51,620 nucleotides of DNA from Bdellovibrionota bacterium (GCA_044238365.1 JBIIDM010000004.1:1-51620), one strand, 5' to 3'. Positions 1 to 51,620 are shown, counted from the stretch's first letter. The notes: generated by a model not told the origin, from the sequence alone. Numbers and translations are program-made.

Positions 1-202
1 ACATTAATGCAGCGCAAAACCTGAAAAAGTATCATACCGGAAGTTCTCCGGAAATTAACGCCTGAGGAGATTGCTCTATCGGGACAAAGAGCAATCTTTG
101 TTAGATATCAATCGCTGAATCAGGAAGTAAATTTAGTCAATGTAATAATTGTCTATATTTTGCGGAACGGTAGTGCAGTTAATTGGCGTATAGGAGGCAA
201 GT

Positions 203-532
203 GTGACAATCAAATTTAAGAAAACCAAGTTACTTTTATTCGGATGTGTTTCTGGTAAATGCCTAAAGGGGGGTGCGCTCCTATTTACTGGTATTCTGTG
301 CGTGGTGTCTTTTGGTGGTTGTGCTGTCTTTCAAGCAGGCGGAGACACTATTGAGGCTATAGGGGAAGGTGCTACTACTGCTTTCGTAGGCCTTGCATCC
401 GGAACGGGCCATGCAATTGCCGGAACTGGTAGGGCTATTAGTAGCGCGGCCGGAAGTACGTCGCAGTCTGTTGATGATTATGCGCAACTCGCTACAGAGC
501 CTAAAGAGGATCGTCGGCAGCCGGTATATTGA
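203..532 (+). CDS. Small putative lipoprotein (entericidin-like Gly/Ala-rich)
   Basis: AGGAGG RBS at 192-197 before GTG; hydrophobic stretch ending in lipobox-like FGGC; repeated G..I...G.AI helix pattern. Confidence 0.5.
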   Translation: MTIKFKKTKLLLFGCVSGKCLKGGALLFTGILCVVSFGGCAVFQAGGDTIEAIGEGATTAFVGLASGTGHAIAGTGRAISSAAGSTSQSVDDYAQLATEPKEDRRQPVY

Positions 533-754
533 TATAAAGGGGAGAAGGAGGGCGTGTTTTGCTAGACATGTCCTCCTGCTCTTGGCTCAATGTTTACAAA
601 GAGTCAGAAGCTCAGGTTAATAGAGTAGTCTGGCCTGAGCCGGTGCTATTGAGGGCAGCAATTGGCGCATACTTTACCTCTGGAAAAGCGTATAGGTGGT
701 TTCAGAGATATCAAATATCGCAGGCCAAATCCAGTATTTTCACTGTGAGCGCTT

Positions 755-1411
755 TTAGTGGTGATTAATTTCTGCGTGGGTTGTTATCGCCGGGCCCCAT
801 GCAATTGTGGTTTCTGACGTATAATCAGAGAAGAATCTCTGAAGACGTCGGCGCAGCATTAACCGGGATCGATGAAGTCGGGATTTTACTGCTGGAACTG
901 TGATTCCGAGTATGCCGCTGACATCTTGATTTGAAAGCCCATCAACATCCCGCAACACAAATATTGCTCGGTACTCGGCGGGAAGTAAGTTAAGTGCATG
1001 TTCAAGTACATCCCGCAACTCGCGCCGGGTTCCTGGAAATGGGGGTTCGGACACTTCTACTACGCTCATTTCGCCACACGACTCAACAGCCTCCTCAAAA
1101 GAAACAGAGAGGTGGTGCTTACGTTTTCGCAATTTCATAAAGGCTGTGTTTGCGGTAATTCGGTACAACCAGCTTGAGAAGGCAGCTTTGCCCTCGAATT
1201 TATTAATTTTATTATACACTGTTATAAAAACGTCTTGTACTATCTCTTCAGTATCCTCCTCGTTTCTACTGATGCGAAAAGCGAGGTTGTGAACCTTCTG
1301 TGTGTATCTTCCCACTATCTCCGTAAACGCTACCTCATCTCCTTCTCTCATTCCCTGCACCAACTGAAGGTCAACTGAACGTTCGCTTAATTTGGCTTTG
1401 CTCGGTTTCAT
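755..1411 (-). CDS. ECF RNA polymerase sigma factor (RpoE-like)
   Basis: Region 2 (EEIVQDVF, FSSWLYRITAN) and region 4 (LPAEYRAIFVLRD...VKSRLHRSR); start placed at ATG 1411 with GGAG upstream (ORF extends to 1486). Confidence 0.93.
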   Translation of the reverse strand: MKPSKAKLSERSVDLQLVQGMREGDEVAFTEIVGRYTQKVHNLAFRISRNEEDTEEIVQDVFITVYNKINKFEGKAAFSSWLYRITANTAFMKLRKRKHHLSVSFEEAVESCGEMSVVEVSEPPFPGTRRELRDVLEHALNLLPAEYRAIFVLRDVDGLSNQDVSGILGITVPAVKSRLHRSRLMLRRRLQRFFSDYTSETTIAWGPAITTHAEINHH

Positions 1412-1720
1412 AGGCTTTTCTCCGTCGGATAGTTGGCGGTTAGCGGAAAGGTCGACATCAAACCCAATGCACCGACTATGACACACCCTAAAGCGGTGTT
1501 TGTCACTAATTTGTAAATTGTGTGTAATTATTTCGAAAAAAAAGGGGGTTAACCTATTTTCAATGCTGCAAAATTAACAGGTTTCCCCCTACTTGTACAC
1601 AAGTTTTCCACTGTACATCGGCTCCGGAAGGAATTAATCGCGAATCAGTTGACTTCGGCACTGTAATCGATTCAGATCCGGTCCTAGGATTGGAATAGAC
1701 CTTTGGGGAGTTTAGTTAAG

Positions 1721-2008
1721 ATGACCGATCGAATAGTAAATTGTTCAAAATATAAGCAATCGTTGCCAGGGTTACTCAAGCCCCCGTTCCGGGGCGACGT
1801 AGGACAACAAATCTATGATAACGTATCGGCAAAGGCTTGGTCGGAGTGGAAGGATATGGAGATAAAGGTGCTCAATGAGTACCGTCTTGTCTTGGCAGAT
1901 CCCGCACAGTATCAGCAGCTGATTGACACGATGTTGAGCTTTCTCTGTCTGGGAACCGGAGAGATTCCTGAAGTAGAGAATGCAGAACGCGGTGGGAGTA
2001 ATGGTTGA
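1721..2008 (+). CDS. yggX: Fe(II)-trafficking / oxidative damage protection protein
   Basis: R.V.C.K...PGL..PPF.G..GQ.IYDNVS..AW.EW...NEYRL motif; start at ATG 1721. Confidence 0.9.
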   Translation: MTDRIVNCSKYKQSLPGLLKPPFRGDVGQQIYDNVSAKAWSEWKDMEIKVLNEYRLVLADPAQYQQLIDTMLSFLCLGTGEIPEVENAERGGSNG

Positions 2009-2858
2009 CAAGTACATGTCCGGCAAAAGCTTCATAATTGTTGGCGGTGGAAATATGGGTGCCAGCATGGTGCGTGGTATACTCAGACAACAATTATTAA
2101 AACCCGAAGAGATGATCATAATAGAGCCAAGTGACGATCGTCGGAGGGGACTTGGCGACGCCCTAGGGATCAGGACCGGGGCTAATGTTGCGGAACTTTC
2201 GGGATGCTCTGTGGGGGCTGTGCTCTTTGCGATCAAGCCTCAGGTGGCGGAGAGTGTTTGCTCGGAGTACTGTTATTTTGTTGGAGCAGAGACGCTGGTT
2301 CTCTCCTGTATGGCCGGTATCACTGTGGAGAACCTTAGTAAGTGGCTTGGAAGCGTAGGTTCAAAGGGGGGAGTTCCGGGAAAAATATCGGTCGTTCGAT
2401 TTATGCCGAATCTTCCGGCACAGGTCGGTCGGGCAATGACGGTCTACTATGCGAATGAAGCGGTCACCGAAGAAGGGTTGTTATTTGTTCGAGATGTCCT
2501 GACCTCCTTTGGGGAGGCTGTTCAGGTACAGTATGAGCAACTTATTAATAGTGCCACGGCGGTAGCTGGCAGCGGTACCGGATACCTTGCGTATATCTTG
2601 GAGCATTATATTGGTGCGGCCCGTGATGTCGGTTTTACCGAGGCAGAGGCTACTCTTTTGGTGAGGGAATCTGTCGAGGGGGCCATGGCACTTTGGCACG
2701 AACGGAAAGTCGACCCGTCAGTGCTTCGGCAAGAGGTTACCTCGCCAGGCGGTACTACTGAAGCAGCGATAGCTGTCTTTGATGAACTTGGATTGGGGCG
2801 GGCGTTACGTCAAGGCGTGCGTCGAGCTTATGAACGGGCAGAGGAGTTAGCAAAATGA
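2001..2858 (+). CDS. proC: Pyrroline-5-carboxylate reductase
   Basis: GGGNMG Rossmann motif, AIKPQ, RFMPNLPA, VTSPGGTT; start uncertain (2001 overlaps yggX stop, or 2016). Confidence 0.95.
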   Translation: MVDKYMSGKSFIIVGGGNMGASMVRGILRQQLLKPEEMIIIEPSDDRRRGLGDALGIRTGANVAELSGCSVGAVLFAIKPQVAESVCSEYCYFVGAETLVLSCMAGITVENLSKWLGSVGSKGGVPGKISVVRFMPNLPAQVGRAMTVYYANEAVTEEGLLFVRDVLTSFGEAVQVQYEQLINSATAVAGSGTGYLAYILEHYIGAARDVGFTEAEATLLVRESVEGAMALWHERKVDPSVLRQEVTSPGGTTEAAIAVFDELGLGRALRQGVRRAYERAEELAK

Positions 2859-4390
2859 AACGAGCAGCACTACTAAGCGTTTCCGATAAAACGGACATAA
2901 GTCTTATCGGGCGTGTTTTACAGAACCACGGATTCACACTTCTTTCAACTTCAGGAACGCTTAATGCCTTGCGAAGTGCAGGCTTGGAAGTTATTTCGAT
3001 CGCTGAGTATACAGGGCAGCCTGAAATACTGGATGGTAGAGTCAAGACCTTGCATCCGAAAATCCATGCTGGATTGCTCGCTAGGAGAGATGATCCGGCC
3101 CATCTAGCGGAATTAGAAAAAAACGAAATCCTCCCGATAGATGTTGCAATTGTAAATCTTTATCCATTTTCGGAAACCCTTGCGCGAAAGGGCACTAACG
3201 CTCCCCTAGCTGAAATGGTAGAGATGATTGATATTGGTGGGCCGACGATGATTCGTGCTGCGGCAAAGAATGTTACAGGTGTTGCAGCAGTAATCGATCC
3301 GGCCGACTATTCTGCAGTAATTGAAGAATTAGCAAGACCCGACGGGATCTCAGCGCACCTGAGGCTTAAACTTGCTGAGAAGGTCTTTCGGGTCCTCTCA
3401 CACTACAATTGTGAGATTGCAACCTATTTAGGTGAACAGGAAGGAACCAGTACGTCCGCCGGACTGATATTGCGAAAGGAGGAAGACCTCAGATACGGTG
3501 AAAATCCGCACCAGAGTGGAGTGTTTTATCGTTTTGAGGGTGAGAAAATAGCTCCTTGGAAGCAACTTTCGGGAAAGACACTGTCCTATAACAACTACCT
3601 CGATCTTGATGGCAGTTTGCGTCTGGCGCGTTCGTTTGACAAGTCGCAGGTTGTTGTTTCGCTCATTAAACATTGCAACCCTTGTGGGGTCGCGATTGCG
3701 GCTAGCGTTGATGAGGCTTTGGAACGTGCCCAGGCCTGCGACCCTCGTAGCCACTTTGGTGGTATTGTCGCGTCGAACACAGAGATTCCCGTTAGTGCTG
3801 CCCAGAAGATGGTTGAAAGTTTTTATGAAATAATTGTTGCCCCCTCCTTTGAGCCGGCTGCGTTGGAGCTGCTTCAAACGAAGAAGCATTTAAGGGTTGT
3901 GCAATACGACCCAGAATACTTTCCAAAATATGAATATCGCTCTGTTGAAGGTGGGTTGTTAAAGCAGGAAGTGGATTCGGCTGAAACCACACTTGGAGTC
4001 GATCTGCTTGCAAGCTCTCCCGTACCGACACCCGGGCAATTGCGAGAACTGGAGTTCGCCTGGGCTTGTGTGCGTCATGTTCGCTCGAATGCCATTGTTA
4101 TTGTGAAAGATAATCAGTTGATTGGCGTGGGAGCAGGTCAGATGAGCCGTGTTGATGCTGCTGAGTTGGCAATTCGTCGCGCCCACTTTCATGGGCATGA
4201 TACAAAAGGGGCCGTAGCGGCATCCGACGCATTTTTCCCCTTTCCGGACGGTATAGAACTACTTGCGGATGCAGGCGTTGCGGCAATTGTTTCTCCTGGT
4301 GGAGCCAAACGCGATAAGGAAATCTGTGAGATTGCAACAAGGAAAGGGGTAGCGTTGCTATTCGCACTTTCACGACATTTTAGGCATTAA
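2855..4390 (+). CDS. purH: Bifunctional AICAR transformylase/IMP cyclohydrolase
   Basis: ALLSVSDKT, GRVKTLHP, IDIGGPTMIRAAAKN, LRYGENPHQ, ASDAFFPFPD, C-terminal RHFRH. Confidence 0.98.
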   Translation: MKRAALLSVSDKTDISLIGRVLQNHGFTLLSTSGTLNALRSAGLEVISIAEYTGQPEILDGRVKTLHPKIHAGLLARRDDPAHLAELEKNEILPIDVAIVNLYPFSETLARKGTNAPLAEMVEMIDIGGPTMIRAAAKNVTGVAAVIDPADYSAVIEELARPDGISAHLRLKLAEKVFRVLSHYNCEIATYLGEQEGTSTSAGLILRKEEDLRYGENPHQSGVFYRFEGEKIAPWKQLSGKTLSYNNYLDLDGSLRLARSFDKSQVVVSLIKHCNPCGVAIAASVDEALERAQACDPRSHFGGIVASNTEIPVSAAQKMVESFYEIIVAPSFEPAALELLQTKKHLRVVQYDPEYFPKYEYRSVEGGLLKQEVDSAETTLGVDLLASSPVPTPGQLRELEFAWACVRHVRSNAIVIVKDNQLIGVGAGQMSRVDAAELAIRRAHFHGHDTKGAVAASDAFFPFPDGIELLADAGVAAIVSPGGAKRDKEICEIATRKGVALLFALSRHFRH

Positions 4391-4394
4391 TACT

Positions 4395-5708
4395 ATGATA
4401 AATATTCTGGTACTGGGCTCTGGCGGACGAGAACACGCGTTGTGCGAGCATATCAGTTCGTCGCTGCTAGTGAACGATTTATATTGTCTTCCTGGCAACC
4501 CAGGAATTGAGACAATAGCGACTTGCCTTCCGGGCAATCCGATGGATAGTGTCGCTGTAGTGAAACGGGCCAAGGAGTACGGGATTGGCCTGGTCGTGGT
4601 AGGTCCTGAAGCGCCACTGAGCGTTGGGATTGGGGACGCTCTGGAGGCGGAAGGGTTTCCAGTGTTTGGACCGAAGAAGGCGGCTGCGCAGATTGAGTCT
4701 TCTAAGGCATATGCCAAGGAGATAATGGAGGCAGCGGGGGTTAAGACGGCTCGCTCAGTCACAGTGACGTCAAAGGAACAGGCTCTTGAGGTGCTTTCAT
4801 CATGGGGAAGCGATGGCTCAGTTCCTGTAGTTTTGAAGGCAGACGGGTTGGCTGAAGGGAAGGGGGTTTATGTGTGTGGGTCCGCGCAGGATCGCCTCGA
4901 TGCTGTAGAGTCCCTTTTTGCGTCGCCAGAGGGAGCGAAGGTTCTCATTGAGGAGTTTATCGAAGGGCACGAGGCATCGTTTATCGTATGTGTCGATGGA
5001 CTTGATGTAGTTCCGCTTGTTCCTGCGCATGATTATAAACGGATTGGCGAGGGGAATGTAGGACTCAATACAGGTGGGATGGGTACCGTATCACCAACCC
5101 CCTACTTGCCGGACGAGTTAACGGCTTCGATGGTTGAGACAGTGATTGCTCCGGTAGTCGCTGAAATGTCTCGAAGGGGAAACCCGTTTCGGGGGTTCCT
5201 TTACGCCGGATTGATGATCACCTCAAGTGGGGACGTGTTTGTATTAGAGTTTAATGCTCGGTGCGGGGATCCCGAGACCCAGGTAATTATGTCACGGTTG
5301 CGAAGCGATCTTGTGCCGACCCTTGCCGCTCTTTCTGGGGTGGAGGGTTATGACCGACGTGAGTTAAAGCCTTTGGTATGGGATGAAAGACCCTCATTGT
5401 GTGTAGTGCACGCATCGGCCGGATATCCGTTAACATCATCCAAAGGAGATGAGATTAGTGGATTGCAGCAGGCAAGTGCAGTTCCTAATGTACAGATTCT
5501 TCACGCCGCAACAGCTAGGAATGCCACAGGAGCGATTTGTACCAATGGCGGGCGCGTCTTGAACGTTGTTGGGATAGGAACGGAGTTAACAGACGCTCGT
5601 GAGGTAGCGTATAAGGCCTCCGGTTTTATTAAATTCCAGGGGCAGCAGTTTAGACGGGATATTGGTGCGTCGAACGCATCGCCGTTATCAATGAATGAGG
5701 AGAAGTGA
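4395..5708 (+). CDS. purD: Phosphoribosylamine-glycine ligase
   Basis: LGSGGREHAL, VVGPEAPL, KADGLAEGKGV, NTGGMG, EFNARCGDPETQ; follows purH. Confidence 0.98.
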   Translation: MINILVLGSGGREHALCEHISSSLLVNDLYCLPGNPGIETIATCLPGNPMDSVAVVKRAKEYGIGLVVVGPEAPLSVGIGDALEAEGFPVFGPKKAAAQIESSKAYAKEIMEAAGVKTARSVTVTSKEQALEVLSSWGSDGSVPVVLKADGLAEGKGVYVCGSAQDRLDAVESLFASPEGAKVLIEEFIEGHEASFIVCVDGLDVVPLVPAHDYKRIGEGNVGLNTGGMGTVSPTPYLPDELTASMVETVIAPVVAEMSRRGNPFRGFLYAGLMITSSGDVFVLEFNARCGDPETQVIMSRLRSDLVPTLAALSGVEGYDRRELKPLVWDERPSLCVVHASAGYPLTSSKGDEISGLQQASAVPNVQILHAATARNATGAICTNGGRVLNVVGIGTELTDAREVAYKASGFIKFQGQQFRRDIGASNASPLSMNEEK

Positions 5709-6229
5709 GGTCGGAGTATTATTTTAATCTAACGACAAGTAAACCTGGTTGTAGGCAACGCTTTCCTCTCCTTTTCAGATTGAACACCCTTTTGTATAGT
5801 GGGGTCCTTTTTTTCACGTTGGTAGGTTCAAGTCTACGGGCAGACATTCGAGAAATTCGTCTCTTTGATGGGTCAGGTCTTTTTCGGGCCCAAGGGGTGA
5901 TTAATGAACCCGTTGTATCACCCTCTGTAAAAGGTACCCTTGAAGCATCAGCAGAGAATAACCCAAATGAAATGGAACTAGCTTCTCGGCCACTGATTGC
6001 TGGCGCTACTGTCGAGGTACTTCTGGATAAGATGCCCGCGGATGCTTTACGACTTTCGCCTCTGGATTCAATAAGCGATCCCCTGAGCCCACATATGGTG
6101 GGAGAACGGGGAGGAAAGCTGATCTTCCATTTTTACGGTGTTCAGAACGGGTCATGGGAGGTCAATGTCCCGAGTGAGGCGTTGCTTGAATTTCGGGTTT
6201 TAATGGGTTCTCAAGGGCACCTGCGCTAG
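5705..6229 (+). CDS. Hypothetical exported protein
   Basis: GTGA overlap with purD stop; hydrophobic signal-like segment ending SLRA; no family recognised. Confidence 0.55.
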   Translation: MRSEYYFNLTTSKPGCRQRFPLLFRLNTLLYSGVLFFTLVGSSLRADIREIRLFDGSGLFRAQGVINEPVVSPSVKGTLEASAENNPNEMELASRPLIAGATVEVLLDKMPADALRLSPLDSISDPLSPHMVGERGGKLIFHFYGVQNGSWEVNVPSEALLEFRVLMGSQGHLR

Positions 6230-6424
6230 CGCTTTTATTTGGTAACTGGTCACACACTAAAGGGAAAAAAATCAACGCATTATCGTTTAAACTGCGATTT
6301 GATGTGGATTTTTTAAACGTAACTACGATTTGTGTGGTATCATTGGTGCACTTTTTTCGTTGCGACATGCGTTAGTGAAAATTTAGTCATACCGAAAGAG
6401 AAACGCTTCTTATGGGCCTTCTGA

Positions 6425-8314
6425 TTATGTTGGTGACACTGATCCCGGATGTGGCACATTGTCATACATTTCCCAGATCAGATCTTGGTAGCGATCACGT
6501 ATTTCATGCCGTTTAATTTTGTGAGTCGGAGTCAAAAGCCCGTTTTCAACACTGAATTCTTCGAAGATGATCCTTGCCCGTCTTATTCGTTCGAATGGAG
6601 CCAGCTGTTCATTTATATGTTCGATTTTTTTCCAGAGTTCGGCGTGATGCTGGGCATTATTATCCTTTTTGACAGAGTCAGGATCGCTCATGGTGAGTAG
6701 GGCAACGCAATAGGGACGGTCATTACCAAAGAGTACGGCGTGGGAAATTCCGGGTAGGTTCTCAAGTAATTTCTCTACCTTTTGAGGGGCAATTTTTTTT
6801 CCCCCTGCTGAGACGATCACCTCTTTTTTTCTTCCCGTAATAGTCAGAAACCCATCTTCATCAACAGAGCCCAGGTCTCCGGTGTGGAACCATCCATCAC
6901 TGTCCCATGAAGCTTTGGTTTCCTCTGGTTTTTCCCAATATCCACTGGCAACATTTGGTCCTCGAAAACAAATTTCATGTTCGGTCGTAAGCTTCATCTC
7001 AATGCCATCGAAGACTGGACCCACGGTTCCTATGCGATTGTCATTGTGACGGTTAACATTTGTGGCTACGCATGTTTCCGTTAATCCATAACCTTGCAAA
7101 ATGATTATATCAAGCGCGGCAAAAAATTCCGTAACATCGGGGCTTAGTTTGGCTCCACCTGAAATGGCGTGTATTAATTTCGTTCCGAAAATAGTATCTC
7201 TCAATTTTGTTCTAATGGAATCAGTAATGTGATATATCGCCCATGTTATTGGGGAGATTGAATTTTTTGTCTTGGTTGCGCGATACATCTTTTGGGCCGC
7301 ATTAAGCGTTCGTCGAAGGACCCACCCCTGTACCGTTTTTTCCGTTGCCTTCCGTTCAATATTCATCTTAATTTTTTCAAATAATCTCGGAATGGATGGA
7401 ATATACTCGCAATTAGCTGCCCGAAGATCCTGTGAAACGGATACTAGGTCGAGCGTACCACTGACAGGGTCGGTTATCGCAGGCATCTTCAGCGTAGTAT
7501 CGGTAAACAGGCCAAGGTATCCAACGAGACGAGCAAATGAATGGGCAAGGGGGAGGTACAGGAAGAGCGAACCAGAGGGTCCGAATACATCGGCTTGTAC
7601 TACTTGTTCCAGATTTGCCAGGTGGTTTCCGTGAGTTTGAATAACGCCTTTTGGTAGTCCGGTACTTCCTGAGGTGTATACCAGTGAGGCAAACGAATTT
7701 CTTGTCGCGCTACATTGAAATGTTGTGTTCTCGCCGACTGGCCCGGCAACAATATCCGAAAGACTTGTTACTAGCGGATGGGCGGTGCAAGGCTGAATGC
7801 AAATAATATGGGTTAGGGGGTGCGGTGGGTACCAGTTTTCATCGGAGCCCTGAAAGCCTTCATGAATTTTCAGGAACTGATCGACTAACGTTTGGTTCTC
7901 GACGATGGCAACGGTTACGTTTGCGTCCTTCATTATGTAAGCAATGTCCTGTGTCGGGAGCGTCGTGTAGATGGAAACCGTAGCTGCTCCTAGGGAGAGT
8001 ACTGCCAAATCACTAATCAGCCACTCCGGACACGTATTTGAGCATATTGAACAGCGTGATAACTCCCCGATGCCTTGTAACTGCAGAAAGCTTCGAAGTT
8101 TGGCGATTTGAAACGAAAGCTCTTGGTAGGTAAGTGTACTCCACGATCGCGGCGATGAGCCGATCAAGGCCTGTTCGATTACTATTCGGGTTGGGTCGGC
8201 CGCGGCGTTCGCCTCGTAAAGATGATAGAGGCTCGGGCTTACGCGAATAAGGTCAATCGGTTCAATCATTTCGGACCATTTTAAGCTTGTAGTCACGCTT
8301 TGGCTCATGGGCAT
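6425..8314 (-). CDS. Long-chain fatty acid-CoA ligase (AMP-binding, FadD15/FAA1-like)
   Basis: YTSGSTGLPKG AMP-binding motif, QGYGLTET, GWFHTGDLG, GLLTPTHKIKR. Confidence 0.95.
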   Translation of the reverse strand: MPMSQSVTTSLKWSEMIEPIDLIRVSPSLYHLYEANAAADPTRIVIEQALIGSSPRSWSTLTYQELSFQIAKLRSFLQLQGIGELSRCSICSNTCPEWLISDLAVLSLGAATVSIYTTLPTQDIAYIMKDANVTVAIVENQTLVDQFLKIHEGFQGSDENWYPPHPLTHIICIQPCTAHPLVTSLSDIVAGPVGENTTFQCSATRNSFASLVYTSGSTGLPKGVIQTHGNHLANLEQVVQADVFGPSGSLFLYLPLAHSFARLVGYLGLFTDTTLKMPAITDPVSGTLDLVSVSQDLRAANCEYIPSIPRLFEKIKMNIERKATEKTVQGWVLRRTLNAAQKMYRATKTKNSISPITWAIYHITDSIRTKLRDTIFGTKLIHAISGGAKLSPDVTEFFAALDIIILQGYGLTETCVATNVNRHNDNRIGTVGPVFDGIEMKLTTEHEICFRGPNVASGYWEKPEETKASWDSDGWFHTGDLGSVDEDGFLTITGRKKEVIVSAGGKKIAPQKVEKLLENLPGISHAVLFGNDRPYCVALLTMSDPDSVKKDNNAQHHAELWKKIEHINEQLAPFERIRRARIIFEEFSVENGLLTPTHKIKRHEIRDRYQDLIWEMYDNVPHPGSVSPT

Positions 8315-8476
8315 TGTACGATATACTATATATCGACTAACCTAGCTGTAGGCATAAGAACAAAGGTAATTCGCTTATGATACATTAGTTGTAGTTAGTT
8401 GCTCCTATCTGATTTATTTTTGATAGATTTGTCAGTAAAGGCCCCCCTAAGAATTGGATTTTGTGAGAAAATATTA

Positions 8477-8535
8477 ACCTGAGTTCAACGTAAGAACTGC
8501 GGTAACTTACTGAAATTACTTCATCCACTTCGTTG
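8477..8535 (+). mobile_element. Family A MITE, truncated left half
   Basis: ACCTGAGTTCAACGTAAGAACTGCGGTAAC...CACTTCGTTG matches the first ~60 nt of the copies at 10668 and 13260; a degenerate opposite-end fragment (TAAGAACAAAGGTAA) lies at 8355-8369. Confidence 0.85.
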
Positions 8536-8935
8536 ATTTTTTCCCTTTGGGGTGTGATCGGTTCCATGAGCTTTGAGATATGCCTAACGTATTATTGTCA
8601 GATACTGTGACGATGGTATCTGATACACATCGCTAGAATTCGTGAAATATTAATAACGTATATAGGCTTGGCCCCAATATGCAGGATAAATGGGCCTATG
8701 CAGTTCCTTTGGTGCGTTCCGTGAGAAAGTACGCTACAACAGGATAACGAGCTGTTGTTTACATTAATGGGATTTGGGGATAGACGTTGGCGTTGATGAG
8801 AGGCGTGTTGTACTCGCCCTGCTGATGAATTGTGGTACTTGATCCTGCCCGAGCAGAGGGATATCAGTCGTGTTCTGGGATGTCTCAGGGAACTATCTGC
8901 TTGGTCATCCTTCAGATCTTAAAAGGGCATGATTT

Positions 8936-10660
8936 TTGGATATTGTACAAAATCCGCCTTGGGCGGAATTAACCCGACTACAGACGGCTAACTATCAAAG
9001 GATCTCGGATATGAATAGCAGGCAGTCGGCGGATAACGTCACAGTTTCAGACGCCGAATCATTTCGTCAAAGTTCGGATAGTGCTGGGGGCTGGACCGAG
9101 CCGCACAAGCTCACGGATCGACTCGGGGCATTAGATTTTTTCCAGCGTGAGTGCCAGCTTTATGAGGCACTTCTCGCGTATAGCAGCGAGCTCACCGATT
9201 TAAGCCTTCCCATTTCGAGATCATTTGTTGAACGTGTCGAGCGTTTCCGGGAGGCACTTTCCTTTATCAAGGTGTTTGGGAACGAACTGCGCATAACGAT
9301 AGCGGGTGAGTCTCGGGTCGGAAAGAGTACATTAACACGTGAACTTGACAGGTTCTTTAAGCAGTGGTCTACAAAACGCAGAGATCAGGAAATTCGGAGT
9401 AAAGCCCGGCTACAGGAGGATAATGAAGAAGCCCCCATTGGAAAGGTCGGTCCCAGCATGGTTTTTGTTGAGGCCTCGCCCGCCAATACGGTCGGTTCTG
9501 AGATGGATAACATCGAATTAATCGAGCCTCATCATTTAGTCAGCGATCTGCACATAGTGGTGTTGTCGGTTGAGGGACTTTTAACGGGCACCGAGTTAAG
9601 TCACATAGATTCATTACTTCATGATTGGGGGCGGAACGTTGTTGTCCTAATAAATAAAATCGATCTCGAATCAAGCCGAACTATTAAGCTTATTGAGGAG
9701 CGAATTAATAAGGCTCTACAATCGGTTATTGATCGCGGTCGGGGACGTCCGTTCTCGGGGGCCGTGTTGGGCGTTTATTTTGTATCTGACCAGTTTCCCG
9801 AGACGTTGAGTGAGTTCTCACGGACACTGCTGGGGATGTTTGGTACTTCAATAGTGCCACATATAAAAAGGCGTTCGCTTCATCGTCTGACTGGTCTCCT
9901 TCGAGAGATATTCAGCAACGAAATCGAGCGAATAAAATTTAGAATTAGGTGTGAAGGTGTTGGTACTAACCAGGAGATTGTTGAAATCAAGGATGAGGCT
10001 GAGCAGGTTCGTAGTGCTGCAAAAGTAAGTGTCGCTGATCTCAGTCTATTCGGGAGATGCGTGGCTGGGGCTCGCGATCGCATCGACTCCATGGTGTGGT
10101 GGAGGTTCGGATTCCATGGTCGGGTTGTTGCTGATTTCGTCAGGCTAATTGAGGAACTTGAAGCTGATATTGTTGCTCGATTTGATAATTCGGTGAATCT
10201 GATAGCCAGCAAGAATCATGTGTATGTGGTCAGCCCCGTGGGTTATCTGGGAGAGAGTGTGAAAGAACTTGCTTCGATTTTTCAAGAGTCGAAGGAATCC
10301 GTCGAAAAGGCTGTTAAGGGCGCGTTTCGTCGCCAGTTCGTTACAAACTGTATTTTCTTGCTAATTTCAGTCTATACCGCCTATGTTTTAGTGAACGAAA
10401 ATTATGGACAGGCGATAGTTTTATTATTGGCTGCGTGGTTAAATCGGGCGTTTGACCAATCACGTCCGCGGTTGTTATCGAGTATTTCGCGAATAATTGG
10501 TGAAGCACAGAATGCATACATCGATATTGTAAATGATCTTATATATCGAACGTACGATGAAGGTGTCAGTGTGGCGTTGGCGGATAAGAATCGTCAATTA
10601 CTTCGTCAGCAGAATCTGCAGGACAAGCTCAGGCGGGTGGCGATGATGGTACTTGAATAA
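8936..10660 (+). CDS. Divergent dynamin-like P-loop GTPase-domain membrane protein
   Basis: G1 GESRVGKS, G4 NKID, helical stalk, two C-terminal hydrophobic segments; G3 not canonical; start may be ATG 9011. Confidence 0.6.
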   Translation: MDIVQNPPWAELTRLQTANYQRISDMNSRQSADNVTVSDAESFRQSSDSAGGWTEPHKLTDRLGALDFFQRECQLYEALLAYSSELTDLSLPISRSFVERVERFREALSFIKVFGNELRITIAGESRVGKSTLTRELDRFFKQWSTKRRDQEIRSKARLQEDNEEAPIGKVGPSMVFVEASPANTVGSEMDNIELIEPHHLVSDLHIVVLSVEGLLTGTELSHIDSLLHDWGRNVVVLINKIDLESSRTIKLIEERINKALQSVIDRGRGRPFSGAVLGVYFVSDQFPETLSEFSRTLLGMFGTSIVPHIKRRSLHRLTGLLREIFSNEIERIKFRIRCEGVGTNQEIVEIKDEAEQVRSAAKVSVADLSLFGRCVAGARDRIDSMVWWRFGFHGRVVADFVRLIEELEADIVARFDNSVNLIASKNHVYVVSPVGYLGESVKELASIFQESKESVEKAVKGAFRRQFVTNCIFLLISVYTAYVLVNENYGQAIVLLLAAWLNRAFDQSRPRLLSSISRIIGEAQNAYIDIVNDLIYRTYDEGVSVALADKNRQLLRQQNLQDKLRRVAMMVLE

Positions 10661-10667
10661 GGTTACA

Positions 10668-10844
10668 ACCTGAGTTCGACGTAAGGACTGGGGTAAATGG
10701 CTAAAATTACTTCATCCACTTCTTTGCTCATGATATAAAATGCTCGATGTAGCAAGCTTCAGCCTGCGCTTTTATATCACTGCGCGCCTCTCGTGTCTAA
10801 AGCAATTTTAGTCACTTACCTTTGTTCTTATCCGAAACTCAGGT
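10668..10844 (+). mobile_element. Family A MITE, full-length copy
   Basis: Ends ACCTGAGTTCGACGTAAG ... CTTATCCGAAACTCAGGT; internal sequence shared with 13260 and 29295; lies between convergent genes; flanks TTACA/TGAAA are not a duplication. Confidence 0.92.
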
Positions 10845-10891
10845 TGAAAAATCCCTGGCAGTTACCAAAAAACTTTTGCTTATGTACTTAG

Positions 10892-13078
10892 TTATAGGTT
10901 GGGAGGAGAAATAAGACCCAATGCCTTTGCCGCTAACAATACGCCTCCTTCAAATGAAAATCCGTAGTGTATTAGGTATTCTGATAGCGGCCGTAGTATT
11001 TTTTGAATAGTTGCATTAATAGCATTCTTTTGCTGTGGAAATATGCAGTGACTGTCCGCATCAAGTACGGTATTCCAAAGACTTAATATAGTAGACGAAG
11101 GCTCTGTGATAAATTGGAGGTTCTTACACGTGTTAAGTAAGTCACCATCTAGTGAATTTCTCTCTGCGTAGAAAGTAATAAAACGCTCAGGCGCTTTAAA
11201 CAGTAGAGCTGATAAGTCAAAAATATCTCCATCGTGCTTATTGATTCGAAGTTCCGGGAAATTGCGACCCAGAACGAACATTCGTAAATTTTGATCAAAA
11301 TTGAAGGGCGGCGAACTTTCAACGTAGCAATCTATTGATGTCAAGAAGTCCTGTTCAGTGAAATCCGGGCGGTTTTTTAATAATTCTACTTTGTATTGGA
11401 TAGTTTCCTGAAGTGTTTTTAGGGTATAACGGTAGAGAAAGTTGGATATTAGGCTTCTAATTTCTTGGCTTATGTCACACATGCCAAGGATTGTTTCAAT
11501 CGTAGATTTTTTATTGAGCTGGCGTTTTGCTAATGAGCGGAACTTCCTCTGGGCCCGAATCTTTCCGACCTTCCGCGCTTTACAATCCTTCGATGTAATG
11601 TTTTCCATTTGGGACTCATATACGAGCTCCGGAGCTTTCGCACTCCACCCATAGGCAATGGCCTCAAGAGGGCACACTGAGTCTGGTATAATAACACGAT
11701 CATGCAATCCTGCGGGTGATCCGTAGGTGGTAATATCTTCATCAACTGTTATGGTGGAGGAAAACCTACATTTGAGCTCCTGTCTCAGAGTATTCGAAAC
11801 AGTGGGAGTGAAGAGGTGGCGGGATTGCGGCAACCATAGGTGCGGGGATGCAGCTATGGTAGGGTGAAAAATGTACTGAGATAGGAACGGGACAAGGGCC
11901 AATGTCTGAGGTTGGCAAGCCAATGGCTGGCTGCTGTGGAGCGATTCACAAGGAATGAATGCGAGTAGCGCGTCTTCGTATACTTCAGGTATCTCACGTG
12001 AAAAGAAAAAAGAGTGAGAAAAGATAATTCTGTTCGCAGGTATCAAGGCCACGATGGAATTATTTCGTGGAGGGGTTACGGCTATTGTGCCTTCGATTGC
12101 ACCTCCTCCCAGTCCGTGAAAAAGAAGATTCGCGTTCGGGGCAGTGATGCGAAGCGATTCATCTTTTGCGGTGACATATGTTGTTTCACAGTAGATAGGA
12201 AGTATTCGGTGTTTAATGTACTTTACCAAGGATTCAACCGCCTCAAAATCACCTAAGTCGCACGATGCTCCAAGCTTTACCGCAAGGTTCCAAGCGTCGA
12301 AGGGTGCAATGAGCAGGTGAGTATCATGGTTATTATTTATCTTGGCCTCAAGGAAAGGGACAATCGTCTCTAGCCCCTGTTTTATAATTTCCGAAGAAAT
12401 AACTCTTCGAGCAATCTCGTTCAGGATTGAATTTAGGCTTTCCTCACTGTGAGCGTGCTCTTGAAGGATTGTGCCAAGTATCATGGGAAACGGACAATTA
12501 AGGGGACTGTGAGCTTTTGGAGAATCTCCTGAGAGTGTCTGAATTTCGGAGAAGAACAAGTCAAGACAATATCTTTTAAGGATGGGCGCATACGTAAAGC
12601 ATTTGATAGCAGTCCGGAGGAAGTACATTTTTAACGAAGTAGAATGAGCCAACGAGGTGAAAAATGATTCGATTCGTTGTTGAGGATTCTTCGTCAGAGC
12701 AAGCGTTTCTAGCCAGTGTCTCCAGGAGCCAATCAAGATTGTGTCCAGAACCTGATAATAAAGAGATACGTAGTGAGATACCATTCGGGTCCCAAATGGC
12801 TCATCATTTGTCGTGGTATGAGAAATAGCAAGAGTTTCAAAGAGCCCTTCAATGTGCTCTTCGATATGCCGGATTGTTTCACATCCTTGCTCTATTATGG
12901 TGTTTATTGAAGTTGCTTGAGTGGCCTCTGAAATTTTTTTGGAAGCAAGCTTGGCATCCATTTGACGAAGTCCGCGTACTTTTTCATGAACTTCTATAAG
13001 TGATACTGGAGATAGCTGATTATCGAATGGTTGAGCTTTAAACGGAGAAGCTGAAGCCGTAGAATTCTTAAATGACAT
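10892..13078 (-). CDS. Large hypothetical protein, no recognisable domain
   Basis: Uninterrupted ORF (to 13147, 751 aa); likely start ATG 13078. Confidence 0.7.
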   Translation of the reverse strand: MSFKNSTASASPFKAQPFDNQLSPVSLIEVHEKVRGLRQMDAKLASKKISEATQATSINTIIEQGCETIRHIEEHIEGLFETLAISHTTTNDEPFGTRMVSHYVSLYYQVLDTILIGSWRHWLETLALTKNPQQRIESFFTSLAHSTSLKMYFLRTAIKCFTYAPILKRYCLDLFFSEIQTLSGDSPKAHSPLNCPFPMILGTILQEHAHSEESLNSILNEIARRVISSEIIKQGLETIVPFLEAKINNNHDTHLLIAPFDAWNLAVKLGASCDLGDFEAVESLVKYIKHRILPIYCETTYVTAKDESLRITAPNANLLFHGLGGGAIEGTIAVTPPRNNSIVALIPANRIIFSHSFFFSREIPEVYEDALLAFIPCESLHSSQPLACQPQTLALVPFLSQYIFHPTIAASPHLWLPQSRHLFTPTVSNTLRQELKCRFSSTITVDEDITTYGSPAGLHDRVIIPDSVCPLEAIAYGWSAKAPELVYESQMENITSKDCKARKVGKIRAQRKFRSLAKRQLNKKSTIETILGMCDISQEIRSLISNFLYRYTLKTLQETIQYKVELLKNRPDFTEQDFLTSIDCYVESSPPFNFDQNLRMFVLGRNFPELRINKHDGDIFDLSALLFKAPERFITFYAERNSLDGDLLNTCKNLQFITEPSSTILSLWNTVLDADSHCIFPQQKNAINATIQKILRPLSEYLIHYGFSFEGGVLLAAKALGLISPPNL

Positions 13079-13259
13079 AAGGATGGTAAGTTCAAAATGG
13101 TGGGTTTTCGCCTTCCGGTAGGGTACAATAAAGAGTTTCATAAACAAAAGAAAAAATTCACGTAATTGGTTGACCCTGTAGGATTTAGTTTTTATAGATT
13201 TGTCTGTAAAAGCCCCCTCAGGGGCCGATTTTTGAACAAAATCGGGGGTGAAAATATTA

Positions 13260-13418
13260 ACCTGAGTTCGACGTGAGAACTGCGGTAACTGCCTGAAATT
13301 ACTTCATCCACTTCGTTGCTCATGATATACAAGCTACGCCTGTGCTTTTATATCACTGCGCGCCTCGTGTCTAAAGCAATTTCAACCATTTGCCTTTGTT
13401 CTTACGTCGAACTCAGGT
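13260..13418 (+). mobile_element. Family A MITE with 5-bp target-site duplication TATTA
   Basis: TIRs ACCTGAGTTCGACGTGAGAAC / GTTCTTACGTCGAACTCAGGT; TATTA at 13255-13259 and 13419-13423; short internal deletion relative to other copies. Confidence 0.95.
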
Positions 13419-13561
13419 TATTAGCTGATCACACAAAAACAGCCGTTTCCGATCAGGAAACGACCGTGTGAATAATTCACAGCAGATCGCCGTTTCAACT
13501 ATATTTCAATGATTTCTTTACGTTAGAGTTGCAAATCCATAGACGATGTTTGAATGGCGTA

Positions 13562-15280
13562 TTAGTGCATCTGCTTATTGAGGGTAATTTCACCTTGTCT
13601 GAGTGCCCAGATTCCAATTTTTATATTGAAATAGAGGCCGAGAGAAAGGAACCCAACAACCAAGATTATAGGGCTAATTGAAAAAGGTACCTCGTTCTGG
13701 GAATTTGCGATCGAAGTGATTAGACAGATGGGGATTAGGTTGATAGATATTATCAGGACTGAAAATATCATGAATATAAAGCTTCCCAATCCTCCGCTTA
13801 CTTGTGACGGATGGTCAGATTCGCCCCGTAGCGAATGCATCGCTCCGAACCCAATGGCAGCAGCAACTATGGAGATACAAATACCCATGCAGGACACAGC
13901 ATACATTATGAGCATCGGCCACGAAATCCTAAGGAGTGCAGCGGAGATCAACAGAAAAAATTCACTGATGATTATTACGGGGACGAGCCAGCACTGAAAT
14001 TTAAGCAAGAGAATTCTCCTTTTGGAGACTGGGGAGGTCGTAAGGATCCAGAAGGCCTCTCCTTCCCGAGAAACTGATGGAAATACAAATCTTACGCAGA
14101 GCGAGGTCATTATGAACGCATTCATCGTAATATTCATGAGAAATATTTGGAATGCCCAGATTGCGCGTTCTGCCACCGGAATTTTGTCAAAGACGAGGTA
14201 AGATTTTAGATTTACCATATAGATTGCGCTTAGTGAAAGCAGCATTAGTACTTCGAACAGAGATCCAACATCTCGTACAATAACTCTTATCTCACGCAGA
14301 AAGGTCTCTCGAGCAAGCGGTGGCAGGGGGGAGAGCACGCGAAGAAGGAGGCGGTTAGTAGAATATTTGCTGACTGACTTCGCTGCTGATTCAATCTGTG
14401 TGTTTGAATAGGCATGTGGCAGGAGAACCTCAATAAGGAGATAGCAGAAACTGACAGTCCATATTGCCGAAGAGTAGAGGAGAAATATTTCCGGCAATAT
14501 TGACTCGTTCTTCTTCAAAAGAATTATATTGAATATTGAAGCCACCCATCGAGAGGGAAACCATTGGGTAGATGGCATCGTGAACATTCTGATTACTCGT
14601 GTCAGTTGGATTGAATAGCCTTCATCCATGAAAGCTGACTTAAAGAGCGATAGCAATCCATAGAGCATCGACATTATTAAGACGAAAAAGAGGACTCGCG
14701 CGACTTTATTTCGTCTCGCAGGAAGAATTAAACTGACAATTGTTGCGATTGCCAGTCCTATCGCCGCCGGTATTATAAAAAATGGAACGAGGATTAACGG
14801 AGAGATAATGTAGAAATAAAATGGAGCAGTGTAGTGAGTGCCAAAGGCGATTAGGAACGGCAAAAGAAAAATAAAAGGCATCCAGGATGAAATTACAAGG
14901 ATGTGTGAAAATTTACTTGCAAATATTTTAAGAGGGGAGATGGGAGAAGCCATTACTCTATCGAGGTCCTTTGCCAAGAACAGAAAGATAAAGGATGAGG
15001 CAATATTCGATGTTACCAGCATAAAAAGTAACAACATCAGGGAGACCGAAAGTGGGTGCAGGGGCGGCAGATAGGTCAGCCCTGGGGTGTCCTGCATTTC
15101 TTCGATGGAGAATTTTGTTGCTACATATATAACGGTTCCTACAAAAAGTGAGAGAAGGATGAGAATCAGATCCCGCCCCCTTTCAAAGTTGGATTTGCTG
15201 CGGTCGCTCCAGCGATTTACGAAGGCTTGTATGTTTGGCCTAATCAGGAGAGGAATATAACGGTTCGTCATTAGCGACAT
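13562..15280 (-). CDS. Putative ABC-2-type exporter permease (multi-TM)
   Basis: Many TM helices; DLD..MASPI and RFVFPSVSREGEAFWIL.TSP motifs typical of this putative permease family. Confidence 0.8.
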   Translation of the reverse strand: MSLMTNRYIPLLIRPNIQAFVNRWSDRSKSNFERGRDLILILLSLFVGTVIYVATKFSIEEMQDTPGLTYLPPLHPLSVSLMLLLFMLVTSNIASSFIFLFLAKDLDRVMASPISPLKIFASKFSHILVISSWMPFIFLLPFLIAFGTHYTAPFYFYIISPLILVPFFIIPAAIGLAIATIVSLILPARRNKVARVLFFVLIMSMLYGLLSLFKSAFMDEGYSIQLTRVIRMFTMPSTQWFPSRWVASIFNIILLKKNESILPEIFLLYSSAIWTVSFCYLLIEVLLPHAYSNTQIESAAKSVSKYSTNRLLLRVLSPLPPLARETFLREIRVIVRDVGSLFEVLMLLSLSAIYMVNLKSYLVFDKIPVAERAIWAFQIFLMNITMNAFIMTSLCVRFVFPSVSREGEAFWILTTSPVSKRRILLLKFQCWLVPVIIISEFFLLISAALLRISWPMLIMYAVSCMGICISIVAAAIGFGAMHSLRGESDHPSQVSGGLGSFIFMIFSVLIISINLIPICLITSIANSQNEVPFSISPIILVVGFLSLGLYFNIKIGIWALRQGEITLNKQMH

Positions 15281-15290
15281 TATAGAAACC

Positions 15291-15989
15291 TCATTTGAAA
15301 GGAGTTTTTACGGGGTTTGCAAGCATGCTAGCCGTAGAAAGAAGGCCTGATAATTCGGCCAAAATCGATGAAGATATTTCATTGTTGGTAAGGTTGCAGG
15401 AGGTGTTTTCCTTTGCTAGTTCCAACGTTACCTTTGTAAACACAGTCGGGATCGGAATTGCGATTTCAAACGTAGGGATCTGGAGCCCAAATGTGCCCTC
15501 GCCAGTTGGGTACAACGTAATCGGACCAGGTATGGGGATTTTTACGAGGTTATTTCCGCTGCCGTCAAGACTCCCTTGCACTTCGATGGGATTAATACCA
15601 AGAGTTCCAAGTACAACCTTTTTTTCGGGACTTGATGGGTTCCAGAACCTCAGGACACTTCCCCCTACCTGATACAACCCATTAATAGCGAGGCGAAAAG
15701 AAAAATCCACAGCAGCACTACGGATGTTATCTAACTTAAAGCGAATTATACCCTCAGCATTATACATAAAGCCCTCCTCTTGAGCTTGAAGGGTTCCTTC
15801 AAGCTGGCCAATACAGGTAGATCCTATGTGTAAAAACAGTTTGCGAGGTTTTGTGCTGATGGCCTTCGGAAGAACGAGCGATTGGCTTTCCAGAGTTCGA
15901 ATTCGGGCAAAGGATTGTACCGAGATAGCGAAACTGGTGACCCCAACCAGTGTTGCCACTATGATACGATGTCGTTTTTCCTTATTCAT
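15291..15989 (-). CDS. Hypothetical exported/membrane-anchored protein
   Basis: Basic N-terminus plus hydrophobic segment; 10 nt upstream of the permease gene on the same strand. Confidence 0.65.
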   Translation of the reverse strand: MNKEKRHRIIVATLVGVTSFAISVQSFARIRTLESQSLVLPKAISTKPRKLFLHIGSTCIGQLEGTLQAQEEGFMYNAEGIIRFKLDNIRSAAVDFSFRLAINGLYQVGGSVLRFWNPSSPEKKVVLGTLGINPIEVQGSLDGSGNNLVKIPIPGPITLYPTGEGTFGLQIPTFEIAIPIPTVFTKVTLELAKENTSCNLTNNEISSSILAELSGLLSTASMLANPVKTPFK

Positions 15990-16034
15990 AATACCTTTTA
16001 AAGCGTCTTTGAAGCAGTGGACGTGACCGGAGTC

Positions 16035-16097
16035 TAACCCGGATTATTCACGAGATTTAACCATTCTGGAGGCACGTTTCGTGAATAATCCGGGCTA
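16035..16097. repeat. Family D short inverted-repeat element
   Basis: TAACCCGGATTATTCACGA ... TCGTGAATAATCCGGGCTA, 19-bp arms with one mismatch around a 25-nt loop. Confidence 0.85.
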
Positions 16098-16230
16098 ACG
16101 TGTGCACACGACTCCAAAGCGTAAGATGATGTAAATCGGTTGTCGGATGTACAGACTAAGCACGAAATTGCAAATGTAGCTTTTATTCCATGCTGAACCT
16201 CGCATTTTGGGGGTGCGTTACTAATCAGGA

Positions 16231-18879
16231 TTAGGATGGTTGCACGGATTCGTAGAGCTTAATATACCGCTCAACCATAGTTCGGAACGAAAAGGTGTTA
16301 CGTAACTGTTCGACCTTGTTCCAGTTTTCTTGTTGCGAGAAACCATCATGAGAAGACTCCTCAATCAGCCGCAGGAGTTCGTTAGCGCCTTTGGAAAGGT
16401 CCTTAAGATCAAACAGTGTTGCGTGTTCTGAAAGGAATGTATGTCCGGGAATCGCAGATAGTATGGTGGGAAGGCCAGAACCCACCGCTTCGATGCAGGA
16501 GAGTGGCATTCCTTCATATTCGGAGCAGGAGATGTAGATATCCGCCGCGCAAAGCCAGCTAAATGGTTCGTTGGTGGGGCCAAGAAACAGTATCCTATCG
16601 GAATCAGGAAGGCCTTGTGCCTGTGTTTTTAGTTGGAGATCATAGGCTAGATCTGCGGTGGGTCCCACAAACAACAGGCAGGCTTTCTTTCGAATGGTTT
16701 CGGGCAAAAGAGACCAGAGCTTTAAACAGTGGTCTTGCCCTTTCTGGGGAAATATGCGAGCCAGATAAAGAATCCACACTGTATCTCGGTAGTTGTTTTC
16801 TATCCCAAAGATTTTGATAAGCTTGTCTCGCGTGTTGATTCTCTCAACTTGATCTGGCCGATCGCTGTCAGGAAAATCAACACCGTTAGGAATGTATATG
16901 ATTCGATCACTGGCGATTCCCAACTCGATGTACGCTCCTTTGAGAGGTTCTGCCACCACCGAAACCTTGTCAGCAAAATAAGTAAAGAATCTTTCATAGA
17001 CACGGTATCTCTTGTGGCGCCCAAGATGCACAAAGCTATGTTGGGTAATTACGACTCGTACCCTATTAATAGAGAGTATTTTTACAATCGTGCCATAGAT
17101 CAGTCCACCGAGATCCTGAACATGAATAACTCCGATATCTTCAGCAAATACAAATTTTACAAGAAAGAATAGCAGTCGGAAGGAGAAGCCTTTCGTTTTG
17201 GTTCTAGTGATAACTTGGATGTTGTTGAGCAATAGTTGGTTCACGAGCAAATTGTCGGCAGTGTGGTCATAGGCGATAACCAATGGCGTGTACCGGGTGT
17301 TTTTCGATAGAGCAATAGAAAGTTGGGTAACCATACGTTCAATGCCACCAGTTTGAAGCGATTGTACCAACATAAGGACCCGCGGGGCAGGCGAACGGGC
17401 CTGATTATCAAGCGAAATCCCTACTATCGTAATTAGCAATAATCCGGTCGGAGCAAAGACAAGAAACCAAGCAATCGGTGTGCTGAACAGCGGAAAAAAG
17501 GCTAGGGAAAGTATTGAACCAAGAGCGCAGATAAGCGTCATTAAAAGCCAGGGGCGATAGGGAATCATGTCCGAAAATTCCCACGTCGTGTGAGCGAGAG
17601 AGTATCTAATTGTGGCGATTCTTAATGCGAAGTTAGAGATCAGTAGTGCACAAAGAGCCCCGAATGGTCCAAAAAGGTAGGTGAAGAGCAGTGTTGCAGG
17701 AAGTGAAAAGCTTGCGAGCTTTGCAAAGGTCATGAGAGGCCATCTTGAGTCGCCTCTTGCACGAGCGACGGCGTCAAAGGGTACTACCAAAGCGAGATAT
17801 CCTAGGGCATACACCTGAAGTACTTTGGCGGACGCTTGATACGTTTCTGTATAAAGCAGCAGAACGATCGGTTCGGCGAAGAGGATGAGACCAAAGGTTG
17901 CCGGGATGAAAAACAATCCTAATTGGCGCGCTGCTGAATTGTAGAGTAACGCGGCGATTCTATCGTCCTTGTTTTGAATCCAGACCGCGAGCTGAGGAAT
18001 CAACACACGAGTAATCGAATGCTCCACAACGAGCAGCGGACCAAGTGAAAGGCAGCCCATTGAGTAGAGCGCAAACTCGCTGCGGGGTAGTATGGCGGAG
18101 AGGGTAAATTTATCTAGGTAGTTTACGACTAAGTGGAGAAAGCCTGCGGCGGATACAGGGATGGCATATCGTACAACCCCTTGCAAGACACTTCGATCAA
18201 AGCCAAGCTGGATGATTCCCAATCGGTAGCCGACGACTAGGCCTGCAGCTACTTTTAAAGTCGATATTATAGCATGACAAATAAGGACCGGTCCTAGGTG
18301 TGCACAGGTTAATGCGGTGATAACGATTGCCACCGTTCTCAGTATTTCGAATCCCGCGTAGAAGAGCGCTCCATACCAGATATATCCCGAGCTGATTGCA
18401 AGTTCTTCAAATACGGTGCCTGCGATAGCACCGAAGGCAGAGAAAGCAAGAAGCAGTGTTTCTGAATCATCCCATTCAAGAGCATTCGATAGTGGTAGCG
18501 CTAGTAACGAGATCATCAGGCTCGAAAGTATGGCTATGCACAGGAGTAGGGTCACGCTTGACCGAAGAGCCCGTGTGCGAATCCCTGACTGACCTGACCA
18601 GAAGGCGAGTCCATTGATGATCCCAGTTGAAAAAGACAGAGTAGGAATCGCGAGGAGATAGAGGAAGAATATTCTAAAGAGTCCAATTTCCTCAGGCGGA
18701 AGAATTCGGACTAATACGATCGGAAGTAGGGTGTTGAGAATTGACACCGAGCTAGAGAGCAGGGACACTGGCCAGTGTGGACGCGCTTTCTGGGATCCGG
18801 AGACGTCTGAGACTTTCGACTCAGAAGTGCCATATTGTGAAGTCGTACCATCATCGTTCTGGACAGTCTCTGAATTCAT
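16231..18879 (-). CDS. Wzx-like polysaccharide flippase fused to GT4 (GT-B) glycosyltransferase
   Basis: N-terminal ~490 aa multi-TM MOP/Wzx pattern (LVRILPPEEIG, YLDKF); C-terminal GT4 motifs GGIERMV, IPNGVD, KGQD, EGMPLSCIEA; one reading frame. Confidence 0.85.
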   Translation of the reverse strand: MNSETVQNDDGTTSQYGTSESKVSDVSGSQKARPHWPVSLLSSSVSILNTLLPIVLVRILPPEEIGLFRIFFLYLLAIPTLSFSTGIINGLAFWSGQSGIRTRALRSSVTLLLCIAILSSLMISLLALPLSNALEWDDSETLLLAFSAFGAIAGTVFEELAISSGYIWYGALFYAGFEILRTVAIVITALTCAHLGPVLICHAIISTLKVAAGLVVGYRLGIIQLGFDRSVLQGVVRYAIPVSAAGFLHLVVNYLDKFTLSAILPRSEFALYSMGCLSLGPLLVVEHSITRVLIPQLAVWIQNKDDRIAALLYNSAARQLGLFFIPATFGLILFAEPIVLLLYTETYQASAKVLQVYALGYLALVVPFDAVARARGDSRWPLMTFAKLASFSLPATLLFTYLFGPFGALCALLISNFALRIATIRYSLAHTTWEFSDMIPYRPWLLMTLICALGSILSLAFFPLFSTPIAWFLVFAPTGLLLITIVGISLDNQARSPAPRVLMLVQSLQTGGIERMVTQLSIALSKNTRYTPLVIAYDHTADNLLVNQLLLNNIQVITRTKTKGFSFRLLFFLVKFVFAEDIGVIHVQDLGGLIYGTIVKILSINRVRVVITQHSFVHLGRHKRYRVYERFFTYFADKVSVVAEPLKGAYIELGIASDRIIYIPNGVDFPDSDRPDQVERINTRDKLIKIFGIENNYRDTVWILYLARIFPQKGQDHCLKLWSLLPETIRKKACLLFVGPTADLAYDLQLKTQAQGLPDSDRILFLGPTNEPFSWLCAADIYISCSEYEGMPLSCIEAVGSGLPTILSAIPGHTFLSEHATLFDLKDLSKGANELLRLIEESSHDGFSQQENWNKVEQLRNTFSFRTMVERYIKLYESVQPS

Positions 18880-18947
18880 TCTTCTGTGTATTGTTGATAA
18901 TCGTCAACATAGGTTCCGAACTGATCGGATTCACTCTCAAGGGGTTC

Positions 18948-18980
18948 ACAGAGAGTCAGTGTACAGAGAGTCAGTGTACA
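18948..18980. repeat. 15-bp tandem duplication
   Basis: ACAGAGAGTCAGTGT x2 plus ACA, upstream of the flippase-GT gene. Confidence 0.9.
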
Positions 18981-19238
18981 TTGGAATCCAAAAGAGATCA
19001 TGCCACTCCCCCGTCGCCTTGTATATGTCGCAGGAGGAGTGAGCCTGGTAGGTATGAGAAAAGGCGGCATATATGGTAGGGCAGATCATAATCCAGTGCG
19101 AGTAGAACGTTGCTTGTGTTACGGACGGTCATATTAGATCACTGTACACTGTAGTCTTGGAAATTTACACCTACAATATCCTTTCATACGGCGAATATTT
19201 CTAATCTGAACTATTCGAGCACTGTGGTGTACTAAAGA

Positions 19239-19509
19239 ACCTCCGTTGAACATGGGCACAGGGGAAACTGGGGAAATTACTGTGTCCACTTATATCAGAT
19301 GCTCAACGTACACGGTTCACCCTCACCTTTTAACTACGCGCCCCTCGTTTTTCAGCTACTTAGCTTTGTACTTAGTATCTGCTCATTAATCCGGGGCATA
19401 TTAGACATACACGATACGCAAAATTTTGAAATTATGTACTTTTACCATTTCAAGTGAGTGATTTGCCCCGGGTTAATGAGCAATTACTGTACTTACGTCG
19501 GACGTGGGT
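19239..19509 (+). mobile_element. Old degenerate family A copy interrupted by a family C element
   Basis: Collinear decayed blocks: GAAATTACTGTGTCCACTT, ATGCTCAACGTA, ACTACGCGCCCCTCGT, CTTTGTACTTA|CGTCGGACGTGGGT. Confidence 0.75.
19375..19487. mobile_element. Family C MITE (113 bp) with 8-bp target-site duplication
   Basis: TIRs GTATCTGCTCATTAATCCGGGGCA / TGCCCCGGGTTAATGAGCAATTAC; TGTACTTA at 19367-19374 and 19488-19495. Confidence 0.9.
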
Positions 19510-19642
19510 TAAAATGCGGCCCTAGTCAGGCCTGAGAAGAACGATAGCGTTGGGCGGAGGTGGGCAACAACAATAGAGTACATCCTGACCTCGGCGCCGC
19601 TATAACGATGTTTATTTTAGACGGGAGGTTCTGGTTATTTTT

Positions 19643-20614
19643 TTAAGGTGAGACCATAAATACAGATCTTAGTAGCACCTGATAAAGCCCATATGAAAGG
19701 ATCGCGGCCAACGCAGGAATCCAGTAATACTCAGTCGTGTAATTGTGTTGACGCTCCTTCTCTGAACTGGATTCGAGTTTGCTGATCTCATTATAAACCC
19801 CCCTAAGAGCGTTCAAGTCCTGCGCATTAAAGTAGACCCCTCTTGTCGCGGTTGCAATTTTTTTCAAGGTGTCTTCGTCAAAATCAGCCTGCGCAGCACT
19901 TCCTACTCCGATGGTATGCACTTTGATTCCGAATTTTTGGGCAAGTTTTGCTGCTTCTATTGGATTAAGCTTACCTGAGTTGTTTGCCCCATCGGTGAGA
20001 AGAATGATTGCGCGGCTCTCGTTTTTTAGGTTCGCAGTTCGCTTGACACCGAGACCGAGGCCATCACCTATTGCGGTGCCATTTCCAGCGATGCCGGGTC
20101 TTAATTGTTCCAGCAAGCTGAGAATAACCTTGTGATCAAGGGTCAGAGGTGCCTGAAGAAACGCTCCGTTTCCGAAAACAACCAAACCTATTCTGTCATC
20201 TGCTCGTTGTTCAACAAATTGTGATACGACGCTTTGAACCGCTTCAAGCCTGCTTATAGTATATTGGTTCGTAAGAAAGTCCGGAGTTGACATGCTTTCA
20301 GATACATCCAGCACTAACATAAGGTTTTTTCGTGATTTTTCATCTACTACAGTATGGACGCGATAGGGACGGCTCGCGCCAAGAGCCATAAATATCAACG
20401 TGAGCACAGAAAGGCAGGCTAGTACTGGTCTTCGGGCGCTCTCTCTGATATCTACAGGATATTTCTTGTTATCCGACAAGTCAGGGAGGGCAGCATACGC
20501 AACGGCTGTTCTCGTGCTAAACCTATTGATAATCAGCCGGACAATTGGGAGTGCGATCGGGATCACAAGGAAGATGGGGTGTCCGAGAATCAATGGGGTG
20601 TTTGGGTTGGTCAT
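19643..20614 (-). CDS. BatA-like von Willebrand factor A domain membrane protein
   Basis: MIDAS DVSESM, DRIGLVVF, APLTLDH, GTAIGDGL, LLTDGANN; N- and C-terminal TM segments. Confidence 0.92.
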   Translation of the reverse strand: MTNPNTPLILGHPIFLVIPIALPIVRLIINRFSTRTAVAYAALPDLSDNKKYPVDIRESARRPVLACLSVLTLIFMALGASRPYRVHTVVDEKSRKNLMLVLDVSESMSTPDFLTNQYTISRLEAVQSVVSQFVEQRADDRIGLVVFGNGAFLQAPLTLDHKVILSLLEQLRPGIAGNGTAIGDGLGLGVKRTANLKNESRAIILLTDGANNSGKLNPIEAAKLAQKFGIKVHTIGVGSAAQADFDEDTLKKIATATRGVYFNAQDLNALRGVYNEISKLESSSEKERQHNYTTEYYWIPALAAILSYGLYQVLLRSVFMVSP

Positions 20615-20629
20615 AACTGTACCTTTCTA

Positions 20630-20657
20630 ACCTGGGTTTTTTACTTCGAACTCAGGT
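20630..20657. repeat. Minimal family A remnant (two ends joined)
   Basis: ACCTGGGTT...TTACTTCGAACTCAGGT in the short gap between two moxR-cluster genes. Confidence 0.7.
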
Positions 20658-20660
20658 TTA

Positions 20661-21176
20661 TCATGCTTTAATGGGAGAGGTTCGTCTGCTTGTTTTTTCC
20701 TCGTTTTGTTGGCGCATCATCATGTCTCTTATAAGGCGAGCAATCGCATCGATGTTTTGCGTTTCCTGCGAGACATTTCCGGAGAAGCGCGAATGTTCCA
20801 GTTCGGTCAGGTGCCTGGCAAGTTCGTGCATCTCTGTCAAGCCACAGTTCGCGTTGCTCGATTGCAGAAAATCTTCCACCTCCGTCGCTGATAGCGCAAG
20901 AAAGTCTTGATCAGGAAAATATAACTGCAAGGCCCGTTTTATGATACTGGAGCTACGAGTCGCCACGGAAGCACTTGCATTTTGGGTAACTCCGTCGAGC
21001 TCCTTAAGCAAAACCTGATATGCCCTGGTTCTTGAGCTTTTTCTCTTCCTAGAAAGAAATAGTACGACAGTGAACGCAAAGATCGTGAGGACTCCGACCC
21101 AGAGCCACTCCTGTCCGCCCGGTTCGTAGGTAAACTGAGGCTGTATCGTTATGGGGTAGGGTGTTTCTTCGTTCAT
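20661..21176 (-). CDS. MoxR-cluster single-TM protein (DUF4381-like)
   Basis: TM helix followed by basic run RKRKSSR and helical domain; position between DUF58 and vWA genes. Confidence 0.7.
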   Translation of the reverse strand: MNEETPYPITIQPQFTYEPGGQEWLWVGVLTIFAFTVVLFLSRKRKSSRTRAYQVLLKELDGVTQNASASVATRSSSIIKRALQLYFPDQDFLALSATEVEDFLQSSNANCGLTEMHELARHLTELEHSRFSGNVSQETQNIDAIARLIRDMMMRQQNEEKTSRRTSPIKA

Positions 21177-22084
21177 TAGAGTGACGTTCTTCGGAGGAAT
21201 TTCATAAGTGACTGACCTACATCATCCTGTAGTGTAACATAGGTCCCGCGATGAGCTGCACATAGTGATGCAATAGTATCACGATGCGTAAGCTGCTCCT
21301 GGGTGAGAAAAGATCGCATCTTTTCTGATGAAGAGTTAATAATGCGCGAGATACCTGTTTCAGAATCCATCACTCGTGTAAGTCCAGCTCGGGGAAGCCA
21401 GGACTCGATTGAGGGCGAGATGTGCATACAGATGATCTTGTGGGCGGCTCCAATATGCTTAAGGCAGTCGCGAATCGCCTCGTGGTCAGGGGTAATAAAG
21501 TCGGATATAATGAACACGAGTGACGGGCGCCGAAGTTTGTTTTTAAGCAGTGTTGTTACTGCTCTAAAGTCAGTACCGGTGCGCTGGCGTACAGCGGAAT
21601 AAGTGAACGAATTTAAAGAGTGGAGTAACTGGGTTACCTGATGCCAATGAACCTTCGTCGATGAGGGGTCAGTAGCGGTCAGCGGACCATCCCCAAATAG
21701 TGATAAGCCGAATTCATCATGACTCTCACGAGCAAGAAATGCCAGCGATGCGGCTGCCTGAACGGCGTGCTGATGATGGATTGGTGTAAAGCAGTGGGAG
21801 AGGGATGAGGATACATCAACACAGGCCATTATTCGTAGCTGTCTCTCCTCTTCATAGCTTTTTACATAGGTGCGATCGTTCCGCGCGCTGGATTTCCAGT
21901 CAATTCGTCTAATATCATCTCCGGCACTGTATTCTCGAAGCTCAGTAAAGTTCAGGCCGGTACCCTTGAAGCGCGAGATATATTGGCCGACGAAATCGCT
22001 GCCGCCCGAGTCGTTGATTCGAATTCGGGAACGGCGCAAGGTCTCCTTGATACGCGGTGGAAGTAGACTTTCCAAGGTGCTCAT
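21176..22084 (-). CDS. DUF58 family protein (vWA-like)
   Basis: G.Y.SRFKGTG..F.ELREY..GDDIRRIDWK.SAR, DVSSS, ISDF; start at ATG 22084. Confidence 0.93.
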   Translation of the reverse strand: MSTLESLLPPRIKETLRRSRIRINDSGGSDFVGQYISRFKGTGLNFTELREYSAGDDIRRIDWKSSARNDRTYVKSYEEERQLRIMACVDVSSSLSHCFTPIHHQHAVQAAASLAFLARESHDEFGLSLFGDGPLTATDPSSTKVHWHQVTQLLHSLNSFTYSAVRQRTGTDFRAVTTLLKNKLRRPSLVFIISDFITPDHEAIRDCLKHIGAAHKIICMHISPSIESWLPRAGLTRVMDSETGISRIINSSSEKMRSFLTQEQLTHRDTIASLCAAHRGTYVTLQDDVGQSLMKFLRRTSL

Positions 22085-22095
22085 ACTCTTCAACT

Positions 22096-23115
22096 TCAGG
22101 GTGTAGGGATTTTAGCGAGAAGTGATGTTATGACGCCATCGGAAATCAATCCGTCACCAATGGCATCAAATGTAAGAAGAATGCGATGGCGGAGAATATC
22201 AGGAGCGAGGTCCTTTATGTCATCGGGGGTTACAAATTTTCGACCTTTTAAATAGGCGAGCGCTCTCGCGCAATGTTTGAGAGCCAGGCTTGCACGCGGT
22301 GAAGCTCCCCAGGCAATCGTGGACTTCATACCAAATTCGGACGGGTTGCGGGTGGCGTGAACCAATCGAACGATGTACGTATCGATCCGCGGGTCAACAT
22401 ATAGCATGCTTACCTCCTCGGAAATTTTGAGAAGCTCGGTGGGAGTCAGAACTGATGTAATTTCAGACTTATTGTTTTGCCCCTCTTTAGCGAGCATACC
22501 CGCGTGGAGACTTAATATCTTAAGTTCTTCGTCGAAGGACGGGTATCCCACTTTCAATTTCATCAGGAATCGGTCGAGTTGGGCTTCGGGTAGTTCATAG
22601 GTTCCGCTCTGTTCGATCGGGTTTTGAGTTGCTAGAACCATGAAAGGTTTAGGCAGCTGGTGCCGCACCCCAGCAATCGAGACGTGGTGTTCAGCCATTG
22701 CTTCGAGAAGGGCCGACTGTACCTTTGCAGGGGCTCTATTTATTTCATCAGCCAGCAGTAAATTGGTAAATACCGGGCCTTTGCGGAGGACAAACTCTCC
22801 CGTCTGGGGACGGTACACTTCGGTGCCAATGATGTCCGCCGGAAGGAGGTCCGGGGTAAATTGTACACGGTCCATTTTCCCCGCAATAGCGCTGCTCAGG
22901 CACATTAATGTCTTGGTTTTTGCCAAACCGGGCACGCCTTCTAACAGTACATGGCCTTGCACTATTAGTGCTATAAGTAACCTGTCAAGAAGATGATCCT
23001 GTCCAATGATAACCTTGGAGATTTCGCTTTTAACCGATGCAATTGGGCTGAACGTTAACGGTTCGGTATTTGGCGAACTTGAGTCCGAAGCGAATGAAGA
23101 AGAGCTGGAAAACAT
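22096..23115 (-). CDS. MoxR family AAA+ ATPase
   Basis: HVLLEGVPGLAKT, QFTPDLLPAD, LADEINRAPAKVQSALLEAM, ATQNPIEQ.GTY.LPEAQLDRF. Confidence 0.97.
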   Translation of the reverse strand: MFSSSSSFASDSSSPNTEPLTFSPIASVKSEISKVIIGQDHLLDRLLIALIVQGHVLLEGVPGLAKTKTLMCLSSAIAGKMDRVQFTPDLLPADIIGTEVYRPQTGEFVLRKGPVFTNLLLADEINRAPAKVQSALLEAMAEHHVSIAGVRHQLPKPFMVLATQNPIEQSGTYELPEAQLDRFLMKLKVGYPSFDEELKILSLHAGMLAKEGQNNKSEITSVLTPTELLKISEEVSMLYVDPRIDTYIVRLVHATRNPSEFGMKSTIAWGASPRASLALKHCARALAYLKGRKFVTPDDIKDLAPDILRHRILLTFDAIGDGLISDGVITSLLAKIPTP

Positions 23116-23222
23116 ATTTATCCTAATTACTTAATCAAATTTATAGGTTTGTAAGATTTCGCTTTATTCCCGGTTTCATTGAAATTTAACCGGTATCTAG
23201 TTGGACTGGGTACAGTAGCGCT

Positions 23223-24206
23223 TCACCAGTGCGCCGGTAACTTTCCCTGTTTCTTTAACGCGGCTATTATATCATCTCTCATTGCTACCGTGGCATTACG
23301 CACTGCGGTGGTCCACGGTGCTGTAGAGGAGGCATTACGAAATGCATATAGAATACTTCTCGAAGCATTGATAACGGCGCCGTATCCGTCACGCTGAAAG
23401 GCATCAACTACTGAATTCGCATCGCCTCCCTGTGCACCGTACCCGGGTACGAGAAAAATAGTACGAGGCATATGTTGACGGAGTATTCTGGCTTCCTCGG
23501 GGTAAGTGGCGCCAACAACCGCGCCAATTTTTGAATACCCTCGTGACCCGAGAAGTTCACTACCCTTACTTTTTACCATTGATGCAACACTTTGCCAGAG
23601 TGGTTCTCCCCGACTTGTGATGATATCCTGAAATTCTCCAGCAGATGGGTTGGATGTTTTTACCAATACAAATATGCCCTGAGGATGATCTTGTATTATT
23701 TCAAGGAATGGATCAATTCCGTCGCTTCCGAGATACGGCGACACGGTGAGCCAGTCGCACCTATGTGGTGTCGGCGTATTGTTTTTTTCAGTAAGTCCTT
23801 TCAACGAATCGCCAATTAGCTCAATGCTGCCCAAATGGGCCCGGGCGTAGGCCTCGCACGTTGATCCGATATCATTGCGCTTGGCATCGGTTATTACTAT
23901 AAGTTTATGCTGGTGGGCATGATGGATGACGCGCTCGAATGCGGCAATTCCGTGAGAGCCGTACTGTTCAAAGAAGGCTATCTGTGGCTTCACTATGCCT
24001 ACTAGGTCCTTCACCTGGTCAATTGTTTCTTTACAAAATAATTCAATTGCCTTAGCGGTTCCCTCGATCGTATTTCCATATTCGGATAGTACCGATTGCC
24101 TTATCTCATCTGGTAGTTGGGAGACCCTTGGGTCTAGGCCAACAACGCATGGATTCGCCTTTGCGTCGATAGCTTCAATGAGCAGATCGGCTCCGTGTAT
24201 AGTCAT
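23223..24206 (-). CDS. pyrF: Orotidine-5'-phosphate decarboxylase (subfamily 2)
   Basis: VGLDP, KPQIAFFE, DAKRNDIGST, GAVVGATYP, LVPGYGAQGG, INASRSI. Confidence 0.96.
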   Translation of the reverse strand: MTIHGADLLIEAIDAKANPCVVGLDPRVSQLPDEIRQSVLSEYGNTIEGTAKAIELFCKETIDQVKDLVGIVKPQIAFFEQYGSHGIAAFERVIHHAHQHKLIVITDAKRNDIGSTCEAYARAHLGSIELIGDSLKGLTEKNNTPTPHRCDWLTVSPYLGSDGIDPFLEIIQDHPQGIFVLVKTSNPSAGEFQDIITSRGEPLWQSVASMVKSKGSELLGSRGYSKIGAVVGATYPEEARILRQHMPRTIFLVPGYGAQGGDANSVVDAFQRDGYGAVINASRSILYAFRNASSTAPWTTAVRNATVAMRDDIIAALKKQGKLPAHW

Positions 24207-24250
24207 ATATGCCTCGTTATAGCAAAAATTAGTCGGACAGTTTCTTCACA

Positions 24251-24550
24251 TTATTCATGGGTTAGGGAGTACTCTGTTTTTTTACTTGGAGTCAAGACGA
24301 AACCTGTCGACCCTATAGGCATCCTATATGATGAAGGGTCGCGGGAGTGGGTGCCATCAACTAGTGTTTTAGTTAATTGTTTGAGGTGTTGAGCCTTTTG
24401 GGCAAGTTGTGATACCCTCTCCGTAAGATTGGTTTCAGATGATCGTAAGATATGTCGCGAGGTGTCAGTTCGGATTACGTCGATTCTGGCAGTTGAGTGA
24501 TACGCTTTGCCTGTATTCGTGCTGTGTGTTTTGCGAATGGGCAGGGTCAT
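24251..24550 (-). CDS. Possible small hypothetical protein
   Basis: 99-aa ATG ORF directly upstream of and co-oriented with pyrF; no motif. Confidence 0.3.
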   Translation of the reverse strand: MTLPIRKTHSTNTGKAYHSTARIDVIRTDTSRHILRSSETNLTERVSQLAQKAQHLKQLTKTLVDGTHSRDPSSYRMPIGSTGFVLTPSKKTEYSLTHE

Positions 24551-25224
24551 TTGTTCGCGATTATTTGAGTGCTTTGTTGCACGTTACTGTTTCCTTGCAC
24601 CGAATCCCTTGTGGGCGCTTTGTTAGTATGCTTGCATTTGGGTTTGGACAGTCAGGTTGTAATTGGTCTCCAGAGAAAGGTAGTGGTCCGAGAGATATAT
24701 CTTGGAAGGTGACTCTTAGTCATTGTTAATAATGTCGGTGGAGTCTGTACGCCTGTTTGTGGGTCTTCAGTAACTTAAGTGTGGGTATGCTGTAACCTGG
24801 GAGGGCCTGAAGTTCTCCTGCTGGTTGATGGCGTTTCAGCGTTGTTACTCGAATTGGGCGTCTTCTAACGAGGACAGTCTTTTTTGTATGGGCAGCTGGA
24901 CCTCATTTGTTGTAACGAAGCTTTTGGACAATGGTAATGGTGAAGCCTAAGTACCTTTTTGCGAGTTTAATTGCAGTTGTCCCTGATTCTTTAGCGCTTT
25001 CCCATGGGTCACTCGCTCTCTTGAAGAACGAGTCCTTGTGGAGGAGTGAAAAGGCAGGGCCCACGTTCGCAGGAGGTTTTCTCTATTCACTTCCAGCAAT
25101 ATTGGCGTAGAATTGTGGTCTGCCCTTGTGGCGGGAACTCATATTTGCGTGACGACGTTTCGTGTTGTAAGAATTGCAGCCTGAATAGGGGGGAATATCC
25201 AGAGCCCTTTGTGAGAGCTTAATA

Positions 25225-25875
25225 ATGGACTATAAAAATTTGTACCGCAGTGCCCTAGTAGTTTTAGCAGTAATAATTGGTGGTATTGGTGGTAGTGGAT
25301 TCGTAAGTCAGGCATCGGCCAACCCTGTGTATGTTTTTCGACAGGCTGATGGAACGATTCGATTTTCAACGTCAAAGCCTAATGGTGTTGACGCAAAGGT
25401 TTTTACGGCAAGCGGTAGTAAGTTTAGTATGGTTAGGAGTTTGACGTCGTACGGTGGCTGGGATTTTTCAAAGCGTCTATATAAAGAAAAATACGATTCT
25501 GTAATTCGACTAACGGCTGAGAAGTATAGTGTTGATCCTGCCTTGGTAAAAGCGGTTATACACGCAGAGTCTCGTTTTAATCCGGGAGCAGTTTCGCGCC
25601 GGGGTGCGATGGGGCTTATGCAGTTAATGCCCTCAACCGCAAGAATATTGGGTGTTCGGCACCCGTTTTCTATAAGTGACAACATTGAAGGTGGGGTTAA
25701 GTATTTAGCCAAGCTTTTGAAGTTGTTTAAGGGGAACGTTCATCACTCTATTGCGGCCTATAATGCTGGAGAAGGGGCGGTGGCTAAATATGGTGGCGTA
25801 CCTCCGTACAGGGAAACGAGAGCGTATGTGCAAAAAGTCTTATCATTAGTTGAGCAGTATAGGGCTAGGGTGTAA
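25225..25875 (+). CDS. Soluble lytic transglycosylase (SLT domain) with signal peptide
   Basis: AVIHAESRFNP (catalytic Glu), GAMGLMQLMP, AAYNAGEGAV, PPYRETRAYV; N-terminal DUF4124-like VY...DG...F. Confidence 0.95.
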   Translation: MDYKNLYRSALVVLAVIIGGIGGSGFVSQASANPVYVFRQADGTIRFSTSKPNGVDAKVFTASGSKFSMVRSLTSYGGWDFSKRLYKEKYDSVIRLTAEKYSVDPALVKAVIHAESRFNPGAVSRRGAMGLMQLMPSTARILGVRHPFSISDNIEGGVKYLAKLLKLFKGNVHHSIAAYNAGEGAVAKYGGVPPYRETRAYVQKVLSLVEQYRARV

Positions 25876-25897
25876 ACAAAGCTCTAGGAAAGGAGCT

Positions 25898-25937
25898 CCG
25901 GTATAAGTGGTTGACATTCGTCATCCACTTATACCGG
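25898..25937. terminator. Strong hairpin downstream of slt, overlapping a family B end
   Basis: CCGGTATAAGTGG-TTGAC-ATTC-GTCAT-CCACTTATACCGG followed by TTT. Confidence 0.55.
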
Positions 25938-26075
25938 TTTCATCTCAAAATGATCAGAAAATATGAGGAACGTCAATTTCTCTGTTTTCGAATTAATTTT
26001 TATCGTAATTAGTGTAACTGCTTAGTACCCAGATAAAGTAATAGCAGCTACGGATTAGGGTGTGGGCAGTGTGAC

Positions 26076-26666
26076 ATGAATATACGTAGGGCATTGCCGA
26101 ATTTTCTAACGTTATTTCGAGTTCTTGTAGTGCCAGTTTTGGTTGTGTGTTTCATGCAGGGTACTACATCGAGCCGGTATTTTGCGGTAGGTTTGTTTAT
26201 TTTCGCAGCGGTTACTGATTTTCTGGATGGGTACCTTGCTCGACGCTGGAAGGTCACCTCGACTTTCGGTGCTCTTATCGACCCGCTTGCCGACAAACTG
26301 TTAGTGATGGCCGCACTAGTCATGCTTGTTGATTTACAAGAACCTCTTACCGCCAGATCGGTTCTTCCGGGATGGATAGCAGTTATGATTCTGGCTCGGG
26401 AAATTTGGATTACAGGGTTACGTGGTTGGGCTGCGACCATGGGGGAAGTTCTGAGTGCAAGCTGGAGTGGAAAGGTAAAAACGGCCTTGCAGCTTACGGC
26501 CATTCCTTTAGTGGCGCTTTACGATATTGAGTTTTCGTTTGGGGGGGGGCTGGTTATTTCACTTCAAATAATCGGACTGGAGCTTTTGCTCATATCTATT
26601 GCGGTGTCGTATTGGGGCGCAATTGAATACACTCTTAAGGTGATAGAACGGGCACAGGCGCATTAA
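26076..26666 (+). CDS. pgsA: CDP-diacylglycerol-glycerol-3-phosphate 3-phosphatidyltransferase
   Basis: LPNFLT, TDFLDGYLARR....TFGA..DPLADK, RE..ITGLR, GKVKTA.Q. Confidence 0.95.
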   Translation: MNIRRALPNFLTLFRVLVVPVLVVCFMQGTTSSRYFAVGLFIFAAVTDFLDGYLARRWKVTSTFGALIDPLADKLLVMAALVMLVDLQEPLTARSVLPGWIAVMILAREIWITGLRGWAATMGEVLSASWSGKVKTALQLTAIPLVALYDIEFSFGGGLVISLQIIGLELLLISIAVSYWGAIEYTLKVIERAQAH

Positions 26667-26774
26667 GGGTATACTTATTTTGTAATTGGTCATGCCCTAA
26701 GAGTCTTTTAAATCACTCAAATAATTTATGAAAATTTCTTTTCTCTCTAGGGTGTGATTAGTTACATAGAATTT

Positions 26775-28835
26775 TTATTGACACTCGCCCACTGGAACAA
26801 CACAAAAGATGCCCCAATCTGCATGATTAATAAGTGGCCTGAAGATGGCGGGGGAGGAGGTGAGTATCTGCATCTCTACGGATCTTGGTTTTAATGAAAG
26901 CACGTAGCCAATTTTTTCCGATACCAACTTATTAATCCATTTGTCACTGGCGGCAGCGGCTTCTTTTGCGTCGGGAAAGAGCACTGCTTTGCCCGATTCA
27001 ACAGGCACGGGAGGAACGTAAAGTAGTGTATTTTGAAAGTTGAAGCCGAGAAAATGAAATAACAGGTGATTAGTAAGACGTTGATAAGGACCAGCGGTCA
27101 CAGCGATTTTATGGCCTTTTCCGAAGTATATTGAACTGGGAAGTGCTTGCACCCAATAATACTCTGGATTAACCTTCTCGGTGAGTTTAAAGTAGTCCAA
27201 CACAGGATTCGCGCGTAAGTATGTCGCTAAAGCAGTGCATAGTGACAACAAGACGATGGTGATACCAACCCGTAGATATCGGGAACGAAGTCGTATGAGG
27301 TAGAGTGCGATTGGTATTGTAGCAAAGAGTAGTAGGAGGAATTGTGTACCGCTTACGGGGTAGTATCGGGTGCGGGGTACCGCATTGAGTATGAGAAATG
27401 TTATCAATATAATAGGAATTAAGTACCAGAGAATATTCCGTGAGGGTCGCTCAAAAATGAAGAAGAGCGCCGAAACAGAATGGAGTAAGTAGCGACCCGA
27501 ATGGTAAAATACTCGGTTTAGCCTCATTGATGGCATTAACAGGGCAATAAGTCCACTAAAAAAAGTAGTTAGGCATAGTGTCGTTGCAAGTTTAGATCTA
27601 CGATAGGCAACCGGAATGGTGATAAAAAGAAGAACCAGCTCGGCACACCCCAAATAGCCGAACGCCAACCTGTGCCAGGAAAGGAAAAGTTGGGAGAGTT
27701 GCCCAACTTCTTCGAACAGTACATAGGGGACTGATTCAACACGACTCATATACCATTCTAGTGCCTGCGGTGCGTTGCCAAATCGAATTCCCAAGAATGA
27801 TACGGGTAGAGGAGAAAGCGGTAAGCCAGTTTCGCGTAAACTGTAAATAATCCAGGGTAGTGACGGTAGCAAAAATGACAGGCAAAATACCGTCAACGTC
27901 TTAAGCGCTGTCCTAGGATACTTCACAGCAACAAAACAAACAAAAAGTCCAAATACTGCGATTTGGGGTAGGATTATTGGTTTAATTCCGTAGCCAATTC
28001 CGAGAGAAAGTCCACACAGCCCTAAGCTATTGAAGTTACGGTCTTTAAATGCCTCCAATAGAAAGAGTGTTGCGGCCATCATGAAGAATGCAAGTTCAGT
28101 TTCAGTTTGAGCAAACCCAACACCCTCGCGGAGCAGAGGTAACCACCATATCAAGAGAGCTTGAACCCACCTCCACTCCGGGTTGGACCTTTCGTATGTA
28201 TAGGCCCAGATTGGTAGTGGAAGTAAGAAAAAAAGGACGAAATCAAAAATACTAACTAGAACATCATTGTTTGTGCCTAACATAAGGTATGAGAACAAGA
28301 CTTCGGTGTTGGCAGGCATCAGTTTATAAAATTGCCATCCACCAGGTAGTGCGAATGTGAAGAGTCCCTCGTTTTGGACGAATAGAGCAGCCTTTAAGCC
28401 TCTATAGGCGACATAATCCCACCCGATTACTGGCAAAATACAGCTTGCTACCATATGCAAGAATGTCAGTGCTATGGTAATTACGGAAAGGATGCAAACT
28501 GGCGAGCTAGGCCGTAAATAAAATTTCTTGAAGAGCATGCTTTCGGATAATGGAATTTTCGTAGATTCTCCGCCTTGGGCATTGATATATTGGGAACTTA
28601 GAAAAAGCGATCCAAATACAAGAAATACATTTAAGTTGTTGAACTGATTGAGGGGAGCCAGTAGCCAAAATATCCCGAGTTCCAGAGCAACATAAAGCAC
28701 AATGCTGATGGTACCCCGAACCATAATGTTACGATCCTTGGCAATAAGTTGTGCCAGGCAGATGCTCGAGGATATTACGAACGCCTGGCTTGTAAGGGCT
28801 ATCAGGACGGCAATCAAAAAGTAGGTGTTTGGCAT
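26775..28835 (-). CDS. Polytopic membrane protein, probable GT-C fold glycosyltransferase
   Basis: Many TM helices; WD...Y first-loop motif (GWDYVAY), G.G.K motif, RYL late motif, C-terminal soluble domain. Confidence 0.6.
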   Translation of the reverse strand: MPNTYFLIAVLIALTSQAFVISSSICLAQLIAKDRNIMVRGTISIVLYVALELGIFWLLAPLNQFNNLNVFLVFGSLFLSSQYINAQGGESTKIPLSESMLFKKFYLRPSSPVCILSVITIALTFLHMVASCILPVIGWDYVAYRGLKAALFVQNEGLFTFALPGGWQFYKLMPANTEVLFSYLMLGTNNDVLVSIFDFVLFFLLPLPIWAYTYERSNPEWRWVQALLIWWLPLLREGVGFAQTETELAFFMMAATLFLLEAFKDRNFNSLGLCGLSLGIGYGIKPIILPQIAVFGLFVCFVAVKYPRTALKTLTVFCLSFLLPSLPWIIYSLRETGLPLSPLPVSFLGIRFGNAPQALEWYMSRVESVPYVLFEEVGQLSQLFLSWHRLAFGYLGCAELVLLFITIPVAYRRSKLATTLCLTTFFSGLIALLMPSMRLNRVFYHSGRYLLHSVSALFFIFERPSRNILWYLIPIILITFLILNAVPRTRYYPVSGTQFLLLLFATIPIALYLIRLRSRYLRVGITIVLLSLCTALATYLRANPVLDYFKLTEKVNPEYYWVQALPSSIYFGKGHKIAVTAGPYQRLTNHLLFHFLGFNFQNTLLYVPPVPVESGKAVLFPDAKEAAAASDKWINKLVSEKIGYVLSLKPRSVEMQILTSSPAIFRPLINHADWGIFCVVPVGECQ

Positions 28836-29285
28836 TAGGGCACCTTGGCGGACTTTAGTGTTTTAAACAAAGTTCTATATCTGGTTTATTTTTGAAAGGT
28901 TAAATCCTACGGCGGGCATACAGGCATAATTGGGTTCTTCGCCGCATGATTCTGATAACCTATTCTTGGGATGTTATGCACCAAGTTTTTCTTATCGGCC
29001 CGTCTAAACGATGCTCTAGGCTCCGCGAGAAGCAGGAGAGTAGGGATAGCTCCGACCGGGACCGTGACGCAATAAACACGGCGAGTTCACCGGCAGAACA
29101 GTAATCCAAATGAGACAGCGTCGTGCGATTTATATTCGGATTATTTACCAGCCGATACATGTACAGATAGTCAGTAAATAAAACATGCTAGAACAAATTC
29201 TTGACCTGTGATAACCTGTCGAAAATCAAATAAAAACTGAGTTTGTTCTCGGTACCTTAACCCCAGACGGCCCCTCCAAAATACA

Positions 29286-29614
29286 ATGTTTGAAACCTGA
29301 GTTCGACGTAAGAACAAAGGTAAGTGGTTGAAATTGCTTTAGATACGAGGCGTGCAGTGATATAAAAGCGCAGGCTAAAGCTTGCTACGTCGAGCATTTT
29401 ATAGCATGAGCAACGAAGTGAATGAAGTAATTTCAGCCAGTTACCGCAGTTCTTACGTCGAACTCAGGTTTGAAGACTCTATTTTTGGAAATGGCTATCT
29501 GCTTGTCCTTTCGGGGACTCTGCTCCGTAAGGGATATACCGGTTCCGCCTTTCTTATGGACCTTTGTTCTTACGTCGAACTGCAGGTTATGACTTTTTGA
29601 ATTGAAACCGGTAT
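29286..29614. repeat. Family B element interrupted by family A sequences
   Basis: 29472-29555 aligns with 35104-35200; right end TTTTGAATTGAAACCGGTAT is the inverse of 35079-35098; an extra family A right end lies at 29561-29587. Confidence 0.75.
29295..29469 (-). mobile_element. Family A MITE, inverted, with 5-bp target-site duplication TTGAA
   Basis: Perfect 21-bp TIRs ACCTGAGTTCGACGTAAGAAC; TTGAA at 29290-29294 and 29470-29474. Confidence 0.95.
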
Positions 29615-29702
29615 ACATCCGGATACATCCGATGCAGGGAATCTTCTGTGTCGTTTCCTCTGATAATTGGCTAGTATTTTTACCTTTAAGTGTCGCATGT
29701 TG

Positions 29703-32700
29703 ATGAGAGTTACACGGCTTGAGCTTTTTGGGTTTAAGTCTTTTCCGGAGCGGGCCATTCTTCCTCTTGAGGGTGGGATTACTGGTATTGTAGGACCTAA
29801 CGGATGTGGAAAATCCAACGTAGTCGATGCTTTAAGGTGGGTGTTGGGCGAAACACGAGCGAGCCAGTTGCGGGGCGGTTTGCTTGAAGATGTGATTTTC
29901 AACGGCACAGAGGGATTACGACCACTCGGTTTAGCCGAGGTTACTCTGACCCTACGTTCCAACGATGTGGGCTACTTTGGGGGGCTTACGTCCCCGATGG
30001 CTGAGGCCAAAGCCGTTATGGAGGCAGTCGTAAGTGAGCAGTCTGCTATTGAGATGACTGAAGATACAATACCCGATGGTGGTCCAGCTGCCCTAATAGG
30101 CGAGCAGTTCTCCTTGTCACCCGGTTCGTCACTGGAAGGGCAGCCGAATATTGAGGCAAACGAAATACTGGATCCGGATTCAGCTACCTTTGCTCGCCGT
30201 TTTTCCTGGCTGGCAGATGTATCCGAAGTCCAGGTTACACGCCGTTTATATAGGAGTGGCGAGTCTGAGTTCTTTATTAACAAGGTACAGTGCAGATTAA
30301 AGGACTTGAAAGATTTCTTCCGTGCGGTAGGAATCTCAGCCCGTTCATATACGATTGTCGCGCAGGGCGAGGTAGGACGAATAGTAACCTCTAAGCCTGC
30401 TGATCGCAGGGCTATTCTAGAGGAAGCCGCCGGAGTCGCCGGTTTTCGGGATCAGGCTGCAGAAGCCGGGCGGCGCTTGGCTGAAACGCTACAAAATGTC
30501 ACTCGGATTGATGATATTGTCAATGAACTTGGTCGTCAGGTGCAATCTTTGTCACGTCAGGCGCAACGAGCAGAGCGACGTGCTCAGATCAAGGACCAGG
30601 TGGCCCGTTTAGAGGAATTAGTTTATTTTCATCGAAAGGTTCTTTTTGAAGGATTTAAGGAGAAGTTTTTTGATAGGGATGCGGCTCTAGAGGCAGAAGA
30701 GGAGGCCTTGCAGGACAGATACGATGCAGCGCTGCAGAGTGAGGCAGATAGTCGCGAGCAGTATGAGACCATTGAGCAGCGCCTGGATTCGTTGCAGGCC
30801 GATCTCGATTCGTCTCGTAGCGAAGCGACTCGCGTTGAACGTGAGCGGTCTCGGGTTATTCGGGAATTAAGCGAAGCCCAGTCAATTATTCGAAATGTAG
30901 ATCAGGATATCGAAAGGCTTCAGACGCGGGCAGAGACCTTGGAGCAGCGTCGAGGTCAAGCATTAGATGAGATTGCGCAGCTAGAGAGTGATGATTTTGC
31001 GCTTGAGGAGCGCATAGTTGGGGCTGAGGCGTTCACTGAAGAGGCAATTGAGCAAATCAGGGATGATTTACGCGCTAAACGAACGAGCCTAAACGAAGGA
31101 GAGAGGTATTTTAGAACTGCTCGCGAACATTTTATAGCGGCGCAGAGTCGCTGTGGAGCAGTTGAAGAACAGGTAGCTGCTGCATCACCTTTAGGGGTGT
31201 TGCATGAAGGAGCTGGCGCTCCGTTTGCTCGAGCGATTGAAGCCAGGGTTAATCTGCTTGCAGACCTCTTAACGGTTCCGGAGGGCAAGGCAAAGGCAGT
31301 TCAGGCATGGTTGGATGTAGCAGCGCAGTTCTTTGTTGCTGAGGATCCGCTTAGCCTTGGGTCGGAGTTTTTAGAATTTCTCGAGTCCTTGCCGGAATCT
31401 CAAAGAGGAAGTCTTGGGATCGGCGCCTACAGAGCCCACCCGGCTGATTCCGACTCCTCCCTATCCTCCTTAAACGATTATGTGCCTTTTGTTCCTTTGA
31501 AATCGTGCCTTTCCTATGAACCGAAGTTCGAAGGGCTTATATCGGTGCTTTTCAGGGACGTGTTCTTTGTTGATTCAACTGCAGAAGCTCTTCATTTTCT
31601 TCAGGAGAACGTGGCCGACCTTCCCCTTACGCTTACACTAGTCAGTGCACAGGGTGAGCTAATAACTCGCAACTCCTTTTTCAGTAAACGGCATGAGGGC
31701 GGGGCGATTCAATTGAAGTCTCAGTTGGATGGCCTACGGTCTGAAGTGGTACTTCATCAGGAGGCCCAGGAGATCGCGCTTCAGGAGTGTCAAGTGCTGG
31801 AAGACGAGATAGCCGTTCTGGAAGACCGCTATCAATCTGCTCTGGACAACCAACAAGTGCAGCAGCGAGAGGTTCGCGAATTAGGGCGCCAGCAAGGAAG
31901 CGTGAAGGGACGGTTAATCGCAGTACAGCAACTGCTGGCTCAGATTGGAACCGATATTTCCTTTGTTCAGCAGGAAATCGCGCAGAATCGACTCCTGCGC
32001 ACATCGAACGAACAGCGAGGTGCAGAGGCACAAGAGGCGCTTGAGATGTACGAGTCTCATTCACTGCAAGATATCGAAGAGCGGATTGAATTGTTGCGAG
32101 AGGGTATTGATCAGTCAATTTCCGCGAGGGCTGAATTACGCGAGAACTTTGATACTTTGAGAGCTGAGACTGAACGTTTAGGTGCGATGGTTGATGATGT
32201 GCGAAGTAGTCGCTCGCAGCATGCACTTGAGGCTCGTCGGATTGAGATTGAATTTGAGAGTCTTAAGGAGCGAATACTTGAAGAACACGGGCCCGACCGA
32301 CTTGAAAATCTTGATCAGTCCTTTTCCGCACTCGAAAATCCTGAACCCCTTCCAGAGGCAGCTCTTGCGCAGATTCAGGACGATTTGCGAGAACAGCGCG
32401 CTTCTTTGCTGAGAATTGGTGAGGTAGATCCCACAGTAGTAGAGACGTATAGGGTCGAGAACGAACGTCTGTTAGAGCTCAAAGGCCAGTCGGAGGATCT
32501 TACCCGTGGGGCCAAAGTGCTTTCAGAGTCGATCGAACGATTGACCAAGACATCGGAGGAGCGGTTCTTGGCAACTTTTGCTGCCGTTCGGGATTGCTTT
32601 TCGGGCCTTATCCCTCGGTTATTTGGTGGCGGGAGCGGTGACTTAGAGTTGAGTAATCCGAATGCGCCGCTCGATTCTGGAGTCGATATTCTGGTAAAAC

Positions 32701-33029
32701 CTCCAGGAAAGAAACCAAAAAGTATCGATGTTCTTTCAGGGGGAGAGAAGGCTCTCTGTGCAACGGCATTAATTTTCTCACTTTTCCGTCAACGTCCTAG
32801 TCCGTTATGCGTGCTGGATGAGGTTGATGCCCCGCTGGACGAAGCCAATCTGAATCGATTTCTGGATCTTATTCGGGATACCTGCGATATAACCCAGTTT
32901 CTCCTCATTACCCATAATAAGGTTTCGATGGGCGCGTCGGATCGCCTAGTGGGAGTCACGATGCCTCAGCCTGGAGCTTCTCGACTTATTTCGGTTTCGC
33001 TCCAGGAAGCAGAACGCCATGTGGCGTAA
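29703..33029 (+). CDS. smc: Chromosome segregation protein SMC
   Basis: Walker A GPNGCGKSN, Q-loop VAQG, coiled coils, signature LSGGEK, Walker B LDEVDAPLD; adjacent to ftsY. Confidence 0.95.
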   Translation: MRVTRLELFGFKSFPERAILPLEGGITGIVGPNGCGKSNVVDALRWVLGETRASQLRGGLLEDVIFNGTEGLRPLGLAEVTLTLRSNDVGYFGGLTSPMAEAKAVMEAVVSEQSAIEMTEDTIPDGGPAALIGEQFSLSPGSSLEGQPNIEANEILDPDSATFARRFSWLADVSEVQVTRRLYRSGESEFFINKVQCRLKDLKDFFRAVGISARSYTIVAQGEVGRIVTSKPADRRAILEEAAGVAGFRDQAAEAGRRLAETLQNVTRIDDIVNELGRQVQSLSRQAQRAERRAQIKDQVARLEELVYFHRKVLFEGFKEKFFDRDAALEAEEEALQDRYDAALQSEADSREQYETIEQRLDSLQADLDSSRSEATRVERERSRVIRELSEAQSIIRNVDQDIERLQTRAETLEQRRGQALDEIAQLESDDFALEERIVGAEAFTEEAIEQIRDDLRAKRTSLNEGERYFRTAREHFIAAQSRCGAVEEQVAAASPLGVLHEGAGAPFARAIEARVNLLADLLTVPEGKAKAVQAWLDVAAQFFVAEDPLSLGSEFLEFLESLPESQRGSLGIGAYRAHPADSDSSLSSLNDYVPFVPLKSCLSYEPKFEGLISVLFRDVFFVDSTAEALHFLQENVADLPLTLTLVSAQGELITRNSFFSKRHEGGAIQLKSQLDGLRSEVVLHQEAQEIALQECQVLEDEIAVLEDRYQSALDNQQVQQREVRELGRQQGSVKGRLIAVQQLLAQIGTDISFVQQEIAQNRLLRTSNEQRGAEAQEALEMYESHSLQDIEERIELLREGIDQSISARAELRENFDTLRAETERLGAMVDDVRSSRSQHALEARRIEIEFESLKERILEEHGPDRLENLDQSFSALENPEPLPEAALAQIQDDLREQRASLLRIGEVDPTVVETYRVENERLLELKGQSEDLTRGAKVLSESIERLTKTSEERFLATFAAVRDCFSGLIPRLFGGGSGDLELSNPNAPLDSGVDILVKPPGKKPKSIDVLSGGEKALCATALIFSLFRQRPSPLCVLDEVDAPLDEANLNRFLDLIRDTCDITQFLLITHNKVSMGASDRLVGVTMPQPGASRLISVSLQEAERHVA

Positions 33030-33042
33030 AGGGTAAAGCAGG

Positions 33043-34287
33043 ATGTACGGAAACGAATATATAGATTGGTTGTTCCAAGTTTTGGACCAGTGGTCGCTTC
33101 AGTTTGGGTCTGGTGACACCACGTTGGATCTTATAGTAGTGGCATGTGTTATTGGGGTGGTATTCAGTTTGGTTGGTCAACTGGATCTTGCTGAAGTTCA
33201 TGTGCGCGAGGGTGCTGGTGAAGATACTGCCTCAGGTGAAATTGCCTTCGGCAGTACAGTGAGCGAGGTGCCTGTTTCAGCTGAGAAACCGAAGGTACAA
33301 CTTCAAAGTCAGCTAGGTCGCTCAAGAAATGCATTCTGGTCAAGGATCAAGGAAGCTTTGGGTGGTGGTTCTCGCCTAACTGGCGAAACGTTTGACGTTT
33401 TAGAAGCGGCGCTCCTTGCAAGTGATATCGGCCCAGGTATAACCCAACATCTTATGGATTCTGTACTAGAACACGCTAAGGAAGGGGGTGTTGAATTTTC
33501 AATTGAGAATTTGAAGAGAGTTTTAGAGGACGAAATAACAAAGGTTCTTAGTCAGAATGAGGGAAATAGTCAGGAATTGGCAGCAGCAACATCCGGTGTT
33601 GCGGTTATTATGATTATTGGTGTCAACGGAGCGGGAAAAACTACGACAATTGCCAAGCTGGCAAATCGCTATCAGAAGATGGGGAAACGAGTCCTGTTGG
33701 TTGCTGCTGATACATTTCGCGCTGCGGCGATAGAGCAACTGGAGCTATGGGGTAAAAGATCAGGTGTGCCGGTCTTTCGGGGTCCAGATAGTGCCAAGCC
33801 GGCCAGTGTGGTGTTCGATGGGGTAAAAGCGGGAGTGGACGGTCGGTATGATATCGTTCTTATCGATACGGCGGGTCGTTTACATACAAAAAACAACCTG
33901 ATGCAGGAGTTGGAGGGGATAACTAACAGCGTGCGCAAGATAATCCCCGGAGGGCCTCATGAACGGTGGCTGGTTCTTGATGGGACGTCTGGTCAGAATG
34001 GCCTTATCCAGGCCCGACAGTTTCATGAGAGTGTTCCGTTGACGGGGGTTATAGTAACAAAATTGGATGGTACGTCTAAAGGCGGTGTTGTCGTTTCGGT
34101 GGTAAGCGAGCTAGGTGTTCCTGTACGTTTTATCGGTGTTGGGGAAGGGCCTGAGGATCTTCAGGTTTTTGATGCCAGAGAATTTGCTCACGCTCTATTT
34201 GGAATAGATGATGGCGGGGTGCAAAATAAAGACGTTAAACAGACAGAGCATGGCAGCGTGAGAAGGCGCAAGAGAGGGGGCGCATGA
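33043..34287 (+). CDS. ftsY: SRP receptor FtsY
   Basis: GVNGAGKTTTIAKLA, DTFRAAA, DTAGRLH, TKLDG..KGG, GVGE. Confidence 0.97.
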   Translation: MYGNEYIDWLFQVLDQWSLQFGSGDTTLDLIVVACVIGVVFSLVGQLDLAEVHVREGAGEDTASGEIAFGSTVSEVPVSAEKPKVQLQSQLGRSRNAFWSRIKEALGGGSRLTGETFDVLEAALLASDIGPGITQHLMDSVLEHAKEGGVEFSIENLKRVLEDEITKVLSQNEGNSQELAAATSGVAVIMIIGVNGAGKTTTIAKLANRYQKMGKRVLLVAADTFRAAAIEQLELWGKRSGVPVFRGPDSAKPASVVFDGVKAGVDGRYDIVLIDTAGRLHTKNNLMQELEGITNSVRKIIPGGPHERWLVLDGTSGQNGLIQARQFHESVPLTGVIVTKLDGTSKGGVVVSVVSELGVPVRFIGVGEGPEDLQVFDAREFAHALFGIDDGGVQNKDVKQTEHGSVRRRKRGGA

Positions 34288-34300
34288 GGTACTTAAAAGA

Positions 34301-34349
34301 AAGGGGGAGCTTTCTCTGAATTACTCCATTGAAGAAGCTCATCCCTTTT
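34301..34349. terminator. Probable bidirectional terminator
   Basis: AAAGGGGGAGCTT ... AAGCTCATCCCTTTT imperfect inverted repeat between convergent genes. Confidence 0.5.
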
Positions 34350-34384
34350 GATTAACACGTTACCCGTTATCCGGAAAAACCTGC

Positions 34385-34819
34385 TTATCGATTCCGGTTT
34401 AGGGATCTTGAACTTGAAAGGGAAGATGTACGGTTGAAAAAATCATCAACCCTTTCTTTATAAGCTTTAGCGTCAACGTTATTGGGCGCTACTTTCTCGG
34501 TCAGCACGGTGCTGAAATTTTTGAAATATGCTAAAAGAGATTTATTTGGGATGAAATGAATTCCCGTCAACTCCCTTGGCAGTTTGATACGTTGGCGTTT
34601 ATTAACCAAGCCAGCCTTTATCCCTTGCTCAATAAGCAATTCTACGAGGATTGAGTACGAGACTAACTCTTCATACTCTTTCCTATCTAAATACCTGGTA
34701 TTACTGACCGTATCCAGTAGGTCTTGTATCATCTGCTGGATTGTAGGTATAGAAAACTCTGTATACTCTCGTTGGCAAAACGCAGTTTCGACGGTCTCTG
34801 GCATCGTTAATGTGACCAT
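34385..34819 (-). CDS. Hypothetical protein
   Basis: 144-aa ATG ORF with a plausible promoter and terminator; no family recognised. Confidence 0.65.
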   Translation of the reverse strand: MVTLTMPETVETAFCQREYTEFSIPTIQQMIQDLLDTVSNTRYLDRKEYEELVSYSILVELLIEQGIKAGLVNKRQRIKLPRELTGIHFIPNKSLLAYFKNFSTVLTEKVAPNNVDAKAYKERVDDFFNRTSSLSSSRSLNRNR

Positions 34820-34844
34820 AACCTAAACCATTGTGTTTTGCCTT

Positions 34845-34872
34845 ACTCTATCCCATTGGACAGTTGCGTCAA
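34845..34872 (-). promoter_or_regulatory. Putative sigma-70 promoter
   Basis: Minus strand TTGACG-N16-TAGAGT, 25 nt before the ATG at 34819. Confidence 0.4.
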
Positions 34873-35078
34873 GCCCCCAGCACTATTGCTCGCTCGAAAT
34901 TTGATAACCTACGGCTTTTTAGGGTTTTCCTCGTGAATTTAGTTTGGTAACCTCCCTAAGAGCACTAATAATTGCCGAAAGGGCAAACATTCCGAGCGTA
35001 GGAGGGTCTGGCATTGCATTTTCGGGCAATCATATGGTTTTCGAAATTTATTTGTATAGGCACGCGCAAACTCGAGCC

Positions 35079-35226
35079 ATACCGGTTTCAGTTCAAAATG
35101 TCTGAAGGCTCTACTTTTTGGAATGGGCCATATTGATCCTATTGGGTTTCTCCCTTGTAGGGACTTTGCTCCTCAAAAGATATGCCGGGCCCTGTTTTTT
35201 TTCTGACTTTCTGAAGTGGAGCCAGC
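35079..35226. repeat. Family B element (uninterrupted, decayed right end)
   Basis: Starts ATACCGGTTTCAGTTCAAAATG (similar end at 25931-25952; fragment at 23170-23196); body homologous to 29472-29614. Confidence 0.75.
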
Positions 35227-35269
35227 GCAAATAGGGACCGTTTAATTAACCACATAGCCTGGACTACTT

Positions 35270-35650
35270 ATGAGCATTACCCCTGATCGGCTCCTTCGGA
35301 TGCTTCACGATAGTAGGGCCAGAGGCCATGGACAACGCCTTAGACACGTTCAGGTTTCCGATAGATCAGGTAAAGATTTCGCTCTGCCTATGGGAGGCGC
35401 GGGCGAACTCCCCGGTGGTAAGGATCCTCAACGCCGGCTTGTTGCCGGATGCGTTTCAAAATTGAGAGCGCTCGGACTTACGCAGGTGGCAGCCATTTTT
35501 ACCTGGTCAGTTATACCTATTGCGCCGCTTTTGTCCCATCTCGGGATAATCATCTTTGGTCGTGAGTACGAAGATCAGCCGATGTGGTGGCAGGTGTTCA
35601 GCTCCCCGGAGCTACTGGCGTCGTTGAGTGATCAACTGCACGAGGAATAA
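35270..35650 (+). CDS. Hypothetical protein, possible first gene of the operon
   Basis: 126-aa ORF ending 3 nt before the next ATG. Confidence 0.5.
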   Translation: MSITPDRLLRMLHDSRARGHGQRLRHVQVSDRSGKDFALPMGGAGELPGGKDPQRRLVAGCVSKLRALGLTQVAAIFTWSVIPIAPLLSHLGIIIFGREYEDQPMWWQVFSSPELLASLSDQLHEE

Positions 35651-35653
35651 AGT

Positions 35654-36463
35654 ATGAGTGGGGTCGAGCACGCATCGCCGGCGATGATCGTTTTGCTTTT
35701 GGTGAGCCTGGGGCCCGTACTCTATTTTGTACGGTTATTTCGGCGCCATGAAGAGAAGCGCAACACGTACGTCAGGAGAATACCCGGCATCGATGCAATT
35801 GACGAATCGGTGGGGCACGCAGCTGAGGCAGGTCGACCTCTTAGTTTTTGCACTGGACTTACCGGGGTTGGCCCAACGTTGTACGCCTGCCTCGGAGTAC
35901 TGCATTATGTAACCCGAAAGACAGCCCGATTGAAGAATCCACTTTTTGTACCGCAGACGTCACCTGCTGCTATGGCTATTGTCGAAGACATCGTCAGAGA
36001 TGGTTATCGAATAGAGGGAAGAATAACGTCCTTTGACCCCCGACGAATTCGTTTTTTGTCCGAAGAGCAATTCGCCTTTGCGTCGGGATACATTGGTATG
36101 GTTCATCGTGAAAATGTTGGGGCAGCGTTCCTTTTCGGATCGTTTGCGGCGGAGTCTCTTATTCTTGCGGAAGCGGGACAACAGATCGGTGCCATGCAGG
36201 TTGCCGCGAGTGTGAGCCCCGAGCAGGTTGCCTTTTTCATATGTACCTGCGATTACACACTCATCGGAGAAGAATTATACGCTGCGTCAGCCTACCTTAG
36301 CCGTGAATCTGTCCAGATGGGAAGTTTGTACGGACAAGATCGCGCGAAACTTATATTCCTTATTATAATAGTCGTTGGAGTACTCTATTCGACCTTGATA
36401 GCAGTTTCTCCCCAATTCAATGTGGTCTCTTTAGAAGAGATTTTAATGGGAGGATGGTGGTAG
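35654..36463 (+). CDS. Conserved membrane protein (DUF6754-like)
   Basis: RRIPGIDAIDE.VG.AAE.GRP, QFAFASG, F.AESLILAEAG...GA.Q, CDYTLIGEELYAASAYLS; N- and C-terminal TM. Confidence 0.8.
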   Translation: MSGVEHASPAMIVLLLVSLGPVLYFVRLFRRHEEKRNTYVRRIPGIDAIDESVGHAAEAGRPLSFCTGLTGVGPTLYACLGVLHYVTRKTARLKNPLFVPQTSPAAMAIVEDIVRDGYRIEGRITSFDPRRIRFLSEEQFAFASGYIGMVHRENVGAAFLFGSFAAESLILAEAGQQIGAMQVAASVSPEQVAFFICTCDYTLIGEELYAASAYLSRESVQMGSLYGQDRAKLIFLIIIVVGVLYSTLIAVSPQFNVVSLEEILMGGWW

Positions 36464-37479
36464 TGGAAAGAAGTATCCGCTCAATTCTAATTGTTGGTGT
36501 TACGTTCTTGGGGGGTCTCTATTTCGTACTAGAGTTTCTGCTTCCTGCATCTGCGCTGAAGGCAATCGGAGTATTAGAAGCTCATGAAGCAATTACTAAT
36601 GGCTTTATTACCGTAGGATCCATGGCGTTGGCACTGGGAGTAGTTAATATAGTCATGGTTCACGGAAGTCGGATACTCTACCTTCGCCGTGACTGGGCCT
36701 ATAGTATCGTCTTGGTTATGGGTATGGTCATAATGGGAATCGTCTCATTTTGGGATTGGTATAACTCATTGCAAAGCTCGTCTCCCCAGACAAAGGCGGG
36801 TGTTTTAGCCGATTTTTCGCTTGATATTGCAGCGCAGATTAGGAATGAATCACATGTAGGCATATTGCCTGTAGAGGAACGCCTTGAGTATCTCAGGGAC
36901 GCAGTAGTCTTCTTTTTTGCCGATCTAACATTGAACGGGGAAAGTCTTGCTAAAAATATAGAAGTTCAAAAGTTTCTTGGGAAGTGTCGAGCAGACATTG
37001 CTGATATAAGGGCGGCGAATGCTGAAACACCTAACAATCTCGCTGCGCTTTCGGAGCATCTTCGATCTTACGGTGCGTATGTTAGTCAGGTATTACGGGA
37101 CGAGAGCAATAGATCGGTAATCGGGAGTGGTAATAAATTTCTGGTAGAAGGGCTCTTTAATTCTTTGGGCGCGGCCATGTTTTCACTGCTCTCTGTGTAT
37201 ATTGCGGCTGCCGCTTATAGAGCTTTTCGAATTCGAACTTTTGAGTCTGGTTTGATGATGGTATCGGCGGTAGTAGTAATTTTAGGTCAAACTTCATTTG
37301 GGGTGTATGTCTGGAGTGGGATGCCGGATTTTCGGCAGTGGTTGCTCGAGGTGCCTAACGCGGCGGCCTTTAGAGCAATTAAAATTGGTTCGAGTGTTGC
37401 GGCGCTAGTGATGGCATTTCGGATGTGGCTTTCGATTGAATCAGATTCATTTAGTAGAACAAACGATCGGGCGCTATGA
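36454..37479 (+). CDS. Conserved polytopic membrane protein
   Basis: Several TM helices around a helical extracytoplasmic domain; MFSLL..YIA.AAYRAFR.R..E and VPN.AA.RAI motifs. Confidence 0.85.
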   Translation: MVVVERSIRSILIVGVTFLGGLYFVLEFLLPASALKAIGVLEAHEAITNGFITVGSMALALGVVNIVMVHGSRILYLRRDWAYSIVLVMGMVIMGIVSFWDWYNSLQSSSPQTKAGVLADFSLDIAAQIRNESHVGILPVEERLEYLRDAVVFFFADLTLNGESLAKNIEVQKFLGKCRADIADIRAANAETPNNLAALSEHLRSYGAYVSQVLRDESNRSVIGSGNKFLVEGLFNSLGAAMFSLLSVYIAAAAYRAFRIRTFESGLMMVSAVVVILGQTSFGVYVWSGMPDFRQWLLEVPNAAAFRAIKIGSSVAALVMAFRMWLSIESDSFSRTNDRAL

Positions 37480-38345
37480 AGTTTCAGAGTGTAAAATCGG
37501 TGTTGGCACGAAGATTAATTTATATCGCGGTGATCCTCACGGTATTTATTCCACTCGCCTTCAAGGTTGCTATTGCCCCAGCCCGGTTAAAATCTGCAGA
37601 AGCTATAAAGTTGCTCGTCGACGAGTTGCCGAATGACTCGTTCGGAATGTTGTTTTTTGATTTTGGTCCTAGCACTCGCGCTGAGAATGAACCTCAGGCT
37701 GAGGTCATTCTGGAACATTTGTTACGGCGCCGAGTAAGGGTTGCTATATTTACCCTTCTACCTCTAGCTGAGGGGTTCTTAAAGAGTGTTCCCGAGCGGG
37801 TAATTAAAAGACTCGAAGCAGAAATGCCAGGTGAGAAGTGGGTATATGGCGTTGATTGGATCAATATGGGCTATCGGATCGGGGACTCTTTATTTTTACA
37901 GGGACTTGCTAAATCGGATGATATTCCAAAATATCTTGGCAAGGATTTCTCCGGGCTAAAGATCTCTGATTTGAAGGTATTCGCCAATGTTAAGACGTTG
38001 CGGGATATTGATATAGTTGGGCAGTTCAGTGGCGTTGTCGGGATTTTTGATTCTTACATCCAGTTTCTTCAGCAGGGCGGATATATTCCGACGATTATTC
38101 ATGGCTGTACTTCAATTACAATTCCTGAAGCGTATATATACCTTGACTCAGGTCAACTAAAGGGCATTCTTGAGGGGCTATCCGGTGCTGCTTGGTATTC
38201 GAAATTACTTAAAGATACCTTTCAGAAACGAGAGCCGGATCAGGCGCTGCTTGCTAATACGGCGCTGGGATTTTCGCAAATGCTGGTGCTTATTTTAATA
38301 GCTCTCGGTAATCTCAATATGATGTTCAAGGGGAGGGAGGGGTGA
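37476..38345 (+). CDS. Conserved membrane-anchored protein with alpha/beta extracytoplasmic domain
   Basis: N- and C-terminal TM; D..PS..AE..P, YG.DW.N.GY, Y..SGQL.G...GL.GAA.Y motifs; ATGA overlap. Confidence 0.85.
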   Translation: MKFQSVKSVLARRLIYIAVILTVFIPLAFKVAIAPARLKSAEAIKLLVDELPNDSFGMLFFDFGPSTRAENEPQAEVILEHLLRRRVRVAIFTLLPLAEGFLKSVPERVIKRLEAEMPGEKWVYGVDWINMGYRIGDSLFLQGLAKSDDIPKYLGKDFSGLKISDLKVFANVKTLRDIDIVGQFSGVVGIFDSYIQFLQQGGYIPTIIHGCTSITIPEAYIYLDSGQLKGILEGLSGAAWYSKLLKDTFQKREPDQALLANTALGFSQMLVLILIALGNLNMMFKGREG

Positions 38346-39046
38346 TGGGATGGGATGACGCCACCATTTTTGTTGGGGGTATAGCAACGCTGGGTATTTA
38401 CACCTTTCTCATTAAGGAAAACCCCGTTTATCGTTTCTTCGAGCACCTTTTTATTGGAATTGCGACCGGTTTTGTTCCGATACTTACCATTCAGAATTTT
38501 CTTTGGCCGAACATTCTTAGTCCACTTCTCGGGTTCGACGTTGTTGTATATCCGGATGGGTCAGTCGTCAAGGGCTATCAGTTTTCATACCTGGCTTATT
38601 TAGTGCCCATGGCCTTTGGGTCGTTGTATTATACTATTTTTAGCGCACGGTTCAGTTGGCTATCAAAGTTGGTTATTGGATTTTCGTTGGGAGCTGCGGC
38701 GGGGATGTCGTTTAAGGGTTTTTTCGCCGAAATGATTCCGCAACTTTTGAGTAGTTTTAAACCGCTGGTCGTGTTTAACGGGCCATCGCTTAACATTCTG
38801 TCATCCTTGAGCAATGTCATCTTTGTCGTCACTCTTCTGGTGGTAATGTGGTACTTTTTCTTTACGATTAAGTTCGAGGGGGCAGGAGCACGGGTGGTGA
38901 ATACCTCTGGACGATGGTTGATGATGGTTTGCTTCGGCGCATTCTTCGGGTCAACGGTGATGGCACGTATGGCGCTCCTTGTTGAACGTGTGGGTTTTAT
39001 GACGATTGAGTGGTGGGGTGTCGTGCTGAAATTATCGGGTACGTAA
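38342..39046 (+). CDS. Conserved polytopic membrane protein
   Basis: TL.IY.FL..ENP.YRF.EHLFIG, YFFFT, GRW.MM..FGA.FG.TVMAR; GTGA overlap. Confidence 0.85.
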   Translation: MMGWDDATIFVGGIATLGIYTFLIKENPVYRFFEHLFIGIATGFVPILTIQNFLWPNILSPLLGFDVVVYPDGSVVKGYQFSYLAYLVPMAFGSLYYTIFSARFSWLSKLVIGFSLGAAAGMSFKGFFAEMIPQLLSSFKPLVVFNGPSLNILSSLSNVIFVVTLLVVMWYFFFTIKFEGAGARVVNTSGRWLMMVCFGAFFGSTVMARMALLVERVGFMTIEWWGVVLKLSGT

Positions 39047-39047
39047 C

Positions 39048-40886
39048 ATGAAAAAGCCTATTGATGTCTCGTCCTTGTCCCATGTCATCGTTACCGACTG
39101 CGGTTCAACTACCACCAAGGCGTTGCTTTTTGAAAAGCAGGATGGTGTATGGAGACAAACACAACGAGGGGAGTCGCCGACAACGGTTGAGCGACCTATA
39201 GCCGATGTCACGGTAGGCGTTCATAATTCGTTTTTAGAAATTGAAGAATTATGCGGACGCTCGCTTTTAAAGCCTGATTCGATGGGGAGTAGCAGCGATC
39301 AGTGCCCGTTAATTATTCGGGATTCCGAAAACCAAAAGGACGGAGTGGATCTTTATCTATCCACCAGTTCTGCTGGTGGTGGTCTGCAAATGGTAGTCAC
39401 TGGTGTCGTTGGTTCGGTAAGTGCAGAGAGTGCGGAACGTGCGGCACTGGGTGCCGGTGCTATCGTTATGGATCGCCTTTCCACCGATGTTATTGGAGAG
39501 GATTATGAAGCGATTCAACGCTTGCGGCACTTAAAACCGGATATGATGTTGGTTGCTGGTGGATATGAAGGGGGGGCTCGAGCTCAGATAATTGATATAG
39601 TTGAACTGATAAAGGCAGCTGCTCCTCGACCGCGATTTGGGTCGTTAATGGCGTTACCGCTGATTTATGCTGGCAATAGTGCGTTAGTTGAGGAGATCGC
39701 CCATATCTGGGGGGCTGCAAATGCTATCACTGTTGTAGAGAATGTTCGCCCGAGCGTGTCCGAGGAACGACTAAATGGCGCACGCGATGCCATCCATGAG
39801 CTCTTTCTTACTCATGTGATGAGTCAGTCACCTGGCTATTCAAAATTATTGGAGTGGTCACCTGTTCCGGTAATGCCTACGCCAGCTGCCGTTGGTGATA
39901 TGGTACAGGCGTTCGCCAAAGAATCAGGAAAGCAAGTTTTATGCGTTGATATTGGTGGAGCTACCACTGATGTTTTTTCTACGGTTCGGGATAGAGGGGG
40001 CGAATTTATTTTTAACCGCACGGTTAGCGCAAACCTGGGCATGAGTTATTCAGTAGGAAATGTTTTACTCGAAGCGGGTGTGGAAAATATTCTGCGTTGG
40101 CTACCGTACACCACGAGCAAGGACGAAGTCTGTGATATTCTCCGGAACAAGATGATTCGCCCTACTTCTATTCCTTGTACGCTGGAGGAACTTTGGCTGG
40201 AGCAGGCGGTTTGTAGAGAAGCGCTGCGGTTGTCACTTGTGCAACATCGGGCGTTTGCAGTAAGTATTTCAACGAATATTGGTGCTGGAGGTATCTCGTC
40301 CGTCTTCAAACAGAAGTCTCGTCGTTATCAACTGGTAAACCCGATGGAACTTGATGTGGTGATTGGCTCGGGGGGTGTTTTGAGCCATGCACCATCGCGC
40401 CTCTCCGCTGCCCTAATGATGATAGAGGGTTTTTCGTTAGCAGGAATTACTGAGCTATGTGTTGATTCGATATTTATGATGCCTCATCTGGGAGTCTTCT
40501 CATCGATTCACCGGGACGCTGCTCTTTCAATATTTAATTCCGATTGCATTGTTCCAGTGGCAGTCAGTGTCGTGCCTAGTTACCTAGAGCGGGTAAAGGA
40601 ACGTGACCTTGCTGAGGTTTACGTTGAAGGAAGTTTAATTGGGACAGTTTCACGAGGATCCGTGCAACATATAGAAGTACGTCTTAATGAGATGGTGGAG
40701 ATCGAAGTAAGGCCAAAGGCCGCAGTGGATGTCGGGGGAGGAGTGGGGATGAGCGTTAGGCGAACGGTAAATGCCGGAATGGCGGGTTTCGTTCTTGATG
40801 GGCGAGGTGCTCCACTATTTGGACAATATAGTAACGTCAAGAATAACAGAGAAGTGTATAGCTCCCTTGGTCTTGATAAGGTATAA
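39048..40886 (+). CDS. GlmL/MutL (glutamate mutase L)-family ASKHA ATPase
   Basis: Phosphate-1 TDCGSTTTK, TSSAGGGL, phosphate-2 VDIGGATTDVFS, RTVSANLGMSYS, GSGGVLSHAP. Confidence 0.88.
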   Translation: MKKPIDVSSLSHVIVTDCGSTTTKALLFEKQDGVWRQTQRGESPTTVERPIADVTVGVHNSFLEIEELCGRSLLKPDSMGSSSDQCPLIIRDSENQKDGVDLYLSTSSAGGGLQMVVTGVVGSVSAESAERAALGAGAIVMDRLSTDVIGEDYEAIQRLRHLKPDMMLVAGGYEGGARAQIIDIVELIKAAAPRPRFGSLMALPLIYAGNSALVEEIAHIWGAANAITVVENVRPSVSEERLNGARDAIHELFLTHVMSQSPGYSKLLEWSPVPVMPTPAAVGDMVQAFAKESGKQVLCVDIGGATTDVFSTVRDRGGEFIFNRTVSANLGMSYSVGNVLLEAGVENILRWLPYTTSKDEVCDILRNKMIRPTSIPCTLEELWLEQAVCREALRLSLVQHRAFAVSISTNIGAGGISSVFKQKSRRYQLVNPMELDVVIGSGGVLSHAPSRLSAALMMIEGFSLAGITELCVDSIFMMPHLGVFSSIHRDAALSIFNSDCIVPVAVSVVPSYLERVKERDLAEVYVEGSLIGTVSRGSVQHIEVRLNEMVEIEVRPKAAVDVGGGVGMSVRRTVNAGMAGFVLDGRGAPLFGQYSNVKNNREVYSSLGLDKV

Positions 40887-40889
40887 AGT

Positions 40890-42011
40890 ATGTCGATAGC
40901 GCACGCCCTTACTCCATCTCTACAGTTGCTCGATAAAACTGCGATTCAAAGGATACGCGAGCTTCCGATTTCCGGGGAGTTGCTTGTAGCGATTGGAGAT
41001 GTCGTAACATCGGAGCAGATTGTTGCGAGGGCAATGTTACCCGGAGAACTTCTTGTAATGAGACTTCCCGAAAGTACGGGGCTCGATCCTGATGAGATAG
41101 GGGGGGGGCTTAGGGTCAAAGAAGGAGACGTAATTTCTGAAGGCCAGGTAGTTTGTGAGGTTACGGGGCTGTTTGGTTTTTTTCGGACAGTAGCCAAATC
41201 ACCTGTATCCGGAGTAGTAGAACACTTCTCCCCTACAACCGGTCATGTTTCGGTGCGTTTGTCCCCGCGTGAGTTAACGTTATCGGCCTATGTTAGCGGG
41301 AAGGTCGTGGATTCCCATGGTAGTCAGAGTGTGACTATTGAATGCTACTGTGATTTTGTCCAAGGTGTCTTTGGTATTGGAGGTCCTTGTCATGGGATGC
41401 TTGCAGTTCTTAAAGAAACCTTTAACGATGAACTTACCGAGGATAAGATACCTGATGATTGTCGCAGGAAGGTAGTGGTTGGGGGGAGTAATGTCTCTGT
41501 GAAGGCACTCAAGGCACTTGCGGCACGAGGAGCAGTTGGGTTAGTCACCGGCTCAATCGACAACCATACGCTAAGAGATTTTCTTCACTTCGATTTAGGG
41601 ATTGCGTTAACTGGCGACGAGGATATTCCGTTTACAGTTATCATAACTGAGGGTTTTGGATGTCTCGGTATGTCAAATCGTGCTCGCGATATCTTCGTTC
41701 AGAATGACGGAAGATTTATTTCTATGGACGGAACCACTCAGGTGCGAGCTGGAGCTGTACGACCTGAGGTCGTTATGCCCTTAGATGGGTCGCGAGTCGT
41801 TGGGTCTGAGCAATCGAAGTCTGGTGAAGGGCTGACGATTGGTAGTATGGTTCGCATTATTCGGGCTCCGTTTTTTGGTAGAATAGGTACAGTAACGGAT
41901 TTGCCAGTGTTGCCAATGAAGCTACCTACAGGTGCTTTTTCACGCGTGGCCAGTGTCAGGATCGGAAACGACGTGGTTGTTGTGCCTAGGGCGAATCTGG
42001 AAGTTACGTGA
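40890..42011 (+). CDS. Conserved hypothetical protein with barrel-sandwich-hybrid repeats and C-terminal KOW-like motif
   Basis: V.IGD.V and VKEGD.I..GQ...SPVSG.V repeats; QG.FGIGG, TEGFG, GTTQVRAG..RPE; GSMVRIIRAPFFGRIGTV; VPRANLE end. Confidence 0.8.
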   Translation: MSIAHALTPSLQLLDKTAIQRIRELPISGELLVAIGDVVTSEQIVARAMLPGELLVMRLPESTGLDPDEIGGGLRVKEGDVISEGQVVCEVTGLFGFFRTVAKSPVSGVVEHFSPTTGHVSVRLSPRELTLSAYVSGKVVDSHGSQSVTIECYCDFVQGVFGIGGPCHGMLAVLKETFNDELTEDKIPDDCRRKVVVGGSNVSVKALKALAARGAVGLVTGSIDNHTLRDFLHFDLGIALTGDEDIPFTVIITEGFGCLGMSNRARDIFVQNDGRFISMDGTTQVRAGAVRPEVVMPLDGSRVVGSEQSKSGEGLTIGSMVRIIRAPFFGRIGTVTDLPVLPMKLPTGAFSRVASVRIGNDVVVVPRANLEVT

Positions 42012-42229
42012 GGGTGGTTCGTGGCGGCTTTATTGGCCGACGAGTTTCACTTCGCGCAGCACAGGGCAAGGTTGCGCACGATAGTGCCCTTAATTTTAGC
42101 TTTTTCACTTATTGAATAATTCTGTTACTCGATATTCATTAAATAGGAATATCGAATCAAATAAGCAGATTTTACTTCAATCTCACCCTACTTTTGTATA
42201 ACCCGCCTACAATTTAAGTTCAACCTCCC

Positions 42230-42388
42230 CTAATGATACTCGCCCGATTCCCCCGCAGAACTTACCTCAGCGATATCTGCGATATCAAGAAATGCACTTA
42301 GGCTTTGAAGCTCTTCAACTAGACTGTTTAGGTCCGTCATTACCAACTCAATAATCTCGACACCTGAAAGTTCACCGTATTGTCGCAT
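42230..42388 (-). CDS. Possible 52-aa acidic peptide (below ORF-track cutoff)
   Basis: Manual translation MRQYGELSGVEIIELVMTDLNSLVEELQSLSAFLDIADIAEVSSAGESGEYH*; no clear RBS. Confidence 0.35.
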   Translation of the reverse strand: MRQYGELSGVEIIELVMTDLNSLVEELQSLSAFLDIADIAEVSSAGESGEYH

Positions 42389-42692
42389 AAAGAATTCTCT
42401 TGCAAGACAAAATTTTGTTTCACGTTCAAGGAATTACAACCACATACCTAAAGGGTATCGGCCTGTTTTCTATTTTCTTTATAGTTTAGAGAGACTTTTT
42501 TTACATCTCATAGACTTTTTATATGAAAAATGTGTGCCAAAGTGATTGATTTGGCAAATATACTGTAATTACATAGGGTTAGAGGGGTAAGGAATCCGCT
42601 CCTTGCGGATTGGGGGGTAAAAAATGCAAAGGATCTTTGACGAGTATTTAATTGGCGGGTATTCTGCCGGGCAATGAAGAAGAGGTTTTAGG

Positions 42693-44258
42693 ATGTATTC
42701 TATTTATCAGTTTGATAAGAAAAGCAGAGAGCTCATAAAGATACCAGCCACTCCGGAAAACATTAAAGAAGTAATTTTGCCCCCTCCAGGGGTAGTAGGG
42801 TTCAGCAATCTTTTTGAACATCCGCCCACTAAAGGGTATTCAGTAATACCCACGCAACCGACCTCAAACGTTACTCTCCACCGTTTACTGAGTGAATTAC
42901 TCGGGTTAAGAATGGCATTTCCTTTACAGGGAAATATCATTTACGCTGAAAAAGATACGAGTGAAGTCGAGGCTTTCCTCAACTACCTTTGTCAGACTGG
43001 GATTATACAAAATAGAGCCTCAAGTCTAAGTTTGAAAGTTAAGGATCCTCTTGATATTGAGGCCATTGCAGCTACAGTGAAAGCTGCTAATTTAAGGATT
43101 CATCCTTATCAGCACCGCAGACCGTTGATAGAACTGTTTGATAGGTTTGGAGTTCTTTCTACGGTACCGGGGGGGTTCGACCTTTACGAAAGACTAGGTA
43201 ATAAGGCGACATTTCACACCTATCTTATGGATCATGGTGAGGAAAGCTTATGCGCTCCGATGCGCATGATAATTCATCAGGGAACCCAAACCGAGAGTTG
43301 GGTGGAAGAAATACGCAATATCATGGAGTATTCGGAAGGCTATCCTGAGGCGCTTGTATCGAGATTGTATATTGAAAAAGGAGAGCAAATCCTCTTGGAG
43401 GAGACCTCCAAGACTCCGTGGATCCAAACCATGGTCTTGCAGGATGCTCGCGGAGCAGGCGGGATGGGCACTATGGTTGTGTCCAGAAATACATGCAAAA
43501 CTAAATGGTTAGTTGTGCCTTCTGACGGAGGAGTCCAGGTAACTCTTCATTCATTTGAAGATCTGATTTCTCGGATAAGCAACCTCGTAGAAGAGTCGAC
43601 GATAACAGCGACTCCTTATCTAATCACAGAAGTCATCAACGATCAGGAGCAATCCTTTTCGTTCTGTCTTACGTGGCAAGATGATCATGTTGTTATTGCA
43701 GGGCCACATTGGCAGCGGCTAATCGATAAATCATTTGATGGTTTTTATTATAATGGACCGTCAAGTGAGGTTTCACATGTTGTTATAGCGAAGAATTTCA
43801 CGCTTCGCTTCGGCTTACATCTCTTGAAAAGAGGATTTTCGGCTAGTTTTCCAGTTCGCGCTGGAATCGACTTTTTTTACGCCATTCTTCCGAATGGAGA
43901 ACGTCGATTAATAGCCCAAGATCCAAACATGAGAGACACCGCCACGGTTGGACTTCCTATGGCGGCGTTAATGAGATATGGCTCGGAATTATTGAATGGC
44001 GATCTGGTCCTCAGCCAATCGGATCACGTAGCTATTCCTCAGCATGAAAAGTATCTGCAACTACAAGGTGTTCTTGATAGGTTGAGGTATTGCGGAGTGC
44101 CTTTGTTTGGCGTTGGCGAAACTGCAACTGGTATAATCTTACAATCTATACCAAAGTCACATGGAAAGCTTATCAGGCTCCTTGTCGGGTATTTTGCAAA
44201 AAACCAGGCTGACAGGAGTCAACTCGAGAGAGACTTTGCCAGAGCTTTTGCCGAATAA
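42693..44258 (+). CDS. Divergent ATP-grasp fold protein
   Basis: LGNKATFH, GAGGMGT loop, TPYL, AGIDFF and DPNMR (E.N.R equivalent) in ATP-grasp order; RBS-like GAGG/AGG upstream. Confidence 0.65.
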   Translation: MYSIYQFDKKSRELIKIPATPENIKEVILPPPGVVGFSNLFEHPPTKGYSVIPTQPTSNVTLHRLLSELLGLRMAFPLQGNIIYAEKDTSEVEAFLNYLCQTGIIQNRASSLSLKVKDPLDIEAIAATVKAANLRIHPYQHRRPLIELFDRFGVLSTVPGGFDLYERLGNKATFHTYLMDHGEESLCAPMRMIIHQGTQTESWVEEIRNIMEYSEGYPEALVSRLYIEKGEQILLEETSKTPWIQTMVLQDARGAGGMGTMVVSRNTCKTKWLVVPSDGGVQVTLHSFEDLISRISNLVEESTITATPYLITEVINDQEQSFSFCLTWQDDHVVIAGPHWQRLIDKSFDGFYYNGPSSEVSHVVIAKNFTLRFGLHLLKRGFSASFPVRAGIDFFYAILPNGERRLIAQDPNMRDTATVGLPMAALMRYGSELLNGDLVLSQSDHVAIPQHEKYLQLQGVLDRLRYCGVPLFGVGETATGIILQSIPKSHGKLIRLLVGYFAKNQADRSQLERDFARAFAE

Positions 44259-44277
44259 AAACATAAGGTTTTTTATT

Positions 44278-44318
44278 AACCTTATCCCAAGATTTTTGTC
44301 TTGAGATAAGGTTTTTTT
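44278..44318 (+). terminator. Rho-independent terminator
   Basis: AACCTTATCCCAAGA-loop-TCTTGAGATAAGGTT followed by a T run, 20 nt after the stop. Confidence 0.75.
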
Positions 44319-44540
44319 GCTTTTTAGCCGCTATCGTAATATCACCAAAGCATTTAATGTTACTCAGGGTAACATTACACTATCTAGTGACTTGGGTACG
44401 CTGATTGAATCATTACGGCCTTGTAAGCGGATATGCCAAGATTTATTATCAATCATGTTGGACATTACAATTTCGCCAATAACGGCACGTAGTGCTAAGA
44501 AAGTTGAGTTAGCTGGTACATCTTGCCAGCTTTCTTTTGC

Positions 44541-44574
44541 CCATTATGCGAGAGGTACCATTATGCGAGAGGTA
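44541..44574. repeat. 17-bp perfect tandem duplication
   Basis: CCATTATGCGAGAGGTA x2, intergenic upstream of mtnB. Confidence 0.9.
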
Positions 44575-44748
44575 ATAGCGCCTACATCCCTTTTCGGGAT
44601 GTGGTTGAGTAATCAAGGAGTTGACGTTACTGAATTTTATAGTATACGTTAACTCTTCTCAATAGTTTGAGACCGATCCCAAAATGCCACAAAGCTTTTC
44701 CTCTCTGCTAACTTTTATTTTATTTAATACAACCATCTTAATCGTCCC

Positions 44749-45354
44749 ATGAGTTTACCATCATTATGTGATTATTTGAGAGTTCTCGATTCTCGAGGGT
44801 ACACTCGTGCTACGAGCGGCAACTATTCATGGAGGCAGTCTCCCGGTACATTTTCAATTACTCGTTCGGGGGTACAGAAAGGGGAGGCAACGACTGAGGA
44901 CTTTATACTCATGAATCTTGACGGTCAGGTGTTAGCGAGCAACGTCGAAGGTAAGGCTTCAGATGAAACAGGGCTTCATATAGAGATATATCTTAAAGAC
45001 TCGTTAGCCAAATGTATTCTTCATGTTCATTCTGTGAGCGGTACTGCGTTAAGCATGACGACTCCTAGCTCTTCATGTTTTTCATTTTGTGGCTATGAGA
45101 TGCAGAAGGCTATTTATGGATGCTCTTCTCATGCCCAGCGAGTTGAAATACCTATTTTCGAGAACTCTCAGGATATACCGTTAATAGTCCAAGCACTTCG
45201 GGAGCGGTGGGATGAGGCAAGTAGTGTAAAGGCCTTTTATTTACGAGGTCATGGACTTTACACCTGGGGGGATGGTCTTGAATCCGCGCGCCGTTCGCTT
45301 GAGGGCTTGGAGTTCCTATTCGACGTCTCTGCTAGGGTTCTCGAGGTTGGCTGA
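44749..45354 (+). CDS. mtnB: Methylthioribulose-1-phosphate dehydratase
   Basis: Class II aldolase fold: ATSGNYS, ITRSGVQKG, SDETGLH, LHVHS, GYEMQKA, LRGHGLYTWG, LEFLF. Confidence 0.92.
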   Translation: MSLPSLCDYLRVLDSRGYTRATSGNYSWRQSPGTFSITRSGVQKGEATTEDFILMNLDGQVLASNVEGKASDETGLHIEIYLKDSLAKCILHVHSVSGTALSMTTPSSSCFSFCGYEMQKAIYGCSSHAQRVEIPIFENSQDIPLIVQALRERWDEASSVKAFYLRGHGLYTWGDGLESARRSLEGLEFLFDVSARVLEVG

Positions 45355-45448
45355 TCTCTTCGTCAAGAGGCAATTTCCCTCACTGCGACGTGGAGTACCA
45401 CGTTTCATTCGAGAAATTACCTCTTTCCTCGACCTCAGCCAACCCTAG
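45332..45448. repeat. Family E palindromic (REP/MITE-like) element bounded by CTAG
   Basis: CTAGGGTT...AACCCTAG; stems GGTTGGCTGA/TCAGCCAACC, GAGGCAATTTC/GAAATTACCTC, ACGTGG-AGTA-CCACGT; partial repeat CGTCAAGAGGCAATTTC at 45508-45524. Confidence 0.85.
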
Positions 45449-45526
45449 CGGGTTTGCGGGTAGGGTTGGTAGGAAGTCATATCACTGCGATGCTTGAATC
45501 AGGGGCTCGTCAAGAGGCAATTTCGC

Positions 45527-46705
45527 TTAGAGCGACGCGTACTCCGCCAGGATGTTCTTGGAGATAATTAACCGTTGGATTTCACTTGTTCCCTCATAGA
45601 TTGTGGTAATGCGGGCATCTCTGGCATACCTTTCTACCGGGAAATCCTTCATGTATCCGTATCCTCCAAGGATTTGAAGTGCGGTATAGCAGGCGTCATT
45701 CGCTTTTTCCGAGGCAAATAGCTTCGCCATTGAGGCTTCCTTGGCGTATGGTCTTCCGGATGCTTTCAATGTTGCAGCCCGGAGAATGAGTAGTTCAGCA
45801 GCGTCAAGCTCTGTGTGTCGATCTGCTATCATCCACTGGATTCCCTGAAACTGGGCAATGGGTTGCTGAAACTGGATTCTTTGCATTGCATATCGGGTGG
45901 CGTACTCCATGGCGGCCTTTCCGATACCGAGGGCCAAAGAGGCGATGCCGATTCTTCCCCCGGTAAGTTCGCGTACGGCGATGCGGTACCCATCGTTGAC
46001 GGCGCCGAGAATATTTTCATTGGGGACAAAGACGTCTTCGAAGTGAACGTCGCAGGTCGGTGAGCCGTGTTGACCCATCTTGTGCTGAGGAGGTCCGACA
46101 GTTATGCCGTCTCTATTGGCTTCAACGATAAAGCAAGTTATACCCTTTCCGCGCCCCAGGGTTACGTCACTTACTGCCCAGACAACAAATAATCCCGCAA
46201 ATGTGGCGCTGGTTATCCACTGTTTGGTGCCGGTGAGGCGCCAGCCATCATCACATTTTATGCCCTTGGTGAGCATTGATGCCGGATCCGAACCTGCCTG
46301 AGACTCTGTAAGACAAAAACTACCGGCACTGTATTCTCCTGAACAGATCAGTGGTAAATACTTCTGTTTTTGGTCTTCATTTCCAACTGATTGAAGTACC
46401 TCGGCTACCATGTTGGTAACGGACATAGTGAGAGCTGTTGCTGCGCAGACCCTTGCAATTTCAACAATTGCAAGGGCGTAGGCAATGACGCCTACTTCTG
46501 CACCACCGTACTGCTGCTGGATATTCATTCCCATAAAGCCTAGGCTCGCCAGCTCTTTGGCCGAACTCTCCATCGACGGCGTTCGTTTACCAGAATTTTG
46601 CGCGTCGGACCCCTCCGCGCCGAAACTAAGCCTAGCCGCCGCAAATTTTTTTGCGGCGTCCTTTATGAATAGCTCTTCCTCAGTAAGGTCAAAGTCCATG
46701 CGCAC
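45527..46705 (-). CDS. Acyl-CoA dehydrogenase (short/branched-chain type)
   Basis: FCLTESQAGSD, GTKQWIT, GRIGIA, R.QF.QPIAQFQ, QILGGYGY, IYEGTSEIQ. Confidence 0.96.
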   Translation of the reverse strand: MRMDFDLTEEELFIKDAAKKFAAARLSFGAEGSDAQNSGKRTPSMESSAKELASLGFMGMNIQQQYGGAEVGVIAYALAIVEIARVCAATALTMSVTNMVAEVLQSVGNEDQKQKYLPLICSGEYSAGSFCLTESQAGSDPASMLTKGIKCDDGWRLTGTKQWITSATFAGLFVVWAVSDVTLGRGKGITCFIVEANRDGITVGPPQHKMGQHGSPTCDVHFEDVFVPNENILGAVNDGYRIAVRELTGGRIGIASLALGIGKAAMEYATRYAMQRIQFQQPIAQFQGIQWMIADRHTELDAAELLILRAATLKASGRPYAKEASMAKLFASEKANDACYTALQILGGYGYMKDFPVERYARDARITTIYEGTSEIQRLIISKNILAEYASL

Positions 46706-46727
46706 TCCAGATCAAATGCTCTGGACA

Positions 46728-47042
46728 TTAGCTTGCTCGCCGTCTAGTTGCAATACGGTGAGGCGGAAACATAATATTTTGTTTCGTTTTCAAGGGGTCG
46801 ATTCCAAAATGCTGGCAAATAGAACGGAAGGCAAAAATATATTCATCATCCTCATCATCGAGATATTCCAGAGCTCCTTCCCGGAACTCCCCTCCAGCAT
46901 TATAGTCGTCAACCACTCGCAATATAATTGCACGCATAAGCTCACTTAACGGCGAATAAGTGGCTTGGCTTGACGTGCTAGCGAGCATTTGTGGCAAGGA
47001 GCTTGCATCATTACTTCCGTTGCCTCCTGTTCTTGTACTCAT
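46728..47042 (-). CDS. Small conserved-looking hypothetical protein (104 aa)
   Basis: GAGGGAG RBS before ATG 47042; LMRAII...DD...A.EYL.....YIFAF.SIC..FGIDP motif. Confidence 0.75.
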   Translation of the reverse strand: MSTRTGGNGSNDASSLPQMLASTSSQATYSPLSELMRAIILRVVDDYNAGGEFREGALEYLDDEDDEYIFAFRSICQHFGIDPLKTKQNIMFPPHRIATRRRAS

Positions 47043-47098
47043 GTTCCTGTCTCCCTCATCTCTGAAAATGAAATTTGAATAAGATGTAATGTTTCTGA

Positions 47099-47180
47099 AT
47101 CTGACTTCCACGTAAGAGCCGCGATAATTCGAACAAGCATTTGCCCGCACATACCGTCAGCACTTATTTAGAACTCAGGT
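47099..47180 (+). mobile_element. Degenerate, internally shortened family A copy
   Basis: ATCTGACTTCCACGTAAGAGCCGCGATAA left end; CTTATTTAGAACTCAGGT right end. Confidence 0.7.
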
Positions 47181-47768
47181 TTCTAGTAATCGCTTGTCAC
47201 GCACCCCTGCACTACGATGTAATGGAGTTTCTGGAACACGGATTACTATTTTCGATCAACGGCGCTCCCAAGAGTCGGGTGAGAGCAGACGAACCCTCTT
47301 AAAAAGACGTGATATCAGTAAAGAGAAATAGTAAAGACTCAAAAGGCGCCATTTTATTCAAATGCTGGGCCCCGAAAACGCTACATACAGAGACTTTGAA
47401 CGACCTTTGGAGCCGGTGTGAAGAAGTCTGCGCAACCCTATGTAACCACCAAGTTGAAAATTACAATGAACCACTACGAAGAGAAAATGTTAGGCCCCTC
47501 ATTCTATGGTCAAATACTTTGCATCTTCAAGGGAAAAATGTAGCAGGGCGAAAAAAGATTCATTTGCCAGCAAAATTTTCAGTAGTGCATCTGTTATGAC
47601 GTAGAGTGGGTTAGATGATACGTAATGAACTAGTAAATGGTAGAAAGTAATTTTACATTTTCCGTGGAAACTTTCCTTATAGTATTTTGGTAGTATCACG
47701 GGTGCGGTACAATGTTCGATGGAAGTGCCATTTGCGGCACCGTGTCTGGATGTTTCAGCTAAGCAGAG

Positions 47769-48875
47769 ATGGGATCGATGTACGAATTATTAGAGCCGTT
47801 AGATTTTCGGTGGGTGAGTTTTTTACAAAAGGCGGGAAAATTCGATAGTTATCATGAGCCTGCCTATTCGTCCCTTTGCGGGGAATATGAGGGGGGCGAG
47901 CCATTTGCCCTTTGGGGAAAAGAGGACGGCGGTTATGAAATGCTGGTGCCCTTGCTTTTTAAGCGAATCCCTGTTCCGCTTGTAGGGAAAAGAAGAAACA
48001 ATCAAGTAGTCGAATGGTGGGATGCTTCTTCACCCTACGGGTTTCCCGGTCCGTTGATGATTTATCCAGAAGGAGCCTCCTCCGGGGACTGTGCCGCAGC
48101 TTGGATAAAATTTCAGTCAGGGGGGCGGGATTTTCTTCGAGCAAGAGGAGTCGTTTCCTTGTTTGTACGACTGCACCCCACTTTAAATCCTCTTTCGTCA
48201 TTTCCGGTCGCTTATGGGGCTCTTTCCGAGCCTTCCCAAACTGTGTATGTGGATTTAACGTCTTCGTTGGAAGATATTCACTCCCAAATGGCAAAATCGC
48301 ACAGAGCAGGAGTCAGAAAGCTCCAGCAAATGGGATTTAAAGCGATTGTCAACGACGTAAGCTTATTACCTGATTTTGTTCGTCTTTATCACAAAACCAT
48401 GGCTCGATTGGAGGCATCCGAGAATTACTACTTTAGTATCTCATACTTTGAGAGCTTGCATCAGGCGTTTGGAGATCGCCTTTCTTTGGTAATGATATGC
48501 TCTCCCGAGGGCGAGATGGCGGCGGGTGGATTGTTTCTTGAGGCGGGGGAATTTGTGCAGTTCCATTTGTCGGCCGCAGCTGAAGAATACAGATCGTTGG
48601 CCCCCGGGAAGCTCACCTCGGTTGCTGGCTTTGAATTTTTTAAATCAAGAGGGCGCAAGATTTTCCACTTTGGTGGTGGTTTTGGTGGACGTATGGATTC
48701 GTTGTTTACCTATAAGTCGCGCTTTTCGCCTCTTAGAGGTAATTTTCAGGTTTGGAAGGCGATAATTAACGACGAGGTATATTTTGACTGCGCCGGCACT
48801 TCCCCCGATTGCGATCCAGCCTTTTACGAGGGATTTTTCCCACACTATCGACGAGTAATCCCGAATCAGTCATGA
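47769..48875 (+). CDS. GNAT-fold FemAB-like protein (polysaccharide/envelope modification type)
   Basis: D.YH.P.Y, D..SPYGF.GP, F.RLHP, Y..TM.RL.A...YYF, HFGGG....DSLF.YK..F, FFP.YR. Confidence 0.85.
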   Translation: MGSMYELLEPLDFRWVSFLQKAGKFDSYHEPAYSSLCGEYEGGEPFALWGKEDGGYEMLVPLLFKRIPVPLVGKRRNNQVVEWWDASSPYGFPGPLMIYPEGASSGDCAAAWIKFQSGGRDFLRARGVVSLFVRLHPTLNPLSSFPVAYGALSEPSQTVYVDLTSSLEDIHSQMAKSHRAGVRKLQQMGFKAIVNDVSLLPDFVRLYHKTMARLEASENYYFSISYFESLHQAFGDRLSLVMICSPEGEMAAGGLFLEAGEFVQFHLSAAAEEYRSLAPGKLTSVAGFEFFKSRGRKIFHFGGGFGGRMDSLFTYKSRFSPLRGNFQVWKAIINDEVYFDCAGTSPDCDPAFYEGFFPHYRRVIPNQS

Positions 48876-48936
48876 TCCCTATTTTGTTCTATTACTCTCG
48901 TTCTTACGTCGCTAAAAATTTCATTTAAAGTTCAGC

Positions 48937-49704
48937 ATGTTAGGATATTCTTTATTGAATCAAGCTTGGCCCCCACGCACAAAGATCATTCTTCTTTCGG
49001 GAGTCATTTTTACGTCTTTGGTAGGGTGGTCAAAGTTCGCGAGTCCCCAAGGGCTCGAAGAGGTGAGTAAGGCCTTTGCATGCGCCGAGAAGAGTAGTGA
49101 GCAGGAAGGTAAGGTGATCCTTGGGAATGTAGAGAAGGCTTATGGCGCCGTAAAAGCTCTGAAGGCAAAGTTTCAGCAGGTTTCCTATTTGGCTTCGCTC
49201 GATGAACGGGAGCGTTCTGAGGGGAGCATGCATTTTAGGGCCGCCCAGGACCAAGAACACGGTGTGGGAATGCGCTGGGACTACCTTAAGCCCGAGCCAC
49301 AAACCTTTCTGATAAAGGGTTCGACAGTCTGGTTTTACCAGGCTCTTGATAAGCAAGTGATAATTGATAACGTGAGCAAGTTGTTGCTGTCCGATGCGCC
49401 AGTCGCATTTCTTTTGGGTGTGGCGAAACTGCACGAATCATTCAAGCTTACGGGAAGTTGTAAGACTTCTCGCGGGGTAGCACTTACGTTAAAGGATTCG
49501 CGCGAGGAGAAGCAGGGGCAACTTGATTATTTCACGTTGCTAGTAGATCCGGAGACCTGGCTTCCGATCGGTGCGGAGGTAATAGATCTTAGTTCAAATA
49601 AAACTACAATATTGTTTGACAAACTCGAGGTGAACGGTACAATTTCCGCTGAAAGCTTTAAGCCCTCTTGGCCACGTACGGTTGATGTGATCGATCGTAG
49701 GTAG
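48937..49704 (+). CDS. lolA: Outer-membrane lipoprotein carrier LolA family protein
   Basis: A.FQQ, S.G.M.F, MRWDY.KP.PQ....G..VWFY....KQV, P..FL.G; N-terminal signal. Confidence 0.85.
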   Translation: MLGYSLLNQAWPPRTKIILLSGVIFTSLVGWSKFASPQGLEEVSKAFACAEKSSEQEGKVILGNVEKAYGAVKALKAKFQQVSYLASLDERERSEGSMHFRAAQDQEHGVGMRWDYLKPEPQTFLIKGSTVWFYQALDKQVIIDNVSKLLLSDAPVAFLLGVAKLHESFKLTGSCKTSRGVALTLKDSREEKQGQLDYFTLLVDPETWLPIGAEVIDLSSNKTTILFDKLEVNGTISAESFKPSWPRTVDVIDRR

Positions 49705-49709
49705 TACCT

Positions 49710-49752
49710 TGTCTCCTTTTGGGCTCTGTCTCCTTTTGGGCTCTGTCTCCTT
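49710..49752. repeat. 17-bp tandem repeat (2.5 copies)
   Basis: TGTCTCCTTTTGGGCTC x2 plus TGTCTCCTT directly after the lolA stop. Confidence 0.9.
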
Positions 49753-49810
49753 ATATCTTATATAAGGTATAGAGGGGGTCAAATTCGTCAAACGATTGCT
49801 CACATTCGAC

Positions 49811-49848
49811 TTCAACCATGTACCTTTGTTCTTACGTCGAACTCAGGT
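49811..49848 (+). mobile_element. Family A solo right end
   Basis: TTCAACCATGTACCTTTGTTCTTACGTCGAACTCAGGT matches the right end at 13381-13418; a 12-nt fragment GTTCTTACGTCG also occurs at 48900-48911. Confidence 0.85.
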
Positions 49849-50012
49849 TTTTAATTTTTTTCGTCTTTTTTGAATATAAGTGCTCCCAGATCTGAGTAGT
49901 TACTTTCCGAGAAAGCCGTTTTTTCAAATGACCCGGCCTTCATTATCCATCAGCCCTAACTAGCGGAAGGGGTGTAGAAATAATCAGGGCCGAGTAGTTA
50001 CGCCTATATTTT

Positions 50013-51521
50013 TTGATCGCTCTTATGAAGAATTCTAATTCTGGCAACATCGCTCGGTCGGGTTCCCTATCTATTATAAACGACTCTACGCTTGGTGCGA
50101 ACGAGTCAGCTTGCGGCACAGAAGTCATTGCATCGGAACTCCGGGGAATGGAAGGGGGGCAGGGTGTTGACCCTTCAAAATTCATTGGTCGCGCCGCATT
50201 GATAACACTTGGATGTGCAAAAAACCAGGTCGACTCGGAGGTAATGCTCGGAGTCCTCGAATCCACGGGATTCGAGATTGTTCAGGCACTAGAAGAAGCT
50301 GATGTGATTGTAGTGAACACCTGCGGCTTTTTGGAGAGTGCCGTCAAGGAGAGTATCGATGCAATCTTCGAAGCGAGTGAGTTTAAGAAGAACGGTCGAC
50401 TGAGAAAGCTTTTTGTGGCCGGGTGCATGGTGGAACGGTATCGTGATCAGATATCAGCCTTGCTTCCGGAAGTGGACGGATTCCTCGGGATTGATGATGT
50501 GCTTAAAGTAGGTGAATTCGCTGGTGGTGCTATTGAAGAGTTTGCGCGAGAGGTTGGGCGTCCATACTTCCTCTATGACGACACGATGCCCCGAAGAATG
50601 TCTACTCAGTCGCATACGGCCTATGTGAAGATCTCAGAGGGGTGCAATCGCCCGTGTACGTTTTGTATTATCCCTCGGATCAGGGGAAAAATGCGTAGTC
50701 GTCAGCCTGAGAGCATTATCAGAGAGGTTGAAAATTTGGTTGCCTCTGGAGTGAGAGAGATTAATCTGGTAGGTCAGGATCTCACGGCCTATGGTGAGGA
50801 TCTTTTGCAACCGGTCCCCCTTGCGAACCTTCTACATCAGCTGCAGGAAGTAGAAGGACTAGAATGGATTCGATTGCTTTATGCATATCCGTTAGGGGTT
50901 ACTTCAGAGCTGCTCGCAGCTATCCGTGATTTATCGAAAGTGTGCAAGTATCTCGATATTCCGCTGCAACATTCTGCAGAGGGAGTACTCAAGGCCATGC
51001 ATAGGCCACTTGGCAAGTGCGCGCCGCGACGGTTGGTAGAAAAGATTCGCACTGAGGCGCCTGAAGTTTCTATCCGGACGACCTTTATAGTCGGATTTCC
51101 CGGTGAAACTGAGGAAGACGTAGCGGACCTTGAGGCGTTTATCAAAGAAGGACACTTTTCAAGTGTTGGCATATTCACCTACTCCCCAGAACAGGGCACT
51201 CCTTCATTTGAACTTCCTGGGCAGATTGACGAGGAGGAAAAAGAGGCTCGGAGGGGTCGTTTAATGGAAGCGCAGGCTGAAGTGATTACCGAGAATCTTA
51301 CATCGTTTGTGGGAAAGACCATTCCGCTTCTCCTTGAAGGCAACCACGAGGACACAGACCTTCTTCTTCAGGGGCGCGCATCATTTCAGGCTCCAGAAGT
51401 TGACGGTGTGGTAATAGTTAACGATATCGTCGAGGGAATTGAGCCAGAACTTGGGCGATTCTACCGAGTCAAGATTAGCGAGGTGGCGGGGTATGACCTT
51501 GTCGGCAGTATCGTCTCCTAG
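50013..51521 (+). CDS. rimO: Ribosomal protein S12 methylthiotransferase
   Basis: LGCAKNQVDSE, VNTCGF, radical SAM CNRPCTFC, RTTFIVGFPGETEED, APEVDG TRAM domain; true start probably downstream (ATG 50025 or 50148). Confidence 0.96.
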   Translation: MIALMKNSNSGNIARSGSLSIINDSTLGANESACGTEVIASELRGMEGGQGVDPSKFIGRAALITLGCAKNQVDSEVMLGVLESTGFEIVQALEEADVIVVNTCGFLESAVKESIDAIFEASEFKKNGRLRKLFVAGCMVERYRDQISALLPEVDGFLGIDDVLKVGEFAGGAIEEFAREVGRPYFLYDDTMPRRMSTQSHTAYVKISEGCNRPCTFCIIPRIRGKMRSRQPESIIREVENLVASGVREINLVGQDLTAYGEDLLQPVPLANLLHQLQEVEGLEWIRLLYAYPLGVTSELLAAIRDLSKVCKYLDIPLQHSAEGVLKAMHRPLGKCAPRRLVEKIRTEAPEVSIRTTFIVGFPGETEEDVADLEAFIKEGHFSSVGIFTYSPEQGTPSFELPGQIDEEEKEARRGRLMEAQAEVITENLTSFVGKTIPLLLEGNHEDTDLLLQGRASFQAPEVDGVVIVNDIVEGIEPELGRFYRVKISEVAGYDLVGSIVS

Positions 51522-51620
51522 GGTGAGGTTGATGAGGTTGGCCAATCTCTTCGTCAAACGGCACTTTCGCTCACTGCGACGTGTAGTAACACGTCTCGTT
51601 TGCTCAAGTGCCGCTTTCCT
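51518..51620. repeat. Family E element, second copy (runs off window end)
   Basis: CTAGGGT...GAGGTTGGCCAATCTCTTCGTCAAACGGCACTTTCGCTCACTGCGACGTGT-AGTA-ACACGT; homologous to 45332-45430. Confidence 0.85.

Follow-up and report, generated by a model that had tools for sequence, protein, structure and literature searches.

Within the ASKHA fold family of ATPases, a servicing role for B12 enzymes has been proposed for diol dehydratase reactivase, EutA and GlmL. In the diol/glycerol dehydratase reactivase (DdrA-DdrB) and in EutA, an ASKHA/Hsp70-like ATPase acts with a dedicated partner subunit to perform ATP-driven conformational work on a client. Other cytoplasmic ASKHA proteins have genetic ties to bitopic or polytopic membrane proteins, as in the PilM-PilN-PilO, FtsA and MreB-RodZ systems. 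Outside this fold family, the mechanotransmission ABC systems MacB, FtsEX and LolCDE use the cycle of a cytoplasmic ATPase to move extracytoplasmic domains, and no solute is carried through the bilayer.

The locus described here lies in a stretch of 51,620 nucleotides from a Bdellovibrionota bacterium (the window) and encodes an ATPase, g6, a soluble partner, g7, four membrane proteins, g2 to g5, and a small protein, g1. With GlmL/MutL (NF040745; PF13941), which is the accessory protein of glutamate (methylaspartate) mutase, g6 shares the Pfam family, the ASKHA fold family and the phosphate-1, phosphate-2 and adenosine motifs, but it is never found beside glmS/glmE here; its companion is g7, as a pair or as a fusion, and the four membrane genes are linked to it. 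The likeness of g6-g7 to DdrA-DdrB and EutA is confined to the pairing of an ATPase with a partner: g6 has no DDR or EutA match in Pfam at E ≤ 0.01, g7 is a barrel-sandwich and KOW-like protein, and the genetic partners are membrane proteins rather than a B12 enzyme. The PilM-PilN-PilO, FtsA and MreB-RodZ systems resemble the module in architecture only, since g6 has no sequence match to PilM, FtsA or MreB and the membrane partners of the module are different and uncharacterized. MacB, FtsEX and LolCDE come close in their working model, the outward domains of the module being deduced from the DUF6754 topology and from fusions in relatives; however, their ATPase is of the ABC and not the ASKHA type, no subunit is homologous, and for the module the mechanism is a proposed one. 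Finally, RnfC and NqrA have an N-terminal barrel-sandwich domain in common with g7, but g2 to g5 are not Rnf or Nqr subunits. Taken as a whole, g1 to g7 are very probably a dedicated membrane-linked module and not an accessory of a B12 mutase.

Organization of the Operon

Positions 35270 to 42011 are occupied by seven co-oriented ORFs on the + strand, packed with gaps of 1-3 nt or overlaps of 4-10 nt; from g1/g2 to g6/g7 the junctions are, in order, a gap of 3 nt, an overlap of 10 nt, two overlaps of 4 nt each, a gap of 1 nt and a gap of 3 nt. By hydropathy g6 and g7 are soluble and g3 and g5 polytopic, and a Pfam search matched no family in g1, g3, g4 or g5. The original prediction had described a tightly packed operon of co-oriented genes, and all seven ORFs and their junctions bear this out. 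Its calls of a DUF6754-like gene, of polytopic membrane proteins and of an ASKHA ATPase with intact motifs are backed by Pfam, hydropathy and motif conservation, and its barrel-sandwich/KOW assignment of g7 agrees with matches to RnfC_N and Biotin_lipoyl and with a profile match to RnfC, the KOW match being weak (see below).

The first position of the operon is held by the small ORF g1 (35270..35650, 126 aa). In other genomes the operon is headed by a conserved small gene (~80-130 aa, with the motif ..RRLxxPAIxFLExxKPL..), which 67 of 99 distinct loci contain, placed immediately before g2 or g6. Among 372 frames of the window the g1 frame ranks first for two profiles, yet with E values of only 0.2 and 0.27; g1 is the equivalent of this small gene by position, and homology between the two is weakly suggested. 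In four other assemblies the frame remains open, the changes being synonymous at 9 sites and non-synonymous at 11, with a single +3 nt insertion that keeps the frame, and the ORF looks genuine and fast-evolving.

The ATPase and Its Partner

The g6 gene (39048..40886) encodes a protein of 612 aa assigned to the ASKHA fold by Pfam MutL (PF13941, E 1e-107). The match reaches 361.2 bits against a gathering score of 27, covers model positions 1-450 of 450 and residues 13-500, and places g6 in the Actin-like ATPase clan. The stretches D17-x-G-S-T-T-x-K24 and D301-x-G-G-A-T-T-D308, which we take to be the phosphate-1 and phosphate-2 motifs, are invariant among 20 g6 orthologues, as is S441-G-G443, presumably the adenosine motif. 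With these, g6 keeps all the ASKHA nucleotide-binding motifs, and it is predicted to be an active ATPase. An extra conserved domain follows at the C-terminus (~500-612), and identity across phyla is 46-60%. In the phylum of the window's genome PF13941 is near-universal and single-copy (121 of 124 genomes, and 73 of 73 of high quality), and g6-type ATPases occur also in Planctomycetota. One lineage has up to 7 PF13941 genes per genome, together with 10-12 copies of the partner or of DUF6754.

The partner g7 (40890..42011, 373 aa) combines an N-terminal barrel-sandwich hybrid, a Gly-rich centre (QGxFGxGG, TEGFG, TQxRAGxxRPE) and, at the C-terminus, a KOW-like region, although its sole Pfam match is a weak one to KOW (E 0.0015, residues 318-337). 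The N-terminal assignment comes from the orthologues, which at E ≤ 1 match RnfC_N (16 of 19), Biotin_lipoyl (14 of 19) and NQRA_N (6 of 19), and from a profile-profile alignment of residues 36-115 with RnfC 13-83 (probability 88%, E 3e-6); in fusion proteins the barrel-sandwich matches pass the Pfam cut-offs. Beyond this domain g7 has no 51K, SLBB or Fe-S part, and it does not belong to RnfC/NqrA. In biotinyl and lipoyl carriers the modified lysine is expected at the tip of a hairpin; no such lysine is conserved around the 'AExxGLFG' columns of 19 g7 orthologues, which sets g7 apart from these carriers as well. The tie to g6 is close: g7 adjoins g6 in 76 of the 91 loci with enough flank and is naturally fused behind it in 32 proteins, all 32 long g7 homologues carrying PF13941, with the domain order g6 then g7 in the six fusions checked by BLAST (6/6), three of them full-length.

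The Membrane Proteins

The g2 product (35654..36463, 269 aa) is a DUF6754 protein (PF20539, E 1.4e-75; 254.2 bits, gathering score 27). Hydropathy places one helix near each end (11-29 and 233-251), flanking a domain of ~200 aa in which the motif C-D-Y-T...G-E-E is invariant. In 13 orthologues K/R residues are absent ahead of helix 1 and average 4.9 behind it; judged by this charge distribution, the conserved core is cytoplasmic and both termini lie outside. DUF6754 relatives, of which one genome has up to 12 copies, have PKD, Ig, FN3 or beta-propeller domains fused at either of these outward-facing termini.

The remaining membrane proteins are without Pfam family. The polytopic g3 (36454..37479, 341 aa) consists of ~3 helices, a variable loop (~100-233) and 2-3 helices bearing a conserved YIAAAAYRAFR; within the loop, PEGA is weakly matched (E 0.01) in an orthologue from Kofleriaceae. 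In the two-helix protein g4 (37476..38345, 289 aa) the helices at 15-33 and 257-275, as seen by hydropathy, enclose a conserved domain of ~220 aa with D62, E70, H81, D157, T212 and Q227 invariant, for which the original prediction had proposed an alpha/beta fold. The g4 family counts 4534 representatives at E ≤ 0.001, one of which carries a CARDB insertion within the conserved domain. The charge rule is ambiguous as to the side that the g4 domain faces, and the hints of an outside-facing location come from one relative each for g3 and g4. The third, g5 (38342..39046, 234 aa, GTG start), is polytopic, with 4-6 helices and a conserved FGAxFGxTVMARxxLLxxR motif, and in both g3 and g5 charged residues are conserved within helices or close to them. 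No known class of ATP-driven transporter (ABC, P-type, ECF) was among the matches of 19 orthologues of g3 to g5 at E ≤ 1, nor did any of g1 to g7 give an ABC, P-type or ECF match in Pfam or NCBIfam.

Relation to GlmL and Conservation of the Module

The source annotation calls such proteins 'glutamate mutase L' or 'methylaspartate mutase'. In NCBIfam, g6 falls below all three GlmL cut-offs, with 191.4 bits for NF040745 (cut-off 475) and 157.0 for TIGR01319 (cut-off 204); for four other ATPases of the module the ranges are 148-243 and 110-184 bits, respectively, whereas four GlmE-adjacent proteins reach 603-647 and 438-489 bits. Identity between g6 and mutase-linked GlmL is 28-30%, alignable over g6 residues 17-498, and g6 is ~150 aa longer (612 aa versus ~450-460 aa). 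In a tree, 23 module ATPases split from 7 mutase-linked proteins with support 100/100. GlmE (PF06368) was not found in the window's genome (94.7% complete), in any of 124 genomes of the phylum or in any of five module genomes of other phyla, while the same search found it in 53 of 201 genomes serving as positive control. Genes of the methylmalonyl-CoA-mutase type (MCM) are present in two of five module genomes and in eight of 14 control genomes without the module; the window's genome has one on another contig and also encodes a protein of 1227 aa that contains a B12-binding domain. In one genome a B12-binding/MutE-like gene has a short PF13941 gene as its neighbour, and long g6-type genes stand next to g7. 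The candidate identity of g6 as GlmL was rejected on the sub-cut-off scores, the separate clade, the extra C-terminal domain and the absence of GlmE from the phylum.

Outside the window, 99 distinct loci from many phyla were compared, 36 of them in the order g6-g7-g2-g3-g4-g5 and 15 in the order g2-g3-g4-g5-g6-g7. The six-gene set recurs in Nitrospirota, Planctomycetota, Latescibacterota, Elusimicrobiota and Myxococcota, among other phyla; the g2-g7 order was kept in all 10 same-order loci with enough flank, and the set is complete in 33 of the 51 loci in which g6 has 6 kb or more of flank on each side. Linkage is not obligatory, as in these 51 g6 stands alone in five and with g7 only in six. 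The genes form two blocks, a soluble one (small gene, g6, g7) and a membrane one (g2, g3, g4, g5). The two can be separated, as in a genome with membrane blocks in three tandem copies and small-g6-g7 blocks in two. Where g6 lacks a nearby DUF6754 gene, one is found elsewhere in the genome (5/5). Among 201 genomes of a Bacillota-type phylum, in which the set is patchy, 12 have both DUF6754 and g7, two DUF6754 only, one g7 only and 186 neither, counts whose independence is overstated since genomes of one lineage are kin. No riboswitch or other RNA family was found at the operon in the window and six other loci, no solute-binding protein is conserved with the module (Opp-type genes being a lineage-specific insertion only), and the gene context contains no pilus, division or elongation genes.

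These data bear on what the original prediction had proposed for the cluster, namely an ATPase recruited to energize or regulate a membrane complex such as a transporter, and they support it in part. Synteny of the membrane genes with the g6 clade, on which that proposal depended, extends far beyond this genome and is joined by genome-wide co-occurrence; a B12-dependent mutase tracking the clade, which would have spoken against it, is not seen (GlmE 0/124 and 0/5, MCM 2/5). Scores, identity and the split between clades also uphold its caution that annotating g6 as 'glutamate mutase L' misleads.

Discussion

Our preferred reading, which we put forward tentatively, is that the module transmits ATP-driven work through the membrane to its outer face. 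It is favoured because the outward termini of DUF6754 carry fused PKD, Ig, FN3 or beta-propeller domains in relatives, and such fusions point to work at the envelope or cell surface over solute uptake; the window's own proteins are without PKD, Ig or propeller modules, and it is the relatives that suggest a role at the surface. In the mechanism that we propose, the g6-g7 ATPase would bind the membrane block from the cytoplasmic side, the DUF6754 domain being the most likely docking site, and binding and hydrolysis of ATP by g6 would power a conformational cycle, by analogy with ASKHA proteins of the Hsp70 and reactivase types. The membrane subunits may then relay this cycle to the outward parts, namely the g3 loop and perhaps the domain of g4; the recipients in other lineages would be the PKD, Ig, FN3 or beta-propeller modules. 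The work would serve the envelope or cell surface, for example by assembling, anchoring or releasing a macromolecule on the outside.

The transfer of work to the outside has to be weighed against a new class of ATP-driven transporter that imports or exports a small solute or ion, the example given in the original prediction, in which g3/g5 would form the pathway and g6-g7 the energizer. Two polytopic proteins with charged residues conserved in or near helices, a cytoplasmic ATPase genetically tied to them, and multi-copy families (up to 12 DUF6754 copies) with tandem membrane blocks resembling substrate-specific expansions are what such a transporter might look like. We nevertheless consider it unlikely, given that the four membrane proteins match no transporter family, that the operon in the window and six other loci shows no RNA family or riboswitch, that no solute-binding protein is conserved with it, Opp-type genes being a lineage-specific insertion, and that PKD, Ig, FN3 and beta-propeller fusions to a membrane subunit are unusual for solute carriers; moreover, we know of no ASKHA ATPase that drives a transporter. 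There is rather little to recommend the idea that g6-g7 are a chaperone/reactivase or a kinase servicing a membrane-bound enzyme made of g2-g5, by analogy with the reactivases of B12 enzymes, the catalytic centre being either C-D-Y-T/G-E-E in g2 or D/E/H in g4. A two-subunit ATPase, also found fused, does recall the two-subunit reactivases, but g2-g5 show no detectable enzyme family and no identified cofactor-binding motif, and the outward-facing binding modules would be left unexplained.

An actin-like polymer of g6 anchored by the membrane block, that is, a cytoskeletal element for shape, division or positioning comparable to FtsA, MreB and PilM, would suit a protein of the ASKHA fold family with intact nucleotide motifs that is so widespread and well conserved in its phylum and beyond, Planctomycetota included. 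Against it, g6 has no Pfam match to the FtsA, MreB, PilM or ParM families at E ≤ 0.01, polymerization of GlmL-family proteins is not known to us, and the copy numbers of one lineage, where a genome can have as many as 7 PF13941 genes and 10-12 copies of the partner or DUF6754, would be odd for a housekeeping element, which makes this reading improbable. Highly improbable is that g6 is an ordinary GlmL-type accessory of a mutase encoded elsewhere, such as the MCM on the other contig, with the membrane genes as chance neighbours. The annotation and the B12-related genes of the window's genome speak for it, but true GlmL proteins pass the NCBIfam cut-offs that g6 misses and form a separate clade, GlmE is absent from the phylum in a search with a working control, and MCM is found in 2/5 module genomes against 8/14 module-free ones. 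In addition, the partnership of g6 with the membrane genes is conserved over many phyla and in both gene orders, and in one genome a short GlmL-type gene beside a mutase-like gene coexists with g6-type genes.

Returning to the transfer of work to the outside face, its fullest form, which we regard as possible but on the whole doubtful, is that the module represents a previously undescribed trans-membrane mechanochemical machine, with an ASKHA motor and a barrel-sandwich/KOW partner in place of an ABC, AAA+ or P-type ATPase. Such a machine would belong to the core set of several large, poorly studied phyla and may act on the envelope or cell surface through outward domains (PKD, Ig, FN3, beta-propeller) swapped from lineage to lineage.

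Organization and surroundings of the module

The seven genes of the module are all on the forward strand and are joined by gaps of 1-3 nt or overlaps of 4-10 nt. The first, g1 (35270-35650, 126 aa), has no Pfam match and is followed by g2 (35654-36463, 269 aa), a DUF6754 protein (PF20539, E 1.4e-75), and by g3 (36454-37479, 341 aa), g4 (37476-38345, 289 aa) and g5 (38342-39046, 234 aa), which are also without a Pfam match. The ATPase g6 (39048-40886, 612 aa) matches the full MutL model (PF13941, E 1e-107) and its partner g7 (40890-42011, 373 aa) gives a weak KOW match (E 0.0015). Hydropathy profiles place a helix at either end of both g2 and g4, with a domain of about 200 aa between, and indicate that g3 and g5 are polytopic and that g6 and g7 are soluble. 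The tightly packed row of membrane-protein and ATPase genes that was the starting point of the original prediction is thus confirmed by ORF, Pfam, NCBIfam and hydropathy analyses.

Around the module lie housekeeping genes (SMC, FtsY, purH, purD, proC, pyrF, pgsA, LolA and a MoxR-DUF58-VWA set), and none of the flanking queries (SMC, FtsY, a 144-aa minus-strand ORF, the 521-aa ORF located just downstream at 42693-44258 (+), and mtnB) is kept beside the module in relatives. Beyond the seven genes, the neighbours have no theme shared across loci; Memo-like, Opp ABC, Fab, LplA, PilT-like, TldD/PmbA and GyrA genes are each lineage-specific. A PilT-like (T2SSE) ATPase gene, for example, precedes the module by a few kb in 8 loci from the window's phylum (among them L025:1014-2060 and L019:2684-3844), probably as lineage synteny and not as a functional tie. 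Searches for riboswitches and other RNA families gave 0 matches in the window and six other loci, and a promoter and terminator scan gave no useful excess over shuffled sequence. No RNA run was found to contain this stretch, which has no bearing on whether it is expressed. Elsewhere in the window, on the minus strand, a row of MoxR AAA ATPase, DUF58, DUF4381 and VWA genes (19643-23115) is of the MoxR-VWA type, the function of which is still poorly understood, and an 882-aa fusion (16231-18879) joins a Polysacc_synt_3 membrane part (polysaccharide-biosynthesis, flippase-type) to a GT4 glycosyltransferase. Four large ORFs are without any Pfam family at E<=1e-5, namely the 521-aa one and those at 8936-10660 (+, 574 aa), 10892-13147 (-, 751 aa) and 26775-28835 (-, 686 aa).

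Conservation and gene order

The module ATPase is a core gene of the window's phylum, PF13941 being present in 121 of its 124 genomes and in 73/73 of the high-quality ones; within the same order, the g6-type ATPase occurs in 40/41 genomes (31/31 of high quality). Twelve same-order loci were examined for synteny: the order g2-g3-g4-g5-g6-g7 is found in all 10 with enough flank, and the two on short contigs carry whichever part of the module fits. Searches of genome contigs with the g6 sequence, and then with a g6 alignment, matched at least 600 genome loci, relatives accounting for 599/600 among the matches listed. The records named include Nitrospira, Nitrospinae, Latescibacterota, Kofleriaceae, Binatia, Syntrophobacterales, Elusimicrobia, Armatimonadota, Neomarinimicrobiota, Ignavibacteriales, a Bacillota MAG and, among the Planctomycetota, Brocadia, Singulisphaera, Schlesneria and a Phycisphaera-labelled MAG, with identities to g6 of 46-58%. 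Neither DUF6754 nor a MutL match above the cut-off is present in any of the 14 model-organism control genomes.

Gene arrangements were counted in 99 distinct loci with g6 (101 minus two duplicates). The order g6-g7-g2-g3-g4-g5 is found in 36 and g2-g3-g4-g5-g6-g7 in 15 (13 forward, 2 reversed), while g6-g7 alone accounts for 11 and g6 alone for 17; the remaining loci hold partial sets, mostly at contig ends. In 51 of the loci, g6 is flanked by no less than 6 kb on its left and 6.5 kb on its right; all six genes are present in 33/51 of these, g6-g7 only in 6/51 and g6 alone in 5/51. The membrane genes are therefore syntenic with the ATPase elsewhere too, which was one of the tests set by the original prediction. 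Because the genes stay together in two circularly permuted orders, a functional tie between them is better supported than it would be by one order.

Clustering of all ORFs from the 101 loci revealed a further conserved small gene in 67 of the 99 distinct loci; its product is about 80-130 aa long, carries the motif ..RRLxxPAIxFLExxKPL.. and has no Pfam match. The small gene is located directly upstream of g2 when g2 comes first and directly upstream of g6 when g6 does, so that it leads the operon in both orders. In the window this position is occupied by g1, and in most relatives of the same order a copy of the small gene can be recognised at this place; among 372 window frames, the g1 frame is the best for two small-gene profiles, with E values (0.2 and 0.27) that are not significant. 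In contigs from four other public runs (lake-water and freshwater assemblies) the g1 frame is open, differing at 9 synonymous and 11 non-synonymous sites and carrying, in one run, an in-frame insertion of 3 nt. Over more than twice the length, g2 has 4 synonymous differences and 1 non-synonymous difference in the same runs, giving a density of variable sites about eight times higher in g1 (20 sites in 381 nt vs 5 in 810 nt). On these grounds g1 is read as a real but fast-evolving gene.

Other ORFs accompany the small gene in particular lineages. In 25 loci of Planctomycetota and Latescibacterota type (e.g., L028:6239-6673, L037:3882-4397, L063:6237-6674), a conserved ORF with two membrane helices lies just upstream of it. 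The C-terminal part of this ORF matches bacterial PH domains faintly (bPH_6 in one member, E 0.018), and the ORF is a candidate eighth component restricted to these lineages. In several relatives from the window's phylum, an ORF of 220-340 aa that begins like a signal peptide and has a long, charged region resembling a coiled coil directly precedes the small gene (L015:2590-3537, L016:2961-3812, L020:2955-3833, L022:3571-4242, L023:9392-10399, L072:1093-2097). The two examined (L015, L023) have no Pfam match, and the window has no counterpart.

Two separable blocks

The gene set consists of two separable blocks, a soluble one (the small gene, g6 and g7) and a membrane one (g2-g3-g4-g5). In one genome of a Bacillota-type phylum the blocks are on three contigs (L133 = G264:C26, L134 = G264:C50, L135 = G264:C45): three tandem g2-g3-g4-g5 copies of about 3.35 kb each, two tandem small-g6-g7 copies on another contig, and an additional membrane block and g6-g7 pair on the third. 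Genome-wide, 11 DUF6754 matches were counted there and 12 in another genome, the maxima in one genome being 12 DUF6754, 10 g7-type and 7 PF13941 matches. Where g6 lacks membrane genes nearby (none up to 7 kb away), DUF6754 lies elsewhere in the genome in 5/5 cases. Among 201 genomes of the same Bacillota-type phylum, DUF6754 is present in 14 and a g7 profile match in 13; 12 have both, two DUF6754 only (one a weak partial match), one g7 only and 186 neither, a co-occurrence that is to be taken as a pattern and not as a statistic, since related genomes are not independent.

The two soluble proteins are adjacent in 76 of the 91 loci with enough right flank, and PF13941 is found in 32 of 32 long g7 homologues, 29 of which measure 989-1022 aa. 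BLAST of six of these proteins (two cut at contig ends, one divergent) gave the domain order g6 and then g7 from the N-terminus. g6-g7 is accordingly taken as a putative two-subunit ATPase, fused at times. Separation of the pair by an insert, of about 4.4 kb, was seen only in four Latescibacterota loci (L063, L076, L091, L096); the one in L076 contains an Opp-type ABC permease gene (BPD_transp_1).

The ATPase and its partner

Source databases name the ATPase "glutamate mutase L", "methylaspartate mutase" or "uncharacterized protein (TIGR01319 family)". However, g6 falls below all three NCBIfam GlmL-type cut-offs (191 vs 475, 178 vs 600 and 157 vs 204 bits). The proteins encoded directly upstream of the mutase subunit gene GlmE are about 450-460 aa long, share 28-30% identity with residues 17-498 of g6 and are without its C-terminal part; they score 603-647 bits with the GlmL model, against 148-243 bits for four module ATPases of other phyla. 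In a maximum-likelihood tree of 30 proteins, 23 module ATPases are split from 7 mutase-linked ones by a long branch with 100/100 support, and a single genome can hold both kinds, a 451-aa PF13941 gene and genes of about 600 aa beside g7. Judged from its sequence, the g6 ATPase is not GlmL, which bears out the earlier warning that a "glutamate mutase L" annotation would mislead. In the genome with both kinds, at L135:2021-5025, the 451-aa PF13941 gene lies directly downstream of a gene for a 553-aa protein that has a B12-binding domain and matches MutE weakly, below threshold; the two are predicted to be a pair of GlmL type in which the mutase-like partner is, unusually, a fusion.

The ATPase is conserved at about 50% identity between phyla, every one of its ASKHA nucleotide motifs is invariant in 20 orthologues, and its conserved C-terminal domain carries the pattern VDxGxGxG...DGRGRP; a search of the PDB with g6, by sequence or profile, gave no match. 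In g7, the N-terminal part is a barrel-sandwich hybrid domain (RnfC_N in 16/19 orthologues, Biotin_lipoyl in 14/19, NQRA_N in 6/19), with a profile match to RnfC at 88% probability (E 3e-6), and no conserved lysine was found at the hairpin in the orthologue alignment. The middle is a Gly-rich domain with invariant TEGFG and TQxRAGxxRPE, followed by a KOW-like end. A full RnfC/NqrA homologue was rejected as an identity for g7, as the match is confined to the first domain and the rest of the protein is unlike RnfC. A PDB search with g7 returned a weak NusG KOW match (0.017) and nothing else, and the ESM Atlas returned its own family only, with barrel-sandwich and KOW tags.

The membrane proteins

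The conserved core of g2 contains invariant C-D-Y-T and G-E-E motifs. In 13 orthologues there is no K/R ahead of helix 1, against an average of 4.9 behind it, so that the core should face the cytoplasm, with both termini outside. The outward position of the termini finds independent support in DUF6754 relatives fused to domains of extracytoplasmic type. There are 1427 longer DUF6754 proteins, and of six examined for domains five have a Pfam domain of this type, and one is extended at its N-terminus by about 1200 aa to which no domain is assigned. PQQ/BamB-like beta-propeller and FN3 domains are N-terminal of the DUF6754 part, PKD and He_PIG Ig domains C-terminal of it; the termini predicted to be outward are decorated with binding modules in many lineages.

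For g3, g4 and g5 no Pfam family was found even at E<=1 (19 orthologues), and no homology is detectable between g2 and g4 or between g3 and g5. The charge distribution of g4 is ambiguous under the charge rule. A weak PEGA match within the loop of a Kofleriaceae g3 and a CARDB insertion in one g4 relative, a single relative in each case, hint that the g3 loop and the g4 domain may also face outward. A PDB search with g2 gave no match, and the ESM Atlas no usable match for g4 among named clusters; one high-scoring PDB row for g4, with no single stretch passing, was set aside. In two Planctomycetota loci (L026:2703-4406, L027:1414-3315), the g5 match falls into two pieces about 0.9-1.2 kb apart, which suggests either a large loop insertion or a split gene.

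How the module may work

Tentatively, and with a confidence somewhat short of even, the module can be pictured as a device in which g6-g7 would dock at the cytoplasmic face of the membrane, probably on DUF6754, and the membrane subunits would carry its ATP cycle to the outer side, where the transmitted work would act on an envelope or surface component. A new class of ATP-driven transporter was the example given in the original prediction, and the paralogue expansions keep alive the reading that the module is a new kind of ATP-driven solute transporter. A simple solute carrier is nevertheless disfavoured, and a transporter on the whole unlikely, because of the PKD, Ig, FN3 and propeller modules on the outward side, the lack of any transporter family match for the module proteins, the lack of a riboswitch at the window and the six other loci, and the lack of a conserved binding protein. 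Somewhat more doubtful is a role as chaperone, reactivase or kinase for a membrane enzyme, and a membrane-anchored actin-like polymer appears improbable.

That g6 is an ordinary GlmL working for a distant mutase is very improbable. Other contigs of the window's genome do encode a methylmalonyl-CoA mutase and a B12-binding-domain protein of 1227 aa, and genes of the methylmalonyl-CoA mutase type are present in 2/5 module genomes and in 8/14 control genomes lacking the module. GlmE (PF06368), however, was not found in the window's genome (94.7% complete), in any of the 124 genomes of its phylum or in any of five module-carrying genomes of other phyla, in line with the predicted occurrence of the module without a B12 mutase partner. 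The search method works, as 53/201 genomes of the Bacillota-type phylum were positive; 3 of the 14 DUF6754 genomes of that phylum also have GlmE, about the level of chance.

Significance

To our knowledge there is no described system of this composition; the evidence for the module is genomic. In a literature search of main texts from non-subscription journals, nothing was found on DUF6754/PF20539, PF13941, TIGR01319 or a membrane-linked GlmL-like ATPase, nor was anything found joining GlmL with actin-like proteins. The families are large, with 4534 representatives of g4 at 50% identity and more than 8000 ATPase relatives scored, and they mark a gap in reference resources, three module proteins being without a Pfam family and one having only a DUF. 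A wrong label on the ATPase can put a false methylaspartate-pathway step into metabolic reconstructions of Nitrospira, anammox bacteria, Planctomycetota and others. Should the link to the membrane prove true, the module would be a new type of motor among the few bacterial ways of using ATP for work on or through the membrane, and its seven genes would form a defined set for genetic study in those Planctomycetota or Myxococcota that are tractable.
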